Below, piece after piece: positions 1-64,000 of a stretch of DNA of 64,000 nucleotides. Location: the NCBI GenBank assembly GCA_902529885.1, contig CABZYC010000001.1, forward strand, positions 156,177 to 220,176. The letters are read 5' to 3'. A model generated the notes under the pieces. That model saw only the letters and a program-made list of their open reading frames with translations, had not been told where the DNA came from and did no database searches. This DNA is from an uncultured Candidatus Woesearchaeota archaeon. Its GTDB lineage: Archaea; Nanobdellota; Nanobdellia; Woesearchaeales; GW2011-AR9. A program made the position numbers and the translations under genes. Every line of letters begins with the position of its first letter. The stretch's first letter is position 1.

Positions 1-1010
1 ATCAAAATACCGTCTATCCCACCAGCTATCCCACCAGTGACAGCAATCACTGTTATGAATGATGAAAGGTCTAACAAAACAAAAATTAGTGGTACCCCTA
101 ATGTTGCTAATAAAGCATATTTCCGTTTCCATTTAAAATCGTATTCGTACATCTCAGTTAACCCAACTGCAAGACCAATATAACTTGTAAACATTGCAAG
201 AACAGCAAAAATGTTAGCGAACGTTCCTAACACAGGGAAACTATGTTGAGCTAACGCAATAGTAGCAATCCTATCATTTGGCGACATAGCCTCAAAATTG
301 TCTAGGCCAACAACACCGATTACTGCAGCACTAAACAAAGTGTACAAAATTATTGGAACAATACTCCCAGTAATAAGAGCTTTCTTGTACAACTTCTTTT
401 TCTTGATTAATAACTCATGCATCTCCGGCACTGCAGCACTACTTATGAATGCAAAAATTATCACGCCCAAGGGCATTAAAACATTATCAATATTAAACTG
501 CATTAAGTATGATACATTCATCCCTGGTAAAATTGCCCCAATAATTATCCCAATCACAGCCAGCATAACTATTATGAATACAAGTTCTGCTGTCCCAGCA
601 CTTTTTACTCCACGCCATACAATAAAAGAAGTTATAGCAAAAAATAAAATTGTGTACATTAAAGGTGGTATTGAAAAAGGTAATAAGGCAGATAATGTTT
701 GCCCTTCGCCAATCAAATAAGCAATCAAAGCACCATAAATTCCTACTACCATAGAAAATGCCATTGCCAATTTTCCTTTCTGGCCAAGGTACCGTTCAAT
801 ATAACCTGAAAGTTGATGGATCTCTTTAGTACGAAGTACAATCTCACCCATATACAAATTCAAGAAAATGAAAGAAACGCCAACCACCACAATAATAATT
901 GTGCCCAAGATCCAACCACTTTGCGCAACAACGTAAGGTATACCTAAAACTCCCGCACCAATTATTATTCCAACCAAAGTTGCAACGGCTTTCCAATAAT
1001 CACCTATCAT
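1..1010 (-). CDS. Amino-acid permease, polytopic membrane protein; N-terminal part only, continues past the window start
   Basis: Reverse-strand reading from the ATG at 1010-1008 gives an uninterrupted hydrophobic protein (MIGDYWKAVATLVGIIIGAGVLGIPYVVAQSGW...). It looks like Trp/Tyr-type or APC-type amino-acid transporters. It is absent from the ORF track, probably because it is truncated by the window edge. Plus-strand ORF 298-720 is antisense to it. Confidence 0.6.
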   Translation of the reverse strand, partial: MIGDYWKAVATLVGIIIGAGVLGIPYVVAQSGWILGTIIIVVVGVSFIFLNLYMGEIVLRTKEIHQLSGYIERYLGQKGKLAMAFSMVVGIYGALIAYLIGEGQTLSALLPFSIPPLMYTILFFAITSFIVWRGVKSAGTAELVFIIVMLAVIGIIIGAILPGMNVSYLMQFNIDNVLMPLGVIIFAFISSAAVPEMHELLIKKKKLYKKALITGSIVPIILYTLFSAAVIGVVGLDNFEAMSPNDRIATIALAQHSFPVLGTFANIFAVLAMFTSYIGLAVGLTEMYEYDFKWKRKYALLATLGVPLIFVLLDLSSFITVIAVTGGIAGGIDGIL

Positions 1011-1031
1011 ACCAAAACAATTTTTTTTTCA

Positions 1032-1964
1032 TTATATAAATGCATCGAGTTGTTGCAAAAAGACAGTTGCATACACGCCCCGCGGCAAAAAAAAGTGAAG
1101 CTTAACAGTCTCTCGACGAACTTTGCACGACACAATATCTGCAGTCACTACTGTCTCACGATCACCAGCGGGTGCTTCAACACCGTACCAAGAAGGCAGA
1201 ATTAAATCTGTATAAGGAACCGTTTTTCTAGGAGTGTTACTTCGAAATGACCCATAACTATATTCAACAAGTCTACCTTTGCTTAAACCTGAAACCTTTC
1301 TATTCCAAAGGTATGCTTGGTACGCGCGTACTGCAAACTTTCTATCAATCAGAGGGATCTGTTGTAAAGATAATTTATGATCTGGTAATTTAGAAATAAC
1401 TTTCCGCACCCAATCCCTTTCAGGAAGTTTGCTTATTATGTTTACATCACCCCATTTCTTTTTAAGTTCTCTTCGTCGACGCGCAGCAACACCTATACCC
1501 CCATGAGTACACGCAGTTTTCACTGCCCGTTCAAAATCGCCAGACAAAATGTGATGAACAAAAAAACTGTTAACGCCTTCCAGAGGTGTCGCTGACCAAA
1601 ACCGTTGTTCACCAAAATAGTTCGTGAAACTATAAGTTTTTGGACATCGTTTATACCGTGAAACATTTAAATCACGAAGTACCACTTTAAACTCATTAGA
1701 AATAATGTCTGTTGACCTAATATGACGCGGGACTTTTTTAACAAAAACAAAATCTTCGTTTTGGATTATTTGTTCACTTGTCCCATACTGGACCGACACA
1801 GATTTACTATCTTTCATGCCAGCAAACCTGATATTAAATTTTCGTGCAAGAACAGAGCTTGACACATTACATTTTTTTACTTTGTACAAAAAATATTTGC
1901 CGCCAGATGGCATATCAATATGTTCAATAACACTGAAATCTTGTGCGGTCGTTTTAAGTTTCAT
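1032..1964 (-). CDS. truD: tRNA pseudouridine(13) synthase TruD
   Basis: Motif RFAGMKDSKSVSVQY matches the TruD catalytic signature (Y/F)AG(L/M)KD(K/R)xAxTxQ. The size (310 aa) is consistent with archaeal TruD. Confidence 0.6.
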   Translation of the reverse strand: MKLKTTAQDFSVIEHIDMPSGGKYFLYKVKKCNVSSSVLARKFNIRFAGMKDSKSVSVQYGTSEQIIQNEDFVFVKKVPRHIRSTDIISNEFKVVLRDLNVSRYKRCPKTYSFTNYFGEQRFWSATPLEGVNSFFVHHILSGDFERAVKTACTHGGIGVAARRRRELKKKWGDVNIISKLPERDWVRKVISKLPDHKLSLQQIPLIDRKFAVRAYQAYLWNRKVSGLSKGRLVEYSYGSFRSNTPRKTVPYTDLILPSWYGVEAPAGDRETVVTADIVSCKVRRETVKLHFFLPRGVYATVFLQQLDAFI

Positions 1965-1972
1965 TGGAAAAG

Positions 1973-2086
1973 TGGGGACGCTGGGATTCGAACCCAGATC
2001 TGCTGGTTACACCACAGCTAATCATCGTTGCCTCATCGCTCCACATTCTGGAGCCAGCTATTCTAACCAGGTTATACTACGCCCCC
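1973..2086 (-). tRNA. tRNA-Trp(CCA) with an intron of about 40 nt between positions 37 and 38
   Basis: Reverse complement reads GGGGGCG ... GCUGG CUCCAGA [intron AAUGUGGAGCGAUGAGGCAACGAUGAUUAGCUGUGGUGUA] ACCAGC AGAU CUGGG UUCGAAU CCCAG CGUCCCC A. Acceptor stem is 7 bp with one G-U. Anticodon stem is 5 bp (GCUGG/CCAGC) with loop CU-CCA-GA. T-arm is CUGGG-UUCGAAU-CCCAG. D-stem pairing is weak. No CCA is encoded. Confidence 0.65.
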
Positions 2087-2143
2087 TTAACTCCTCATTC
2101 GAACAAGAGGATATAAAAAGCTTTCGAGTAAAACAAAAATTGT

Positions 2144-2635
2144 ATGTGGGAAAAATATAATGCTAAATGGTTCATGTGTGATGAAGCCATTAAATATATT
2201 GTTAACTTATTCAAAAAAGAGAAGTATACCACTGTACTAGAGTATGGAACAAACGTTGGTTATCTCGCATCAAAACTAAGCGAATCGTTTAAAGTTACTT
2301 CTATTGAACGAGACGAACGATTCTTTGAAGAGGCTAAAAAAAATTGTCCTAACACCACACTTTACCAAGGAAAAATTGAAGCAATCGCACCAAAATTGAA
2401 TGAATTTGATGTAGTCATACTCGACGCAGAAAAATCGTTGTACATTAAACATTTTGAATTAGCATTAAACCATAACCCAAAAATGATTGTTGCAGATAAT
2501 GTTGTTAGTCACAAAAAAAAATTGAACACTTTCTTAGAACATATTGAGCCGTATAACCCCAAGATTATAACTGTGGGCGATGGATTAGCTATTATTCATC
2601 TTGAACATAGTCAGAACCATTCTTTAAACAAGTAA
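2144..2635 (+). CDS. Class I SAM-dependent methyltransferase (O-methyltransferase-like)
   Basis: Glycine-rich SAM-binding stretch (VLEYGTNVGYLASKL) is followed by an acidic residue (ILDAEK), the usual Rossmann-fold methyltransferase layout. The start codon is uncertain. Confidence 0.4.
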   Translation: MWEKYNAKWFMCDEAIKYIVNLFKKEKYTTVLEYGTNVGYLASKLSESFKVTSIERDERFFEEAKKNCPNTTLYQGKIEAIAPKLNEFDVVILDAEKSLYIKHFELALNHNPKMIVADNVVSHKKKLNTFLEHIEPYNPKIITVGDGLAIIHLEHSQNHSLNK

Positions 2636-2915
2636 ATGCTTTTTGTAATTCTTTACCTAAATATGCTGCATGGTCAAACCTACTGATTAAATTTTTTTCA
2701 ATCACCGTAAAATATACTTCTTGCGGTCGGCTACCTTTAATAACTATGTCAATCACCCCAACCTCTTTACAATGTGCTACCTCTAATAATCCTTCATTTA
2801 TACGAATTAAAAAGTAGCCAGAAGGGTCAAGTTTCCAATCAGCATAATCATTATAACTACCCATCAAAACAGGAACATCTTCTAACGCTGGATTTTTTAT
2901 TGGTTCTATCTTCAT
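2592..2915 (-). CDS. Conserved hypothetical protein
   Basis: 107-aa ORF coupled by a 4-nt stop/start overlap to the downstream RibL-like gene. No diagnostic motif recognised. Confidence 0.35.
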   Translation of the reverse strand: MKIEPIKNPALEDVPVLMGSYNDYADWKLDPSGYFLIRINEGLLEVAHCKEVGVIDIVIKGSRPQEVYFTVIEKNLISRFDHAAYLGKELQKAFTCLKNGSDYVQDE

Positions 2916-3301
2916 TTTAACAAGCTACTCTTAAAAAGTTCAGGCAGGTGAGCTTTACACCGTACAACTTTAATGTCCAATCCATTCTTTTCAATATACT
3001 GAACTAACTCTTTCTCATCAATCTTTTGATCATAACCTAAACAAATAATGTGTGGTTCTACCATTTGCAAAATTGAAAAAATGTCATTAGTATCATTCCC
3101 CTTAACAACCGTATCAACCATAGACAATACGCCTAATCCCCAACACCGTTCTTGCTGATTAAACTTTAAGCGTTTTTGAGAACGGTCGTCGTGGGCTACC
3201 ACAACTGAAAGATGGTCACCATATTGTTTAGCTTGCTCAAAAAAATGAAGGTGCCCTGGATGAACTATGTCGAATGTCCCTGCAACCATTACTTTCTTCA
3301 T
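2912..3301 (-). CDS. ribL: FAD synthase (FMN adenylyltransferase) RibL-type nucleotidyltransferase
   Basis: N-terminal AGTFDIVHPGHL is the (H/T)xGH nucleotidyltransferase motif. Length (129 aa) and overall pattern resemble archaeal RibL (MJ1179-like). Confidence 0.55.
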   Translation of the reverse strand: MKKVMVAGTFDIVHPGHLHFFEQAKQYGDHLSVVVAHDDRSQKRLKFNQQERCWGLGVLSMVDTVVKGNDTNDIFSILQMVEPHIICLGYDQKIDEKELVQYIEKNGLDIKVVRCKAHLPELFKSSLLK

Positions 3302-3352
3302 ACCCCCAAGGATGACGGAAACTTTATAAAGTATTTCATAGGATGCTCGTGT

Positions 3353-3517
3353 ATGACAGTATGTAACTCAACAAAAAGGTCTGTTTCAAATGATCAAGGC
3401 TCCGTACAATTTCCTTGCCCAAAATGTGGTAAGCAGACTATTGTACGAAGTAGTGAAGCGCGTAAAGCAGGATTAAAGTACACTTGTCCTTGCGGCGAAT
3501 TCACGGGGCCTAACTAA
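3353..3517 (+). CDS. Zn-ribbon protein (COG2888-like), conserved neighbour of aEF-1beta
   Basis: C-terminal CPKCG...CPCG zinc ribbon; the stop overlaps the EF-1beta start. The track ORF 3212-3517 extends upstream into the opposite-strand RibL gene, so I prefer the internal ATG at 3353. Confidence 0.45.
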   Translation: MTVCNSTKRSVSNDQGSVQFPCPKCGKQTIVRSSEARKAGLKYTCPCGEFTGPN

Positions 3518-3795
3518 TGGCAAAAGCAGTTGTAACCTTCAAACTTATGCCTGAAACTCCTGAAGTAGATTACGAAAATATTGCAACAAAGGCGTTAGAA
3601 ATCACTAAATCAGAAGGTGCAATAGGCGAACAGCGTAGCGAGATTGAACCAATCGCGTTCGGTTTAAAATGTGTTAAAGTGTTAGGAATGTTTGATGTTG
3701 ACAGTAACGATTTTGAGGCTATCAGTGCAAAACTTGCAGAACTTGAGGGTGTAACCACTGCAGAAGTTGCAAAGATGGACCTAGCTATGGGTTAA
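3517..3795 (+). CDS. ef1b: Elongation factor 1-beta (aEF-1beta)
   Basis: 92 aa. MAKAVVTFKLMPETPEVDYENI... matches the archaeal EF-1beta N-terminus (KIKVMPESPEVDLE). Confidence 0.85.
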   Translation: MAKAVVTFKLMPETPEVDYENIATKALEITKSEGAIGEQRSEIEPIAFGLKCVKVLGMFDVDSNDFEAISAKLAELEGVTTAEVAKMDLAMG

Positions 3796-4788
3796 TTCCC
3801 TTAACACATATTCTACATTACCTTTAATCACACGCTCACTAAAATGTGTTTGTGTTCCACCCATCTTTAACAAGTTTTTGAATGGAGGAACGTTACGGTG
3901 AAGTGAAGAGCATACTGCATAAACATCAACACCGCCAAACACGTCATTCTCAGATAATAACTTCTTTGCCCACTCATTATCAAGAGATTGCAAAAAATCT
4001 TTATCTTGTAATAATCCTGTATATAATGGGCCCAAAAACTGGCCCTCACCATAATTATATCTGCTTATAGTTAACTGATGATTGTGATATTGAGCATAAT
4101 GATGTTGGTCAAGCAACTTATCTACAGCTTTTTTTCCGTATTTAACACGGAAAAAAATCCGGTAATAATGGTCTTTACTATAGCTCATGATGGGTGTGAG
4201 CGCACGTTCTAATGATGCACCTTGTAATTGACAATAGCGTATCAAAATTCGTATACCTAACTCATGCATATGATTCGTACGAATATTTTTTGCCCAATAT
4301 TTTCGTCGTGCAACAGTAGGGTATGTTCCAGTGAGCGCAGCAGTGTCAGTTGCAGTAATAGCTAATATTGCACCATTACGCATGCTAGATATTGCAGCTT
4401 GGATGAACGGAGCAGGTGTTCCAAACGGGTCAAGATCTAAATAATCAAAATGTTTTACTGATTGCATGAAAACGTTTGCGTCCATATTATGAATTATAGG
4501 TAGATCACAATCATTAGCAGAAAATAAATGGTGGACTACATCCATAAAATTACTACGTTTATCATTAACATAAACCTCAGGGGCATACCCACACTCCTTC
4601 ATTATACGGACAGCACGAATCCCTGACCCAGACAATGGTAAACCTATACGAACAGGTTTAACTTTTTTGACTACTGCAACAGAAACGTCACGATGATGTT
4701 TCATGACCGGATTATAAAAAACATCCATCGATTTACACACGTCCCCTTGATGTTCTGGTAACGGTACAATTATGTTGCCTTCCTTCAT
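3781..4788 (-). CDS. trm1: tRNA (guanine26-N2)-dimethyltransferase Trm1
   Basis: DLDPFGTPAPF is the hallmark Trm1 SAM/catalytic motif. 335 aa. Confidence 0.8.
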   Translation of the reverse strand: MKEGNIIVPLPEHQGDVCKSMDVFYNPVMKHHRDVSVAVVKKVKPVRIGLPLSGSGIRAVRIMKECGYAPEVYVNDKRSNFMDVVHHLFSANDCDLPIIHNMDANVFMQSVKHFDYLDLDPFGTPAPFIQAAISSMRNGAILAITATDTAALTGTYPTVARRKYWAKNIRTNHMHELGIRILIRYCQLQGASLERALTPIMSYSKDHYYRIFFRVKYGKKAVDKLLDQHHYAQYHNHQLTISRYNYGEGQFLGPLYTGLLQDKDFLQSLDNEWAKKLLSENDVFGGVDVYAVCSSLHRNVPPFKNLLKMGGTQTHFSERVIKGNVEYVLRELTHS

Positions 4789-4831
4789 AAAGCTACAATC
4801 TACCTAAACCTTTAAAAAATATTGTGCAGCG

Positions 4832-6616
4832 TTGAGTGGTATGTTACGAAAAGTTCTCATCACGGTCGTTGGTCACGTTGACCATGGTAAAACCACTTTG
4901 TTAGATACCATCAGGACCACAACTGTTGCGAACGCAGAAGCTGGTGCAATCACGCAAGCAATCGGAGTATCGATTATACCTATTGAAACAATTAAACAAA
5001 TATGTGGGTCTCTGCTTGATGTTTTCAAAGATAACCTTAAAGTACCGGGATTATTAGCTATTGATACCCCGGGCCACGCAGCCTTCACTTCATTACGTAA
5101 ACGAGGCGGGTCTCTTGCAGACATTGCAATTTTGGTTGTTGATATTAATGAAGGGTTCAAACCGCAAACAATTGAAAGTATTGAAATCCTCAAAAAAAAT
5201 AAGGTCCCATTCATTATTGCTGCTAACAAAGTCGATTTAATACACGGATGGAACTTTGATGAAAAAAAGAGGTTATTACAAAATATTGCAGGGCTTGACG
5301 CTCGTGCACAACAAATGTTTGAAACGAAGTTGTACGAAGTTGTCGGGCAAGTGCATGAACATGCAGGCATGAACGCTGACAGGTTTGATCGTGTACAAGA
5401 TTATACTAACCAGATCGCAATTGTACCAGTAAGCGCTAAAAAAGGGCAAGGGATCCCTGAACTTTTAATGGTAATGACTGGCCTTGCACAAAAGTTTCTT
5501 GAAAAAAAATTAGAAGTGAACGTTGAAGGTGACGCGAAAGGTACGGTTTTAGAAGTAAAAGAAGTAAAAGGGTTGGGTGTCACATTAGATTGTATCATAT
5601 ACCAAGGCACACTTTCTGTCAATGACTACATTATTATCGGTGGGCTTGATAAACCAGTCACAAGCAAAATACGGGCGCTATTAGAACCAGATCAAAACCA
5701 AGAAATGAGAGTAAAAGGTAAATTTCATAATGTTGACTCTGTACAAGCCGCGACAGGTGTTAAAGTAGTAGCACCAAACATTGACGGGGTAATTGCAGGG
5801 ATGCCGTTACGTAGCAGTAAAAGTGATGTTGAGAAATATTACAATGATATTGTTAACGAGGTTGGAGAAGTACTTAATATTGATAATAGTGAGCATGGCG
5901 TAATAATAAAAGCTGATACTATAGGGGGCCTTGAAGCTTTACGAAACCTTCTTGACGAACGGTCCATCCCAATAGGTGCAGCAAGCATAGGTAACGTTTC
6001 AAAACGTGATCTTGCACTACTTGAAAGTATGAAAGAGGTTAATGAAGAATTTGCAGTCTTATTAGGTTTCAATATTGAAACACCAACAGACATTCAATCA
6101 CTTGCAAAAAATAAAAAATTGGCGGTTTATACCGACCCAGTAATTTATTCTATCATAGACAAGTATGAAACTTATGTTAAAGAGTATAAACAAATGTTAG
6201 AACAACAACAGTTGTCAGACGTTCAACGGCCGTTCAAGATTCATTTTATGCCCAGTTTTACTTTTAGACAATCTAACCCAGCAATTGGCGGTTTTGATAT
6301 TCTTAAAGGGACAGTGAAAGTTGGTGCAAGAGTAATAAACAATGAAGGAGAACGTTTGGGTACCATTAAAAGTATTAAGGAAGGTAAAGATAACGTTAGT
6401 AAAGCTGAACAAGGTGCACAAGTTCCGATCGCGGTAGACGGCCCAACCATAGGCCGTCAACTTAACGAGGACGACATTTTATATTCGGATATTAACGAAA
6501 CAGATTTTGTTAAACTTAAAGAATTCAAACATCTTTTATCAGGGGAAGAAAAAGAAGTACTCAGAGAAATCGCTGTTATAAAAAGAAATGTTAACCCGGT
6601 ATGGGGTATAGGTTAA
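4832..6616 (+). CDS. infB: Translation initiation factor aIF5B (IF-2 homologue)
   Basis: G1 VVGHVDHGKTTLLD, G3 DTPGH, G4 NKVD. 594 aa with the characteristic domain order. Confidence 0.9.
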   Translation: MSGMLRKVLITVVGHVDHGKTTLLDTIRTTTVANAEAGAITQAIGVSIIPIETIKQICGSLLDVFKDNLKVPGLLAIDTPGHAAFTSLRKRGGSLADIAILVVDINEGFKPQTIESIEILKKNKVPFIIAANKVDLIHGWNFDEKKRLLQNIAGLDARAQQMFETKLYEVVGQVHEHAGMNADRFDRVQDYTNQIAIVPVSAKKGQGIPELLMVMTGLAQKFLEKKLEVNVEGDAKGTVLEVKEVKGLGVTLDCIIYQGTLSVNDYIIIGGLDKPVTSKIRALLEPDQNQEMRVKGKFHNVDSVQAATGVKVVAPNIDGVIAGMPLRSSKSDVEKYYNDIVNEVGEVLNIDNSEHGVIIKADTIGGLEALRNLLDERSIPIGAASIGNVSKRDLALLESMKEVNEEFAVLLGFNIETPTDIQSLAKNKKLAVYTDPVIYSIIDKYETYVKEYKQMLEQQQLSDVQRPFKIHFMPSFTFRQSNPAIGGFDILKGTVKVGARVINNEGERLGTIKSIKEGKDNVSKAEQGAQVPIAVDGPTIGRQLNEDDILYSDINETDFVKLKEFKHLLSGEEKEVLREIAVIKRNVNPVWGIG

Positions 6617-7401
6617 TATACACCGTACCAAGATAATAATAATCTATCAACGGCCCGTACTAACTCCCACTCAGTACCAGACAATTTTACGCAAGTACCA
6701 GAAAGTTCAATAGAAGTTTCGTTAACATAAGATAACTCGATAAGTGGCAAATTATCCGGATTATTATCACAGCTTATAACTTGTCGATTATTACACAGTG
6801 TACTATTATCATTAACTGAACATGCACTCATTGTGGACAGATCATACACAGAGTTAAGATTCGTTGCAAGTTCTGATGCAGCCAAGGTTAAATATTTACT
6901 TTCAACTGTTGGATCAAACGAAATATAAATCTCGTTACCCATATAAAACTCCGTTGTTAAAGAACCGTCAATAGTAACATTCTCAAGTTCCTGAGGACCA
7001 AAACGTAAAGGGATACTAAACACATTATCTCCTACTTCCACTTCAGTGAACCATAATCCGTCAATGTTCAAAAAACTGTACCCATTGTACACATAAGCTT
7101 CCTCCTCAAGGTCTTCACCCATCAAATTATCAGTATGAAGCTCGCCAATATTTTTAATCTCTGGTGTCGCATAATGGTTGTATAATGCAAAGCTTACAAG
7201 TAGTACGGCAAATATACCTATTACTGTACCAATGACCAATAAATAATTTACAGGGTTATCCTCTGAACTCGCAGGGGTCACCGTTGGTTTATTATCTTCC
7301 ATAGTACTCTTCCCATCAATATTGTCCTTTTTATGCTTTTTGACTGAAATGTTTATCAAACAGTGCTTATTCACAATATTATGAAAGACTTGCTGGACCA
7401 A
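6613..7401 (-). CDS. Membrane-anchored hypothetical protein (single TM)
   Basis: One hydrophobic helix (LLVIGTVIGIFAVLLVSFALY) followed by a Ser/Thr/Asn-rich domain. The real start is probably the internal Met at about 7302 (MEDNKPTV). Confidence 0.4.
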   Translation of the reverse strand: MVQQVFHNIVNKHCLINISVKKHKKDNIDGKSTMEDNKPTVTPASSEDNPVNYLLVIGTVIGIFAVLLVSFALYNHYATPEIKNIGELHTDNLMGEDLEEEAYVYNGYSFLNIDGLWFTEVEVGDNVFSIPLRFGPQELENVTIDGSLTTEFYMGNEIYISFDPTVESKYLTLAASELATNLNSVYDLSTMSACSVNDNSTLCNNRQVISCDNNPDNLPLIELSYVNETSIELSGTCVKLSGTEWELVRAVDRLLLSWYGVY

Positions 7402-8370
7402 GCATCATCCGTGCACAACACCCATTTTGATGGGTCTGTACGTTTTGAACGAAGCATTTTCACTAATTGGACCTGTGCCATTGCTGACTGTAAATACTGT
7501 TATCTGTCAACAAAACCAAAGCATAGACCGGGAAACGAAACGACCGCGTTACGTTCTAAAGAAAGTATCTGGGCAGAGGCCTTATTATGTAAAAAGATGG
7601 GGTGGCACGTGAGTTATATCACAGGAGGCCTTAGAGTTGAACGTATTGAGCAGTTAATTCCAATCTTGGAAGGGTTAGAACAAGTGTTAGGGTACAAAGT
7701 GATGATGAACTATGGCCCTTTCGCCAAATCAGAGATACAAAAATTGGCGCCTTACATAACAGGCATGGGTAGCGCGATTGAAAGTTTCGACGAAAAGTTG
7801 CACAACGAAATCTGTCCTAGTAAACCGCTGCATACTTTAACAAGATACCTAGAAGTTGTACATGAAGAAGGCCTGAAAACTTTGATTACAATCATCTTAG
7901 GATTAGGAGAAACTAAAAACGACCTGGGTATGATCTGTGAAAATATTGAGAAGTATAACATTGACATTGTCCAACTTTGCTTTTTAAAACCGCAAGAAGG
8001 TACACCCTACGCCAACGTACCGTCACCAGACACTAAGTACATGGCATGGTGGGTAGCACAATTACGTGTTAAGTTTCCTACATTATACATTAAAGTGGCG
8101 TTGGTCCCTGAATGCACAGACAATTTTCATCTGCTTCTTGACGCTGGCGTGAACGCGTTCTCAAGGTTCATGATCTACAAACATTTTGGGACGGACCTTG
8201 CAAAAACGTTGGTTAAAGAATGTTCATCACGTAAACTAAAAGGCGAGTTCCTAAACGTGCCTGAGCTAGAGATTGGAGATTTACCTTTCGGTACTGAAAC
8301 GAACGAAAAAGTAGAAATAAAATTTTGGCAGTATGTTAAACGGTTACAACATAAACCGAGACGTAATTAA
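7363..8370 (+). CDS. Radical SAM-like enzyme (BioB/ThiH-like fold) with an atypical CX4CX2C cluster motif
   Basis: WTCAIADCKYCYL gives a three-cysteine cluster with spacing C-x4-C-x2-C, then a glycine-rich YITGG and TIM-barrel-like periodicity. Subfamily not assignable. Confidence 0.45.
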   Translation: MLIHNIMKDLLDQASSVHNTHFDGSVRFERSIFTNWTCAIADCKYCYLSTKPKHRPGNETTALRSKESIWAEALLCKKMGWHVSYITGGLRVERIEQLIPILEGLEQVLGYKVMMNYGPFAKSEIQKLAPYITGMGSAIESFDEKLHNEICPSKPLHTLTRYLEVVHEEGLKTLITIILGLGETKNDLGMICENIEKYNIDIVQLCFLKPQEGTPYANVPSPDTKYMAWWVAQLRVKFPTLYIKVALVPECTDNFHLLLDAGVNAFSRFMIYKHFGTDLAKTLVKECSSRKLKGEFLNVPELEIGDLPFGTETNEKVEIKFWQYVKRLQHKPRRN

Positions 8371-8982
8371 AAACTGTGATGATAATATCAATAACACTAT
8401 GAAAATAGCACCTGCGTTTAATTCGTACGCTTTACTCAAATTGTATAATTGGTAAACACACAAAATAATGAGTGCTCCTAAACTAACGAAAGGTATTATT
8501 TGTAATGACGAAATTATCAAAAATATTACTAAAGGGTACACTATCAAATTAAAAGTGTGAGAATACACAGCCTCCTTCTTAAACAATTTTATTACAACAT
8601 TTATGATGGCTGATAAAACCAATAAGGCCGGTATCCAGTATAACGATAACATCGTGGATACCCCTAAAGCAGCCAGCACTATACCAATACCATCATATAT
8701 ACTAGCCATAGAAGAACCAAAACCTTGTAACATGTATCTAAAAAATAATACTTGTATGATACTACTCAAAAAACTAAATATTAATACAAACATGATGGGT
8801 TTAAACACGTAATCCTCTTTCACTGCGTTCCCCACAAATTTTGATGGGTTATACAAATAAATCAACGGTGAAAAAAAAGAAGTCTGTTTGGTATCAACAT
8901 TCTGTTCGATTGCATCTAAACGTGCATCTACACTTGTTTCAACTGAATCTACAGGTTCTTGTGCCGAAATTTCGTTTTCCAT
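8344..8982 (-). CDS. Polytopic membrane protein (Yip1/DUF1282-like)
   Basis: Acidic N-terminal tail followed by 4-5 predicted TM helices. Confidence 0.4.
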   Translation of the reverse strand: MENEISAQEPVDSVETSVDARLDAIEQNVDTKQTSFFSPLIYLYNPSKFVGNAVKEDYVFKPIMFVLIFSFLSSIIQVLFFRYMLQGFGSSMASIYDGIGIVLAALGVSTMLSLYWIPALLVLSAIINVVIKLFKKEAVYSHTFNLIVYPLVIFLIISSLQIIPFVSLGALIILCVYQLYNLSKAYELNAGAIFIVLLILSSQFLITSRFML

Positions 8983-9084
8983 ATAGATACAACATTAAAA
9001 TAACTATAAAAAACACCCGTTATAGAAACTAGCTAATGTCAAAAATACCGTTATACATATATAATTTAACTTCACCTAGTAACT

Positions 9085-9912
9085 ATGAAAATTGAATCTT
9101 TTGATAGTACTAAAATTGATTATAATATTAAAAAAGGTAGTAAACCCTGTTTAATATTTGTCCATGGGTGGGCAAATAATAAAACTACATGGAAAAACGA
9201 GATTAAATTTTTTGAAAAGAAAGGATATTCCATAATTAGTTTAGACCTTAGAGGACACGGACAATCTGATAAGCCTGAAAATAAAGAGATGTATACAATT
9301 GAATCCTTTGCTAAAGATATTCATTGTATCATTAAAAAAGAAGAAGTAAAACAATGTGTTCTTATTGGTCACAGTATGGGGGGAATGATTTCTTTAATGT
9401 ATTACAAACTTTTTGAGTATGAGGATAAAGTTAAAGCATTAATCTTGTGTGATACAACATCAAATAATGTTCTTGAGCATAAAAAACTGAATGTGTTACT
9501 GCCCTTCACAAAACATGTATTAGATTTTATTATTGAGCATCAAACAATCTCCCAAAATCATTTTAAACATCTCAAAAATGTTGATTTGAGCACCTATACC
9601 ACTGCGTCTGATTACCGTGTTTTTTACGAGGGTTTACATAATACACCACTTAAATCAGTGTTTGCTTGTTTAGAATCAATGTTAGACCTTAACCTAAAAA
9701 GTATGTTGTCAAAAATTAATGTGCCAGTTCTAATCATTGAAGGTACAAATGATAAAATCCTACCTGAAATTGATTCAATAGAAATGTTCAACCAAATTAA
9801 AGATGCAGAGATCCATTATGTGCATAAAGGAAAACATTTCGTAAACATTGAGAATGTAAGTGAGATGAATAAATCTGTTCTGAATTTCCTTGTTAAACAT
9901 CAATTAGAATAA
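9085..9912 (+). CDS. Alpha/beta-fold hydrolase (esterase/lipase family)
   Basis: HGW oxyanion region and GHSMGG nucleophile elbow (GxSxG). 275 aa. Confidence 0.7.
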   Translation: MKIESFDSTKIDYNIKKGSKPCLIFVHGWANNKTTWKNEIKFFEKKGYSIISLDLRGHGQSDKPENKEMYTIESFAKDIHCIIKKEEVKQCVLIGHSMGGMISLMYYKLFEYEDKVKALILCDTTSNNVLEHKKLNVLLPFTKHVLDFIIEHQTISQNHFKHLKNVDLSTYTTASDYRVFYEGLHNTPLKSVFACLESMLDLNLKSMLSKINVPVLIIEGTNDKILPEIDSIEMFNQIKDAEIHYVHKGKHFVNIENVSEMNKSVLNFLVKHQLE

Positions 9913-9943
9913 TTAATATAAGCTGGAATTATCTTAATTAGTA

Positions 9944-10144
9944 ATGGTTCTATACATTAATAAAAAGGTCATTGAAAAAAATAAACTCTTCTTGTTTATT
10001 TTTGGAGTCATTAGCCTAATTATGGTACCATTTGGATTTTGGATTGAAAGTTTAATTATTATTTTAGTTGGTATACTTATTGCCCTACACATCTTATGGT
10101 TACTTATAATCCCTCTATTTTTGAAAGATGTCCAAGAATTATAA
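9944..10144 (+). CDS. Small hydrophobic protein (2 TM), possibly spurious
   Basis: 66-aa ORF with two hydrophobic segments in very AT-rich DNA. Confidence 0.2.
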   Translation: MVLYINKKVIEKNKLFLFIFGVISLIMVPFGFWIESLIIILVGILIALHILWLLIIPLFLKDVQEL

Positions 10145-10275
10145 ATCATCTTTTACCAATTATAACACATATGAACCGCTTTCCGCATGTTCATGGTACT
10201 GTAAAAGATAAGGCTCGTTGATCCCTTATTTAAGAAAAACATTAAATTTAAATCATACAAGATAATATATTTAAT

Positions 10276-11340
10276 ATGATATTTAATTTATTCAACTTAC
10301 TTCTTGGTAAAAAACATAAACAAACCCAAGAAAAAATCATCTCTAATTCTAAAAGATTTTTCCATATATTATCTAAAAATAAAAAATCTAGAAAAACGTC
10401 TTATGATATTGATCATCAAAAAACAAGGCTTGAAACAATTAGATGTTTTAAAGCTAATACTGACCTAGGTTTAAAAGAAGATAATTATATCTACCATATG
10501 CTTGAAAAAGAACTAAATGAGATACATAGGTTGAAAGCGAATTTATGTGATCTTAAAAAGATGTTCAATAAAGAAATAGATATATGTGATACAAAAAAAG
10601 ACTGTGCTAAATTACTTAAAAAAATGTTCTCTAAATCATTTAATAATATTAAACTTGAATTAGAAGAATTACTTTCATGCCATAAAAGGTCAAATATTCT
10701 GTTCGATTTAGACCGTCGTGTAAGGACATTAAAAATTATTGAAGATGCAGGAATAGTGTACGATGTTGATCCAAAAAAATTAAAAAATCAACATTACAAA
10801 AATCGTAATATCCAAAATCTTATTTTTATTCATCAAAAACTAAATGAGATGAGCTTTCTTTCAAAAATAAATAATTCGCTTTTAATGAAACATGCCAATA
10901 CTGCTGAAATAAATAGAGAGATTATTAAGTTTAAACAAGACCTACTTAAATTTGACTATAGGTTACAGTCCTGGAAATTTTATTTTATTTACTCTGTATC
11001 TAGGGGAAGACCTTCTAATGGGAGATTTACACTAGATGCTTATTTTAAGGATTCAGAATCAGTGATAAATCACTACATGGGAATAAATGGTGTCAATCAA
11101 GATAGATTATTAAAAAATATTAATGATAGAATAATCATAAGATATTTCAAAAAAAAGGGCGAAGTAAGCCTCCGGTCTATTCATGAGCCATATTATTTTG
11201 TTTCTGAAATAAATAAGCTTCTAAATCAGATTAAAACTATTGAAAATAGCATACTAGACATTGAAGGAGACTTAAAGAAAGTAATTCAGAATGATAAAAG
11301 ATTAAAAAAGGATTCTAGAAAGATCAAACAAAAAAAATGA
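10276..11340 (+). CDS. Lysine-rich hypothetical protein (ORFan) in an AT-rich island
   Basis: 354-aa uninterrupted ORF, K/N/I-rich, no recognisable motif. Local composition is visibly more AT-rich than the flanking housekeeping genes. Confidence 0.45.
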   Translation: MIFNLFNLLLGKKHKQTQEKIISNSKRFFHILSKNKKSRKTSYDIDHQKTRLETIRCFKANTDLGLKEDNYIYHMLEKELNEIHRLKANLCDLKKMFNKEIDICDTKKDCAKLLKKMFSKSFNNIKLELEELLSCHKRSNILFDLDRRVRTLKIIEDAGIVYDVDPKKLKNQHYKNRNIQNLIFIHQKLNEMSFLSKINNSLLMKHANTAEINREIIKFKQDLLKFDYRLQSWKFYFIYSVSRGRPSNGRFTLDAYFKDSESVINHYMGINGVNQDRLLKNINDRIIIRYFKKKGEVSLRSIHEPYYFVSEINKLLNQIKTIENSILDIEGDLKKVIQNDKRLKKDSRKIKQKK

Positions 11341-11526
11341 GATCATTATTTAATCATAGATTAGGAAGAAACAACTTCATCACCACTGTGTATTTACACA
11401 GTCAAAAGATTGTGAAGAAAGAGCCCCATTAGTGCCGATTATATCTAAAACAAAATCTTGAGTCAAATCAGTTTTAAGACTATATTTCGCAAGGATTTGA
11501 TCTATTTCTGCATGTAAACTTGAGAA

Positions 11527-11598
11527 AGCCTTTGGGGGGATTTGAACCCCCGACCTGCTGCTTACGAGGCAGCCGCTATACCGCTAAGCCACAAAGGC
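11527..11598 (-). tRNA. tRNA-Thr(CGU)
   Basis: Reverse complement reads GCCUUUG UG GCUU AGCGGUA UAGC G GCUGC CUCGUAA GCAGC AGGUC GGGGG UUCAAAU CCCCC CAAAGGC U. Acceptor is a perfect 7 bp, anticodon stem 5 bp, T-arm 5 bp, D-stem 3 bp, discriminator U. Confidence 0.7.
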
Positions 11599-11674
11599 AT
11601 GTCTCAATAATGATGGCCACTGTTTAAAAATATTATGACAAACAATTTATAAGGTAACATCCAAGGATAGTCAT

Positions 11675-13420
11675 ATGAAAAAGCGTATCGCAGTCATCCA
11701 TAAGGATAAGTGTAATCCGCAAGGGTGCGGTAATTACCTTTGTGCAAAATTATGTCCAGTTAATAGAACTGGTGAAGATTGTATTAAGGAAGGTGACGAA
11801 TATTCTAATAAAGCAGTCATCGACGAGATATTATGTACTGGGTGCGGTATTTGCCCAACACGTTGCCCATACGGTGCAATTGAAATTATTAATCTGCCTG
11901 CAGAACTTGAAAAAGAGCCTGTGCACAGGTTTGATAAAAACAGTTTTGCATTGTATTCCCTCCCTACACCTGTCAACGGAAAAATAACAGGGTTATTAGG
12001 CCGTAACGGTATGGGTAAAAGTACTGCGTTCAAAATTCTTGGTGGGTTACAAATGGCCAACCTTGGAAATTATGAAGAGAAAGCAGATGTACGAAAACTG
12101 TTTGAATATTTTAAAGGGACTCAGATGCTTGCACACCTTGAACGTTTAGAAAAAGGCGAAGTTACTTTATCATACAAACCGCAGCAAGTAGAATTTATCC
12201 CGCGCCAATTTGATGGGACAGTAAAAGAATTGTTCAAATCTGAAAGTGCGAAAGAAATGTTGAAACAACTAGATATTGAACATACATGGGACCGAGATGT
12301 GAAACATATTAGTGGCGGTGAATTACAACGTGTTGCGATTGCAGCAGCTGCCTTAAAAAAGGCAACATTAACATTGTATGATGAGCCGTCAAGTTACCTT
12401 GATATTAAACAGCGTATCAATGTATCAAAGTTTATCCGAGAACATAGTTCTGAAAATACTGCAACCATGGTTATTGAACACGATTTAATCATTTTAGATT
12501 ATATGACGGACGTACTGAACATTATGTACGGGCACCCTGGAGTCTACGGTATTGTATCCGGAGTGAAAAGTGTAAGGGAAGGTATCAACTCTTACCTTGA
12601 CGGTTACTTAAAAGAAGAAAATACCAGGATACGTACTGCACCCTTAAAGTTTGAACAGTCTGTTGAACGTGTGACAGCGTTCCCACAACCTGTATTAGAA
12701 TGGTCAGAACTACAATTTGCAGTTGGTGAATTCAACCTTTCAGTACATAAAGGCGCATTAAACAAAAATGAGATTATTGGTATATTAGGTGAAAACGGTA
12801 TTGGAAAAACTACGTTTGTTAAAATGTTAGCAGGCGAAGTTGAGTGTGACCTTGACCAACAATTAAATGTTGCGTACAAACCACAGTACCTTGACTATGC
12901 AAACAATGAAACTTTAGTTGCTGAATTTTTATCACGGGCCATTGAACACTATGAAGCTTCTATTGTGAAACCACTCAATCTAGAAACTTTGTACGGGCGC
13001 CAACTAAACCAATTGTCAGGCGGAGAACTGCAACGGGTTGTTATTGCAAAAACTTTGGCTGAAAATGCAGACTTGTTCTTATTAGATGAACCATCTGCAT
13101 ACCTTGATGTCGAACAAAGGATAGCCATTGGGAAAGTTATAAAACGGGTAGCTGCTGACCGCGAACTTACCATCATGGTGGTTGACCACGATTTAATGTT
13201 CATGGATTTTTTATCTGACAAAATCATGGTGTTTGAAGGTACACCTGGACAACATGGTGAAGCTACAGGGCCATGGGAAAAACAAGATGGGATGAACAAA
13301 TTTCTTGAAAACCTGAATATTACACTTCGTAGAGACATGCATTCTCACAGGCCACGAATCAATAAACAAAATAGTGTGAAAGATAGAGATCAGCGGTCAG
13401 CTAACAAGTGGTACTACTGA
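11675..13420 (+). CDS. abcE1: ABCE1 / RNase L inhibitor (ribosome recycling factor), Fe-S ABC ATPase
   Basis: N-terminal 4Fe-4S cysteine clusters (CNPQGCGNYLCAKLCP; CTGCGICPTRCPYG). Two ABC cassettes: Walker A GRNGMGKST and GENGIGKTT, signature LSGGELQR twice. C-terminal RPRINK..YY tail. Confidence 0.9.
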   Translation: MKKRIAVIHKDKCNPQGCGNYLCAKLCPVNRTGEDCIKEGDEYSNKAVIDEILCTGCGICPTRCPYGAIEIINLPAELEKEPVHRFDKNSFALYSLPTPVNGKITGLLGRNGMGKSTAFKILGGLQMANLGNYEEKADVRKLFEYFKGTQMLAHLERLEKGEVTLSYKPQQVEFIPRQFDGTVKELFKSESAKEMLKQLDIEHTWDRDVKHISGGELQRVAIAAAALKKATLTLYDEPSSYLDIKQRINVSKFIREHSSENTATMVIEHDLIILDYMTDVLNIMYGHPGVYGIVSGVKSVREGINSYLDGYLKEENTRIRTAPLKFEQSVERVTAFPQPVLEWSELQFAVGEFNLSVHKGALNKNEIIGILGENGIGKTTFVKMLAGEVECDLDQQLNVAYKPQYLDYANNETLVAEFLSRAIEHYEASIVKPLNLETLYGRQLNQLSGGELQRVVIAKTLAENADLFLLDEPSAYLDVEQRIAIGKVIKRVAADRELTIMVVDHDLMFMDFLSDKIMVFEGTPGQHGEATGPWEKQDGMNKFLENLNITLRRDMHSHRPRINKQNSVKDRDQRSANKWYY

Positions 13421-13723
13421 AATTTTTCCACGAAAATTGTAACCAGGCGTCAACGTATCATAATACACTAAATCTTCCCACACTTGAACTTCTATATCTT
13501 CGCCGGGATTTAGCCGATGGTCAAACGTGCCGTCATAATTTGTTATAGTGTGCACATAAGCATCATGATTCTTAAAACGAATATAAGACCCTTCATAAAC
13601 TTCTAAATCGGGTTGTTCAAAACCTAACATAGTTATGTCAATAACCATCTCTACAGGCCCTACAACTTCTACAGTAGGTGGTAAACAGCCCACTAATAAT
13701 AATAATATCATCCAATACCTCAT
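13397..13723 (-). CDS. Secreted lipobox protein (probable lipoprotein), small beta-rich domain
   Basis: N-terminus MRYWMILLLLVGC has a hydrophobic h-region followed by an L-V-G-C lipobox. Confidence 0.5.
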   Translation of the reverse strand: MRYWMILLLLVGCLPPTVEVVGPVEMVIDITMLGFEQPDLEVYEGSYIRFKNHDAYVHTITNYDGTFDHRLNPGEDIEVQVWEDLVYYDTLTPGYNFRGKISVVPLVS

Positions 13724-13764
13724 ATGTTGGTTATCAAGGTCACAAATATAAACATGCGTTATGT

Positions 13765-14133
13765 TTAATAGTTGTTTTCTAGTGGCGGCATTGGAAACAA
13801 TGTATCTAGTACATCAAGCTTCTTAGAGTATGGTACATGCACCTTACGCAATTTTCCTTGAAAAGCAGAAAATAATGATCTAAACCAGACGTACATAAAC
13901 ACAAGTATAGGTGCCATCATTATCCATGACCAACCAGTCAATAAAGCTATAGGTGCAAGAACTATTTGAGATATGACAACAACTAATAACAAAAATGTGA
14001 AAATGATTGATTGTTTTACATAAAAACGTACAAAAGTGTTTGGGTAAGCATACAAAATTATGCTAAAAAGACCCGTGCATAATGCAAGGACTGCAAGAAA
14101 ACGTTCACCGTGTAAGAAAACGTTTCCAATCAT
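13765..14133 (-). CDS. Small membrane protein (3 TM)
   Basis: Hydrophobic 122-aa ORF between lgt and the lipobox gene. Its start overlaps the end of lgt, so the true start may be further in. Confidence 0.35.
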   Translation of the reverse strand: MIGNVFLHGERFLAVLALCTGLFSIILYAYPNTFVRFYVKQSIIFTFLLLVVVISQIVLAPIALLTGWSWIMMAPILVFMYVWFRSLFSAFQGKLRKVHVPYSKKLDVLDTLFPMPPLENNY

Positions 14134-14887
14134 CTTTGTAATACCTCATAAACATATAACATGATACAACAACCATAAAAACACACATCCATTGTCCTTT
14201 ACTCAACCCATAATACATTATATCCTCTCGAAATACGTCTAGTATTAAACGAGTTATACCATCCCAAAATACAAAATTCCAAAATATGAAGCCAGCAGTC
14301 CATTGATGCACAATGGCCCTAACATTTAACCAAAATAACCAGCCAGTAATAAGAAACCGTTTCCCTGCCGCGTACAGAGTGGACGGGTGCCGGCACCCTT
14401 CAACACCATCGTATACAACGCACCAAGGCGCATCTGTTACACGGCCCAACAGTTCCCCATTAATAAAATTGGCAATACGGCCCAGAGCTAAGGATGCCAT
14501 CACTGGGGCAGCCCCATAATCTGCCATACGCCAAAAGTCCCACTTATACTTTCTGCACCAGAAGTAGTTTGCAACAACTATACCCACTAACCCACCATGA
14601 AAACTCATGCCACCCTTCCATATCTTGAAAATTTCTAAAGGGTTAGAAAAATAGTATGCTGGCTCCCATACATACATGAACAATCGTGCACCAATCACAA
14701 CGCCCATTATTAAAAAAAATGCATAATCTTCAATCTGCTTTTTTGTATAATCTACAAGTTCTCTTCTAGATAAATAACGAAGCCAATATATCACAAAAAA
14801 TACGCCGGCAATGTATGCTAAAGAGTACCAATAAATGTCTAAAGGGCCAATACTTAGGACGATTGGATCAAAATTATGAGTTATCAT
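14105..14887 (-). CDS. lgt: Prolipoprotein diacylglyceryl transferase Lgt
   Basis: N-terminal FDPIVLSIGPLDIYWYSL; Lgt signature GRIANFINGELLGR (compare E. coli GRIGNFINGELWGR); RHPSTLY (compare RHPSQLYE). 260 aa polytopic. Confidence 0.8.
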   Translation of the reverse strand: MITHNFDPIVLSIGPLDIYWYSLAYIAGVFFVIYWLRYLSRRELVDYTKKQIEDYAFFLIMGVVIGARLFMYVWEPAYYFSNPLEIFKIWKGGMSFHGGLVGIVVANYFWCRKYKWDFWRMADYGAAPVMASLALGRIANFINGELLGRVTDAPWCVVYDGVEGCRHPSTLYAAGKRFLITGWLFWLNVRAIVHQWTAGFIFWNFVFWDGITRLILDVFREDIMYYGLSKGQWMCVFMVVVSCYMFMRYYKDDWKRFLTR

Positions 14888-14948
14888 AAACTAAATTTAG
14901 TCGTGTTCACATAAAAGGTTTTTTATGTAGCCACCATTATTTTGTTGT

Positions 14949-15662
14949 ATGGCACGGTTTTGGACACACGTAAAACGAGTTATTCGCGATGCAGACATAC
15001 TCATAGAAGTATTAGACTCACGTCACGTCGAAGAATCACGTAACCGAGAAATTGAAGATAAAGTCCACGAAGCAGGTAAAAGACTCATCTACGTTATTAA
15101 CAAAGTTGATATGGCCGACCTTGACACGATTAAAGTGTATAAAAAATTTTTACACCCTTGCGTCTTTGTAAGTTCACGAGACAGATTAGGCACTACATTA
15201 TTACTTAAAAAGATCTTGGAAGTGAGTCGAGGGAAAGAATGCACAGTAGGTGTTTTAGGATACCCGAACGTTGGAAAAAGTAGTTTAATCAATGCATTGA
15301 GCGGGAAACATGCAGCGAGCACGTCGTCACGTTCAGGACACACAAAGGGACAACAAAAAGTTAGGTTGAACAACAAAATCATGTTGCTTGATTCACCAGG
15401 TGTGTACCCCTACAAAGATGGTAATGAAACAAAACATGCATTAATCAGTGCAGTGGATTATTCTCAATTAAGAGACCCTTACGAAGCCGTGTGCAGACTG
15501 CACGAAGAACACCCAGAATTCTTTTTTCAGTGGACACAGTACGCTGACGTTGACGATATTTTAGAAGATGTTGCAAAACAAAAAAACTTGTTGAAAAAAG
15601 GAGGCGGTATTGACGAAGACCGTGTCTGCAGATACATTGTTAAAGTGTGGCAGCAGGGTTAA
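14949..15662 (+). CDS. Circularly permuted GTPase (YlqF/RbgA-Nug1 family), ribosome-biogenesis type
   Basis: G4 (INKVD) comes before G1 (GYPNVGKSSLINAL) and G3 (DSPG), which is the cpGTPase order. Confidence 0.7.
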   Translation: MARFWTHVKRVIRDADILIEVLDSRHVEESRNREIEDKVHEAGKRLIYVINKVDMADLDTIKVYKKFLHPCVFVSSRDRLGTTLLLKKILEVSRGKECTVGVLGYPNVGKSSLINALSGKHAASTSSRSGHTKGQQKVRLNNKIMLLDSPGVYPYKDGNETKHALISAVDYSQLRDPYEAVCRLHEEHPEFFFQWTQYADVDDILEDVAKQKNLLKKGGGIDEDRVCRYIVKVWQQG

Positions 15663-16306
15663 ATATTGAACCAAGTGTGCCATTCACCCTTATGATTATA
15701 ATTTATAATTTGCCAATTAAAATGGTGTTGTGAAATATAATGGTAAGAAATTGAATTCATATGGCCCATATTCTTAACAACATCATTTGCTAACCTCGAT
15801 AAAAAAGTTTGATCTAAAATTCCGTGAACTACAGATATATGAGTGTAAGTATGTATTGATGCTAAAAAATGTTCAACATTAATATTAACCATGGCCCTTG
15901 AACGCTCAGCATTCTGTTTATATCCAACAATTGCAGACACTTTATTATCACCATAAAAATAACCAATTGGAATCTTTATTGACGCAACCTTTCTACACAC
16001 TAAATATCCAAAAGGGATAAAGATTTTTGCATGCTGATTAATTGAATGCCAATCACTACGATTAATAGAACTACTACCATGGTGTAAAAAGCAGTAATGT
16101 GAAGGATAAAATAACTGTAATGAGAATTCTGCACCTTGAGCATGATTATGTATATAATCTAATGCACGGCCATCACCAGAAGGATTGAAATGAGTGTTAA
16201 GATACAATTGAAAATTAGCAACTTCTTTGTTAACATGCATTTTAAAACCGGATATCTCTACACGATTTTCACGTGCCCCACCAAATAACCTGTTCCAAAA
16301 ACCCAT
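15659..16306 (-). CDS. His-rich hypothetical protein (possible metal-dependent cupin-like enzyme)
   Basis: 215 aa, numerous His residues, no diagnostic motif. Confidence 0.3.
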   Translation of the reverse strand: MGFWNRLFGGARENRVEISGFKMHVNKEVANFQLYLNTHFNPSGDGRALDYIHNHAQGAEFSLQLFYPSHYCFLHHGSSSINRSDWHSINQHAKIFIPFGYLVCRKVASIKIPIGYFYGDNKVSAIVGYKQNAERSRAMVNINVEHFLASIHTYTHISVVHGILDQTFLSRLANDVVKNMGHMNSISYHYISQHHFNWQIINYNHKGEWHTWFNI

Positions 16307-16334
16307 AAATTAACTAATACCATAACTACTTATA

Positions 16335-18521
16335 TTACTTTTCATAAGGTGACAAAGACACAATACGTATTTGGTCCACCGTTTTTTTCCCTATACCTGG
16401 CACAGACAACAATTCGCGTTCACTCGCTGTGACAATTCGCCATACACAACCAAAACGTTGTAATAATAATCGTGCGGCTTTCGGACCAATACCCGGAAAC
16501 GATTGTATGATATACTCCTGTTGTTCAATTAATGATTGTGGTTTTGACTGGTGTAACGATACTTCCCTCTTTACAGAGTTTTGACACCGTTTTGCAAGTG
16601 ATAATAACATCTCGCACGAGTCTCCGTAATCCTTTGAATGTAATATTGGCACTTGAAAGTCTATGGCTATACTTGCTAAAGCGCCACGGATCGCACCAGG
16701 ATGCACTTTACGCACAGAATACAAGTCGCCACCTTGCACTAACAAAACTATGTGCATCCCACAACTTTTTAGGGTGGACAACTGTTTCATGAGCCGACCA
16801 TCAAGTAAACTTCCCACAAAATCTTCTGCTTGTTTAAATTCTACTGCAATCTGCCCGTCAATAATATAATCTGCATACTCCAACTGTTCAACTTTGACAC
16901 GAACACCTTTATCCACTAACTTCTTCACAAGAATGTTATCCTTCTCACGGTGGTCCGCAATAATGGTGTGGTCAAGCTGAACATAATCAGACAAGGATTT
17001 TTGGGGCAAGACCAGATCATTCTTGAACGATTTCAAAACAGTCTGCATTTTGCTCTCGCGCCGTTTACTGATATACCTGTAAGCTTCGTCACGCGTACCC
17101 TTCATGAAAAGTACGTGTACATGCCCCGTATTATGGCGCCCCGTACGACCCCTACGCTGAATGTTCCTGATCGCAGAAGGGGTCGGCTCATAAAAAAAAA
17201 CATTGTCGACAGCTGGAATGTCTAACCCTTCTTCTGCAACAGATGTTGCCACTAAAATCTGGAACTCTTTCGCACGAAAACGGTCCAACATAACTTTTTG
17301 TTGTTTTTGTGAAAGGCCTAACCCTTTCTTTTTAGTTTGGCCAACGAACAAGTCAGCGGTGTAACCTTCTTCACGTAACCGTTCAATAATACGTGCGCCA
17401 GTATCACGGTAATTTGCAAAAAGTAATACTAGTCCTTTAACACCCTCAAGTTTTTGGCATAACACATCCAATTTAGGTTGATGATTCTCAAGGTTACCAG
17501 CCATCTTGATTGCACGCACAAATTCTACGTCTGCAATCAACCGTTTTACAGCTTTTACTTTTCCACGGCGTGCCTGGTCAACAACATCGTCAAGGTACGT
17601 TTTACAACTCATTACGCCCTGGCACTCCAACAGTTCAATTGAATATTCTACTTTGATTGCTTCAGCTACATAGCTTAGCCCTTGCCAAACAGTTTCATCT
17701 GCATCTTTAAGCCTGCCTTGCAATTTACGTTGTATTTTTAACAGGTCACCTTTACTACGCATTTGGTGCGTTGTACCAATTATGGATTGTAACTGTTTGA
17801 CACGTGCATCATACACTAATTTTAGTTGACGGTGTAAAGGTTTCCAATCACTTGGAAAGTTTACTGGTACCCAATCAATCTTGACATCTTGAACATACTG
17901 TTTAACGTCAGGGTCATCATAAGACCGAACGTCAACATGTTCAATAAAAAGGTTGTCGCACACTTCCTGGACATCTTCTTTAGTGCTTCCTGGTGATGCA
18001 GATAAGGCCAAAATGTGTGGTGACTGAGCTGTTTCCATATAACGTTTGGCCAGCCAACAATAAGAATAGTTCCCACGCGCATGATGCGCTTCGTCAAACA
18101 CTATTAAACTGACATCCTTAAAAGATATACGATTGTTCAATACATCGTTCTCTATTCCTTGCGGTGTTGAAATAATAATCTTGCTTGAATCCCACATAAT
18201 CTCGCGTTTTTCAGGTTTCACGCTTCCTGTTAACAAAGAAACCATATCGGTTGGTAACGTTAAATGTTCATTGAACGTTTTATGATGTTGTTGACATAAA
18301 GGTTTGGTTGGCGACATAACCAAAATTTTACCTTTTTTATGCCTGTGCACAGCCATCATAAGTGCTAATGCAGTTTTTCCAAGGCCAGTGGGTAACACTG
18401 CCAAAGTGTTTTGTTTCACAGCATTAGCATACATTGTTTGTTGGTACAATCGTGGCGTGAAATTGTGTAGCATTAAACACTGTACAAACCGTATACCTTT
18501 TATTCTTGTCGTTACATTCAT
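16335..18521 (-). CDS. hef: Hef helicase-nuclease (FANCM/XPF family)
   Basis: Helicase motifs LPTGLGKT, DEAH (VFDEAHHARG), QRRGRTGR. C-terminal XPF-type nuclease ERK motif (HREKDNILVKKLVDKG...) and an HhH2 tail. Confidence 0.85.
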   Translation of the reverse strand: MNVTTRIKGIRFVQCLMLHNFTPRLYQQTMYANAVKQNTLAVLPTGLGKTALALMMAVHRHKKGKILVMSPTKPLCQQHHKTFNEHLTLPTDMVSLLTGSVKPEKREIMWDSSKIIISTPQGIENDVLNNRISFKDVSLIVFDEAHHARGNYSYCWLAKRYMETAQSPHILALSASPGSTKEDVQEVCDNLFIEHVDVRSYDDPDVKQYVQDVKIDWVPVNFPSDWKPLHRQLKLVYDARVKQLQSIIGTTHQMRSKGDLLKIQRKLQGRLKDADETVWQGLSYVAEAIKVEYSIELLECQGVMSCKTYLDDVVDQARRGKVKAVKRLIADVEFVRAIKMAGNLENHQPKLDVLCQKLEGVKGLVLLFANYRDTGARIIERLREEGYTADLFVGQTKKKGLGLSQKQQKVMLDRFRAKEFQILVATSVAEEGLDIPAVDNVFFYEPTPSAIRNIQRRGRTGRHNTGHVHVLFMKGTRDEAYRYISKRRESKMQTVLKSFKNDLVLPQKSLSDYVQLDHTIIADHREKDNILVKKLVDKGVRVKVEQLEYADYIIDGQIAVEFKQAEDFVGSLLDGRLMKQLSTLKSCGMHIVLLVQGGDLYSVRKVHPGAIRGALASIAIDFQVPILHSKDYGDSCEMLLSLAKRCQNSVKREVSLHQSKPQSLIEQQEYIIQSFPGIGPKAARLLLQRFGCVWRIVTASERELLSVPGIGKKTVDQIRIVSLSPYEK

Positions 18522-18546
18522 ATAATAGTATTAGATTATATTATGT

Positions 18547-19578
18547 ATGCCGTTTAGATCGCACAGGTTTATTCAATCAATGTTGCACAATACTCAACAG
18601 CGTATGGTAGACATTTATAATAAGGATAAAACCTATTCAACATTAAAACAATACAAGATTTCACCAAAATTACTCAAACCGTCGAACGCAGCAGTTGAAT
18701 GGTGGTATTGGACAGGGCATTTGAATAATCGGTTCGGCTTTGAATTTTGTATGTTTAAACTTAACCCGCTAAAACAACGGTTAGGAATCGTGCCAATGTC
18801 CAGTGTACACCATAATGAATGGTACAGTTTACATGCAGCGATCACAGATGTTAAACAAAAAACGTTCATTGCAAAAAGTAGTGCATCATACTTCCATGAA
18901 CCAAAACCGTTACAGTCACCAAACGGAAAAATAACCAGTCTAAAAAAATTAGAATGTAATTTTAATAATCTTAAAATGGACTTATTAGTCGAACCACTTA
19001 CTAAGCTCTTATCACACAGTGAAACTGGTTATAACACTATAGGAGGTATACACAATTTATACTTGAGTTATCCTCGGTGCGATGTAACAGGTACAATCAC
19101 TTTAAACAATGAAACATTCAATGTTACAGGTGACGCTTGGTTCGACCACCAAAAAATGGCTGAGTCACACTTACCAAACATTAAAGGATGGGACTGGTTC
19201 TGTGCGCACATTGGCGATACAAACATTATGGTGTACCAATTACGAGAACATGCACACAATTCTGTAGCGGGGACAATACAAAATAAGCATACAGAGTTTG
19301 TTAAAGATATCATCTTTAAACCAACTAAATATTGGGTTAGTCCATCAACAAAAGCACGTTACCCAATTGAATGGGATATTACTATTAACAACATATTATA
19401 CAAGGTTAAAAGTAATGTTCAAAACCAAGAAATGAACCTTTTACATTCACCAATGGCATATTATGAAGGTTCTGTCTCGTGGTACAAGGGAAAAAAGAAG
19501 GTCGGCCATGGTTATATGGAGCTTGTAGGATACGATAAACGATTACGAACAAAACTTGTTGAAACAATAACGCGTTAA
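18547..19578 (+). CDS. AttH/CrtC-like lipocalin-fold protein (COG5621-like predicted hydrolase)
   Basis: VEWWYWTGHL resembles the conserved EWWY(F/Y)TG motif of the AttH/CrtC N-terminal domain. 343 aa. Confidence 0.4.
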   Translation: MPFRSHRFIQSMLHNTQQRMVDIYNKDKTYSTLKQYKISPKLLKPSNAAVEWWYWTGHLNNRFGFEFCMFKLNPLKQRLGIVPMSSVHHNEWYSLHAAITDVKQKTFIAKSSASYFHEPKPLQSPNGKITSLKKLECNFNNLKMDLLVEPLTKLLSHSETGYNTIGGIHNLYLSYPRCDVTGTITLNNETFNVTGDAWFDHQKMAESHLPNIKGWDWFCAHIGDTNIMVYQLREHAHNSVAGTIQNKHTEFVKDIIFKPTKYWVSPSTKARYPIEWDITINNILYKVKSNVQNQEMNLLHSPMAYYEGSVSWYKGKKKVGHGYMELVGYDKRLRTKLVETITR

Positions 19579-19874
19579 TTAAACGTTTGGTCGCCACTCA
19601 ACGTAACAATTCGGCGTGATTCATCAAAGTCAACGTCTAACCTTGTAAGATTATTAATTACAAGATCATTACCGTTCAAATAAAAACTCACGTTTGCAAG
19701 TTCGTGAAGACGAACCTTAACAACTTCGTCAAACTCAATACTTTTGAAAGGTACCCTTGCTTTTAAATGAGGATTGTTTTCGTCAAACAAAGCTACAATA
19801 CAGTTCCAAAGGCCATCAGCATCCTTACCAGGTTTACGTGAGACAACCACACTTTTTGTTTGAAATTGTAACAT
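19575..19874 (-). CDS. Hypothetical protein
   Basis: 99-aa ORF with codon usage consistent with its neighbours. No motif. Confidence 0.3.
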   Translation of the reverse strand: MLQFQTKSVVVSRKPGKDADGLWNCIVALFDENNPHLKARVPFKSIEFDEVVKVRLHELANVSFYLNGNDLVINNLTRLDVDFDESRRIVTLSGDQTFN

Positions 19875-19892
19875 AGTATAACTAGATAGCCG

Positions 19893-20231
19893 TCACTTTT
19901 TAAACCTTTGGAGTAGACCACGATAACCAAAATAATACCCTATGGTGTATAATGCAACATAAAAAATATATGCTTGGATGTTAAAATAAAGTAAAGGGAT
20001 ACCTAATAAGATAACAATTATACTAATAAAACTGTAAGGTGCACCGTACCATGCAGCCTCGGTACCGAGAATAAACCCTAATACCGCCATCAAAAATGCA
20101 CCTTTTGGAAAAATGTTTGAAACCATAAGTGCTAAACAAACAAGAGATAAAGTTAAACCTAAAAAGTATTCTAGCCAATGCTCTTCAAAGTTTAATGCCA
20201 TAATAATGCTACCACTGCAGTAAATGTACAA
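19893..20231 (-). CDS. Membrane protein (hypothetical)
   Basis: Three hydrophobic helices. Confidence 0.35.
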   Translation of the reverse strand: MYIYCSGSIIMALNFEEHWLEYFLGLTLSLVCLALMVSNIFPKGAFLMAVLGFILGTEAAWYGAPYSFISIIVILLGIPLLYFNIQAYIFYVALYTIGYYFGYRGLLQRFKK

Positions 20232-20902
20232 ATGACTACTGCCAAAATAGTTGTTAAAGTTGTAGGAATCAATATAGAAATAGATAAAATTGCCACAAAA
20301 AATAGTAAGAATGTGTACAGTGTCCTGCTACCAAAAAAAACTTGTAAACCTTCTAGCCAAGGCATTGGTAAAACTTGCATTATGCTTAACACTACTAAAA
20401 AAAATACTGCTTTCTCTAAAATGAACCAGTCAACATAAAGTGTGAAAACACGAAGTAATGTCGCAATTGATAATGTTAAAAGAGTAGTAAAACATACTAC
20501 TAAGGCATGCTCATAATAGTCGTGCCCATAAAAAAATTTGCCTAACCTTTGACGTTTTAAGAATGTTGTTTGGAAAGACCCAACCAAAGGCAAAAAAACG
20601 TAGCCAAACGTTAAAACACTCATAAAAGTCGTGAAGATTATTCCTTCCCAAAATGGTTTATAATGTAATGTGTAACCTTGCATCAAAGAAAAAATCTTTT
20701 GTGCACATAACCTGCCAACCAATAGTAATAACAAAAGGACGTATAAACCAATAAACGAAAACAGCCAAATAACAATACCTGTCCCTTCAGGAATATGAAA
20801 TAAGGATATAAATGTAAATATGAAAGTGAACACCGCTAAGCTCTGTATTTCATATAAGTCTATTTTAAAATAAGTCTTATATAATGTTCGCCAATCATCC
20901 AT
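20192..20902 (-). CDS. Polytopic membrane protein (hypothetical)
   Basis: Six or more predicted TM helices. Confidence 0.35.
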   Translation of the reverse strand: MDDWRTLYKTYFKIDLYEIQSLAVFTFIFTFISLFHIPEGTGIVIWLFSFIGLYVLLLLLLVGRLCAQKIFSLMQGYTLHYKPFWEGIIFTTFMSVLTFGYVFLPLVGSFQTTFLKRQRLGKFFYGHDYYEHALVVCFTTLLTLSIATLLRVFTLYVDWFILEKAVFFLVVLSIMQVLPMPWLEGLQVFFGSRTLYTFLLFFVAILSISILIPTTLTTILAVVICTFTAVVALLWH

Positions 20903-20934
20903 AGTTTTAAAAGGGCGTTTAAAGTATAAAAAAC

Positions 20935-21825
20935 CTACGACTTTACAAATGTGTAAAAATTATAAGCATGTTGACCACGTAAAAGTTGCTCGTTGTTCGT
21001 TACTTTAAACAAAGGGTGAGGATGCAAATAACATTGTGAACGGCAAAATATATTTATTATTGAACCCTTCTTAGCCAAAGAGAAATAATTGAAAATAGTG
21101 TCTAAACTTTTTTCATCGTTACGAGTCAAAAAAACAAGGTTACGTTGAGCAGGTTGTAATTTTTCTATCAAGTTTTTCCAATCGCCACCATGCACAATTA
21201 TTTTATCACGAATGTTAGCTAACCGAAGATGACGGTCCAAACTCCGGATAGTATTCAATTCTGGTTCATAAACGTGCTGTGTGCCATAATCCTCCTTATA
21301 ACGGTGCACTTGTTCAAATAATAACGCACCATCTTTTACACCATAAATCTGTAATCCTTCTAAACAAGGATCACTTTTTTGCACAATCATGAAAGCGAAG
21401 TCGCCCCGTAAACCTTGTTTATGCGCAAAAATTCGATAATCACGTTTTGACAAGTCTTTATCATGTAATTGTAAACAGAGGTAATCTTTTTCAGCACGAA
21501 CAACACGCAAAACAAAATCAGGTGTTTTATAATTAATCTTACGTTTTGCAAGGCCTGCAAGGTAAGGGTGAATCTCAGAACGTACTTCTTTTGGCACACC
21601 ACTAAATTCTATAGTTATACTACCTTCTTCCAAATGAGGAAATTTTTCTAAAGTTAAAAGGTTACCTTCTTGTAATACTTCACACATGAACCTGATACTT
21701 TGTAATGAAGGTAACAAACTTCTCACTGAATCATCACAAACAAACACTGTATCGTGTTGCTCATAGTTATATCCTTCCAGCTCCACTTTGGTTGCTTCTG
21801 GAACATCAGAAATGATAGTTATCAT
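20935..21825 (-). CDS. Hypothetical protein (possible THUMP-like RNA-binding N-terminal region)
   Basis: 296 aa, 4-nt overlap with gyrA. No confident motif. Confidence 0.3.
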
Positions 21826-24203
21826 TCAATTTTTGCGATCGCTGCTACACGATCACCCTCATTCAAACGCATTACACGGACACCTTGTGTTACTCTACCA
21901 ATCACATTTATTGAATCACAAGAAACACGTATCCCAATACCTTTCTCTGAAACCAAAAATAGATCCTCGGTCCCATCAACAAGCATAGAAGTTAACACAG
22001 GGCCTGTCTTATCAGATAACTTGAAATTGGTTACACCTTTCGTTGCACGGTGACAAAGTCGATACTCGTTTACTAACGTCCGTTTACCATATCCGTTCTC
22101 AGTGATAGTCAAAATGTGTTTTGTGTCATCAGCAATAATCATTGCAACAACTTCACTTCCACTTTTTATACCGGTCACACCTCGCGCAGTTCTTCCCATT
22201 GGACGAACTTCTGCTTCTAAAAAGCGTGTAGCCCTACCAGCTTTGTTAATCAACATAATCTGTTTTGTACCATCAGTCACACGGACATCAATCAAAGCAT
22301 CATTATCTAAATTTATAGCCCTAATTCCGCCTTTCCTTGGCCTACTAAACGCTTCAAGTGGCGTTTTTTTGACATAACCATTACGTGTTGCCATAAACAA
22401 AAAGCCTTCAGAGAAATCTTTTATTGGAATCACATTTGTGACTGTAGCATCACCTATATTTAACAAGTTTTTAACATGTGTACCCTTACTAGTTCTACTT
22501 GAATCAGGCAATTTCCATACTTTTGTCCAATGAACATTACCTGTATTAGTGAAAACTAATAAATGGTCATGGTTGTGAGCAACGTACACTTGAGCAATAT
22601 AATCATCTTCTTTGGTTTGTGCCGCACGGATACCTTTACCACCTCGGCCCTGACTTTGATAAGTATCTAATGTAACACGTTTTATGTATCCTTGTTTACT
22701 CACAGTTACTACTTGAGGAAGGTTTTCAATCATGTCTTCCATATCAATATCATTAACATCACCAAGACTCACCTTAGTACGGCGAGAATCACCGTAACGT
22801 TCAATGACTGAATCTAATTCAGTATGAATCAAAGTATCTACTCGGTGAGGGTTAGATAATATTGAACGCATATCGTCACAGAAGTCAAGTAGATCTTTGT
22901 GTTCAACACGGATCTTTTCTTGTTCTAATGAAGCTAATTTTTGAAGTTTCAAATCTAATATTGCTTTACTTTGTATGTCTGATAACGAATATTTTTCAAT
23001 CAACATAGATTGAGCAACTTGTGCACTTGCACTATTCTTTATAAGCGGTATTATCTCATCAATGTTGTTCAAGGCAATAAGTAATCCATCTAAAACATGC
23101 AACCTTTTTTCTGCTTTTTGAAGTTGATAGGTAGTACGTCTACGAATAACAACTCGCCTATGCTCAATATGGTGCACTAAAAAGTCTTTCAAACCCACTT
23201 TTTGAGGTTTATTATCTATCAATGCAAGCATGTTCATTGAAAAGTTGATCCGTAACCTACTATACTTGTATAATTGGTTCAATACAATTGTACCGTCAGC
23301 ATCACGTTTGAGATCAATAACAACACGTATACCTTCACGGTCACTTTCATCATTAATGTTACGTATACCTTCAACACGTTTATCTTTTACAAGGTCCGCT
23401 ATTTGTATAATTAAGTCGGCTTTATTAACTTGGTATGGAATCTCACTAATGATAATCCGTGTATCTTCAACAGTTGCAACACCCTGCAAAGTAACACTAC
23501 CGTGCCCTGTCTCGTAAGCATTGATTAATCGTGAACCCCTAAAACATTCTGCGCCAGTCGGAAAATCAGGGGCAGGTACAATCTCCATTAATTCACGAAC
23601 ACTGATATTTGAATCATCTAACACCTTCTTGGTTGCTTCACACACCTCTTTAACGTTATGAGGTGGAATACTTGTAGCCATACCAACTGCAATACCATTA
23701 CTACCATTTACTAACAATTGAGGTACGATGGTTGGCAACACAGAAGGTTCTTTTAAACTAGCATCAAAATTGTCAACAAAATCTACTGTGTCTTTATCGA
23801 TATCTTTCAATAAATCTTCTGCAAATTTTTGTAATTTTGCTTCAGTATATCTCATTGCTGCAGCATTATCGCCGTCTATACTACCAAAATTACCTTGTCC
23901 TTTAATCAATGGATAACGTAGACTGAACTCTTGCGCCATTCGCACTAATGAGTCGTAAACTGCAGTGTCCCCATGAGGGTGGTACTTACCTAACACTTCA
24001 CCAACTATACGTGCCGATTTTTTTGAAGATTTATTATGGAACATCCCCATATCATACATAGCATATAATATACGCCTGTGAACTGGTTTTAATCCATCAC
24101 GAATATCGGGCAATGCACGACCAACTATCACTGACATGGCGTAGGTTACATACGCGGTTGTCATCTCTTCTTTAATTGTACGTTCAACTACGTCTTGATT
24201 CAT
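21822..24203 (-). CDS. gyrA: DNA gyrase subunit A
   Basis: N-terminal [28 protein letters not shown] (active-site Tyr region), GyrA box-like C-terminal beta-pinwheel repeats. 793 aa. Confidence 0.9.
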
Positions 24204-24234
24204 AACAAAGTGCAGAGTGTACAGTATAAAAAGG

Positions 24235-24849
24235 TTATGACGTCTTTAACTGCATCATGGCCTTTTTTATTTCATCTTGCGTGTTTTTTTCATTTTTTAT
24301 TGAATCTTTAGTACGAATAAGCGTATCAATTTCACTGTCAATTTCATCAACATTGTCCTTTACTACACCAGGTATTTTATCTAAAAAAGCTTGTTTACTT
24401 GCATCACTTGGAAGATCAAAATATTTGAAAAAATGTTTTGTTAACACTAGTTTATAAGTTCGACCGAATGGATCTTTGCGAACAAAACCACGGTCAACAA
24501 GTTGGTGCATATGGTCATATGCAGAAGGGCCCCTTAATTTTACAACTTCAGATTGCACTACTGGATATTTCCAAGCAATTATTGCCAAAGTTTCCATTAC
24601 ATTTTGAGGTAATTCAATCGCGTGTACCACTGGCGCAACACAGTCTATAAACGTATCATGCACAGCCAATTTCCAAGAATTATCTTGTTCTAGAATAATA
24701 AGACTAGTACCTTCAATACGATCTTTTAATTTGGTTATGATAGAAGGTAATTCTTCTTCTTTACAACCAGTATATTTTGCTAATTCTTTCACGCTCACAA
24801 AACGGGCAGCAGCAAACAAAACAGATTCAACCTTGTTCAACTTACTCAT
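24235..24849 (-). CDS. scpB: Segregation and condensation protein B (ScpB)
   Basis: Tandem winged-helix pattern, N-terminal VESVLFAA-type stretch, 204 aa. Confidence 0.55.
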
Positions 24850-25418
24850 AGTAATTTGTACACCCCTTCCACCAACTCAATTTTTTTATCGTCCACCATT
24901 TTATCTAAATACATACCAAGTCTCTTCTCATCAACACCAGTCAATTTACTCAGGTTTTCAAGAGTACGCTTCTCCTGTGTGATTAAAACACGTAAAAAAT
25001 TGTACATGAGCAAATTCATGTTACGTTTCAAAAAAGTGTTTTCATTATGCACTTTTTTAGAAACCATGTCTACTTGGTGTAATCTACTTTGTAAGGTGTT
25101 AAGTAAGTGACTTAAAACTTCATGATTGAATTCAATCTTTTCAGGGTCAATTACTTCAATGTTACTTGGCATATACTCAAAACAAAGTTCTACCAAGGAA
25201 CTAGGATTCTTAACTAAAACTTCAAATTCGCCAAATGTACTCCATAAGCTCCCGCCTTCTTTAATACCATCTTCAATCTCCTTTACTTTAGCTAGATCTT
25301 TACTTCTGACAGTGTACCGCTCATCACCTGTCAGTTTGTCAGATAAATTCTGTAAAGTCTCTTCAACATGTAGTTGGGGCTTACCCAAAATCTCAAGCAT
25401 AATACGTACTGTAATCAT
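24846..25418 (-). CDS. Hypothetical protein with C-terminal winged helix (possibly a divergent kleisin/ScpA-like partner)
   Basis: 4-nt overlap with scpB. The C-terminal sequence [35 protein letters not shown] looks like a winged helix. No ScpA N-terminal motif. Confidence 0.3.
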   Translation of the reverse strand: MITVRIMLEILGKPQLHVEETLQNLSDKLTGDERYTVRSKDLAKVKEIEDGIKEGGSLWSTFGEFEVLVKNPSSLVELCFEYMPSNIEVIDPEKIEFNHEVLSHLLNTLQSRLHQVDMVSKKVHNENTFLKRNMNLLMYNFLRVLITQEKRTLENLSKLTGVDEKRLGMYLDKMVDDKKIELVEGVYKLL

Positions 25419-25488
25419 GAGAAAAATAGTGTAGACCCACTATAAAAAGATATTGTATTGGTTATTAACCATTATGTAGTACTCAATA

Positions 25489-26022
25489 ATGTTTTTAAGG
25501 GGTAAAAATAGTGTTTTGAAGATGGGATGGTTCAGTAAAAAGAAAAAACCTCTTCCTCGGCCTTCGCCGAGCTTGGTAGATGATTCACCGTTAAATTTTT
25601 CACCAGAAGATTTACATGCAGACGATTTGAAGGCTGCAGCAGGAGTACTTGATGATTTAAGCACACCACTTAACCCTGCACCAGAACCGATTGCTGAACC
25701 ATTTACTATGCCAGAAACTGAGCCAGAACCTCAACCAGTGATTGAACCAGAAAACATTAGCAGTGCACAAAGTGTATCACCTGCGCCTAGGCCAATGATA
25801 CCTACTCAAATTGCAGGAGAATTACATATGCATGTTGATGGCTACAAACTTATCCTTGGAAACATTGATGAAGGATCGTCTGGTATGACAGACCTACAAA
25901 AGTTGACTAAAAATCTTCTTGAATCAGAGTATAATGAACAAAAAAATTTTCATGCCTTAAAAAATAGTATGAAAGAGTTGCACGACAAATTATTGTCTGC
26001 AGACGAAATTATGTTTAGGTGA
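25489..26022 (+). CDS. Pro/Glu-rich hypothetical protein
   Basis: The start is probably the Met at about 25522 (MGWFSKKKKP). A low-complexity PEP-rich linker is followed by a helical C-terminal domain. Confidence 0.4.
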   Translation: MFLRGKNSVLKMGWFSKKKKPLPRPSPSLVDDSPLNFSPEDLHADDLKAAAGVLDDLSTPLNPAPEPIAEPFTMPETEPEPQPVIEPENISSAQSVSPAPRPMIPTQIAGELHMHVDGYKLILGNIDEGSSGMTDLQKLTKNLLESEYNEQKNFHALKNSMKELHDKLLSADEIMFR

Positions 26023-26028
26023 TATATT

Positions 26029-26256
26029 ATGGAAAAAGTACCAGTATACGTAAAAATTGATGAGTACCAAGATGTACTCGACATCATTCACACAGTCCAA
26101 TCAAAACTTGATGAGGCAAAACGAACGTTAGAAAAGATTAATGGTCTTAAAAGTGAAGAAGACACCCTGATTGACCAATGGCAAAAAAGTTTGACTGAAG
26201 TTGGAAAAAAAGTAGATTTCATAGATAGGACATTAAACGAACCAGAGCAATACTAA
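26029..26256 (+). CDS. Small coiled-coil protein
   Basis: 75 aa, begins 7 nt after the upstream stop. Confidence 0.4.
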   Translation: MEKVPVYVKIDEYQDVLDIIHTVQSKLDEAKRTLEKINGLKSEEDTLIDQWQKSLTEVGKKVDFIDRTLNEPEQY

Positions 26257-26651
26257 TGGCAAAACGTAACCGAGAAATTGAACCATCGTACATGGTTAGG
26301 GTACCAGACCCTACAACTGTCCGTAGAGACATTCTTGAATCGTTACGAGAAGTTATTTTGTTCATGCAGGCTTACGAACATTTTAACACGATACAAGAAG
26401 AGAAAAAGGCTATCATGAACGATGTTCGTGAACAAGTTAAAGAAATATCAAGAATCATTAACACTGATCTTAAATCTAAGTTACCACGTGGTAAACTTAA
26501 AGCATTACATGATAAATATAAGGCTCGAGAATCTTCGTCACCAAAAATTGTTAAACGGCCGACCACAAGAGACATTATGCCTTCAAACAGCCTTGATAAT
26601 CTTGAAAACCAATTAAGAGATATTGAAAGACAACTAAAAGATATTCAATAA
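26256..26651 (+). CDS. Small coiled-coil protein
   Basis: 131 aa, start overlaps the upstream stop. Confidence 0.4.
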   Translation: MAKRNREIEPSYMVRVPDPTTVRRDILESLREVILFMQAYEHFNTIQEEKKAIMNDVREQVKEISRIINTDLKSKLPRGKLKALHDKYKARESSSPKIVKRPTTRDIMPSNSLDNLENQLRDIERQLKDIQ

Positions 26652-26797
26652 TTTTTTATTTTATAATTTATCAAAAAAAGAGTGTTAAAATGACAAAAAT
26701 GTTTTATTAATAATAAGCTATAAAGCGAAGTTAGAAACATGGCGAGCCACACTTTATACTCAATACCTTTTTATAGTGACTGCATTCTCTAGAGATT

Positions 26798-28144
26798 ATG
26801 GTTTTAGAAGTAAAAACAATAGGGGGCTACTCTGAATGTGGTCGTAATTGTACGGCAATTAGAGTAGACGATGAAGTTATCCTCCTAGATATTGGGCTTG
26901 AGATGGAAAATTATGTTAAGTACCAACAAACAGACAGAGACAATTTACAACGTGTTACATATGATGAATTGTTAGAAGTAAACGCAGTACCAAACGTGCA
27001 TTTACTAGATGAATGGAAATCAATGGTAAAAGCTATTGTGCCTTCACACGGTCATTTAGACCATATTGGAGCTATACCTTTTACTGCACCATTGTTTCCC
27101 AACGCACCGATTATTAGTACCCCGTATACCATCGAAGTTATCAAGAGTATACTTCGTGATGAACGTATAAGGTTACACAATAGATTAATAGCACAAAATA
27201 GTAACACAACATATAAGATTAGTGATAAAATTAAGATTGAGTTTGTACATGTTACACACTCAATCCCACACACAGCAACAGTGGTTATCCATACACCTTA
27301 CGGAAGAATTGTGTATGCTAACGATTACAAATTTGACCTTAATCCATTATTAGGAAAAAAACCAAACTTTGCACGGCTTAAAGAATTAGGTGAAGAGGGC
27401 GTAGACCTGTTGTTAAGTGAGTGTTTATACGCACACGTTCCAATGCGGTCACCAAGTGAAGCAATAGCAAAACAAATGCTTAAAGACGTGCTTAATGGAA
27501 CAGATGTTGAAGGAAAAGCAATTATTTGTACTACCTTCGCTAGCCACATTGCACGCCTTAAAATATTGATTGAACTTGCTGAAAAAATGGGCAGAAAAGT
27601 TGTCCTTTTCGGTCGTTCACTTGGTAAATATATTGATGCCGCAGAACGTATCAAATTAGTCAATTTTAGTAAAAGAGTAGACATTGTTACAAGACGTAAA
27701 GCTATCGAACAGTATATGCGAAAAATTAACAAAGTAGGCGCGGACAAATATTTCATAATTTGTACTGGTCACCAAGGTGAGCCACGAGCAATTTTGTCTC
27801 GTATAGCTAATGGGGAATTACCTTTAAACTTAAAACAAGACGATATGGTTCTGTTTAGTGCATCAGTTATCCCAGTAGAAGTTAGTATTGCAAATCGTGC
27901 TGCTTTAGAAGCAAACTTACATAAAAGAGGAATCCGGTTCTTTACAGATTTACACGTTAGTGGACACGGGCATAGAGAGGATTATAGGGAAATGTTACAA
28001 ATTGTAAAACCTAAACATATCATCCCATGTCATGCAGGGCCAAGCTTTGCTGCAAACTTTAGTGATCTTGCACAACAACTAGGTTATAAAGAAGGAGAAA
28101 ACATCCATATTATGGAAAACGGGAAATCCTTCAAACTACAGTAG
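26798..28144 (+). CDS. rnj: Ribonuclease J (metallo-beta-lactamase/beta-CASP)
   Basis: HGHLDH (HxHxDH) motif, beta-CASP motifs, 448 aa typical of archaeal RNase J. Confidence 0.8.
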   Translation: MVLEVKTIGGYSECGRNCTAIRVDDEVILLDIGLEMENYVKYQQTDRDNLQRVTYDELLEVNAVPNVHLLDEWKSMVKAIVPSHGHLDHIGAIPFTAPLFPNAPIISTPYTIEVIKSILRDERIRLHNRLIAQNSNTTYKISDKIKIEFVHVTHSIPHTATVVIHTPYGRIVYANDYKFDLNPLLGKKPNFARLKELGEEGVDLLLSECLYAHVPMRSPSEAIAKQMLKDVLNGTDVEGKAIICTTFASHIARLKILIELAEKMGRKVVLFGRSLGKYIDAAERIKLVNFSKRVDIVTRRKAIEQYMRKINKVGADKYFIICTGHQGEPRAILSRIANGELPLNLKQDDMVLFSASVIPVEVSIANRAALEANLHKRGIRFFTDLHVSGHGHREDYREMLQIVKPKHIIPCHAGPSFAANFSDLAQQLGYKEGENIHIMENGKSFKLQ

Positions 28145-28181
28145 AACAATCTTTTTAAGGTATGGATACCACCAGTTTCGT

Positions 28182-28919
28182 ATGAAACTGGTATTATCTG
28201 ACCTCAAATTATTCAAAGACACTATTTCTATTGTTTCTGAATTGGTTAATGAAGTAACGTTTAATCTTAATGAAAACCGACTTGAATTAGTTGCTATTGA
28301 CGCAGGAAACGTGGCAATGGTCCAATTACGCTTATTATCTTCAAATTTTACTGAATGTGAAGTTGAAGGAGAAGAAAAAATAAGTTTGAATCTTAGTAGT
28401 TTAAAACAGATTCTTCGACGTGCAAAAAGTAGTGAGGTTTTAACTATGAGTACTAATGAAAGTCACCTTGAACTTGTGTTACAAGGTAAAACCAGAAAAT
28501 CGTTCACACTACCATTATTAGATGACGGTGAAGCACAAACTGTGCCACCATTAGAATTTCCAGTTAATGTGACATTACCAAGCAGTTTGTTGAGTGAAAG
28601 TATTGATGATATGAGCGTAGTTAGCGAAAGTATGTCTTTCATGCTTGGCGCAGATACCTTATCAGTCATGGCAAAAGGTGATTTAAGCGATGCACATGTT
28701 GACATCCCCCAAGATGAAGATGTCCGTATATCCTCAGACGGTACACCGCGAAAAAGTAAGTATGGTCTTGAATTTTTAAAAAAAATGGTTAATGGTTCAA
28801 AATTGTCTGATGTTGTTATCATGTCACTAGACACAAATTATCCGTTACGTTTAGACTACGGTGTTCCAGACAAGATCGCTTTAAGTTTTATCCTTGCACC
28901 ACGTGTTGACAACGATTAA
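28182..28919 (+). CDS. pcn: DNA polymerase sliding clamp PCNA
   Basis: 245 aa. N-terminal MKLVLSDLKLFKDTISIVSELVNEVTF matches the PCNA start, with an acidic PIP-binding region. Confidence 0.8.
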   Translation: MKLVLSDLKLFKDTISIVSELVNEVTFNLNENRLELVAIDAGNVAMVQLRLLSSNFTECEVEGEEKISLNLSSLKQILRRAKSSEVLTMSTNESHLELVLQGKTRKSFTLPLLDDGEAQTVPPLEFPVNVTLPSSLLSESIDDMSVVSESMSFMLGADTLSVMAKGDLSDAHVDIPQDEDVRISSDGTPRKSKYGLEFLKKMVNGSKLSDVVIMSLDTNYPLRLDYGVPDKIALSFILAPRVDND

Positions 28920-28970
28920 TATAACATAAATACCTTTAAATTTATAAAAAATGACTACTTTTTAGTAGTT

Positions 28971-31900
28971 ATGGGTGCAGAAAGGCCAAACCTAGAAAAA
29001 ATATTAGCAAATATTCCAGAATTATTTGTTAAACCAATAGCACCAATTGTAGAATATAATCCTCAAGATACCGTGGAAAAAGCATTAACAGAAGTAAAAC
29101 GGTTAGAAGCATTAGGTAAAGAATATCAAGAGTCGTATTATAATCATAAAAACGAAATCCAAAATCTATCAGTTAACAATATTGAACAAGTATTGCAGCA
29201 CATCCAACAATTACACACGGCAACCGCAAACATCGACATATTACGTGATCTAATCATGCATGCTAATGATAATGTGATTAATCTTACAAAAGAAGAGTAT
29301 GATGTTGACGGTTTTGAAGAAATAAGTGACATTCAAGATAAAATTTTCAAAGAACAAAACGCGTTAAGAAAACAATGGTTCGGCACATGGCGGTTCGCAA
29401 AACAAATCAAAGTATTATCTAAAAAAATGGAAAAAAGTTGGGAAGCCTGGAGCAATTTACAACGTTACCCTAAAGTACCGTCTACAACTACCCCTGTAAA
29501 CAGTATTGTCTCTGACTATATTAGCAACCATATTGTTGATATTATGCGGCACAGATGGGAATACATTATCAATGATATACCAGATTACCAAACAAATGCT
29601 GATTTGTCAAAAAAGCAGAACGAAGTTCTTGAAGATGCACACAAAATCTTTTGGAGAAATAAACAAATAGAACACATACATTCTGCTGCCGAAAATTTCA
29701 AACATGTCTCACAACTTGACCCAGACCTAAAATATGTAGAAGAAATAGGAAAATTCACACCAAGCATACGACAAGTCGATATGACTCAGTTCAGTTTTGA
29801 AGTATTTAAAAACTTACCAACCGAGATTAAAGCACCAATTCAAGACCTGGTACACAATGAGTTCACGTCACAGTTTTTGCTTACCCCAGAGCATACTAAC
29901 TCATCACAAATCTTGGGTGAAAAGATGATGGAATTTACAGATGAAAAATCTATATTGTATAACGCTGTGAATTTCTGGAGAGAAAGCGGCATGTCTGGCC
30001 AAAAACCATATATTAGACGAAATTACCATAGTGAAAAAACAGATGCACAAAATTATTTTGATAAACTCGAAACGCTAACGCACCCAGCGTTACAAACCCT
30101 TAAGAAAAATCTTTCTAACAATGATCACGATAGCGAAAATACACACGAAGCCGTAGCTCAATTAATCACTGAATTATTAGATGGTACGTCTGAAGAAACA
30201 TATTTCGCGCTTAATAGTATTGATGGTATTACCGTGCCTGACCACCTAGTTGAAAAGATTACTACAAAACTCGACCTATCTCCAGTACATAACAAAGAAC
30301 TTTTTCAAAAAACACTCGATAAAATTACTCGGAGAAACACAGATATCTCTACCTACAAGGAAGTTATAGATAACGTCATGGAATATGATCGTTCAGTTAC
30401 TAAGATCAAACAAAGTATGGATGACCCATCCAAGATTGATCGATTAATACATTCCGTATGTAGTGCCCAATATACTATTACTAATAAAGATAAACAATCA
30501 CAAAGCCTTGCAATCATGAACGTTGTTAAAGATACACCGTACGAATTATCCAGCAACGTTATATCAAAGATTCGCAACATCTTTTTTGCTGACCTCGCTA
30601 ATGTATCAGGGCATACTAGAAAAGCCTTAGACAATTTTTATGCTATAACTAAACTATCAAGCTTGTACAACCATCCTGAGTTACAAAGTATAATTGAAAA
30701 TAGTTCCTACACACACTTAATCGACGACCCAGACCAAATAGAATCATACATGAAAGTGATTACAAAACCAAAAATTGGAACTAAATTTGACCAATTATCT
30801 TCATCTCGGAGAGACATAATACGTCGAACAGCAGAGACTGCGTATAAAATAAATAAGGATTTCAGCGACCATTTCATTGAAAACATGGTGATGAAAGAGC
30901 GGTCAATGGCAAAAATGTGGTTATTAAACAGGTCATTAACATCAATTAGTAACCATAGTGGGTTAGAAAAACACATACTCAGTATAACACCTAATGAAGC
31001 GTATAAAACAGTAACACTTTTTGGACTTGTTCGACCCATCGTTGACAATAAATGTACGCAAGATTTACAGCAAATATTTGAGTCGAGTGACAACGTTGTA
31101 GACGAATACCACAGGTTGCGAGACATACAAAGTTCAGCGGTACGCAAAAAGACGTTACAAAAGCTTCAAAAGCATGTTGGACAAGCAGCAGTTTTCAAAA
31201 ATCAAAAAGGAGAAATCGCGAAAAAACGGTATGAACAACGTATATCATCAATTAATGCCACTTTAAACAGAGAACGTACTAATGCTGTCGAAACCGTGTT
31301 ACGTGACACCGTTAAACGGAACGTAGAAAAGATTGTGGGAAAACCGATTAACATTGATGTTAATGAAGATATCATCAACGCAACATTACTGTATAACGAT
31401 ATTACTAAAAATAAAACATTGTTAAGAGATATTATTGTATCATGCACAGACGGCACATATAAAGCATACTCTGATGATAAGAACATTGAATATCTTACAG
31501 ACCTTCGAAATACATCCATCAATGTTGATGCATGGATTGAAGGGGTCACACAAACGTATAAACCGCAGTTGGTACAAAACATCAAAGAAAAAATTCAGTC
31601 AGAAATACAACACCATAAAACTGAAGCTAAAAAAATATTGTGCAAGAATGGGATTGAATACAAAACCTTTGAAGAAGCATATAAAATGTTACAAAATATC
31701 AATCAAGACGATGCCCTTGACCTCAAGACACAAATTCAAGCAATCAAAGGGTTACAGACACGAGACGAATGCAACAGTTTTAGTGATGTTACCATCTACC
31801 TAGAACATGACCCACTCAAGATATTACAAATGGGTAATTATTCTACGAACAGTTGTCTTGGACTCGGAAAAGGTAACGCATGGTCAACCGTGGCAAACGC

Positions 31901-32156
31901 TTTGGACAGTAATAAACAAGTCTTATACGCAGTGATGAACGGAGAAATCATTGGTCGTAAACTGATCGCGATTAATAATAACAAGAAGATGGTACAATAC
32001 AGAACGTACAGTGACTATGTAGATTTAGATCTTGACAGTATGTTTAACACATACCTTGACACTTTTGCGGACATAACCAATATTGAACGGGATACGAAAG
32101 GTACAGTGAGCACCATACTTGCGCAACATTGGTATAACGACGGCATCTTAAGCTAA
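28971..32156 (+). CDS. Large hypothetical protein (1061 aa ORFan, predicted cytoplasmic, helical)
   Basis: Long uninterrupted ORF with its own TATA-like box upstream. No TM helix, signal peptide, P-loop or other recognisable motif. Confidence 0.5.
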   Translation: MGAERPNLEKILANIPELFVKPIAPIVEYNPQDTVEKALTEVKRLEALGKEYQESYYNHKNEIQNLSVNNIEQVLQHIQQLHTATANIDILRDLIMHANDNVINLTKEEYDVDGFEEISDIQDKIFKEQNALRKQWFGTWRFAKQIKVLSKKMEKSWEAWSNLQRYPKVPSTTTPVNSIVSDYISNHIVDIMRHRWEYIINDIPDYQTNADLSKKQNEVLEDAHKIFWRNKQIEHIHSAAENFKHVSQLDPDLKYVEEIGKFTPSIRQVDMTQFSFEVFKNLPTEIKAPIQDLVHNEFTSQFLLTPEHTNSSQILGEKMMEFTDEKSILYNAVNFWRESGMSGQKPYIRRNYHSEKTDAQNYFDKLETLTHPALQTLKKNLSNNDHDSENTHEAVAQLITELLDGTSEETYFALNSIDGITVPDHLVEKITTKLDLSPVHNKELFQKTLDKITRRNTDISTYKEVIDNVMEYDRSVTKIKQSMDDPSKIDRLIHSVCSAQYTITNKDKQSQSLAIMNVVKDTPYELSSNVISKIRNIFFADLANVSGHTRKALDNFYAITKLSSLYNHPELQSIIENSSYTHLIDDPDQIESYMKVITKPKIGTKFDQLSSSRRDIIRRTAETAYKINKDFSDHFIENMVMKERSMAKMWLLNRSLTSISNHSGLEKHILSITPNEAYKTVTLFGLVRPIVDNKCTQDLQQIFESSDNVVDEYHRLRDIQSSAVRKKTLQKLQKHVGQAAVFKNQKGEIAKKRYEQRISSINATLNRERTNAVETVLRDTVKRNVEKIVGKPINIDVNEDIINATLLYNDITKNKTLLRDIIVSCTDGTYKAYSDDKNIEYLTDLRNTSINVDAWIEGVTQTYKPQLVQNIKEKIQSEIQHHKTEAKKILCKNGIEYKTFEEAYKMLQNINQDDALDLKTQIQAIKGLQTRDECNSFSDVTIYLEHDPLKILQMGNYSTNSCLGLGKGNAWSTVANALDSNKQVLYAVMNGEIIGRKLIAINNNKKMVQYRTYSDYVDLDLDSMFNTYLDTFADITNIERDTKGTVSTILAQHWYNDGILS

Positions 32157-32188
32157 ACAGTAAATAATTTATATAGTTATAATATACC

Positions 32189-32395
32189 ATGGTTATGTAC
32201 CTTGAAACAATATTTTATTATCTTTTCGTGCTCGATTCAATAAGTTATTTAGCATTATGTTATACAAAACAATATCATACGAAACTTCACCATTGGACCA
32301 GCCAACACTTCCCATTAAACCACGTGTTTGGTTATGTTTATCTTGGGTTATTAATATGGCTTGGTTTCGCACTACGACGGTTAACCATCATTTAA
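32189..32395 (+). CDS. Small hydrophobic protein (2 TM), uncertain
   Basis: 68-aa ORF between the giant ORFan and the ligase. Confidence 0.2.
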   Translation: MVMYLETIFYYLFVLDSISYLALCYTKQYHTKLHHWTSQHFPLNHVFGYVYLGLLIWLGFALRRLTII

Positions 32396-32435
32396 TCTCG
32401 ATAAATTTTTAAATAGAAAGGTCGCCGCGGACTAT

Positions 32436-33803
32436 ATGGGAGCACAACTTACTGGAATTGCACAGACCTTAAGACAATGCCAAGATATGCACAAAGTTTA
32501 CATTTCAAAATATGAAGATTATATTCATAATCAACTTTCTAAAATTAAAATGTCACCTGAACCTTCTGGGCAAACATTTGGATTAGAAATAGAGCTGGTA
32601 GGTGTAAACAAAGATTACACGTTCAGAACATTCTCAGATAGACAATTTAGTAAGGAGTATGCACCAGAAATTATGACCACAAATGTCGAACTTGTAACTG
32701 AACCATTAAAGCACTCTTCTTTACAATGCATGATTGAACATATTGATACAATGAAAAAGGGAGTTAAAGGTCCGGCATTACAAATTGGGGGGCACCCTTA
32801 CTTTAATTTAGGATATGCCAAACAATTTCTAAATCCAAGACAACGATATCAACAATTGATAAATGTGTTAAAAGAATATAACACACAATTTTGTGTGCCA
32901 CAATATAACGGAACAGAATATTGTAGTAGCGGTGCTGAATGGGAAGGTATTGGGACTTCTTTCCAGTTTACAGTAAATACCCCCATCGAAGAGGTACCTT
33001 TCTTTTATAATGCTGCAAAAAAAATGGCACCAATAGCAATGTACGCAAGTGCAAGTTCACCATTCATTGATGGTGTTTTATCGAACGCCCTTAGTACAAG
33101 ATCTATTGTTATACCATCAGTTACATCTGGTGGACGGTCAAGATGGAGAGCACTTGAACCACTCACAGATGAATTTCGACCAGTAAACAATCAAGAAAAA
33201 AATATGTATGAAAGATTGTCTCAGTTTAATCCAAACGTTGCAAAATATTTTACAGAAAGTACAAGAGAAGGATGGCTTCTTCGAACAGTAGGAGACGAGC
33301 ACCAAGATATACAGCCCCCACCAACTTTTTGGCCAAGTGTTAAGTTGCAAGCACATATTATTAATCAAAAAGGAATCCCAGTAGAGGTCCGTACTGCTGA
33401 ACAATTAGCTAATACATATGATACTGCCCATTATATGTTAGGAATGTTATCTATGATCCAACAGGAATCGCTTAACTTGAAAAATAATGAATCTTATACA
33501 ACCACTGGACAGTTAGACGATAATAATGTTAAGCTAATTAATTTTTCACAGAACATTATTTGGAATAATAAAAGTGTCCACCCATTAGAAATTATTAGAA
33601 AATTTGTTCCAGGTATGACCAACCTTGAGAGATATGGTTATTCAATGTCAGATATTAAATCTGTCCAAGAATGGTGGAAAAATCGTGTGAACGATGCACA
33701 ACATATGAAACAAACAGCGTTACAAAACCAACCCGGACTTGTTAACGGCGACCAAGTTAAACCAGAAACATTAGAAAAAATGTTGTCAAAGCACTTGATT
33801 TAA
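32436..33803 (+). CDS. Carboxylate-amine ligase, glutamate-cysteine ligase family 2 (YbdK/GCS2-like)
   Basis: TFGLEIELVGV (compare YbdK TLGIELEMQVV), VELVTEP, QIGGHPYF (compare GGTHPF), PIAMYASASSPF (compare FIALSAASPY). TATA-like box about 22 nt upstream. Confidence 0.65.
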   Translation: MGAQLTGIAQTLRQCQDMHKVYISKYEDYIHNQLSKIKMSPEPSGQTFGLEIELVGVNKDYTFRTFSDRQFSKEYAPEIMTTNVELVTEPLKHSSLQCMIEHIDTMKKGVKGPALQIGGHPYFNLGYAKQFLNPRQRYQQLINVLKEYNTQFCVPQYNGTEYCSSGAEWEGIGTSFQFTVNTPIEEVPFFYNAAKKMAPIAMYASASSPFIDGVLSNALSTRSIVIPSVTSGGRSRWRALEPLTDEFRPVNNQEKNMYERLSQFNPNVAKYFTESTREGWLLRTVGDEHQDIQPPPTFWPSVKLQAHIINQKGIPVEVRTAEQLANTYDTAHYMLGMLSMIQQESLNLKNNESYTTTGQLDDNNVKLINFSQNIIWNNKSVHPLEIIRKFVPGMTNLERYGYSMSDIKSVQEWWKNRVNDAQHMKQTALQNQPGLVNGDQVKPETLEKMLSKHLI

Positions 33804-33828
33804 GTAAATATAAATAGTAATACGTATT

Positions 33829-34572
33829 TTGCAAAATATGAAAGAGGGAAACATTCTGAAATATTCTTTTAAAGAAATGTTTAAACATCCTGTTGTTTTT
33901 ACTCCTAACATCTTACTTTTTGTTTGGAATATAATAGCATTATTGTTCTATGGACAGATCACCGATTGGAATTTTTTGAATGGGACCTATTGGTGGCAAA
34001 CCCTTATTTATTTGGCAATTGTCTTATTAGTAGACAATTATATTGTATCTTGTAAATATGCCATCTTAAGAAAGTTGGTACAACGTAAAAAAATAACATT
34101 AAAAAATGTAATGGCATTTGCAGACAAACATTTTTTAGACATTTTAAAAGTTCACGCTTTAACATTTGCAATTATTACATTACCTTTCATTTTGTTAGTT
34201 AAACTTTCAGCGTTATCAAATACCCTTGCATTCATACTAAGTGTTTGTATTGTCACATACCTTGTTTTAATGAGTATAAGATTACTATTTATTTATCCAG
34301 AATTAGTATTCCATGAAAAAGGCGTTATGAAATCTATTACAAAAGAAATGCATTTTACTAAAACACACTCATTCCATACACACGTAGTCTGGATTACAAC
34401 ATTAAGTATTTTATTTCTTGTTGACATTGTACAATCTGTAATTAATAGTTTAGGTATGCTCATACTGTTTGGAACAATTATGATTATTGGGCTCGAAATA
34501 TTTGTTAGTGTCTGGGAACACATGTACATTTTTGCTGCATACTCTAAAACAAAATTAAATAAGCAAAAATAA
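33829..34572 (+). CDS. Polytopic membrane protein (hypothetical)
   Basis: Five or six hydrophobic helices. Confidence 0.4.
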   Translation: MQNMKEGNILKYSFKEMFKHPVVFTPNILLFVWNIIALLFYGQITDWNFLNGTYWWQTLIYLAIVLLVDNYIVSCKYAILRKLVQRKKITLKNVMAFADKHFLDILKVHALTFAIITLPFILLVKLSALSNTLAFILSVCIVTYLVLMSIRLLFIYPELVFHEKGVMKSITKEMHFTKTHSFHTHVVWITTLSILFLVDIVQSVINSLGMLILFGTIMIIGLEIFVSVWEHMYIFAAYSKTKLNKQK

Positions 34573-34640
34573 GAGTTCCAATTACTAACATTACATTACT
34601 AATTATTAAAACGTAATGGAAAGCATGTACAATCCATTCT

Positions 34641-35252
34641 TTACCCTCTAATTTTTTCTTTAACAAATTTGGTACGTGTAAACGCTTCACGTTCTTGCTC
34701 CGCTAATACTTGTTTTATTTGATTAAATTCATCTTGCATGGCAGGTATTTTAATATGCTCTAAACTATTAACACGCCTTCGGGTTCGTATTATTTCTTCA
34801 CTTAACCTGCTCAAGATTAATTCTAACTCAGAAAGACGTAATAATTCAGGTAACAACTCAGAAAACTTTTGCATACTATCACGAACATAGTAAGCAGTAC
34901 CAATTAAACTTGTGTTTACTGAACTTTTAATGGGTTTAACTGTTAACCTTGGAACTTGGACACCCATTATGCTTGCTTGCTCATTAACAATCTCCATTGT
35001 AGGTTGTGTTGCTAAGGCAATACCCATTACTCGCCCTGCACCACTCACTGCTGCTGCACGGGTTAAAACTTTGAAAGCTAACTCTTTACTATGTTTAACG
35101 TTGTTCTCACGTTTAACATATTCAAGCACATTCTCCATATATTTTTGCACCATACCGTCCAATTTACGTTTAAGTAAACTGTGTCCTTTTTCAGCTAGTT
35201 TTATACGGTTTTTGAGTTCTAATAACTCCATCCGTGTTGCTGGTCCACTCAT
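34641..35252 (-). CDS. atpD: A-type ATP synthase subunit D
   Basis: Last gene of the ahaHIKECFABD operon, 203 aa, coiled-coil central stalk. Confidence 0.8.
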
Positions 35253-36610
35253 TTTTGGTACACATCAATATGTTTCTGTTTCACTTTTTTAAGTTCTGAA
35301 CGTGGCAACTCTTTCAGGATGTTCCAACCTAAATCAAGTGTTTCTTCAATACTACGATTACTATCAAAACCTTGGTTAATAAACTCTTTCTCAAACCGTT
35401 CTGCAAATTTCAAGTATTGGCGGTCAACCTCGCTTAATGAAGATTCACCTATTACTGCCACTAATTGACGGAGTTCTAATGCATAAGCATATGAAGCATA
35501 CAATTGATCTGATACGCCACTATGGTCTTCACGAGTTTTATTCTCACCAATCCCAGATTTCATTAGCCGGCTTAACGAAGGTAAAGGGTTTAATGGGGGG
35601 TTGAACCCCCTTTTCTGTAATTTTGGATCAAGAACAATTTGACCTTCAGTAATGTACCCTGTTAGATCAGGAATTGGGTGTGTCTTGTCTCCAGCAGGCA
35701 TGGTTAAAATTGGTATCTGAGTGATTGTACCTTTACTCCCCATTATTGCTCCTGCACGCTCATAATTGTTTGCAAGATCAGTGTACAAATAGCCCGGGTA
35801 ACCACGACGGCCAGGGACCTCACTTCTTGCAGAAGATAATTCTCGTAAAGCATCACAATAGTTTGTGAAATCTGTTAACACTACTAATACATGCTTATCA
35901 TGCTCATAAGCAAAATATTCTGCAGTAGTCAAAGCTACACGGGGCGTCAAAATCCGTTCAATACTACTATCGTCTGCCAAATTCATGAAAACAATAGTGT
36001 TGTCTAAACTGCCACTCTTTTCAAATTCTGTACGGAAAAAACGTGCTTCTTCGTTAGTGATACCCATCGCTGCAAAAATAACTAAAAAATCTTCGCCTTC
36101 AATGTGTGCTTGCCGAACAATTTGTGCAGCTAATTCATTGTGTGGTTGCCCCGCACTACTGAAAATTGGTAACTTCTGACCACGTACCAAAGTAGTCATA
36201 CAATCTACTACAGAAACACCTGTCTGGATAAAATCGTGTGGGCTTTTACGCGAAGCAGGATTTATTGCTGAACCGTTCACATCGAGATATTTGTCAATCT
36301 TTAATTCAGAACCATCAAGAGGTTTACCAAGACCATTAAACATTTTACCAACCATCTCTGTGCTTACACCTATCCTAGCTGGTTCACCTTTAAAACGAAC
36401 TTGCGCTTTTTTGGTTAAGCCCATACTACTTTCAAAAAGTTGCACAACTACATGTTCATGACTTGTTTCTAAAACTTGTCCCAATAATTCGTCACCATCA
36501 TGACGAATTTCACAAATTTCACCATAACTTATCCCTGGCACATTTTCTACAATTAATAGTGGGCCTCGGACTGATTTAACTGTTTTAAACCATTTTTTTG
36601 CATTTGCCAT
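35249..36610 (-). CDS. atpB: A-type ATP synthase subunit B (regulatory)
   Basis: 453 aa with typical B-subunit sequence. No intact P-loop, as expected for subunit B. Confidence 0.9.
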
Positions 36611-38355
36611 TATTCTTTCCTCCGTACAGAATCTATGCTTTTCTGAAATAATTTTGTAAATGTGTCAACATGTTTGTCAACATTGTCACTAGCATAACCC
36701 TCGTTCGATTCATATTTTAATTGAGCAAAAGTAGTACACGCTTCCGATTGACGAAGTGCAGCCCAATCAATTTGGTCACAACTTTTGTATAGTAAGTCCC
36801 CAACTTGTTTTAAGGATCTCATCATTACCCTCATTTTAGAGTTTGGACAAAAAGTATCATTTTCATGAAATGCATTTTGTTGTAAAAAATCTTCTCGGAT
36901 CATACGTGCAATAAACAAAGTGGCACGGTCCTTAGCAGGTAATGTATCACTCCCCACTATTTGTACAATCTCCATTAATTCTGATTCTTCCTGTAACAAT
37001 TTTGTCATCCAAGACCGTACCGAACTCCAGTCTGGGTCACAATTAGAATCAAACCATGCATCAGTGGTAGGTGTATACAAACTATAACTTTTCAACCAAT
37101 TAATACTAGGAAAATGACGTTTATCGGCTAGACTACTGTCTAACGCCCAAAAACATTTTGCCATACGTAATGTCGCTTGAGTCACAGGCTCAGAAAAATC
37201 TCCCCCTGCAGGACTTACAGCGCCAACAACAGTTATGCTTGCATCTTCATTATTTAACGTTTTCACACTCCCAGCACGTTCATAAAACTCTGCTAACCTT
37301 TTACTTAAGTACGCAGGATACCCTTCTTCACCAGGCATCTCTTCTAATCGCCCAGATATCTCACGCATTGCTTCAGCCCACCGGCTTGTACTGTCAGCCA
37401 TCAAAGCTACATTGTACCCTTGGTCACGATAATATTCTGCAATAGTGATCCCAGTATAAACTGAAGCTTCACGAGCAGCAACAGGCATGTTTGAAGTGTT
37501 AGCAATTAAAATTGTTCTGTCCATTAAAGGATTACCAGTTTTTGGGTCTTTTAGTCCAGGGAATTCTTCTAATACTTCAGTCATTTCATTACCGCGTTCC
37601 CCACAGCCAATGTAAACAATAACTTCTGCGTCACACCACCTAGCTAATTGTTGTTGGGTTACAGTTTTACCTGCACCAAAAGGGCCAGGGATCGCTGCAA
37701 CACCACCTTTTGTTACAGGGTACATAAAATCTAGTACTCTTTGGCCACTTAACAAAGGTTCACTTAGACCAGATCGTTCACTGTATGGTCTAGCTCTACG
37801 TACCGGCCAATACTGTAACATTGAAACTTCTGTTCCTCCAATCTTTGCAATTGGGTCAGATATCTTGAATGAGCCAGTTTCAATTGATTCTATCTTACCT
37901 TCAACACCTGGCGGACATAATATCTTATGAGTTATTAGAGATGTTTCAGGTACCTCACCTATAACCATCCCAGGTGAAACACTATCTCCTTTTTTAACAT
38001 TAGGTTTGAATGCCCAGGTCTTTTTTATGTCTAATGGAGGCACTTCTACACCTTTAGGTAAATATGCACCATGGGCATCACGGATTATGTCTAATGGGCG
38101 TTGTGTTCCATCAAACACTTGACCCAATAAGCCAGGTGCTAACGCAACCGATAATGGCCGACCTGTATTTTTAACTGTGTCACCAGGACCAACCCCGGTT
38201 GTATCTTCGTACACCTGTACAACTGTACTCTCTTTACGAAGTTCAATTATTTCACCTAATAATTTATGTTCTCCAACGTGCACTAAATCGTTTACTGCAC
38301 CGTCAACGTCCGTGAAAACCACTGGACCACTTACTTTCAATACTTGACCTTTCAT
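36610..38355 (-). CDS. atpA: A-type ATP synthase subunit A (catalytic)
   Basis: P-loop GPFGAGKT, 581 aa, no intein. Confidence 0.9.
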
Positions 38356-38642
38356 TGTAATCGTTCTCTTAATTCTGATAATGTTAATCCCAAAATCTCT
38401 TTTGTCATTTTATCCAAATGTTCATTCTCGTTTGCACCAGGAATCCGAACACATAATGCAGTAGTTTTAACGTGCATTCGATAAATATTTTCTGATACTA
38501 GTACTATATCGGATTTAGAGTATTTTGAGATTAGTTCGGTTACTTCCTCCTTGGAAACATCATGTGGCACAATATGTGCATCATTTATGCCCCCAAGCCC
38601 AAACCCCATCACTTCATCTTCATTACCTATTATGACTATCAT
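38352..38642 (-). CDS. atpF: A-type ATP synthase subunit F
   Basis: 96 aa, canonical position between C and A. Confidence 0.7.
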   Translation of the reverse strand: MIVIIGNEDEVMGFGLGGINDAHIVPHDVSKEEVTELISKYSKSDIVLVSENIYRMHVKTTALCVRIPGANENEHLDKMTKEILGLTLSELRERLQ

Positions 38643-39646
38643 AATACTAACACCTCTCGTATAGACTCCTTGTCAATATTTTGACTTTTTAATTTTAACA
38701 AAATGTTCGCGTTCCTTGCACTAGTACGACTTTGGATTATGTAACCAACTAATGGTGCATCACTCAAAGGATCTTTACTAAAACATGCAATCCCAAAATC
38801 GTATAACAATTTCTCTGCGCTACGCTCAATCTCAGCAGGGGTAACACCTTCGAGATGATAACCATGATCTCTCCCAATTTTAATTACATCTTTATTAAAC
38901 GCATTTAATGGGATAACTCCCCCTGGGATTTTAGGATCTTCGTCTTTTAATACTAATGAAATATTTTGAATGTCAATCATTTTTTTTACATACGAACGAG
39001 TTAACTTTGTTGTTGCACTACCCAATAACTTCTGGAAATAATAAAGGTCTAATTCTTCTTCTAATTCCCTATATTGTTTCTTTTTGATTGAATCTGAATG
39101 TTTCTCAAGAATAGAATAATATCTTGTTCGTTTTAATTCAGTTATCAGTGATTCAAAACTAAAATCGTTCCGGCCAATATAATCTTCACTAAAAACTTCC
39201 GTTATGCTCATGATATCTCGTTTAGATGCATCATGGAATGACGATGACCTAATTATACTTTCAATCATTAAAATGTCATATTTTCTTAATAATGCAGAAA
39301 CAAATGGTTTTACTTCAGGTGGACTAAAACGTTGTAGACGTAATAGATCCTGTACTACTTTAGTTCGTAATGCACTGTCCACTGCAGCATAACTTGTATC
39401 AGGACCAAAAAGAGCCCTTAATCCAGGAAACACTTTCTTATCTAGTCTATATACTATATCATTATAATCTGCATCTAATAATCGTTCAAAATCTTCTGCA
39501 CGTAACAATTTTTTACGCATAACACGTAATCTTGCTTGCACACTTGCATAGGGGTATTTTTGTGAAACTACTTTAAACACAGGTATCATCACAACAATAC
39601 TTAACACTAATAATGAAGCTAACAAAATTAATATTTGTTCAATCAT
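38639..39646 (-). CDS. atpC: A-type ATP synthase subunit C
   Basis: 335 aa, operon position. Confidence 0.7.
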   Translation of the reverse strand: MIEQILILLASLLVLSIVVMIPVFKVVSQKYPYASVQARLRVMRKKLLRAEDFERLLDADYNDIVYRLDKKVFPGLRALFGPDTSYAAVDSALRTKVVQDLLRLQRFSPPEVKPFVSALLRKYDILMIESIIRSSSFHDASKRDIMSITEVFSEDYIGRNDFSFESLITELKRTRYYSILEKHSDSIKKKQYRELEEELDLYYFQKLLGSATTKLTRSYVKKMIDIQNISLVLKDEDPKIPGGVIPLNAFNKDVIKIGRDHGYHLEGVTPAEIERSAEKLLYDFGIACFSKDPLSDAPLVGYIIQSRTSARNANILLKLKSQNIDKESIREVLVL

Positions 39647-40173
39647 TGTCGGACCTCTTTAATAAATTCAGTATTAAACCAATCAACAAGACTGTATTCA
39701 TAAACGGTCGTTTTGGTTTCTGCTTGAACTAATGGGTTGGTTAAGGTACAATCAACTGTTTTCAAATTAACTTTGTTCCATGCACTAATTGTGCAATCTT
39801 TTAACAAAACACCATCTTTCTTTACTTGAACTTTTAGCTTTTCTACAAATGATTCAAACAAGGAATCTAATCTGCTAGAAGATTCAAGATGGCTTAAAAA
39901 AACTTGATACGTCTCTTTTTGTAATGCACTTATTGCTTGAGCATAAATTGTATCTGCATGCAATTTAGCTTGTGCTATTTTTTCTGCACGCTCATTCATC
40001 AATCTTGATTCAACATTACGTGTAAAAAGTTCTGCCTCAGACTTGACTTGGTCCAAAATAAGCTTGCGGGCACCATCGCATGCACTCTTAATGTCGGAGT
40101 CCAATTTAGCTAAACGTTCGTCGTACACATGGTGTACATACTGTTCAAACTCTTTACACGTTAAATCACTCAT
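39643..40173 (-). CDS. atpE: A-type ATP synthase subunit E
   Basis: 176 aa, peripheral-stalk coiled-coil. Confidence 0.7.
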   Translation of the reverse strand: MSDLTCKEFEQYVHHVYDERLAKLDSDIKSACDGARKLILDQVKSEAELFTRNVESRLMNERAEKIAQAKLHADTIYAQAISALQKETYQVFLSHLESSSRLDSLFESFVEKLKVQVKKDGVLLKDCTISAWNKVNLKTVDCTLTNPLVQAETKTTVYEYSLVDWFNTEFIKEVRQ

Positions 40174-40397
40174 TGCCCAAACACAAAGAGTAATAATATT
40201 GAGATTACGAAACCATAAATTGCTTGTGTCTCAGGTAACACTGCGAAAACAAGCATTTTTGCTAGTAAACTTTCATTCTCTGCGGTTGCACCTGCTGCAG
40301 CACTCGCAGCAATACCTTGTCCAATACCACTCCCTAATGCAGCAAATCCAATTGCGATCCCTGCACCTATTCCAATTAATCCTGTTGCTAATTCCAT
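40170..40397 (-). CDS. atpK: A-type ATP synthase proteolipid subunit K (c), single hairpin
   Basis: 75 aa with two TM helices and the ion-binding motif PETQAIYG. Confidence 0.85.
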   Translation of the reverse strand: MELATGLIGIGAGIAIGFAALGSGIGQGIAASAAAGATAENESLLAKMLVFAVLPETQAIYGFVISILLLFVFGQ

Positions 40398-40399
40398 TT

Positions 40400-42154
40400 T
40401 TATTCCTTTATTTTTGTTTTAATCTTAAAGGGCGTAAACGCAGTCCCACCTTCCTTGAAAAAAAGACCGAATTGTTCCACATAATGAAGCCGCGCACTGT
40501 GTATTACACAAGCAATCATATTCAATATAAAATTGAAAGTGTGCCCTAGCACCAATATTGTCACCCATAAAATTGGTCCAATCAATGTGAACCCTGCCGC
40601 TTTATCAGCAATAATGTTTATTGCTAAAGCGACACCCGCCGTTGCCAGACTCAGTGCCAGCAGGCGAGCGTAACTAAACCATATCCCAAAGAAACCAGTG
40701 ATATGGGTTAACCCTAATATACCCCTACGTAATAATAAAATAATAGTAGCAATAATCAGGCTACTATAAATCATCCAAGGTTGATTGAACAATAAACCCA
40801 TAATTATTGCCTGTAAAAAATATAAATGACTCACATCGAATAAGGCTGGGAGAAACTCTTTACGTAAATGACCTTGGTATAAAGCCAATAATACCCCTAT
40901 ATTAATGTGAATAAGCCCGATTATCAAAGCCAATTGTAAAATCTCAAAACTAGCTGTGAATGAGTCTTTATACAAAGGAGTAACATGAACTAAATTTCCA
41001 AAAAAGCCACCAAATATTAATCCGAAAATTATACTACTCACTGCACTCAGCCCAAAAATCCACAATAGTGGTTTGACCTCAGGACCAAAATGCCATCTTA
41101 AAAATGCAAGTACTACCATCATCATTAACCCGTAACCAATGTCGCTTAACATAAAACCGAAAAAGAAAGGATAAAATATCGCCATGATTAAAGAAGGGTC
41201 TACACTATTATATTGTGGGACCCCATACATATTAATTAAATGTTCAAAATGTTTTACTATCCCTTTATTTTCTAATAAAGTTGGGGCTTCTTCAACTTGG
41301 CCAAATGTCATTGACAAGTTTTCTACTGATTTAATTTTTTCAATAGACTCAACATCACCATACCCTTGAACTACAAAAAAAAGTTCTGTCCGTCCAAAAC
41401 GTTGGCTTATCGCACCTTGTTCATAATAATTTTCAAGTGTGCTTATCAACCATTTCAATGTACTTTGTTTCCCATTAATCTTTTTGAAGAGTTTACTGTC
41501 AATCTGACTTGTTTTTTCAATACTGCTTTCTAATAATTTTGTTGATTCTTTTAACGTAAGATCACTATCTTTTTTTACAAATGATAAATCAATCTGTTTC
41601 AATGAATTGTTTTTTACAAAAGTTATAATCTCGTCTTCTTTTTGATAGGGGCCACTTGCATAATAATATACTCCATTCTTCCCTTGCACTACTTCTACTG
41701 ACCCAGGAGATTTTAACAGCTTTCTTGAAAAGTATACTTGATTATATCCCGTCTTCACAACATAAATTTTAGGTAATTGAGATAATATCCTAATATGACT
41801 TTCATACTTCTTTTGTAATCTTAATTGTTCTTTTTTTTGTACATCTAAAGCTTTAACACCTTCAAGTACACTATTAAGAAATTCAGTTGAACGTTTTAAT
41901 ACCTTTTCATAATTAGGTAGTCCGTCTAATACAAAATTGATTTTCACCCCAGTCTTCTCAGCAATATACCTTAATTTTAATATTTGGTCACTGATTAAGT
42001 TCGTATTTTGCCCTGGTACATCACGATCTAAAAAATCACTTTTATCTATCTCAGAAATATGCATTACACCTAAATGATGAAGTTTGTTAATGATAGTCTC
42101 TTTCTCATCTTGTTTCCCCATTAAAGTTATTTTTACAAGAGGTTTTGTTTTCAT
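40400..42154 (-). CDS. atpI: A-type ATP synthase subunit I (a)
   Basis: 584 aa: soluble N-terminal half plus a C-terminal polytopic membrane domain. Confidence 0.8.
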   Translation of the reverse strand: MKTKPLVKITLMGKQDEKETIINKLHHLGVMHISEIDKSDFLDRDVPGQNTNLISDQILKLRYIAEKTGVKINFVLDGLPNYEKVLKRSTEFLNSVLEGVKALDVQKKEQLRLQKKYESHIRILSQLPKIYVVKTGYNQVYFSRKLLKSPGSVEVVQGKNGVYYYASGPYQKEDEIITFVKNNSLKQIDLSFVKKDSDLTLKESTKLLESSIEKTSQIDSKLFKKINGKQSTLKWLISTLENYYEQGAISQRFGRTELFFVVQGYGDVESIEKIKSVENLSMTFGQVEEAPTLLENKGIVKHFEHLINMYGVPQYNSVDPSLIMAIFYPFFFGFMLSDIGYGLMMMVVLAFLRWHFGPEVKPLLWIFGLSAVSSIIFGLIFGGFFGNLVHVTPLYKDSFTASFEILQLALIIGLIHINIGVLLALYQGHLRKEFLPALFDVSHLYFLQAIIMGLLFNQPWMIYSSLIIATIILLLRRGILGLTHITGFFGIWFSYARLLALSLATAGVALAINIIADKAAGFTLIGPILWVTILVLGHTFNFILNMIACVIHSARLHYVEQFGLFFKEGGTAFTPFKIKTKIKE

Positions 42155-42450
42155 TTCATCACCTTCTTCATTATTTTTAATGCTACTTTACTTACATCTA
42201 ATGCATCTAATGTCTCAATATTATTTTGTAATTTTGAATCTATTTGTTTTAATTCAGACTCAATCTGTGTTCGAACTTCTTCTGCTCGACCATCCATTTT
42301 TTTCTGGGCTTCTTTAAACAAAGATAACGATTCATCGTGCGCAGATTCCTGAGAAATACGAATTCGCTCAATACGAGACAATTCTAGTTCAGCAAACTTC
42401 TCACTAAACGTCTTTTCTGTGCGAAGAACCGTCATAAAATGGTCGTCCAT
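42151..42450 (-). CDS. atpH: A-type ATP synthase subunit H
   Basis: 99 aa, charged coiled-coil, first gene of the operon. Confidence 0.6.
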   Translation of the reverse strand: MDDHFMTVLRTEKTFSEKFAELELSRIERIRISQESAHDESLSLFKEAQKKMDGRAEEVRTQIESELKQIDSKLQNNIETLDALDVSKVALKIMKKVMK

Positions 42451-42475
42451 ACTATCTCACCATGACAACTAGTTT

Positions 42476-44524
42476 TTAAGTCTTGTCATTCAAATCAGCG
42501 TCCAGTATCTCTAAATAATGTGTATGTTTGTCAATTGAATGTATCTTTGAATTAGTTAAACTAATTTTTTTATTGAATAAAGGGCAATCTAATACTAATG
42601 TTTCAAATTCTCCACCTTCACCTGCAACATGTAAACCATTAACCTTTTCTAACTTGCTTAGTTCCCTATAATCTTTATTAGTTATTATCCTTGCGAGCCA
42701 AGAGCTGTCAAGACCGTCTGCTGCAACCAAGGTCATAATGAACTTGAAATCTGCACGAAACAGTTCGTTCATTTGGTCATGCTGCCCTTTGTTCCAACAA
42801 GGTGCAAATACTTTTAAGCCAACTTGATCACATAACATTTCTACACGGTCGCGCTGATATGTGCTTGAAAGTGCACCTACTATAACACCTTCAGCACCCA
42901 TTAGTTGTACCTTTAACAGCCCTTCTTTCAAGTCCTTAAGCTCAACTTCTTTCTCGCCCATGGTGTTCACCTTAACGTGTGGTATGCCCATTGACTCACA
43001 TTGTAAGGAAGTTAGTTCAATGCCATGATGTTGAAACATGTACGAAAATTGGTTTTCAGTCATTATTGTTAAAGCTGAATGTATAAGGTATTTCTGTTGT
43101 GACATAATGTATGCAGAATATAAACTATCTTTGCCACCACTTAATAGAATAGATAAGCGAGGCATTCGACCATTAAAATGTTTGAACAACCATTCACTTT
43201 TTTTGTAACCTTTTGTAACGCGCCTTAATGCATCAGACACCCTGCTACCGTATTGAGCAGCTTTTTTTGGTCTGAAAGCGACTAATTTAATTAAACCATT
43301 GTCATACATTGATTCACGAAAAATATCTTTCCCTAGCGTGTGCATCTTATATTTTACAGGAATCCGTAATGCATAAGATACTAATTCATGATCTAAAAAA
43401 GGTAACCGTACTTCTACACCGGCTTGCATTGAAACAATATCGTCCCTAACAAGATCTCGTTCATACATCTTACGTAAACCTGATAAACACTCCCTTGAAA
43501 TATCTGCACTTTTTTTATGGCGATCATATCCCGCAAAAATTTCTTCGCTACCAAGCCCAGAAAAAACAACTTTTGCACCTAACTTTCTTGCTTGTAAACA
43601 AGCAGCGTAAAGTGTTACTCCTACTTCTGTTTTAACAACATTACAATCATTTATCATGTTAGAAACAGTCACCGCATACTCTTTTACAGTATCATCATCT
43701 AATTCTACTACTTCTAAATCCCACCCATAATGGCCACACACATTGATGCTTGCTTCAAGATCAGAACTATTTGAACCATTTGTGCAAGCAACTGTTACAC
43801 AAGTAAATGGGACATTCAATTTATCTAATAATAATGCAATTGCTGTGCTGTCAACACCGCCACTAAAAAGGACGGCTATCTTTTTGGTCGGGATACGTTT
43901 TTTTACTGCAGACAAAAATAAGTTGTACACATTACTTTTTATAAGTTGAATATTATCCTCTAATACAGGAGATGTATCAAAAAAAGATCTTTCCTTCTTC
44001 AACATAACTTGGTCATACACATATATTAATCTTGGATGAACTTCAATGGGGTTTTTTAACACATTAGGTTCTGATGCAAAAAAAAAACCATCTGTCAAAT
44101 CATAATATAACGGTTTTACCCCTAAAACATCTCTAAACAAGGTGTACACACCATCTTTCAAGTATACACCGGCATAAACACCATCTAATTCATCTATCCC
44201 TTCAATCCCTTTAAGATCCAATAAAGCACAAACTAATTCTGCATCATTAGAAACTTTTAAAGAATATTTTTGTGCTAATACTTCCCAATTATAAATCTCA
44301 CAATTGATAACAAGTGCGCCATCTCGTTTTATAGGTTGTTTCACATTGCCAACTACACTGTGCAAAAAATGTAATAAGTATTCGTTACCATCTTTAACAT
44401 TAGAACAAAGCTTATTATCAATTAATAAAGTGCTACCATCTCTTCCTCTGTGGCTTAATCCATTAAAAGAGCGAGCAGCATACTCACTTAGAAAATTGCC
44501 TTTCCCTCCTGATATCCCACACAT
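42476..44524 (-). CDS. Fusion protein: asparagine-synthetase-like glutamine amidotransferase plus C-terminal Dph6-type (diphthine-ammonia ligase/MJ0570 family) ATP pyrophosphatase
   Basis: N-terminal MCGI (Ntn nucleophile Cys2) and HRGRDG. AsnB PP-loop LFSGGVDST. The C-terminal roughly 220 aa carries a second PP-loop LLSGGKDSLY and GEGGEFETLVLDCPLF, diagnostic of the Dph6/PF01902 family. Confidence 0.65.
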   Translation of the reverse strand: MCGISGGKGNFLSEYAARSFNGLSHRGRDGSTLLIDNKLCSNVKDGNEYLLHFLHSVVGNVKQPIKRDGALVINCEIYNWEVLAQKYSLKVSNDAELVCALLDLKGIEGIDELDGVYAGVYLKDGVYTLFRDVLGVKPLYYDLTDGFFFASEPNVLKNPIEVHPRLIYVYDQVMLKKERSFFDTSPVLEDNIQLIKSNVYNLFLSAVKKRIPTKKIAVLFSGGVDSTAIALLLDKLNVPFTCVTVACTNGSNSSDLEASINVCGHYGWDLEVVELDDDTVKEYAVTVSNMINDCNVVKTEVGVTLYAACLQARKLGAKVVFSGLGSEEIFAGYDRHKKSADISRECLSGLRKMYERDLVRDDIVSMQAGVEVRLPFLDHELVSYALRIPVKYKMHTLGKDIFRESMYDNGLIKLVAFRPKKAAQYGSRVSDALRRVTKGYKKSEWLFKHFNGRMPRLSILLSGGKDSLYSAYIMSQQKYLIHSALTIMTENQFSYMFQHHGIELTSLQCESMGIPHVKVNTMGEKEVELKDLKEGLLKVQLMGAEGVIVGALSSTYQRDRVEMLCDQVGLKVFAPCWNKGQHDQMNELFRADFKFIMTLVAADGLDSSWLARIITNKDYRELSKLEKVNGLHVAGEGGEFETLVLDCPLFNKKISLTNSKIHSIDKHTHYLEILDADLNDKT

Positions 44525-44556
44525 AGTTGTTTGAAAAAAGGTTGTACACTATAAAA

Positions 44557-45651
44557 TTAGCGTATATGAATCTCTAAAATGTCGCCGTCCATCAATTGAT
44601 GGTGTAACATTAAACGTTGCCCTGGAAACTTTGCTGATTTCCCCCACACTCTTGCAAAACGGAACTTTTTAACAAAGTCTTTATGCAACTTGTTACAAAC
44701 ATCTCCAATAGTACTACCCACTTGAATAATGAATGGTTCGTCCATGTCAGCAGGTTTTCGTGGTTCTTTCATATACAATCTCATAAATTCAAGTTTATCA
44801 AAAATTGATTCTCTTAAAGAGTCAATGTTAAGGCCAGTATGTGCACTTATCCCTAAATCAAAAGGAATTTGATCTTTTACTTTTTGAAGTTGTTCACTTG
44901 TAACTAAATCACATTTTGTTACAACTGTTAATGCCGGGACATACTTCTTATTGTTTTCAATACAATCAATCATCTGATCTGCATTTATTGGTGAACGTAT
45001 AAGTACGTCTGCATTCATTAATTTAAACTCTTGAAGAATGCGTGCATACACTTTTTTAGGTAAAGGTAAAGGGACAGTCGTATGAACATCTATTCCCCCA
45101 AAACCTTTTTTTGTAATATAAACATCAGGTTTACGTTCATTAATTCGGATATTAGCGTCTCTTACTTCTTTTAAAATTGAATTATATTGTTGTGGTTGTA
45201 ATGCGTCAACCACAATTAAAACTAAATCTGCATTGTGTACTACACTCAATATTTCTCGACCACGGCCTTTTCCTCGAGCAGCACCTTCTATAATACCTGG
45301 TACATCCAATATCTGTATTTTTGCTTGACGATGATAAAGCATCCCTGGTACAACAGATAAAGTAGTGAATGCGTAAGCCCCAACTTCACTATCAGCGCCA
45401 GTCAATGTGTTTAATAATGTACTTTTCCCGGTACTTGGAAACCCCAACAATAATACAGTCCCATCACCACTCTTACGTACACTAAACCCTTCTTTAGCCC
45501 CACCTTTACTGGATTGACGCTGTTGTTCTTTATCTTTTAATAAAGCAATTTTAGCTTTAAGTATTCCAATATGGCCTTGCGTAGCTTTATTATACTTAGT
45601 TTTCCTAATTTCATCTTCAAGATCTTTAATACGCTGTTTATTATCGGCCAC
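44557..45651 (-). CDS. DRG-family GTPase (Obg-like), with TGS domain
   Basis: N-terminal KNKATQGHIGILKAKIALL (DRG signature), G1 GFPSTGKST, C-terminal TGS domain. Confidence 0.8.
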   Translation of the reverse strand: MADNKQRIKDLEDEIRKTKYNKATQGHIGILKAKIALLKDKEQQRQSSKGGAKEGFSVRKSGDGTVLLLGFPSTGKSTLLNTLTGADSEVGAYAFTTLSVVPGMLYHRQAKIQILDVPGIIEGAARGKGRGREILSVVHNADLVLIVVDALQPQQYNSILKEVRDANIRINERKPDVYITKKGFGGIDVHTTVPLPLPKKVYARILQEFKLMNADVLIRSPINADQMIDCIENNKKYVPALTVVTKCDLVTSEQLQKVKDQIPFDLGISAHTGLNIDSLRESIFDKLEFMRLYMKEPRKPADMDEPFIIQVGSTIGDVCNKLHKDFVKKFRFARVWGKSAKFPGQRLMLHHQLMDGDILEIHIR

Positions 45652-45728
45652 AGGTGTTGTAGAAGTCCCTTATTTAAAAAAGGTATCGTGGACACAAACA
45701 TTAAAAGGGTGTACTGTTTTATGTTTAT

Positions 45729-46916
45729 GTGGATGTTAACTCAATAAGTTTGCTAACAATAGGAGTCATACTTTTTGTAGGGTATTTTGCAGAGTTTGTT
45801 TTTAAAAGATTTCAAGTACCAGATACACTTTTTTTAATCGCGCTAGGAATTATATTAGGGCCGTTCATACTAAACGTTGTTTCTCCTACAAAATTAACCT
45901 TGTTCGCACCAGTATTTACCACGTTCACTTTGATATTTTTATTATTTGAAGGATCATTTAGTATTAATCTTCGTGGACTTATAATGGGTGCTAATGAAGG
46001 AATCAAACTTACCTTGTTCAACTTTGTATTAAGTTCAGTAATTATCACAATTATTTGTTGGATGTTTGGCCTTGAAATAATAACTAGCTTATTTACGGGT
46101 TTTGCACTTGGTGGAGTGAGCAGCGCTTTTGTAATACCTATGTTACAAGGCTTAAACATTAAATCTAACCTCTACAGTATACTTACACTCGAGAGTGCAT
46201 TAACAGACGTTTTTTGTATTGTTTTCGCTTTAACAACAATAGAAGTGTATAGGCTTGGGGGCCTTGCATTACAAACTTTGATTAGCCAAATATTTGCACT
46301 TTTCGCAGTAGCGGCAGCACTAGGTATTATTGCTGCATATTTATGGATCAATCTGCAAAAACATGTTTTCAAAGAACAAAATTATATGGTGACTATTGCG
46401 TACCTTTGTATACTCTATGTTGTGACCGAATTTGTACAAGGAAGTGGCGCAATAAGCGCATTATTTTTCGGGTTAACCCTTAATAATACAAAACGTTTAC
46501 AAAATATTGTTAGTAGCATAACTAATACTCATAAAAAAGCTAAAAAGGCTGTCTCAAGAAATGAAGAATTTTTCTATAAACAGATTAGTTTTTTATTGAA
46601 AACTTTGTTTTTTGTATACATTGGAATTCTGATCAACTTTTCTAATACAAAAGCAATCATAATCGGCTTAATTATAAGTGTGGTTTTACTAGGTGTTAGA
46701 CGATTTAGTCATTATGTCACCAAAAAAAATGTGGACTTAGTAAACAATATTTTTGCCAGGGGTTTAGCAGCAGCAGCAGTTGGACAAGTCGCAATTAATC
46801 ATGGGCTTCCAAACGCTACTTTTGCCTTAGAAATTGTACACGTAGTAATTACTGGCACGATTATCTTAAGCAGTGTGATGATATTTATCGGGAGAAAAAA
46901 TTATGTTAACAATTAA
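45729..46916 (+). CDS. Na+/H+ (cation:proton) antiporter, CPA family
   Basis: About 11 TM helices; N-terminus resembles NhaP/Kef exchangers. Confidence 0.6.
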   Translation: MDVNSISLLTIGVILFVGYFAEFVFKRFQVPDTLFLIALGIILGPFILNVVSPTKLTLFAPVFTTFTLIFLLFEGSFSINLRGLIMGANEGIKLTLFNFVLSSVIITIICWMFGLEIITSLFTGFALGGVSSAFVIPMLQGLNIKSNLYSILTLESALTDVFCIVFALTTIEVYRLGGLALQTLISQIFALFAVAAALGIIAAYLWINLQKHVFKEQNYMVTIAYLCILYVVTEFVQGSGAISALFFGLTLNNTKRLQNIVSSITNTHKKAKKAVSRNEEFFYKQISFLLKTLFFVYIGILINFSNTKAIIIGLIISVVLLGVRRFSHYVTKKNVDLVNNIFARGLAAAAVGQVAINHGLPNATFALEIVHVVITGTIILSSVMIFIGRKNYVNN

Positions 46917-47346
46917 TACAATTATATCTTACATAATAATTATAATGGTTTGTTTTAGCCTTGCACGGTTTTTACACAAAATCTTAAAACGGGTTTTTCA
47001 AGATCTTCAACTTAAAACTGTTTCCAAATTAGTACCCATCATTATTGAAAATTCAATTTATATAATTACAGTTTCATACATTATTATTGACTTAGGAATA
47101 CACAATGTTGTGTTTAATATTATTCTTTGGTTTATTCTAACCCTTGTTCTAATTAATACAATCACTTTTTTGTATAATAATATTCCTAATTTGTTACATA
47201 GACCAAAACTTAAAATTGGAAAACAAAAATGGACCCATGTAGAGATAAAACATAGTAAAACCGAAAAAATATTGGTGCCTAATAGAATTATTGGTTCAAC
47301 ATTTCCAATTGAGAAATTAAATCCCAAATCTCAGCTTGAATCATAA
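46903..47346 (+). CDS. Membrane protein (hypothetical, 3 TM)
   Basis: Hydrophobic 147-aa ORF. Confidence 0.3.
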   Translation: MLTINTIISYIIIIMVCFSLARFLHKILKRVFQDLQLKTVSKLVPIIIENSIYIITVSYIIIDLGIHNVVFNIILWFILTLVLINTITFLYNNIPNLLHRPKLKIGKQKWTHVEIKHSKTEKILVPNRIIGSTFPIEKLNPKSQLES

Positions 47347-47515
47347 ATTCATCATCAACTTCTTCAAGTGCTAATATTGCTTTCTCAACACACATCTCAG
47401 ACTCTTTTGATAAAATTTCTATTACATGCTGTAATTTATCTTTGGTTCTTCGATTTATATCATTCTCAGACAAAATATTTTGTATTGACTCAATCACTGG
47501 TAAAATCTCAACCAT
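47288..47515 (-). CDS. UPF0147-like small protein
   Basis: 75 aa, helical, C-terminal IWDLISQLE resembles the conserved UPF0147 ending. Confidence 0.35.
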   Translation of the reverse strand: MVEILPVIESIQNILSENDINRRTKDKLQHVIEILSKESEMCVEKAILALEEVDDEFMIQAEIWDLISQLEMLNQ

Positions 47516-47771
47516 CTATTCCCTCTTTAATCATTGTTTCAAATTCAGAGCATTGTTTTTCAAGAACAGATATTCTAACAGTGGTTAATTCTAACTCTTT
47601 CTTTAATTCAAGTTTGAGTTTGTTAACATCTTTTTTAACTAAAATTTTACCGATTAAACGATAAGCAGGCCCTTCACCAAGATGTTGTAAAGCAGAACTT
47701 AACTCTTGCGCTTTATACTTCGCAGAAAGAAGTTCTGATTTAATATGATGAAGGTTTGGATCTTCATCCAT
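47508..47771 (-). CDS. pfdB: Prefoldin beta-like subunit (short)
   Basis: Coiled coil, beta-hairpin AYRLIGKILVKKDV, coiled coil. 1-nt overlap with rpoP. Sits in the conserved L37ae-RpoP-PfdB neighbourhood. Confidence 0.5.
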   Translation of the reverse strand: MDEDPNLHHIKSELLSAKYKAQELSSALQHLGEGPAYRLIGKILVKKDVNKLKLELKKELELTTVRISVLEKQCSEFETMIKEGIDG

Positions 47772-47905
47772 TATCGTGCTTTAACAGTCACAGAATCTGA
47801 CCTTGTTTTTAATAATAATTTGTTTCCACAATATGGGCATCTTACACGAATACGCGTATACTCTTCACCAACTTCAGCTTTACATGAAAAACAGATGTAT
47901 GCCAT
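47771..47905 (-). CDS. rpoP: DNA-directed RNA polymerase subunit P (Rpo12/RPC10)
   Basis: 44-aa zinc-ribbon protein MAYICFSCKAEVGEEYTRIRVRCPYCGNKLLLKTRSDSVTVKAR (CxxC...CxxCG). Its ATG overlaps the L37ae stop (TAATG). Below the ORF-track length cutoff. Confidence 0.7.
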   Translation of the reverse strand: MAYICFSCKAEVGEEYTRIRVRCPYCGNKLLLKTRSDSVTVKAR

Positions 47906-48096
47906 TATAACGTGTACGCACCACCAGTGAATGTCATTTGACAACTTCTACAGTTCCAAATACCTACTGCTACTCGTTTCACAGACTCTTTATTACAATA
48001 CGGACATTTATGTTTAGCCCGTGCTGACCTCTCAAAACGGTCAACTTGTTTTCGTACTCTTCGGCCGTAACGTGGGCCATATTGTTTTGCTGGCAT
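47905..48096 (-). CDS. rpl37ae: 50S ribosomal protein L37Ae (eL43)
   Basis: 63 aa. YGPRYGRRVRKQV...CPYCNK...AVGIWNCRSC zinc ribbon, which is the L37ae signature. Confidence 0.85.
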   Translation of the reverse strand: MPAKQYGPRYGRRVRKQVDRFERSARAKHKCPYCNKESVKRVAVGIWNCRSCQMTFTGGAYTL

Positions 48097-48120
48097 GATG
48101 ATTATCTCCTTATTTAAATA

Positions 48121-48207
48121 TGAGGCTGCCCGGATTTTCGTTGATTTTCGAACCGGGGTTATACCGTCCCAAACGGTAAGTGATGGACCAGGCTACACTA
48201 CAGCCTC
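48121..48207 (-). tRNA. tRNA-Pro(UGG) with a 12-nt insertion (probable non-canonical intron) in the T-loop
   Basis: Reverse complement reads GAGGCUG UA GUGU AGCCUGGUCCA UCAC U UACCG UUUGGGA CGGUA UAAC CCCGG UUCGAA[AAUCAACGAAAA]U CCGGG CAGCCUC A. Acceptor is a perfect 7 bp, anticodon stem 5 bp with U33 and G37, T-stem a perfect 5 bp. Removing the bracketed 12 nt restores a canonical UUCGAAU loop. Confidence 0.6.
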
Positions 48208-48242
48208 ACAGATAAGAATTGGAACGACTCACTTTAAAAGGT

Positions 48243-49229
48243 TTACGGTTTAAACAAGGGTCGAAGTTCTTTTGAATGGTTCGTTAATACTCTTATTTCA
48301 CCATCATAATAAAGCGTATCTTCAATCCTAAGACCATAATCTTGGTAATATAACCCTGGTTCAATAGTGAAAATGTCCCCTAATTGAACAACATCATTAC
48401 TCCTTTTACTAACACGCGGCGATTCATGAACTTCAATACCCACCCCGTGTCCTAAAGAATGAGTAAAAAAGTCTGCGTCATCACCTAAAGAGCGAACTAC
48501 ATAATTATGTAATTCCTTATAAGGTACATCTTTTTTAACCATCCTAATGGTATGATTTTGAATACCCAATAAATAAGCATACTTCTTTTTTTGATCAAGA
48601 TCCATACCATTATCATACATACGAGTCATATCACTACAATAACCGTTATACCTAGCACCTGCATCAATTAATACTGGGCCACTATTTAGTTCAGTGGTTG
48701 GCGTATGATGTGGAATCCCAGAATTTTTTCCTGATGCAACAATTACAGGATAAGCGGGTTCCATCCCCCGAAGATATATTTCTCGTTCAATCCATAATCT
48801 AGCATCAAGCTCAGATTCAATTGTTCCCTTGGGTAATAAACAAAAACGTTGTAATATTAAATCTGTACAACGAGCTGCTTTTTCAACACAATTTGCTTGT
48901 TCAATTGTTTTGTGACGACGAAAATCACGTATTTTATTAGAAACGTCAATTACTGTAAACTTTTTTGATAAATCAATATATGTTTTTGTATTTAATGCAG
49001 ACAAGTTTAGTCCTATCTTAGGAGGTAATTTCATCTCTCTCCAACCTTTAAAAAGTGATTCTTTGTCTAATTTATCAAGTTTTGTTGCATATACAGTAAT
49101 GTTACCTTTAAACAAAACACAAACCGCATAAGAATATTTTCTTCCAGTTAAAAATTCTATAGTGGGATCAGGCGTTTCAAGAACGATACAATCTTCTGTA
49201 TACATAGTATTAACAAAATTTCTTGTCAA
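48243..49229 (-). CDS. M24-family metallopeptidase (Xaa-Pro aminopeptidase/PepQ-like)
   Basis: Pita-bread metal ligands: D in VLIDAGARYNGYCSDMTR, H in HSLGHGVGIEVHE, plus E residues. Confidence 0.7.
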   Translation of the reverse strand: MTRNFVNTMYTEDCIVLETPDPTIEFLTGRKYSYAVCVLFKGNITVYATKLDKLDKESLFKGWREMKLPPKIGLNLSALNTKTYIDLSKKFTVIDVSNKIRDFRRHKTIEQANCVEKAARCTDLILQRFCLLPKGTIESELDARLWIEREIYLRGMEPAYPVIVASGKNSGIPHHTPTTELNSGPVLIDAGARYNGYCSDMTRMYDNGMDLDQKKKYAYLLGIQNHTIRMVKKDVPYKELHNYVVRSLGDDADFFTHSLGHGVGIEVHESPRVSKRSNDVVQLGDIFTIEPGLYYQDYGLRIEDTLYYDGEIRVLTNHSKELRPLFKP

Positions 49230-49275
49230 TTAAAGGTTTCGAAATGATTATATACCTTAAAATCTGTGTTTTAAT

Positions 49276-50403
49276 ATGAAGGTTCACAATCTCCGTTCTG
49301 GCCTTACAATACACCATCAACCCTCACCATTCCCATCTACTGCCATCCATATTAAAGTTTGTTCAGGAAGTGTGAACGATGTTATAGCAGGAACTGCGCA
49401 TATATTAGAACATACCTTGTTTGAGGGTACTAAAACGTTCAAAAATAGTAAAAAGTTAACCTCTTTTATTGAAGATCTTGGTGGAGAACTTAATGCATAT
49501 ACTGGGTTGGACAGCAGTAATTATTATTGTATTATTCCTAATAAACACCTCAATAAAGCAGTAAAAGTGTTACAAAGTATGTTTAACGAACCTTTATTAA
49601 GAAAAAAGGATGTGTTAAGAGAAATAAAAGTAATTAAAGAAGAAATTTTGTCTCAAAAAGATGATTTTATGCAAGAGTTAGGTAATAAATTATTCAAAAC
49701 AGTATACAAAAATACGCCAGTTGCAACACCTGCGTCTGGTACTTTACAATCTATTAAAAAAATAAAAATTTCACATGTAAAAAACTATTACAAAAAACAT
49801 TATAATAAAAAAAATATTATTATCACTGTAGTTGGAAAAATGCCAACTGGCCTTGAAAAAATAGGTCTTTCTAAAGGACAACGAACAAAACATATTTTTT
49901 ACAATGGGAAGTTTGGCGGTAATAAAACGTTACAACGTAAAGTTGGATCGTGTTACCATGCACAAGCTTACGCAATCACTTCTTTACCTGTGTTTGATAT
50001 ACTAGAAAATATCTTTGATAAAGGGCAATCAGGAGTTCTTTTTCATTATTTACGCACTAAACATCATGCAGCATATGACGTAGGCGCAGAAATTATACAA
50101 AGTCAAAATCAGAAATTAATATTATTTTATGGTGTTGGAAGCAAATTGAACGTGATTAAATCAGCTATGCAAGAAGCTCTTGAATCAGATATTAATGAAA
50201 ACATGTTAAAAATTGCTAAAGAAAGCGTTATTGGAAATATTGCAATACAAAAAAGTTCAATACACAATTATATGGAACTTTTAACAAAGTATCCTAATTT
50301 AAAAGAATATGAAAAAAAAATAATTGATATTAAAATGCAAGATTTAGAAAATACGCTTACTAAAGCTACAGAAATTAATCTTATACCTCAAAAGAAGAAC
50401 TAA
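49276..50403 (+). CDS. M16-family (insulinase/pitrilysin-like) zinc peptidase
   Basis: Inverted zinc motif HILEH (HxxEH) near the N-terminus. 375 aa, single M16 half. Confidence 0.6.
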   Translation: MKVHNLRSGLTIHHQPSPFPSTAIHIKVCSGSVNDVIAGTAHILEHTLFEGTKTFKNSKKLTSFIEDLGGELNAYTGLDSSNYYCIIPNKHLNKAVKVLQSMFNEPLLRKKDVLREIKVIKEEILSQKDDFMQELGNKLFKTVYKNTPVATPASGTLQSIKKIKISHVKNYYKKHYNKKNIIITVVGKMPTGLEKIGLSKGQRTKHIFYNGKFGGNKTLQRKVGSCYHAQAYAITSLPVFDILENIFDKGQSGVLFHYLRTKHHAAYDVGAEIIQSQNQKLILFYGVGSKLNVIKSAMQEALESDINENMLKIAKESVIGNIAIQKSSIHNYMELLTKYPNLKEYEKKIIDIKMQDLENTLTKATEINLIPQKKN

Positions 50404-51385
50404 GTTCAGAAAGTAATTCTTTTCCAGGTAGTTTCATTAAAAGTTCTGATACATATTTTGCTACAGTATTTTTTACATCTAAAGGATGAATTGTGTTTTC
50501 TACTACTGCTTTTTCAAGTTGAACATAATTTGAAAAAGAGACATTACCCCCAAATTTTTCTGGACGTTCAATCACAAACTCTTTCTTATCATCTTCAAGC
50601 CACGGAAATAAAACATACTTAGTTATCCCCATTATACCATTATCTGTATCACCTTGCACAAAATCTGCTTTTTTCATTTTAGATTTAACAGAATCAATAT
50701 CATCTAACAAGTCTATCTTACTCCTACCATCACTCGCAGACATTTTCTTACCAATAAGCCCAGGTATGATTGGAGTCATTATTTCAATTCGGGCTTTATA
50801 CCCTAACTTTGGTAACACTTCACGTGCAAGAACTAATATTTTTCTTTGGTCCATCCCACCATATTGAATGTCTACACCTAAATACTCTTCATCGAGACAC
50901 TGCATTAAAGGATACATTAAACCACCTAATTTGGGGCTATCATGTTGTTTTACTACTTCTGAACCTGCTTTTTGTGCATCGTGTATACTAACAAGGGTAG
51001 ATAAGCGTAACAAATCTTTTGTATATTTTGGTGTTAATTGAAAATCACTACCTTTAACAAACTGTAATTTGTCTAAAGCTACACCAAAAGATTGCAACAT
51101 ACCTTGTACAGCAATAACATAATATTCGTACCTTTTTTCTAACACATCAATTGACGTGTTTTCTAACATACCGTGTATATCAGCTAATAACACTTTTACT
51201 GTAAGTCCCGCATTCAAAAAATCTGCTACTTTTCGTACCCACATATAATATCCCACGTGAGGTCGACCAGTTATAGCAGTACCTATGTATACCACTGGAG
51301 ATTCTTTTTCGATTAAAAGTGCCTTTAGTTCATTTTCACTAATTATTTCTTGCGTGTTACGTGTAATAAGCGCATATTTATCCAT
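50381..51385 (-). CDS. tyrS: Tyrosyl-tRNA synthetase (archaeal type)
   Basis: MDKYALITRNTQEIISENELKALL aligns with M. jannaschii TyrRS MDEFEMIKRNTSEIISEEELREVL. KMSAS (KMSKS-class) and RPEKFGG conserved. The track ORF start at 51493 is over-extended; I use the ATG at 51385. Confidence 0.85.
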   Translation of the reverse strand: MDKYALITRNTQEIISENELKALLIEKESPVVYIGTAITGRPHVGYYMWVRKVADFLNAGLTVKVLLADIHGMLENTSIDVLEKRYEYYVIAVQGMLQSFGVALDKLQFVKGSDFQLTPKYTKDLLRLSTLVSIHDAQKAGSEVVKQHDSPKLGGLMYPLMQCLDEEYLGVDIQYGGMDQRKILVLAREVLPKLGYKARIEIMTPIIPGLIGKKMSASDGRSKIDLLDDIDSVKSKMKKADFVQGDTDNGIMGITKYVLFPWLEDDKKEFVIERPEKFGGNVSFSNYVQLEKAVVENTIHPLDVKNTVAKYVSELLMKLPGKELLSELSSSFEV

Positions 51386-51457
51386 GGTTAAGATAGAACG
51401 TGTATAATATATAAAATTAACAGTGAAATATATAAGAAACCACAGAATACACTTTGT

Positions 51458-52348
51458 ATGAAAATTACTTTCCTTGGTACTACTTGTACTCAACCTACAC
51501 CTTCACGTAATCATTCAGGTATACTTATTGAAATTGATGGTGACGCAATCTTGCTCGATTGTGGAGAAGGGATACAACGACAATTACGTGTTGCTAAAAA
51601 ACGTATTACTAAAATTAAACATATCTGTGTAAGCCATTGGCACGGTGACCATTGTTTAGGGTTACCTGGATTATTAAGTAGTATGGCAAGTGACCAAATT
51701 TCTCACAAAGTACAAATTTACGGGCCTGAAAAAAGTAAACTATTTTTAAGCCATATGTTGCAAGGATTTTATAGTCACGGTGTTTGTGAACATGATTGTA
51801 GTGAACATGAACAAGGCACATTATTCAAATCAAGGATGTATAGTGTCTCTGCCCATAAACTAGTACACAGTGTACCTTCTATTGGTTTTAAAATTACTGT
51901 CTATAAACAAAGGAAAATCATAAAAGATTTATTAGAATCTAAACGTGTACCAACAACCTTATGGGGTAAACTTCAACAAGGAGAAACTGTTAAATTTGAC
52001 GGGAAAATGTACCGACCTGAACAGTACACTGTACAAGATGATCCTTTAATTTTATGTTATATTGCTGATACCATTATGGGTGACCATTTGTATACTTTTT
52101 GTGAAGATGCAGACATTATTATTAGTGAATCAACATTTTTACATGAACATGTTGAAAAAGCTAAAGAGGTGTATCATATGACCTCTCAACAAGCAGCAAT
52201 GGTTGCACATCATGTTAACGCAAAACGCTTAATTTTAACACACCCTAGTTTACGGTACAAAAATACTAAACGTCTACTTGAAGAAGCACAAGTCATTTTT
52301 CCTAATACTATGTTTGCAGAAGATTTTACAGAGGTAAACATTGAATAG
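51458..52348 (+). CDS. rnz: Ribonuclease Z (tRNA 3' endonuclease)
   Basis: MKITFLGT, HxHxDH motif (SHWHGDHCLG), 296 aa. Confidence 0.85.
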   Translation: MKITFLGTTCTQPTPSRNHSGILIEIDGDAILLDCGEGIQRQLRVAKKRITKIKHICVSHWHGDHCLGLPGLLSSMASDQISHKVQIYGPEKSKLFLSHMLQGFYSHGVCEHDCSEHEQGTLFKSRMYSVSAHKLVHSVPSIGFKITVYKQRKIIKDLLESKRVPTTLWGKLQQGETVKFDGKMYRPEQYTVQDDPLILCYIADTIMGDHLYTFCEDADIIISESTFLHEHVEKAKEVYHMTSQQAAMVAHHVNAKRLILTHPSLRYKNTKRLLEEAQVIFPNTMFAEDFTEVNIE

Positions 52349-52736
52349 AAAGGCTAAAGGAACACGGGCTGAACGGGACTTAATTCATAAGTTTAATGCT
52401 AATGGATGGGTAGCAATACGAACTGCTGGGTCAGGATCTTCACAATTTCCTGCACCTGACATTATGGCAGGTAACGCCATTAGAAAAGTGGCAATAGAAT
52501 GTAAAACAAGTAAAAGTACAAATAAGTATATTCCTGTAGAAGATATTAAACAAATTCAGTTTTTTGCTAATAAGTTTGGATCAGAATCATGGGTTGCATT
52601 AAAGTTTGACGGAAAACCATGGTACTTTATGATGATTGAAGACTTGCGTTTGACTGGAAAAAATTATGCTGCAAACCTTTCTTTGTGTGAGCTTAAAGGC
52701 CTTACTTTTTCTGAGTTTATTGATAGAAACCTTTAA
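52341..52736 (+). CDS. hjc: Holliday junction resolvase Hjc
   Basis: KGTRAERDLIHKFNANGWVAIRTAGSGSS matches the Hjc N-terminal catalytic region. 131 aa, 8-nt overlap with rnz. Confidence 0.85.
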   Translation: MNRKAKGTRAERDLIHKFNANGWVAIRTAGSGSSQFPAPDIMAGNAIRKVAIECKTSKSTNKYIPVEDIKQIQFFANKFGSESWVALKFDGKPWYFMMIEDLRLTGKNYAANLSLCELKGLTFSEFIDRNL

Positions 52737-52761
52737 ATGTGCATTTTAACAAGGTTCTTAA

Positions 52762-53274
52762 ATGAAGTTAACACAAAAACGTATTAAAAACGTTATTACA
52801 CGCATTCTTGGTTCAGATGGTATGGATTTATACAGTTTATTGAAAGAAAAAGATAACCGATCTGAATTTGAAATTGCTGAAGTGTTAGATATTGATATTA
52901 AATTAGTACGACGAAATTTGTATAAATTGTATAATAATAATTTAGTATCTTTTAATAGGAAAAAAGACAAAACTAAAGGATGGTACATTTACTATTGGAC
53001 TTTACGTAAAGAAAATATTAAACATGCTTATGTTAAACGTTTAAAAATACAACTTGATAAACTTGAAGAGCTTCGTGATAATGAGACAGGTCAATTGTTT
53101 TATAGTTGTAATCAAGAAGATTGTGGTTTTGTAAGACTTGACTTTGATACCGCAATGGAATACGAGTTCCATTGCCCAGAATGTGGTATTTTGTTAGATC
53201 AAGAAGATACAGAAACACGTGTTATCCAGTTAGAAAAAAAGATTGAAGAAATTAAATTAGAATTAAGTAAATAA
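52762..53274 (+). CDS. tfe: Transcription factor E (TFIIE alpha homologue)
   Basis: N-terminal winged helix and C-terminal zinc ribbon (CNQEDCGF...HCPECG). 170 aa. Confidence 0.8.
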   Translation: MKLTQKRIKNVITRILGSDGMDLYSLLKEKDNRSEFEIAEVLDIDIKLVRRNLYKLYNNNLVSFNRKKDKTKGWYIYYWTLRKENIKHAYVKRLKIQLDKLEELRDNETGQLFYSCNQEDCGFVRLDFDTAMEYEFHCPECGILLDQEDTETRVIQLEKKIEEIKLELSK

Positions 53275-53277
53275 AAA

Positions 53278-53514
53278 TTATTTTTTCTTAGTTTTCCGAG
53301 TAGATTTTTTGGTTGTTTTTCGAGTAGACTTTTTACTCAATTTTCCAAGTATCATATCTTCTTCTTTAAGTATTTTCAAAGACATTCTTTGAATGTTTAA
53401 TTCCATACTCATTATACGTCGTTCTAAAATTGTCAATACTCGCAACGAATATATTATTGCAAATAACGCAGCAGTAATCACTGCAAGGGTTAATTCTGAT
53501 ATTGTAGGTCCCAT
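53278..53514 (-). CDS. Small membrane protein with lysine-rich C-terminal tail
   Basis: 78 aa, one TM, tail SKKSTRKTTKKSTRKTKKK. Confidence 0.3.
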   Translation of the reverse strand: MGPTISELTLAVITAALFAIIYSLRVLTILERRIMSMELNIQRMSLKILKEEDMILGKLSKKSTRKTTKKSTRKTKKK

Positions 53515-53602
53515 CTTATCACCTACTAGAATAAGAATATTAGAATATATAAATATAACCCATACCTAAACCTTTTTAAATAAGCGATTTTGTACATAGT
53601 AT

Positions 53603-54007
53603 ATGGCGTACGAGGACCTTTTAGACAAAGCATTGGAAGAACTTCCAAAACGGTTCAGTGAACATGAACGGTTCACTATTGAAAAAGTTAAAGGACACCT
53701 TGAAGGTAATAAAACAATTGTTATCAACCTTAAACAAATTGCAAAACATATTAATAGAGAAGATAAGCATTTATTGAAATATTTGTTAAGAGAGACAGCG
53801 AGTGCAGGAAAATTTCTTGGACCAAGAGCTGTTTTTAACACTAAAATTTCTGCGAAATTGTTGAATAAAAAAATAACAAAGTATGTTAGTGAATTTGTAT
53901 ATTGTAGTGAATGTAATAGTCCAGACACTAAACTTAGTGTAGAAGTTGGTGTTGCATATTTGCGTTGTCAAGCTTGCGGTAGTAAAAAACCGGTGAAAAA
54001 TTTATGA
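53603..54007 (+). CDS. eif2b: Translation initiation factor 2 subunit beta (aIF2beta)
   Basis: 134 aa. C-terminal zinc ribbon YCSECNSPDT...CQACG typical of aIF2beta. TATA-like box (ttttaaata) upstream. Confidence 0.85.
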   Translation: MAYEDLLDKALEELPKRFSEHERFTIEKVKGHLEGNKTIVINLKQIAKHINREDKHLLKYLLRETASAGKFLGPRAVFNTKISAKLLNKKITKYVSEFVYCSECNSPDTKLSVEVGVAYLRCQACGSKKPVKNL

Positions 54008-54285
54008 TTGTTAAAGAAATTGAGTCACCACAAGGCATCATCTTAGTACTAACTGACGATGTTTTATTAAACAAAAAATTTGTTGAAAATAAAAAAATGT
54101 TGAATTTTACTGTTCAATTTTATCAAGGTGAAAAAAAAGAAGTCAGTAAAGAAATGTTGAATGGTTGCCATATTATTCATGCTAGCGGTGATAAATCAAT
54201 CCAATTTTTAATTGATAATGGTGTTTGTAATGAACAAAATGTGAAAATCATTGCAGGTATTAAACATATTGAAATAATTCAATAA
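54004..54285 (+). CDS. DUF424/COG2412-like conserved hypothetical (usual neighbour of aIF2beta)
   Basis: 93 aa, 4-nt overlap with the aIF2beta stop. Confidence 0.4.
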   Translation: MIVKEIESPQGIILVLTDDVLLNKKFVENKKMLNFTVQFYQGEKKEVSKEMLNGCHIIHASGDKSIQFLIDNGVCNEQNVKIIAGIKHIEIIQ

Positions 54286-57200
54286 AATTGTGTTAAACCA
54301 GTTTGTTTTTCTTTCTCTCGACCAAATACTGCTTCCATATTACGTTCTAAAGTATGGATTGTCTCCTTAAGATAAGAACTAAATTCATATTCATCCACTA
54401 AACCTAAAGAAGTACCTAAATATTTTATAACACTACCGTGACTTATTGTAAAGATAATATTACTTCTAGTACATTCAGTGCATAAACCAGTTAATGGCGG
54501 ACGCCTATACTTTGTATTACAACTTGTACAACGAAAACCTTGCATACTAAATTTACGAAGGTTTCCTTTCATATCAGCTAACAAATGACGTTGTATTACT
54601 AATTGTGCAACATGACCCATATTAACAGCATCAATCTTTCGTGCAATCTCCATTTGACCTTGCAACTTTTCTTTCATGCTAGGTAATGTTTTGTATGCAC
54701 TGCACACAACTGCATTATTTAAATTTTCAACTTTGTGTGTATACCCAAAATCTTTGTATTGTAATGGTGTGTTCAAACGGTGGTTTAACTGCGTTATTTT
54801 TACTTCCCAAGGTTTTTTCAGGGAGTTTGCTGATTGATAAAATATGTGTGGGTATGACCATTCTACATCCATTCCTAACACTTGATCATCAACTTCTGAA
54901 GGATAAACTACACTAGTTAAAACCAAACAAGCATCCATCGTAGACCCTCTACTTGAAGGTAAAAAAGATTTACTGAAATTTAATAAGCCGTCCATTAATA
55001 ACATTATACAGGCTTCATCACCATCACAATCACGCCGTAAAGCTGCATGAAACATTGGGTGTGCAAGAAAACCTTGGGTTTTACTAAATCCTATTATCCT
55101 ACCTACTGTCCCTGCAGAGATGTGTGGTGCCAACCCAATAATTAATTCGCCTACTAAACCTTTGAAATTTATAGCGTTATAAAATGGTTCAGTATCATAT
55201 AAATAATTTAATTCGTCATCACAAAATTTTGAAATACGTGTTAATACATCACATGCACCTTCTTCAAGTTCAGTGTTGTTCGGAACAATAATATCTTGAG
55301 GGTAAATCTCTAATAATTGGTTCTCATTCTCAAGTTCTTTCCCATCAACATCTTTAGTATAACCTAACTCTCTCAGTTTTTCTATAGATGTCCCAATCTC
55401 TACTGGTTTAAAATGAGTTATTGGTAATTCAGTACAATCATACCTTGTAGTACCATCTTTATTAACAAAAATTTTATGTTTTGAACGTAAAAATGATTTT
55501 AAAAGGTGTTCTGGTATTTTGTTCCTACTACGAAGTTTTTCTACACCTTTTATTTTCTCATTCCAATCTCGTGTACCTAACATCTTTTTACAATCAGAAA
55601 AATACTGTTCAATATCAATATCAACACCATATTTTTGTGGGGTTGCATATTTATTTTCTAATGCCCATTCTTCGCTTAAAGGTAAACGTAACATTTTATG
55701 TTCTAACGCTTTGTTTAAAAATTTTAATTTCCCACCGTATCCAGCAATTGGAAATAGGCCATGTGGTGTACCCGCTAAACTTCTCATTTTAGCTTTTTCT
55801 GGTCGACCCATTCTTGCACCAATAAAAGTTCCTGCAAGATCTTTGAAAATTCCAGGTTTATTTAATTCTAATACATCTAACGCAGTACCGTCACACCATT
55901 TTTGTATTAATGAGAATGTGTATTGTAACACAGCATTTGTTTCAGTATCAACTTCGTAATCTTTTGTGTGTGGAATACCTAATTTTTCAGCTATATTTTT
56001 TACTTTAGCATTAAATTTTCCTTTACTAAAATTATTTTTGAAATATTTTAATTCTTCTGAAGAAATTAACCTCCAAAAAAAAGAATATTTTGGGTGCATT
56101 GGTAACCCGTTCAATGTGTGTAATAAAGCTTCTTTAAAAGATCCAGGTGACACTTTATTTGTTTGAGCTTCCCATTCTTCACATGTGTACCCACAAGGAA
56201 CAAGCATTGAACCATTTTCACTAAAATCACCATAATTAAACAAAATGTCACCAAGATATAATATTCTGTCCACTTCTTTTTTTATTTTGAGTGCAGCTTC
56301 ACGTGTTTGTAAAGATACTACAGAACCATTTTTAAGTAAAACTATAGGTCCATCTATTGTTTCACAACAAGTTATAGTTGCAGCTTTTCCTGGACGTTCA
56401 ACTTTTAATTGGGTTCCTATGGCAATAAAATTTTCCAACACTTCTAAAGTTGCAGGGTGTACAGCTGCTGCACTAAAACCTGATAATCTTGTACGACCAT
56501 AACGTAATCTAAAACCACCCACTGCTAAAGGATGTGTTAATACAGGCCTTCCTGCAACTATATCTGCAATAAATGTATCATTAGCTTTAACTGTATCACC
56601 ATCATCATTTTTTTTACTGTTTGCAGAATGAATTTTTTCTTTTAATTTTAAAAAATCACCCATAAAATTCCATTCTAAATCAAAATCGTTCCCCCATTTA
56701 TTAAGCCGTTTCCATAATTTTGGCGCTTTTTGACATAAACCTTCAGCTAAAACTAAAGCAACACCACCCCTAATTAAGTTTGTCTCAACACGTGGTAAGT
56801 CTTTGTAATTACTTACTTCTATACGTTCTGTAGAATCACCTGCTACTTCTATGGGTAAATTTTTTAACATAAAACTTAATTCATCATCACTAGGCCTATA
56901 CTGTAAATTTGTAACACGTTCATGGTAATCATTAACTTCTGTTACATACCTGTTAATTTCTTTTTCTGAAGGGTCCCATGAATGATAACCCATTTTGGTT
57001 CTAACATAATCTGCTAAAATTACTGATGTTGATGACGCAGTACCACCTGCACCACGTATTGGACCTGCATAACGTACCGCTAAATATTCCTTACCATCTT
57101 TACGTTTTTTAATGTCTATCCCAATAAAACCTTCTAATGGTGCAGCCACTATTCCTAACGTTAAATAGGCAAAACCTGTTCGTATGCCTACTTCAATAGC

Positions 57201-57518
57201 TTCTTTTTTATCTTTAAAAGTACAAAATTCTTGTTTAGCAACCGCTTCCGCAATCTTAAATCCTACACGCCAATCTAAAATACCATATTGTTCTTCATAC
57301 TCTTTTATTTTTTCAGGTACACCTGTTTCTAATAACTGTGGTGCAACAACACTTATCAGACCAAGTACACGGTCAACCATTGTTTCAGCAAGCATTATTT
57401 CTACTTTTGGTTCTGGATCAAGATTTTTACTTCGGGCTTTTTCTGCGACTACATAAGCTTGTTTAACTTTAGATTTAATACTTTTAAAATACAAATCCAT
57501 ATTATTATCTTCGCTCAT
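54279..57518 (-). CDS. polC: DNA polymerase II (PolD) large subunit DP2
   Basis: 1079 aa. Characteristic DP2 segments and C-terminal cysteine clusters (CTSC...CTECT). No intein. Confidence 0.85.
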   Translation of the reverse strand: MSEDNNMDLYFKSIKSKVKQAYVVAEKARSKNLDPEPKVEIMLAETMVDRVLGLISVVAPQLLETGVPEKIKEYEEQYGILDWRVGFKIAEAVAKQEFCTFKDKKEAIEVGIRTGFAYLTLGIVAAPLEGFIGIDIKKRKDGKEYLAVRYAGPIRGAGGTASSTSVILADYVRTKMGYHSWDPSEKEINRYVTEVNDYHERVTNLQYRPSDDELSFMLKNLPIEVAGDSTERIEVSNYKDLPRVETNLIRGGVALVLAEGLCQKAPKLWKRLNKWGNDFDLEWNFMGDFLKLKEKIHSANSKKNDDGDTVKANDTFIADIVAGRPVLTHPLAVGGFRLRYGRTRLSGFSAAAVHPATLEVLENFIAIGTQLKVERPGKAATITCCETIDGPIVLLKNGSVVSLQTREAALKIKKEVDRILYLGDILFNYGDFSENGSMLVPCGYTCEEWEAQTNKVSPGSFKEALLHTLNGLPMHPKYSFFWRLISSEELKYFKNNFSKGKFNAKVKNIAEKLGIPHTKDYEVDTETNAVLQYTFSLIQKWCDGTALDVLELNKPGIFKDLAGTFIGARMGRPEKAKMRSLAGTPHGLFPIAGYGGKLKFLNKALEHKMLRLPLSEEWALENKYATPQKYGVDIDIEQYFSDCKKMLGTRDWNEKIKGVEKLRSRNKIPEHLLKSFLRSKHKIFVNKDGTTRYDCTELPITHFKPVEIGTSIEKLRELGYTKDVDGKELENENQLLEIYPQDIIVPNNTELEEGACDVLTRISKFCDDELNYLYDTEPFYNAINFKGLVGELIIGLAPHISAGTVGRIIGFSKTQGFLAHPMFHAALRRDCDGDEACIMLLMDGLLNFSKSFLPSSRGSTMDACLVLTSVVYPSEVDDQVLGMDVEWSYPHIFYQSANSLKKPWEVKITQLNHRLNTPLQYKDFGYTHKVENLNNAVVCSAYKTLPSMKEKLQGQMEIARKIDAVNMGHVAQLVIQRHLLADMKGNLRKFSMQGFRCTSCNTKYRRPPLTGLCTECTRSNIIFTISHGSVIKYLGTSLGLVDEYEFSSYLKETIHTLERNMEAVFGREKEKQTGLTQFY

Positions 57519-58942
57519 GAAAAATCCATTACTGTTACTTCCCTTGTTTTTAAATTAACAACTGGCACCATACAAGGTTCAGGTTCATGCCCTAATTTTT
57601 CTTGAAATTTAGTACATGCTTGCCAGCAGCTCCCACTCATTACTGTTACACCTTTATAATTTGCAACTTTTGAATAATGTATATGCCCTGTGATCATGAT
57701 ATCAGGTATAACTTTAATTAACAATGGGTCTTCTTCATAAGCAGGAAGGTAAGGTGTACTTTTGAATGCTGGAGCTAAATGACGTCGTTTTAACAAAAAT
57801 TGTTGAATTAAATCTGCACGTTTATACCCTCCATTATTCCTTATACTGTCTATATTAGCAACATAATAATCAAAACTGTAACCATGATACATTAATACGT
57901 TAATACCATCAAAATCTTTTGTTTTACCTACTTTAATCATACTTGGATTACTTACTAAATGAACATTTTCTATATCATGTAAAGATTGTGTATATTCCTT
58001 AAAAAAAACAGGTTGAGGCTCAGCTAAATGAACTACATCATGGTTTCCCGGACAAATAAAAATTTGAATATGGGATGGTATTTGTTTAAGGTAAGAAGCA
58101 AAAGCTTCATATTGACCCACAATTGTATCAATAGTAAGTTCTTTTTGTTGGTTTGGATAAATACCAATTCCATCAACACAATCACCAGCAATAAACAAAT
58201 ATCTCACATTCTGAGCTGTTTGTTTTTGAAGTGCACCACCATATTCTCCTTTTAACCATTTAATAAAATTCAAAAATTCTTTTTCCATAAAATTATCTGA
58301 ACCAACATGAACATCACTTATGAACACTGCATGTTCTTCAATTGGAGACATTTTTATTGACCTGTTATGTGGAATGTCTGGCCATATTATCTCATTAACA
58401 AATATTACACCATCACTACCTGTTCCAACAACACCTATCACCTCATCAAATATTATATCTTTTGCATCAACAAAAATGTCTTTATCTTTCATAATTATTG
58501 CTTTACAATTTGATTGTGGGTCTTCTAAAGTTATGATTAAATTCCCATTTTTTGATTCCTTTACATCTGAAACCATCCCTATTATAGAAACATGTTCTCT
58601 ATCTTTTTTACGTTTTAAACGTTGAATTGAAATTATATTTTTCATTGATTTATGAGTACGTATTAAATCATGCAAAAATTTATATCTTGAAGTGAATACC
58701 CGTTGAAAATCTTGAACATTATACTTATATCCTTCATTCTCAAAATTGATAACTATTTCGTGATTTAAAGATAATATTTTAACATTTTTATCATCTTGTA
58801 CAATGTTAACATCATCAATCTCTGCTAATAGTTTCTCATCAAGACCTTCTTCAATCATTTCTTTTGTTACAAATATGCCTTTATCAAACAATTTTTGTAT
58901 TAAATCACTTTTATTCATTGTGTATCTGTAATGATTTCTCAA
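57515..58942 (-). CDS. polB: DNA polymerase II (PolD) small subunit DP1 (Mre11-like phosphoesterase)
   Basis: Calcineurin-like phosphoesterase motifs (GDxHG-like ISDVHVGS, GDCVDG, GNHD). 475 aa, 4-nt overlap with DP2. Confidence 0.8.
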   Translation of the reverse strand: MRNHYRYTMNKSDLIQKLFDKGIFVTKEMIEEGLDEKLLAEIDDVNIVQDDKNVKILSLNHEIVINFENEGYKYNVQDFQRVFTSRYKFLHDLIRTHKSMKNIISIQRLKRKKDREHVSIIGMVSDVKESKNGNLIITLEDPQSNCKAIIMKDKDIFVDAKDIIFDEVIGVVGTGSDGVIFVNEIIWPDIPHNRSIKMSPIEEHAVFISDVHVGSDNFMEKEFLNFIKWLKGEYGGALQKQTAQNVRYLFIAGDCVDGIGIYPNQQKELTIDTIVGQYEAFASYLKQIPSHIQIFICPGNHDVVHLAEPQPVFFKEYTQSLHDIENVHLVSNPSMIKVGKTKDFDGINVLMYHGYSFDYYVANIDSIRNNGGYKRADLIQQFLLKRRHLAPAFKSTPYLPAYEEDPLLIKVIPDIMITGHIHYSKVANYKGVTVMSGSCWQACTKFQEKLGHEPEPCMVPVVNLKTREVTVMDFS

Positions 58943-60116
58943 TCAATTCTTTTAATTTCACCAATAATTTACCGTCAAGACCTAATGAAATTTCTCTTGT
59001 ACGCCCATACCTACCTTTACTGATTATTTTAGCATTAATTATTCCAAGCATATCAAATTCTGCTAACATATCACTAATACGTCTTTGAGTAAGTACATTG
59101 AAATTAACTTGTTTACATAATTTTTGATATATATCATATATCTCCCCAGTAAACATTACTGTGTTTTGAGGATGTAATACAAGTATACTATACAATACTA
59201 GTTGGAATTGTTTAGGTTGTGTTGTAACTGCATGAATTATTTTATCAGTTTCAATTTTACTTTCAGCTTCATCAAGATGATTTACTGTAACATGTTCAGA
59301 CCCATATCGTTCTGCAAGCTCGCCAGCAACACGTAATAAATCAATCGCCCTTCTTGCATCACCATGCTCACGGGCAGCATAAGCCGCACATTTTTCTATC
59401 ACACCTACTTCTACAACATTTTCTCTAAAAGCACGATCACTCCTTTTACGTAAAATATCTTGTATCTGTAAAGCGTTATATGAAGGAAAAATTATCTCTT
59501 CTTCAGATAAACTGCTTCTTACCCTCGGATCCAAATTTTCTGCGAAAATCAAATTGTTACTTATTCCTACTAAAGCAATTTGTGCATTTTTTAATTCGGC
59601 ATTAATACGTGTTAAATTATAAAGAATTAAATCACCAACCTTACTTGTTAATTGATCAATTTCATCAAGTGCTAATAGAATTATTTGTTTTTTATTATCA
59701 ATAAGTGTATAAAATATGTTATATACTTCATCTGTTGGTAACCCAGTTGGAGGAACATCCTTACCTAACTCTTTAATTAACTGTGCAATAAGCCTATATT
59801 CTGTATCAGCTATACGTTTAAGTTTACAATTAACATATATTGTTTTCAAAGGAACACTATTATCTGCAGCAATACGTTCTATACTTTTCAGAACATATTT
59901 TATGCTTAAAGTTTTACCTGTACCTGTTTTTCCATATACAAGTAAACTACTTGGTCTTTCAACCCGTAAACTTGGTGCAAGAATATTTGCAACATCTTGG
60001 ATTAAATTTTCACGATACATTATTTCTTCTGGTGCATAACTAGATAATAATAAACTCTTATCAAGAAATATGCTATCTTTTGTCAGATAATTCTGGAAAA
60101 AATTGTTTACATTCAT
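58911..60116 (-). CDS. cdc6: Orc1/Cdc6 replication initiator
   Basis: Walker A GKTGTGKT, Walker B LDEID, C-terminal winged helix. Start set at the internal ATG at 60116 (MNVNNFF). The longer track ORF would run through an ORB element. Confidence 0.85.
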   Translation of the reverse strand: MNVNNFFQNYLTKDSIFLDKSLLLSSYAPEEIMYRENLIQDVANILAPSLRVERPSSLLVYGKTGTGKTLSIKYVLKSIERIAADNSVPLKTIYVNCKLKRIADTEYRLIAQLIKELGKDVPPTGLPTDEVYNIFYTLIDNKKQIILLALDEIDQLTSKVGDLILYNLTRINAELKNAQIALVGISNNLIFAENLDPRVRSSLSEEEIIFPSYNALQIQDILRKRSDRAFRENVVEVGVIEKCAAYAAREHGDARRAIDLLRVAGELAERYGSEHVTVNHLDEAESKIETDKIIHAVTTQPKQFQLVLYSILVLHPQNTVMFTGEIYDIYQKLCKQVNFNVLTQRRISDMLAEFDMLGIINAKIISKGRYGRTREISLGLDGKLLVKLKELIEKSLQIHNE

Positions 60117-60480
60117 ATAACACTCGCCCCTCAATTTCTTATGGAGAATTGCTTTGCTTAAATAAATTTGGTTATTTTGCCATATATTCATCATTAAAAT
60201 CAATATTATAACTACAAAACAACATACATAACAACAAATTGTCGTCAATAAACAACTAAAAACATTTTATTTATTCTTTATCTCTATACTTATATATATA
60301 TATCTATATTGTAAATAATAATAATAATAATAAGAAAATAAGTTAAATGCAATTATTATGTCTATTTGTGTGTATGTTTACCCTCTCTATTTTTTATTTT
60401 TTGAAAATGAAATTATGTTCCATAGGAAATGAGGGGGTAGGTGACGTAAATTTATAAGTGATAAATATATTCTTTATGAT
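60117..60480. promoter_or_regulatory. Putative chromosomal replication origin (oriC): two inverted ORB elements flanking an AT-rich unwinding region
   Basis: ORB-like elements at 60125-60148 (minus orientation: TTCTCCATAAGAAATTGAGGGGCG) and 60418-60442 (plus: GTTCCATAGGAAATGAGGGGGTAGG). Each has the TCCA-N-GGAA dyad plus a G-string. Between them lies about 270 bp that is mostly A+T, with (TA)7 and (TAA)6 tracts. The region is directly upstream of cdc6 and near mcm and polD. Confidence 0.7.
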
Positions 60481-61329
60481 ATGGTTTTAGAATCAATGTT
60501 GAATCCTTTAAAGATAAGAGAGCATCCTTTAGAGTTTTCATTGATTGGTTTTGTGACAACTATCATTTCATTTTATTTGTCTTTTCTTGTTTTTCTTGAT
60601 GGTGCACCTTTTTTAGCATTAATATTGATTATGTTTGGAGCATTACCAACATTGTATGTTGGATTACAAAATGAGCATGCAATGGAACTTTATTTGAAAA
60701 GTGAATGGGGCATTCTAAAAAAACATGGGCAATACATTACAATGATTGGATCATATTTTTTAGGTGTTTTTTTAGCGTTTGCCTTACTTGTTGTAATTAA
60801 CCCAGTTTCAGTGAATGAAGTTATGTTTGAACCACAAGTAAAAGCTGTGAATAGTTTAAATAGTCATGTTAATGGTCAAATTACTAGCGAACAAAAAACA
60901 TCTTTCATTTTATTAAATAACATGAGAGTATTACTTTTTACGATATGTTTTAGTTTTTTGTATGGTGCGGGTGCAATATTTATTATTACATGGAATATAA
61001 GCACGGTTGGAATGGCTACAGGTGCAGCCTTATTAAAAAATATAGCCATATTTAATTCGGTTGGGTTATCAGCATCTAACCTACCTTTAATGGTTGGCGC
61101 TATAACACACCCTTTTTTAAGGTATATGGTGCATGGTGTACCTGAGTTATTAGGATACTTTGTAGGTGGTCTTGCTGGTGCATTAATTAGCAAAGCCGTA
61201 ATTCATGATACACTGAATAATAAAGAAACTTTATTAGACATATTTAATGTAGTTGCATTAGCAGTAGTAATTATTTTTGTAAGTGCTTTTATTGAGGTTT
61301 ATGTGTCACAAAGACTATTTATGTTATAA
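60481..61329 (+). CDS. Polytopic membrane protein (SpoIIM/DUF95-like)
   Basis: Six predicted TM helices, 282 aa. Confidence 0.35.
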   Translation: MVLESMLNPLKIREHPLEFSLIGFVTTIISFYLSFLVFLDGAPFLALILIMFGALPTLYVGLQNEHAMELYLKSEWGILKKHGQYITMIGSYFLGVFLAFALLVVINPVSVNEVMFEPQVKAVNSLNSHVNGQITSEQKTSFILLNNMRVLLFTICFSFLYGAGAIFIITWNISTVGMATGAALLKNIAIFNSVGLSASNLPLMVGAITHPFLRYMVHGVPELLGYFVGGLAGALISKAVIHDTLNNKETLLDIFNVVALAVVIIFVSAFIEVYVSQRLFML

Positions 61330-61905
61330 TATTTTGACTTTACCAGGCATATTTTGATATAAAATACCGTGTTTTAGAAAATGTTCAATTATATTTTCAA
61401 CATTACCATACTCTTTAATTATTTCTGATATAAGAACACCACTTCCTTTATCATTATTTTGAATAAATCTTACTATTACCTCTGAATTGATCGATTTTTG
61501 TTTTTTTTCATTAACCTTTTTTTTAACAGGTTCAATTTTGATAGTTTTATGTGCCGACAACCATTTTTTGTCACATTCCTTAATTATCTCTGGAACAATG
61601 TAAACTTGTTCTTTATATGCACGAATTTTACCTATCACCCTGACTGTGTTTCCAGCAGAGATTTCTTTAATTAAAGGGAACTCTTCAAAGATACGTAATA
61701 AAATGCTTGCACTACCATCATCAATAACTATGTTTGCTGTAGTTCCAACTTGTTGTATACGTAAGATTGTGCCGATAATGTGCACTCTAACTATTTTTGA
61801 TTCGTTAAGTAGAAGTACATGGTTTGGTGTTGTATTATTTCCAATAACATATTTCCCTTTTTGAAGGTCAATAATACGTATTTTGCATGCAGGGTAGCGG
61901 TTCAT
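61324..61905 (-). CDS. OB-fold plus winged-helix protein (RPA32-like), co-transcribed with MCM
   Basis: Beta-rich N-terminal segment (VRVHIIGTILRIQQ...NTVRVIGKIRAY) consistent with an OB fold, and a helical C-terminal domain. 4-nt overlap with the mcm stop. Confidence 0.35.
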   Translation of the reverse strand: MNRYPACKIRIIDLQKGKYVIGNNTTPNHVLLLNESKIVRVHIIGTILRIQQVGTTANIVIDDGSASILLRIFEEFPLIKEISAGNTVRVIGKIRAYKEQVYIVPEIIKECDKKWLSAHKTIKIEPVKKKVNEKKQKSINSEVIVRFIQNNDKGSGVLISEIIKEYGNVENIIEHFLKHGILYQNMPGKVKIL

Positions 61906-63917
61906 AATCGTTGTATAAAACCTCGTTTAGGCTCAAATATGTCTCCCATCCGACTTAATTTAGTAATAACTTCTTCAGCTTCATCTTTAGATACACCTTT
62001 TTTTTCAGCTTCAATAAGTAATGATTCAACAGAAATTTGTTTACTATCTTTTTCAAGGTGGGCAATCAATTCTTTAATAAAACTTATTTTGCTTCGTTGT
62101 GTAGCAGTAATTTTACTACTAATTCTATCAATGTCAAGCAGACCAGTTTTATGGTCTTTCGCAATTTGATTCAAACTATAATTTAAAAGTTCAATGGCAA
62201 CTTCTGCATCTCGTTTACCCACGCTTCTTGCTAACCTTAATTTTGCATGTGCTTCAGATAAACGTACTAATGCTTCAAGTTGACGTGCAGTTATAGGTAT
62301 ACTTTTTACACCATGCTCATCTTCATTACCAGTATTACGCATTTGAACATAATATTCTTTTATTTTTTCAATAGCAGCATCTGTTAATGGCGGCTTACTT
62401 TTACTTCTAATATACATGAAATATTTTCTTAACAAATCACTTTCTATTGGAGCAGTAGCTTTTTCAGGAGTTTTATGTAATGATAATACAAAACCAGCTA
62501 ATTTAGCATCTGTCTCCTTATTAGGATTATCTTTAACTGCAAAAATTAAATCAAAACGGTTAATTAAAGTTGGCGGAAGATTAATTTGGTTAGCTACTAA
62601 ATCGAAAGGATCAAAACGCCCATATTTTGGGTTTGCAGCAGCAAGCAAAGTTGTTTCACATCGTAACGTTGCTTGGATGTTAGCTTTACTAACACTCACT
62701 GTCTGTTGTTCCATTGCTTCGTGTAATGCGGACCTGTCTTCTTTGGTCATTTTGTCCATCTCGTCAATGATAGCAAACCCTTGATTTGCAAGTACTAATG
62801 TACCAGCTTCTAAACTCCATCCACCTAAAAATTCATCTTTAACAACACTTGCAGTAAGCCCTGCAGCACTTGCACCTTTACCACTTGTGAACCGTGCTTT
62901 AGGTGCAACTTTACTCATACGCTTTAACAATTGACTTTTACCAGCACCGGGGTCACCAATTAATAAAATGTGCATGTCTCCACGTGTAACCACTCCATCC
63001 GGACGAGCTTTTTTACAGCCTCCTGCAAGTTGTAACACTAACGCTTTTTTAATCATTTCATGCCCATAAATACTTGGTGCTAAACTTTCCTTGACATCTT
63101 TAAGTACGGTTGACCTTTTAGCAATTTCTTTGATACGTTTTAATTGTTCAGGTTCAATGTTAAGTTCGTTAGGATCATCATCTACAGGCTCAATAAAGTT
63201 TGCTTCTAATACTAAATCGTAACGAGTACTTCTCCCACCTGAACGTAGTTCAATAGGAACTTCACTTATCCACCCATACAATCTAACTTTGCTACCTGGT
63301 GAACATTTACGTTCAGTGATAGGACTCACTAAATCACCTTTTAAAAAAACGTTTATCCGCTTAGGTTGTGAACCATCAAGATTGTCAGGAGATTCTTCTA
63401 AAACGAGACGTTGACCATCAACCATTTCTTTATTAATCTCTTTAAATTTACCTTTACGCCCACAACTACAACGTGAAGGTTCTTTGAACTTTTGATCAAG
63501 CTGTAATACACTTATCATGTTTCCACATGATGGACACTCGAACTTTGCACGGCTAACATGCGGTCGTACATCAGACTTTTGTCTTACAATACCTGTACAC
63601 CACAAAAATTTACCAAGATGATGTGATCGTACTGCGTTAATATCGACATGTAAACTTGTGGGCAAATTAAAAAATCGTACATGAAAATTGTCAACCTTTT
63701 TAGGAAGGTCAAACTCTTTAATGGCATATTCTGCAGCTTTAAGAGCATCTTCAGGTCGTTCAACTAAATCTTCAGCAAGTTCTGTGTTGATTGCAACTAA
63801 TAAAGTAAAATCACAAGATATACTTTCATAGCCTTTCCTAACACCTTCAAGTAGTTCTGCATAATAATTATGTTCTATAAATTCTCGGAACCCTTGAATT
63901 TGTTCGTCAACATTCAT
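61902..63917 (-). CDS. mcm: MCM replicative helicase
   Basis: N-terminal zinc finger (CPSCGN...CSCG), Walker A GDPGAGKSQLL, Walker B IIDEMDKM, arginine finger, C-terminal winged helix. 671 aa, no intein. Confidence 0.9.
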   Translation of the reverse strand: MNVDEQIQGFREFIEHNYYAELLEGVRKGYESISCDFTLLVAINTELAEDLVERPEDALKAAEYAIKEFDLPKKVDNFHVRFFNLPTSLHVDINAVRSHHLGKFLWCTGIVRQKSDVRPHVSRAKFECPSCGNMISVLQLDQKFKEPSRCSCGRKGKFKEINKEMVDGQRLVLEESPDNLDGSQPKRINVFLKGDLVSPITERKCSPGSKVRLYGWISEVPIELRSGGRSTRYDLVLEANFIEPVDDDPNELNIEPEQLKRIKEIAKRSTVLKDVKESLAPSIYGHEMIKKALVLQLAGGCKKARPDGVVTRGDMHILLIGDPGAGKSQLLKRMSKVAPKARFTSGKGASAAGLTASVVKDEFLGGWSLEAGTLVLANQGFAIIDEMDKMTKEDRSALHEAMEQQTVSVSKANIQATLRCETTLLAAANPKYGRFDPFDLVANQINLPPTLINRFDLIFAVKDNPNKETDAKLAGFVLSLHKTPEKATAPIESDLLRKYFMYIRSKSKPPLTDAAIEKIKEYYVQMRNTGNEDEHGVKSIPITARQLEALVRLSEAHAKLRLARSVGKRDAEVAIELLNYSLNQIAKDHKTGLLDIDRISSKITATQRSKISFIKELIAHLEKDSKQISVESLLIEAEKKGVSKDEAEEVITKLSRMGDIFEPKRGFIQRL

Positions 63918-64000
63918 TTATTTAACATTTTTTCGAGATTTTCAATTAATTTATCAGTAGCATCATGAACTTCTTGTTCAGTACGTGTTCCCGTACAAAC
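63918..64000 (-). CDS. 3' end of an upstream gene translationally coupled to mcm (possibly a GINS-type subunit)
   Basis: Open minus-strand frame ends ...LIENLEKMLNK*, with its stop overlapping the mcm ATG (ATGA). Only about 27 codons lie inside the window. Confidence 0.25.

Follow-up and report, generated by a model that had tools for sequence, protein, structure and literature searches.

The candidate replication origin described here occupies a 364-bp intergenic gap (60117-60480) between two divergent genes of a member of the Woesearchaeales (DPANN), within a 64-kb stretch of DNA that we refer to as the window. To the left of the gap, on the minus strand, lies orc1/cdc6 (58911..60116; 401 amino acids, ATG at 60116; Pfam domains Cdc6_C, Cdc6_lid, and AAA), followed in the 3' direction and on the same strand by the gene for the small subunit of polD, DP1 (57515-58942), and then by that for the large subunit, DP2 (54279-57518). 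The immediate right-hand neighbor of the candidate origin, divergent from cdc6, is a plus-strand gene for a SpoIIM-family membrane protein (60481-61329; 282 amino acids; Pfam SpoIIM at 8e-11, with a hydrophobic translation), which has its own TATA box, TAAATTTATAAG, at 60447-60458 and at leaderless spacing. Next come two minus-strand genes, one encoding a 193-residue RPA32-like OB-fold protein (61324-61905), whose best solved relative is the RPA32 of Pyrococcus (PDB 8c5y_B, E value of 3.5e-9), and the other being mcm (61902-63917). These two genes are part of a tbp-mcm-rpa32 operon that starts beyond the window; tbp is situated upstream of mcm in L081, a contig that is 95% identical to the right end of the window, and in other related loci. 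PCNA, GyrA, Hef, and Hjc are also encoded in the window, further to the left.

The initial annotation of this DNA had named DP2, DP1, Cdc6, an OB-fold protein, and MCM as the products of the flanking genes, and Pfam domain scans confirm all of these. It had also suggested a possible GINS gene at the locus, but no GINS domain is present among the open reading frames (ORFs) scanned against Pfam: the candidate beside the origin is the SpoIIM-family membrane protein, and the OB-fold neighbor is the RPA32-like protein. Nor does the locus lie directly between cdc6 and mcm, as had been stated, since the SpoIIM-family and RPA32-like genes intervene.

Within the gap are two elements that we identify as putative origin recognition boxes (ORBs). 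The proximal ORB is on the minus strand at 60126..60146 (CTCCATAAGAAATTGAGGGGC; core TCCATAAGAAATTGAGGGG at 60127-60145), with its dyad towards the AT-rich region, its G-string towards cdc6, and its 5' T located 29 nt upstream of the cdc6 ATG. The distal ORB, at 60418..60438 on the plus strand (TTCCATAGGAAATGAGGGGGT; core TCCATAGGAAATGAGGGGG at 60419-60437), is inverted with respect to the proximal copy, its G-string being directed outward to the SpoIIM-like gene. The resulting layout is ORB(-)/DUE/ORB(+), where DUE is the presumed duplex-unwinding element, and in both copies the dyads face inward and the G-strings outward. The pattern TCCANNRGAAAN{0,12}GGGG has exactly two matches in the 64 kb, compared with 0.03 expected, and these matches are the two ORBs. 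When the window is scanned with an ORB weight matrix built from related loci, the window itself being excluded, the distal and proximal ORBs score 21.7 and 20.8 bits, respectively, against 12.4 bits for the next best site, and no extra mini-ORB in the spacer exceeds 12.4 bits. A G-rich sequence in the spacer, AGAGAGGGT (60380-60388), amounts to no more than a half-site standing alone and is probably due to chance.

Two inverted elements are, thus, present upstream of orc1/cdc6 where the initial annotation placed them, and, as it proposed, they fit the archaeal ORB pattern (a TTCCA-NN-GGAAA dyad plus a G-string, GGGG[T]) when compared with published consensuses. Its description of the two as near-identical was, however, overstated: as a plain inverted repeat, the arms are identical at 19/28 positions (ungapped), and what they have in common is the set of ORB positions. 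A generic inverted-repeat search over 1.5 kb did not place the ORB pair among the 25 longest of 64 inverted pairs; the significance of the pair rests on the ORB motif and not on the identity of its arms.

The ORBs enclose an AT-rich spacer of 271 bp (60147..60417), the presumed duplex-unwinding element, whose G+C content is 18.5%, compared with 34.8% for the window as a whole. At scales of 100, 150, 200, and 270 nt, nothing else in the 64-kb window is as low in GC or as thermodynamically unstable as the DNA of this spacer. It had been characterized as almost pure A+T, which exceeds the 81.5% A+T measured overall; its central 100 nt reach 89%. The (TA)n and (TAA)n tracts attributed to it are real, consisting of (TA)9.5 at 60291-60309 and (AAT)9.7 at 60314-60341, and these AT microsatellites (60291..60341) flank and overlap a conserved element, motif A, that is described below. 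A search for non-coding RNA in the spacer returned no match to an Rfam family.

Relatives of the Cdc6 protein, retrieved from contigs representing one genome per species, derive almost exclusively from metagenome-assembled genomes (MAGs) labeled Woesearchaeota or Nanoarchaeota. Many third-party annotation (TPA) records titled “uncultured Methanosarcinales,” together with two bacterial-titled records, carry the same archaeal locus and look mislabeled. Of 80 related Woesearchaeales loci, most carry the ORB motif tTTCCATAGGAAATcAAGGGGT just upstream of cdc6, and the family consensus can be written as tTTCCAT[A/C][A/G]GAAAT[c/g/a]A[A/G]GGGGT. Matches to the ORB cluster within 1.5 kb upstream of cdc6, with about 4 found elsewhere in about 0.55 Mb of the related loci; applying a stricter, full-ORB pattern leaves only 1 in 521 kb outside this 1.5-kb interval. 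The initial annotation had held that frequent occurrence of ORB-like motifs at non-origin sites would speak against an origin, and the motif proves to be essentially absent from non-origin DNA.

The arrangement of the two ORBs is conserved as well. The proximal copy is typically positioned at -23 to -34 from cdc6, on the cdc6 strand, in about 30 related loci, and the inverted distal copy lies 300 to 1,290 nt upstream in the relatives. By the stricter full-ORB pattern, an outward-facing pair around AT-rich DNA is present in 28 relatives in addition to the window, and the inter-ORB DNA of these 28 has a median length of 576 bp and a median GC content of 0.20 (versus 0.35 for the loci), the spacer of the window (approximately 271 to 273 bp) being among the shortest of the ORB-pair loci. 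The relatives in which ORB position and orientation are conserved amount to dozens of species, and their Cdc6 proteins are only 60 to 77% identical. The order cdc6-DP1-DP2 is kept in 72 to 78 of the 80 loci, and the extended order mcm, rpa32-like, spoIIM-like (reverse), ori, cdc6, DP1, DP2 is common to 35 loci.

The initiator encoded next to the ORBs matches, over nearly its full length, the two initiators that have been crystallized on ORB DNA, i.e., Orc1-1 of Sulfolobus (PDB 2qby_A, E value of 4.8e-97) and ORC1 of Aeropyrum (PDB 2v1u_A, E value of 2.2e-93). Alignment to these PDB homologues indicates that it keeps the Walker A, Walker B, and sensor regions as well as the winged-helix sequence GRYGRTRE, and it scores 402 bits against NCBIfam TIGR02928. 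These matches identify the product of the adjacent gene as an Orc1-1 orthologue with ATPase and winged-helix motifs intact.

The proximal ORB is also closely associated with the promoter of cdc6. Inspection of the upstream regions of all genes in the window shows that promoters typically place the TATA box (...CTTTTTATAG or TTTATAA) between about -36 and -27 relative to the ATG, a spacing that, for most window genes, implies leaderless mRNAs. The TATA-like box of cdc6 (AAATTTATTTAA, minus strand, 60158..60169) is situated at -53 to -42, approximately 17 to 20 nt further upstream than in these typical leaderless promoters, and the proximal ORB fills the positions from -29 to -11, between this box and the start codon. 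Due to the displacement of the TATA box, the expected transcription start would fall inside the proximal ORB, and because the ORB separates the TATA box from the start codon, Orc1 occupancy of this site probably represses Orc1's own gene. Across about 30 species the proximal ORB has kept tightly to this place, which fits a dual role in origin function and regulation.

Applying k-mer enrichment to 29 inter-ORB regions uncovered two motifs inside the spacer. Motif A has the family consensus TTATTTTCAATATAGAAAATAA, a quasi-palindrome with 8-nt inverted arms, and its copy in the window, at 60300..60315 on the minus strand (TTTACAATATAGATAT), has 3 mismatches and contains the core CAATATAG at 60304-60311. 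This core is found in 19/29 inter-ORB regions (1.2 expected), and motif A has 43 matches in 95 kb of cdc6-upstream DNA, compared with 13 in 512 kb elsewhere. It occurs in a more distant clade too, and its extended form was recovered in the origin regions of three independent metagenomic loci (L082, L087, and L094). Among the relatives, an AT microsatellite lies within 45 nt of motif A at 21 of 44 sites but at only 1 of 511 AT-rich control positions, an enrichment that makes the (TA)n and (TAA)n tracts part of the conserved core. Motif B, located at 60342..60353 on the minus strand, matches ATTGCATTTAAC exactly and is the sole exact copy in the 64-kb window; it has 57 matches in the 95 kb of cdc6-upstream DNA versus 16 in the 512 kb elsewhere. 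In relatives, motif A is frequently flanked by two copies of motif B in inverted orientation, so that the nested order is ORB(-) B(-) A B(+) ORB(+); the L084 lineage is an example of one that lacks the motifs. Motif B was considered as a promoter element and rejected as such, being unlike the consensus that the promoters of the window follow near -30 (...CTTTTTATAG or TTTATAA). Neither motif is mentioned in the papers searched, in which the text matches were to unrelated primer sequences only. Our best guess is that both motifs bind an origin-associated factor.

ORBs also occur singly on the far side of mcm. In L081, a perfect ORB, TTTCCATAGGAAATGAGGGGGT, is present 90 nt upstream of tbp, about 0.55 kb past the right end of the window, and lone ORBs in the same orientation are found upstream of tbp or mcm in three other loci (L090, L092, and L097). 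The presence of these lone ORBs suggests that Orc1 acts also at the tbp-mcm promoter.

Strand composition, for which the initial annotation had held that an inflection mapping to another place would speak against an origin, was evaluated over 60 kb to the left of the site and, to the right, over the 3.5 kb contained in the window and a further 2 kb taken from L081; the picture that it gives is ambiguous. The raw GC skew tracks the direction of the genes, with no inflection seen in the window, and in a comparison of 51 related loci GC3 skew proved noisy and not significant (paired P = 0.3). Because GC3 skew is biased by ATG and TGG codons, we turned to four-fold sites, where the coding-strand G+T excess in the left 60 kb is 0.194 ± 0.095 for the 25 minus-strand genes (directed away from the site) versus 0.006 ± 0.123 for the 17 plus-strand genes (directed towards it), an asymmetry with Fisher P values of 1e-4 (G versus C) and 1e-8 (A versus T). 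If G+T marks the leading strand, then forks cross the left region leftwards, away from the site, a polarity that one would expect of forks starting at the candidate origin or further to the right. On the right side, for which the window offers 3.5 kb only, the G+T excess is 0.245 for mcm, 0.138 for the rpa32-like gene, and 0.071 for the SpoIIM-like gene; mcm and the rpa32-like gene thereby still resemble the minus-strand genes to the left of the site, and no switch can be made out clearly over these 3.5 kb or the 2 kb added from L081. In L081, the excess is 0.167 for tbp and drops to 0.019 and -0.111 in the next two genes. The behavior of the skew differs between relatives: within 10 kb on either side of the origin region in L082, the values are 0.07 (left) and 0.26 (right) for plus-strand genes and 0.26 for the minus-strand genes to the left, a pattern resembling a skew switch at this locus's own ORB pair, whereas L084 and L085 display extreme strand asymmetry (±0.45 to 0.8) with no switch at the cdc6-adjacent ORB cluster.

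Taken together, these features lead us to regard the locus, with a probability of roughly 85%, as a chromosomal replication origin (oriC) of the Orc1-1/oriC1 type that has the minimal ORB(-)/DUE/ORB(+) layout. The proposal of the initial annotation that an oriC is located here is, therefore, supported by the ORB motif, the adjacency to cdc6, the inverted pair, the AT-rich spacer, and the dozens of relatives. The motifs, their arrangement, the statistics, the conservation, and the identity of the initiator are observations; for Orc1 binding, its polarity, MCM loading, firing, and autoregulation, we infer from work on Sulfolobus, Aeropyrum, and Pyrococcus. By analogy with those systems, each ORB would bind one Orc1/Cdc6 monomer, supplied by the adjacent gene, in a fixed polarity, with the winged-helix domain contacting the TCCA-NN-GGAAA dyad and the initiator-specific motif of the AAA+ domain contacting the G-string. 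Since both dyads point inward, both winged-helix domains would face the 271-bp AT-rich spacer. ATP-bound Orc1 would recruit two MCM hexamers onto the spacer, their N-terminal tiers facing each other, after which the AT microsatellite core would melt and forks would depart bidirectionally; Orc1 bound to the proximal ORB, between the TATA box and the start codon of cdc6, would probably act at the same time as a repressor of that gene. Counting against this reading are the skew, in which the switch that an active origin should produce is not clearly visible, the disagreement among relatives in this respect, and the dispensability of a canonical oriC and of Cdc6 in some archaea, such as Thermococcus kodakarensis (PMC5663688). 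Further origins may be present in the same genome outside the window.

The locus might also amount to more than an ORB-DUE-ORB unit, although we present this elaboration tentatively and consider the odds to be against it. The conserved core, in which motif A sits among AT microsatellites and frequently between inverted copies of motif B, could be the site of an origin-associated factor and, as such, a functional analogue of the Sulfolobus ucm/UBP system. A third ORB, upstream of the tbp-mcm-rpa32 operon, could act jointly with the ORB that covers the start of cdc6 transcription and link Orc1 occupancy directly to how much helicase, single-strand-binding protein, TBP, and initiator is made.

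Among the alternatives to a functioning chromosomal origin, the one that survives best, but that we judge unlikely, is that the ORBs are Orc1 operators serving the divergent cdc6 and SpoIIM-like promoters, with the locus being a relic or dormant origin and replication starting elsewhere or by recombination. Regulation alone needs no second inverted ORB at a distance of 270 to 1,200 bp, no region-extreme AT-rich DNA between the ORBs, and no conserved microsatellite-flanked core motifs in the spacer, and the roles of operator and origin are not mutually exclusive, but several features are as an operator would have them: the proximal ORB is held tightly at -23 to -34, between a displaced TATA box and the cdc6 ATG; the lone ORBs upstream of tbp-mcm (L081, L090, L092, and L097) are instances of ORBs at promoters without a DUE; and there is no clear skew switch on the mcm side. 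Moreover, the canonical oriC and Cdc6 are dispensable in Thermococcus kodakarensis (PMC5663688).

A second alternative, that this is not a chromosomal origin but that of an integrated plasmid, virus, or mobile element with its own orc1, we regard as very improbable. It has precedents in haloarchaea and other archaea, where extra orc1 genes with ORBs often reside in integrated elements, according to one published account (PMC3528665), but the genes adjoining the present locus are the single-copy core replication genes polD DP1/DP2, mcm, and rpa32-like, in an order kept in 35 species, the Orc1 is of the Orc1-1 type, and there are no integrase or viral genes among the Pfam-scanned ORFs (a set that covers all but about 20 of the ORFs of at least 100 amino acids, those 20 lying mostly at 1 to 26 kb). 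Lastly, a chance inverted repeat with no specific function in an AT-rich divergent-promoter region, as might be imagined from the weakness of the repeat (19/28, outside the 25 longest of 64 pairs in 1.5 kb) and from AT-rich intergenic DNA being common in this genome, is effectively refuted by the 2 occurrences of the ORB pattern versus 0.03 expected per window, by the retention of position and orientation in dozens of species whose Cdc6 proteins are only 60 to 77% identical, and by the spacer being the extreme of the whole window.

Judged by its sequence, arrangement, neighborhood, and conservation, then, the predicted origin is an ordinary, though well-preserved, canonical Orc1-1-type oriC. 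It belongs to a known type of feature, in that phylum-wide predictions are already automatic and genome papers assume an origin at orc1/cdc6. What its recognition provides is the probable site at which chromosome replication begins in a widespread uncultured DPANN lineage, which can be of use for orienting genomes, for estimating growth rates from coverage, and for the future design of vectors; it also shows that the pan-archaeal system of ORBs and Orc1-1 has been retained almost unchanged in these reduced genomes. The parts that go beyond the textbook are limited to the conserved core motifs A and B of the DUE and to the tbp-mcm ORB, all of which constitute concrete sequences with which to seek origin-binding factors or initiator-coupled regulation.

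With respect to known systems, published ORBs include a consensus for Archaea, CTTCCAGTGGAAACGAAAGGGGT, and one for Methanomassiliicoccales, GTTCCAGTGGAAATGG-AGGGGTA (both from Table 2 of PMC4153887), a euryarchaeal consensus, GTTCCAGTGGAAAC-AAA----GGGGG (PMC1868953), and the Pyrococcus ORB1 oligonucleotide, which in reverse complement reads TTCCAGTGGAAATGAAACTCTGGGGGG (PMC1904270). The Woesearchaeales family consensus tTTCCATAGGAAATcAAGGGGT agrees with the archaeal and Methanomassiliicoccales consensuses and with the dyad of Pyrococcus ORB1. By this comparison, the ORBs of the window are canonical, with a short spacing between dyad and G-string and with TA rather than GT as the central dinucleotide.

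One of the closest known systems is oriC1 of Sulfolobus. At that origin, a single Orc1-1 monomer occupies each ORB in a defined polarity (PMC12141716; PMC3607249), and ORB2 and ORB3, which are inverted around the DUE and are each individually essential, direct MCM to the DUE (PMC12141716). Through contact between the winged-helix domain of MCM and ORB-bound Orc1-1, the N-terminal tiers of the hexamers come to face each other (PMC12141716; PMC3607249); within the initiator, the winged-helix domain reads the dyad and the initiator-specific motif of the AAA+ domain reads the G-rich element (bioRxiv 10.64898/2026.08.15.744077). The Woesearchaeales locus shares with oriC1 the inverted ORBs (ORB3-DUE-ORB2 in Sulfolobus) around an AT-rich DUE beside orc1-1, an ORB made up of a dyad plus a G-string, an initiator that is a close homologue (E value of 4.8e-97), and a conserved non-ORB motif in the middle of the DUE, as is the Sulfolobus ucm (PMC12141716). 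It differs in that the ORB3-DUE-ORB2 region of Sulfolobus measures 130 bp, compared with a spacer of 271 bp here, and in that, unlike oriC1, it lacks a third ORB in the origin proper. The central motifs TTATTTTCAATATAGAAAATAA and ATTGCATTTAAC also differ in sequence from the Sulfolobus ucm, TTATACAAAC, which, allowing up to 1 mismatch, has 17 matches in the window (16.5 expected), with none in 60147-60417.

The ORBs of Methanomassiliicoccales, which belong to another phylum, are similar in having a shorter spacing between dyad and G-string and in forming inverted pairs that adjoin orc1/cdc6.1. Their consensus, GTTCCAGTGGAAATGG-AGGGGTA, corresponds to GTTCCATAGGAAATGA-GGGGGTA here at 19/23 positions (counted by hand), and the central dinucleotide of the dyad is GT/CT in Methanomassiliicoccales versus TA/TC at the present locus.

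In Pyrococcus, we take the origin to be located upstream of cdc6, which is then followed by the genes for polD DP1 and DP2. The ORBs of the Pyrococcus abyssi and Pyrococcus furiosus oriC have an identical dyad, TTCCA-NN-GGAAAT, and then a G-string (PMC1904270), which follows the GGAAAT after about 8 nt, compared with 3 to 4 nt here. Whereas the Pyrococcus oriC contains many mini-ORB repeats, the window has two full ORBs only.

At a more general level, a survey of oriCs describes ORB(-)/DUE/ORB(+), a pattern known from validated origins, as the least that an archaeal origin needs in order to function, and it reports predictions in Nanobdellota, the phylum to which the Woesearchaeales belong (bioRxiv 10.64898/2026.08.15.744077). 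A 2026 preprint presents complete Nanobdellota genomes that are rotated to orc1/cdc6, and searching its text turned up no mention of ORBs, oriC, or GC skew. Being intergenic and initiator-adjacent, and consisting of an inverted ORB pair with a DUE between its members, the candidate origin of the Woesearchaeales corresponds to “Type I” of Ori-Finder-Arch.

Beyond the inverted pair of origin-recognition boxes (ORBs) upstream of cdc6, a third and perfect ORB, TTTCCATAGGAAATGAGGGGGT, lies at positions 1464-1486 (+) of L081, a contig whose strain shares 95% identity with the window and whose sequence extends past mcm; the equivalent site falls beyond the window at approximately 64555-64577 on its minus strand. 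This ORB is situated 90 nt upstream of tbp, the first gene of the tbp-mcm-rpa32 operon, and lone ORBs in the same orientation precede tbp or mcm in L090 (at 759), L092 (at 2335), and L097 (at 5854), which are more distant loci. The helicase operon may be under Orc1 regulation.

The region upstream of cdc6 is organized differently in a more distant clade (L052-L080, with Cdc6 identities of about 60%), whose local architecture differs from that of the window. Here, a mini-ORB lacking the G-string, TCCAAGAGAAACAAAGGTTATATAAATATTTCG, is present on the opposite strand in the ~100 nt preceding cdc6, inverted and placed between a TATA box and the cdc6 start, and a full ORB located 120 to 180 nt upstream points towards it. 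Two further loci, L084 and L085, carry two distal ORBs in tandem, and an exact-pattern scan of the DNA from these ORBs to cdc6 detected no proximal mini-ORB core and neither of the two lineage-conserved spacer motifs, A and B (described below). Many of the metagenome-assembled genomes with a Woesearchaeales-type cdc6-polD locus (records L001-L080) are titled "uncultured Methanosarcinales archaeon," and two such loci bear bacterial titles (L045, Deltaproteobacteria; L062, Alphaproteobacteria); all of these titles probably reflect taxonomic mislabeling or contaminated bins.

L084 and L085 also display extreme strand asymmetry across their entire 22-kb lengths, with a G+T excess at four-fold degenerate sites of about +0.55 in minus-strand genes and of -0.45 to -0.6 in plus-strand genes, and with a whole-sequence GC skew reaching -0.5. 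This asymmetry does not change sign at the ORB cluster adjoining cdc6; the lineage may have a relocated or decayed origin. Within positions 1-60116 of the window, G+T richness at four-fold degenerate sites is seen in minus-strand genes (0.194) but not in plus-strand genes (0.006). This asymmetry is uneven: plus-strand genes at 4.8 to 13.4 kb resemble minus-strand genes, and those at 15 to 34.5 kb have a negative excess.

Elsewhere in the window, a 114-nt tRNA at 1973-2086 (-), called by Rfam at 46 bits and absent from the ARAGORN output, is probably an intron-containing tRNA. The 682-aa protein encoded at 42476-44524 (-) is an apparent fusion, with domains of a glutamine amidotransferase and an asparagine synthase joined to a diphthamide synthase (Diphthami_syn_2) domain at the C terminus. 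No Pfam match was obtained for the 1061-aa open reading frame (ORF) directly downstream of PCNA (28971-32156, +) or for a 354-aa ORF at 10276-11340 (+); the latter covers the stretch that ranks second in the window for AT content (GC of ~0.18 to 0.22) and has no ORB nearby.

At the origin itself, a gene for a SpoIIM-family multi-pass membrane protein (60481-61329, +) is divergent from cdc6, and its position directly next to the origin is retained in 35 related loci. Motif B, a conserved 12-mer (ATTGCATTTAAC; 60342-60353, -), also occurs between the ORBs in many of the loci L002-L059, is enriched about 19-fold in cdc6-upstream DNA, and has exact off-origin copies in L083 (1388) and L084 (3376). 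As a promoter, it was rejected, its sequence being unlike the promoter consensus of the genome. Inside the ORB pair, copies of motif B often form an inverted pair around motif A, a conserved quasi-palindrome (TTATTTTCAATATAGAAAATAA; 60300-60315, -) at the center of the AT-rich spacer that also appears in the inter-ORB regions of L003-L079, L082, L087, and L094. Motif A usually sits amid microsatellites of the (TA)n or (TAA)n type, as at 21 of 44 sites versus 1 of 511 controls, and, by its position, is analogous to ucm, the conserved non-ORB motif in the Sulfolobus oriC1 unwinding element.
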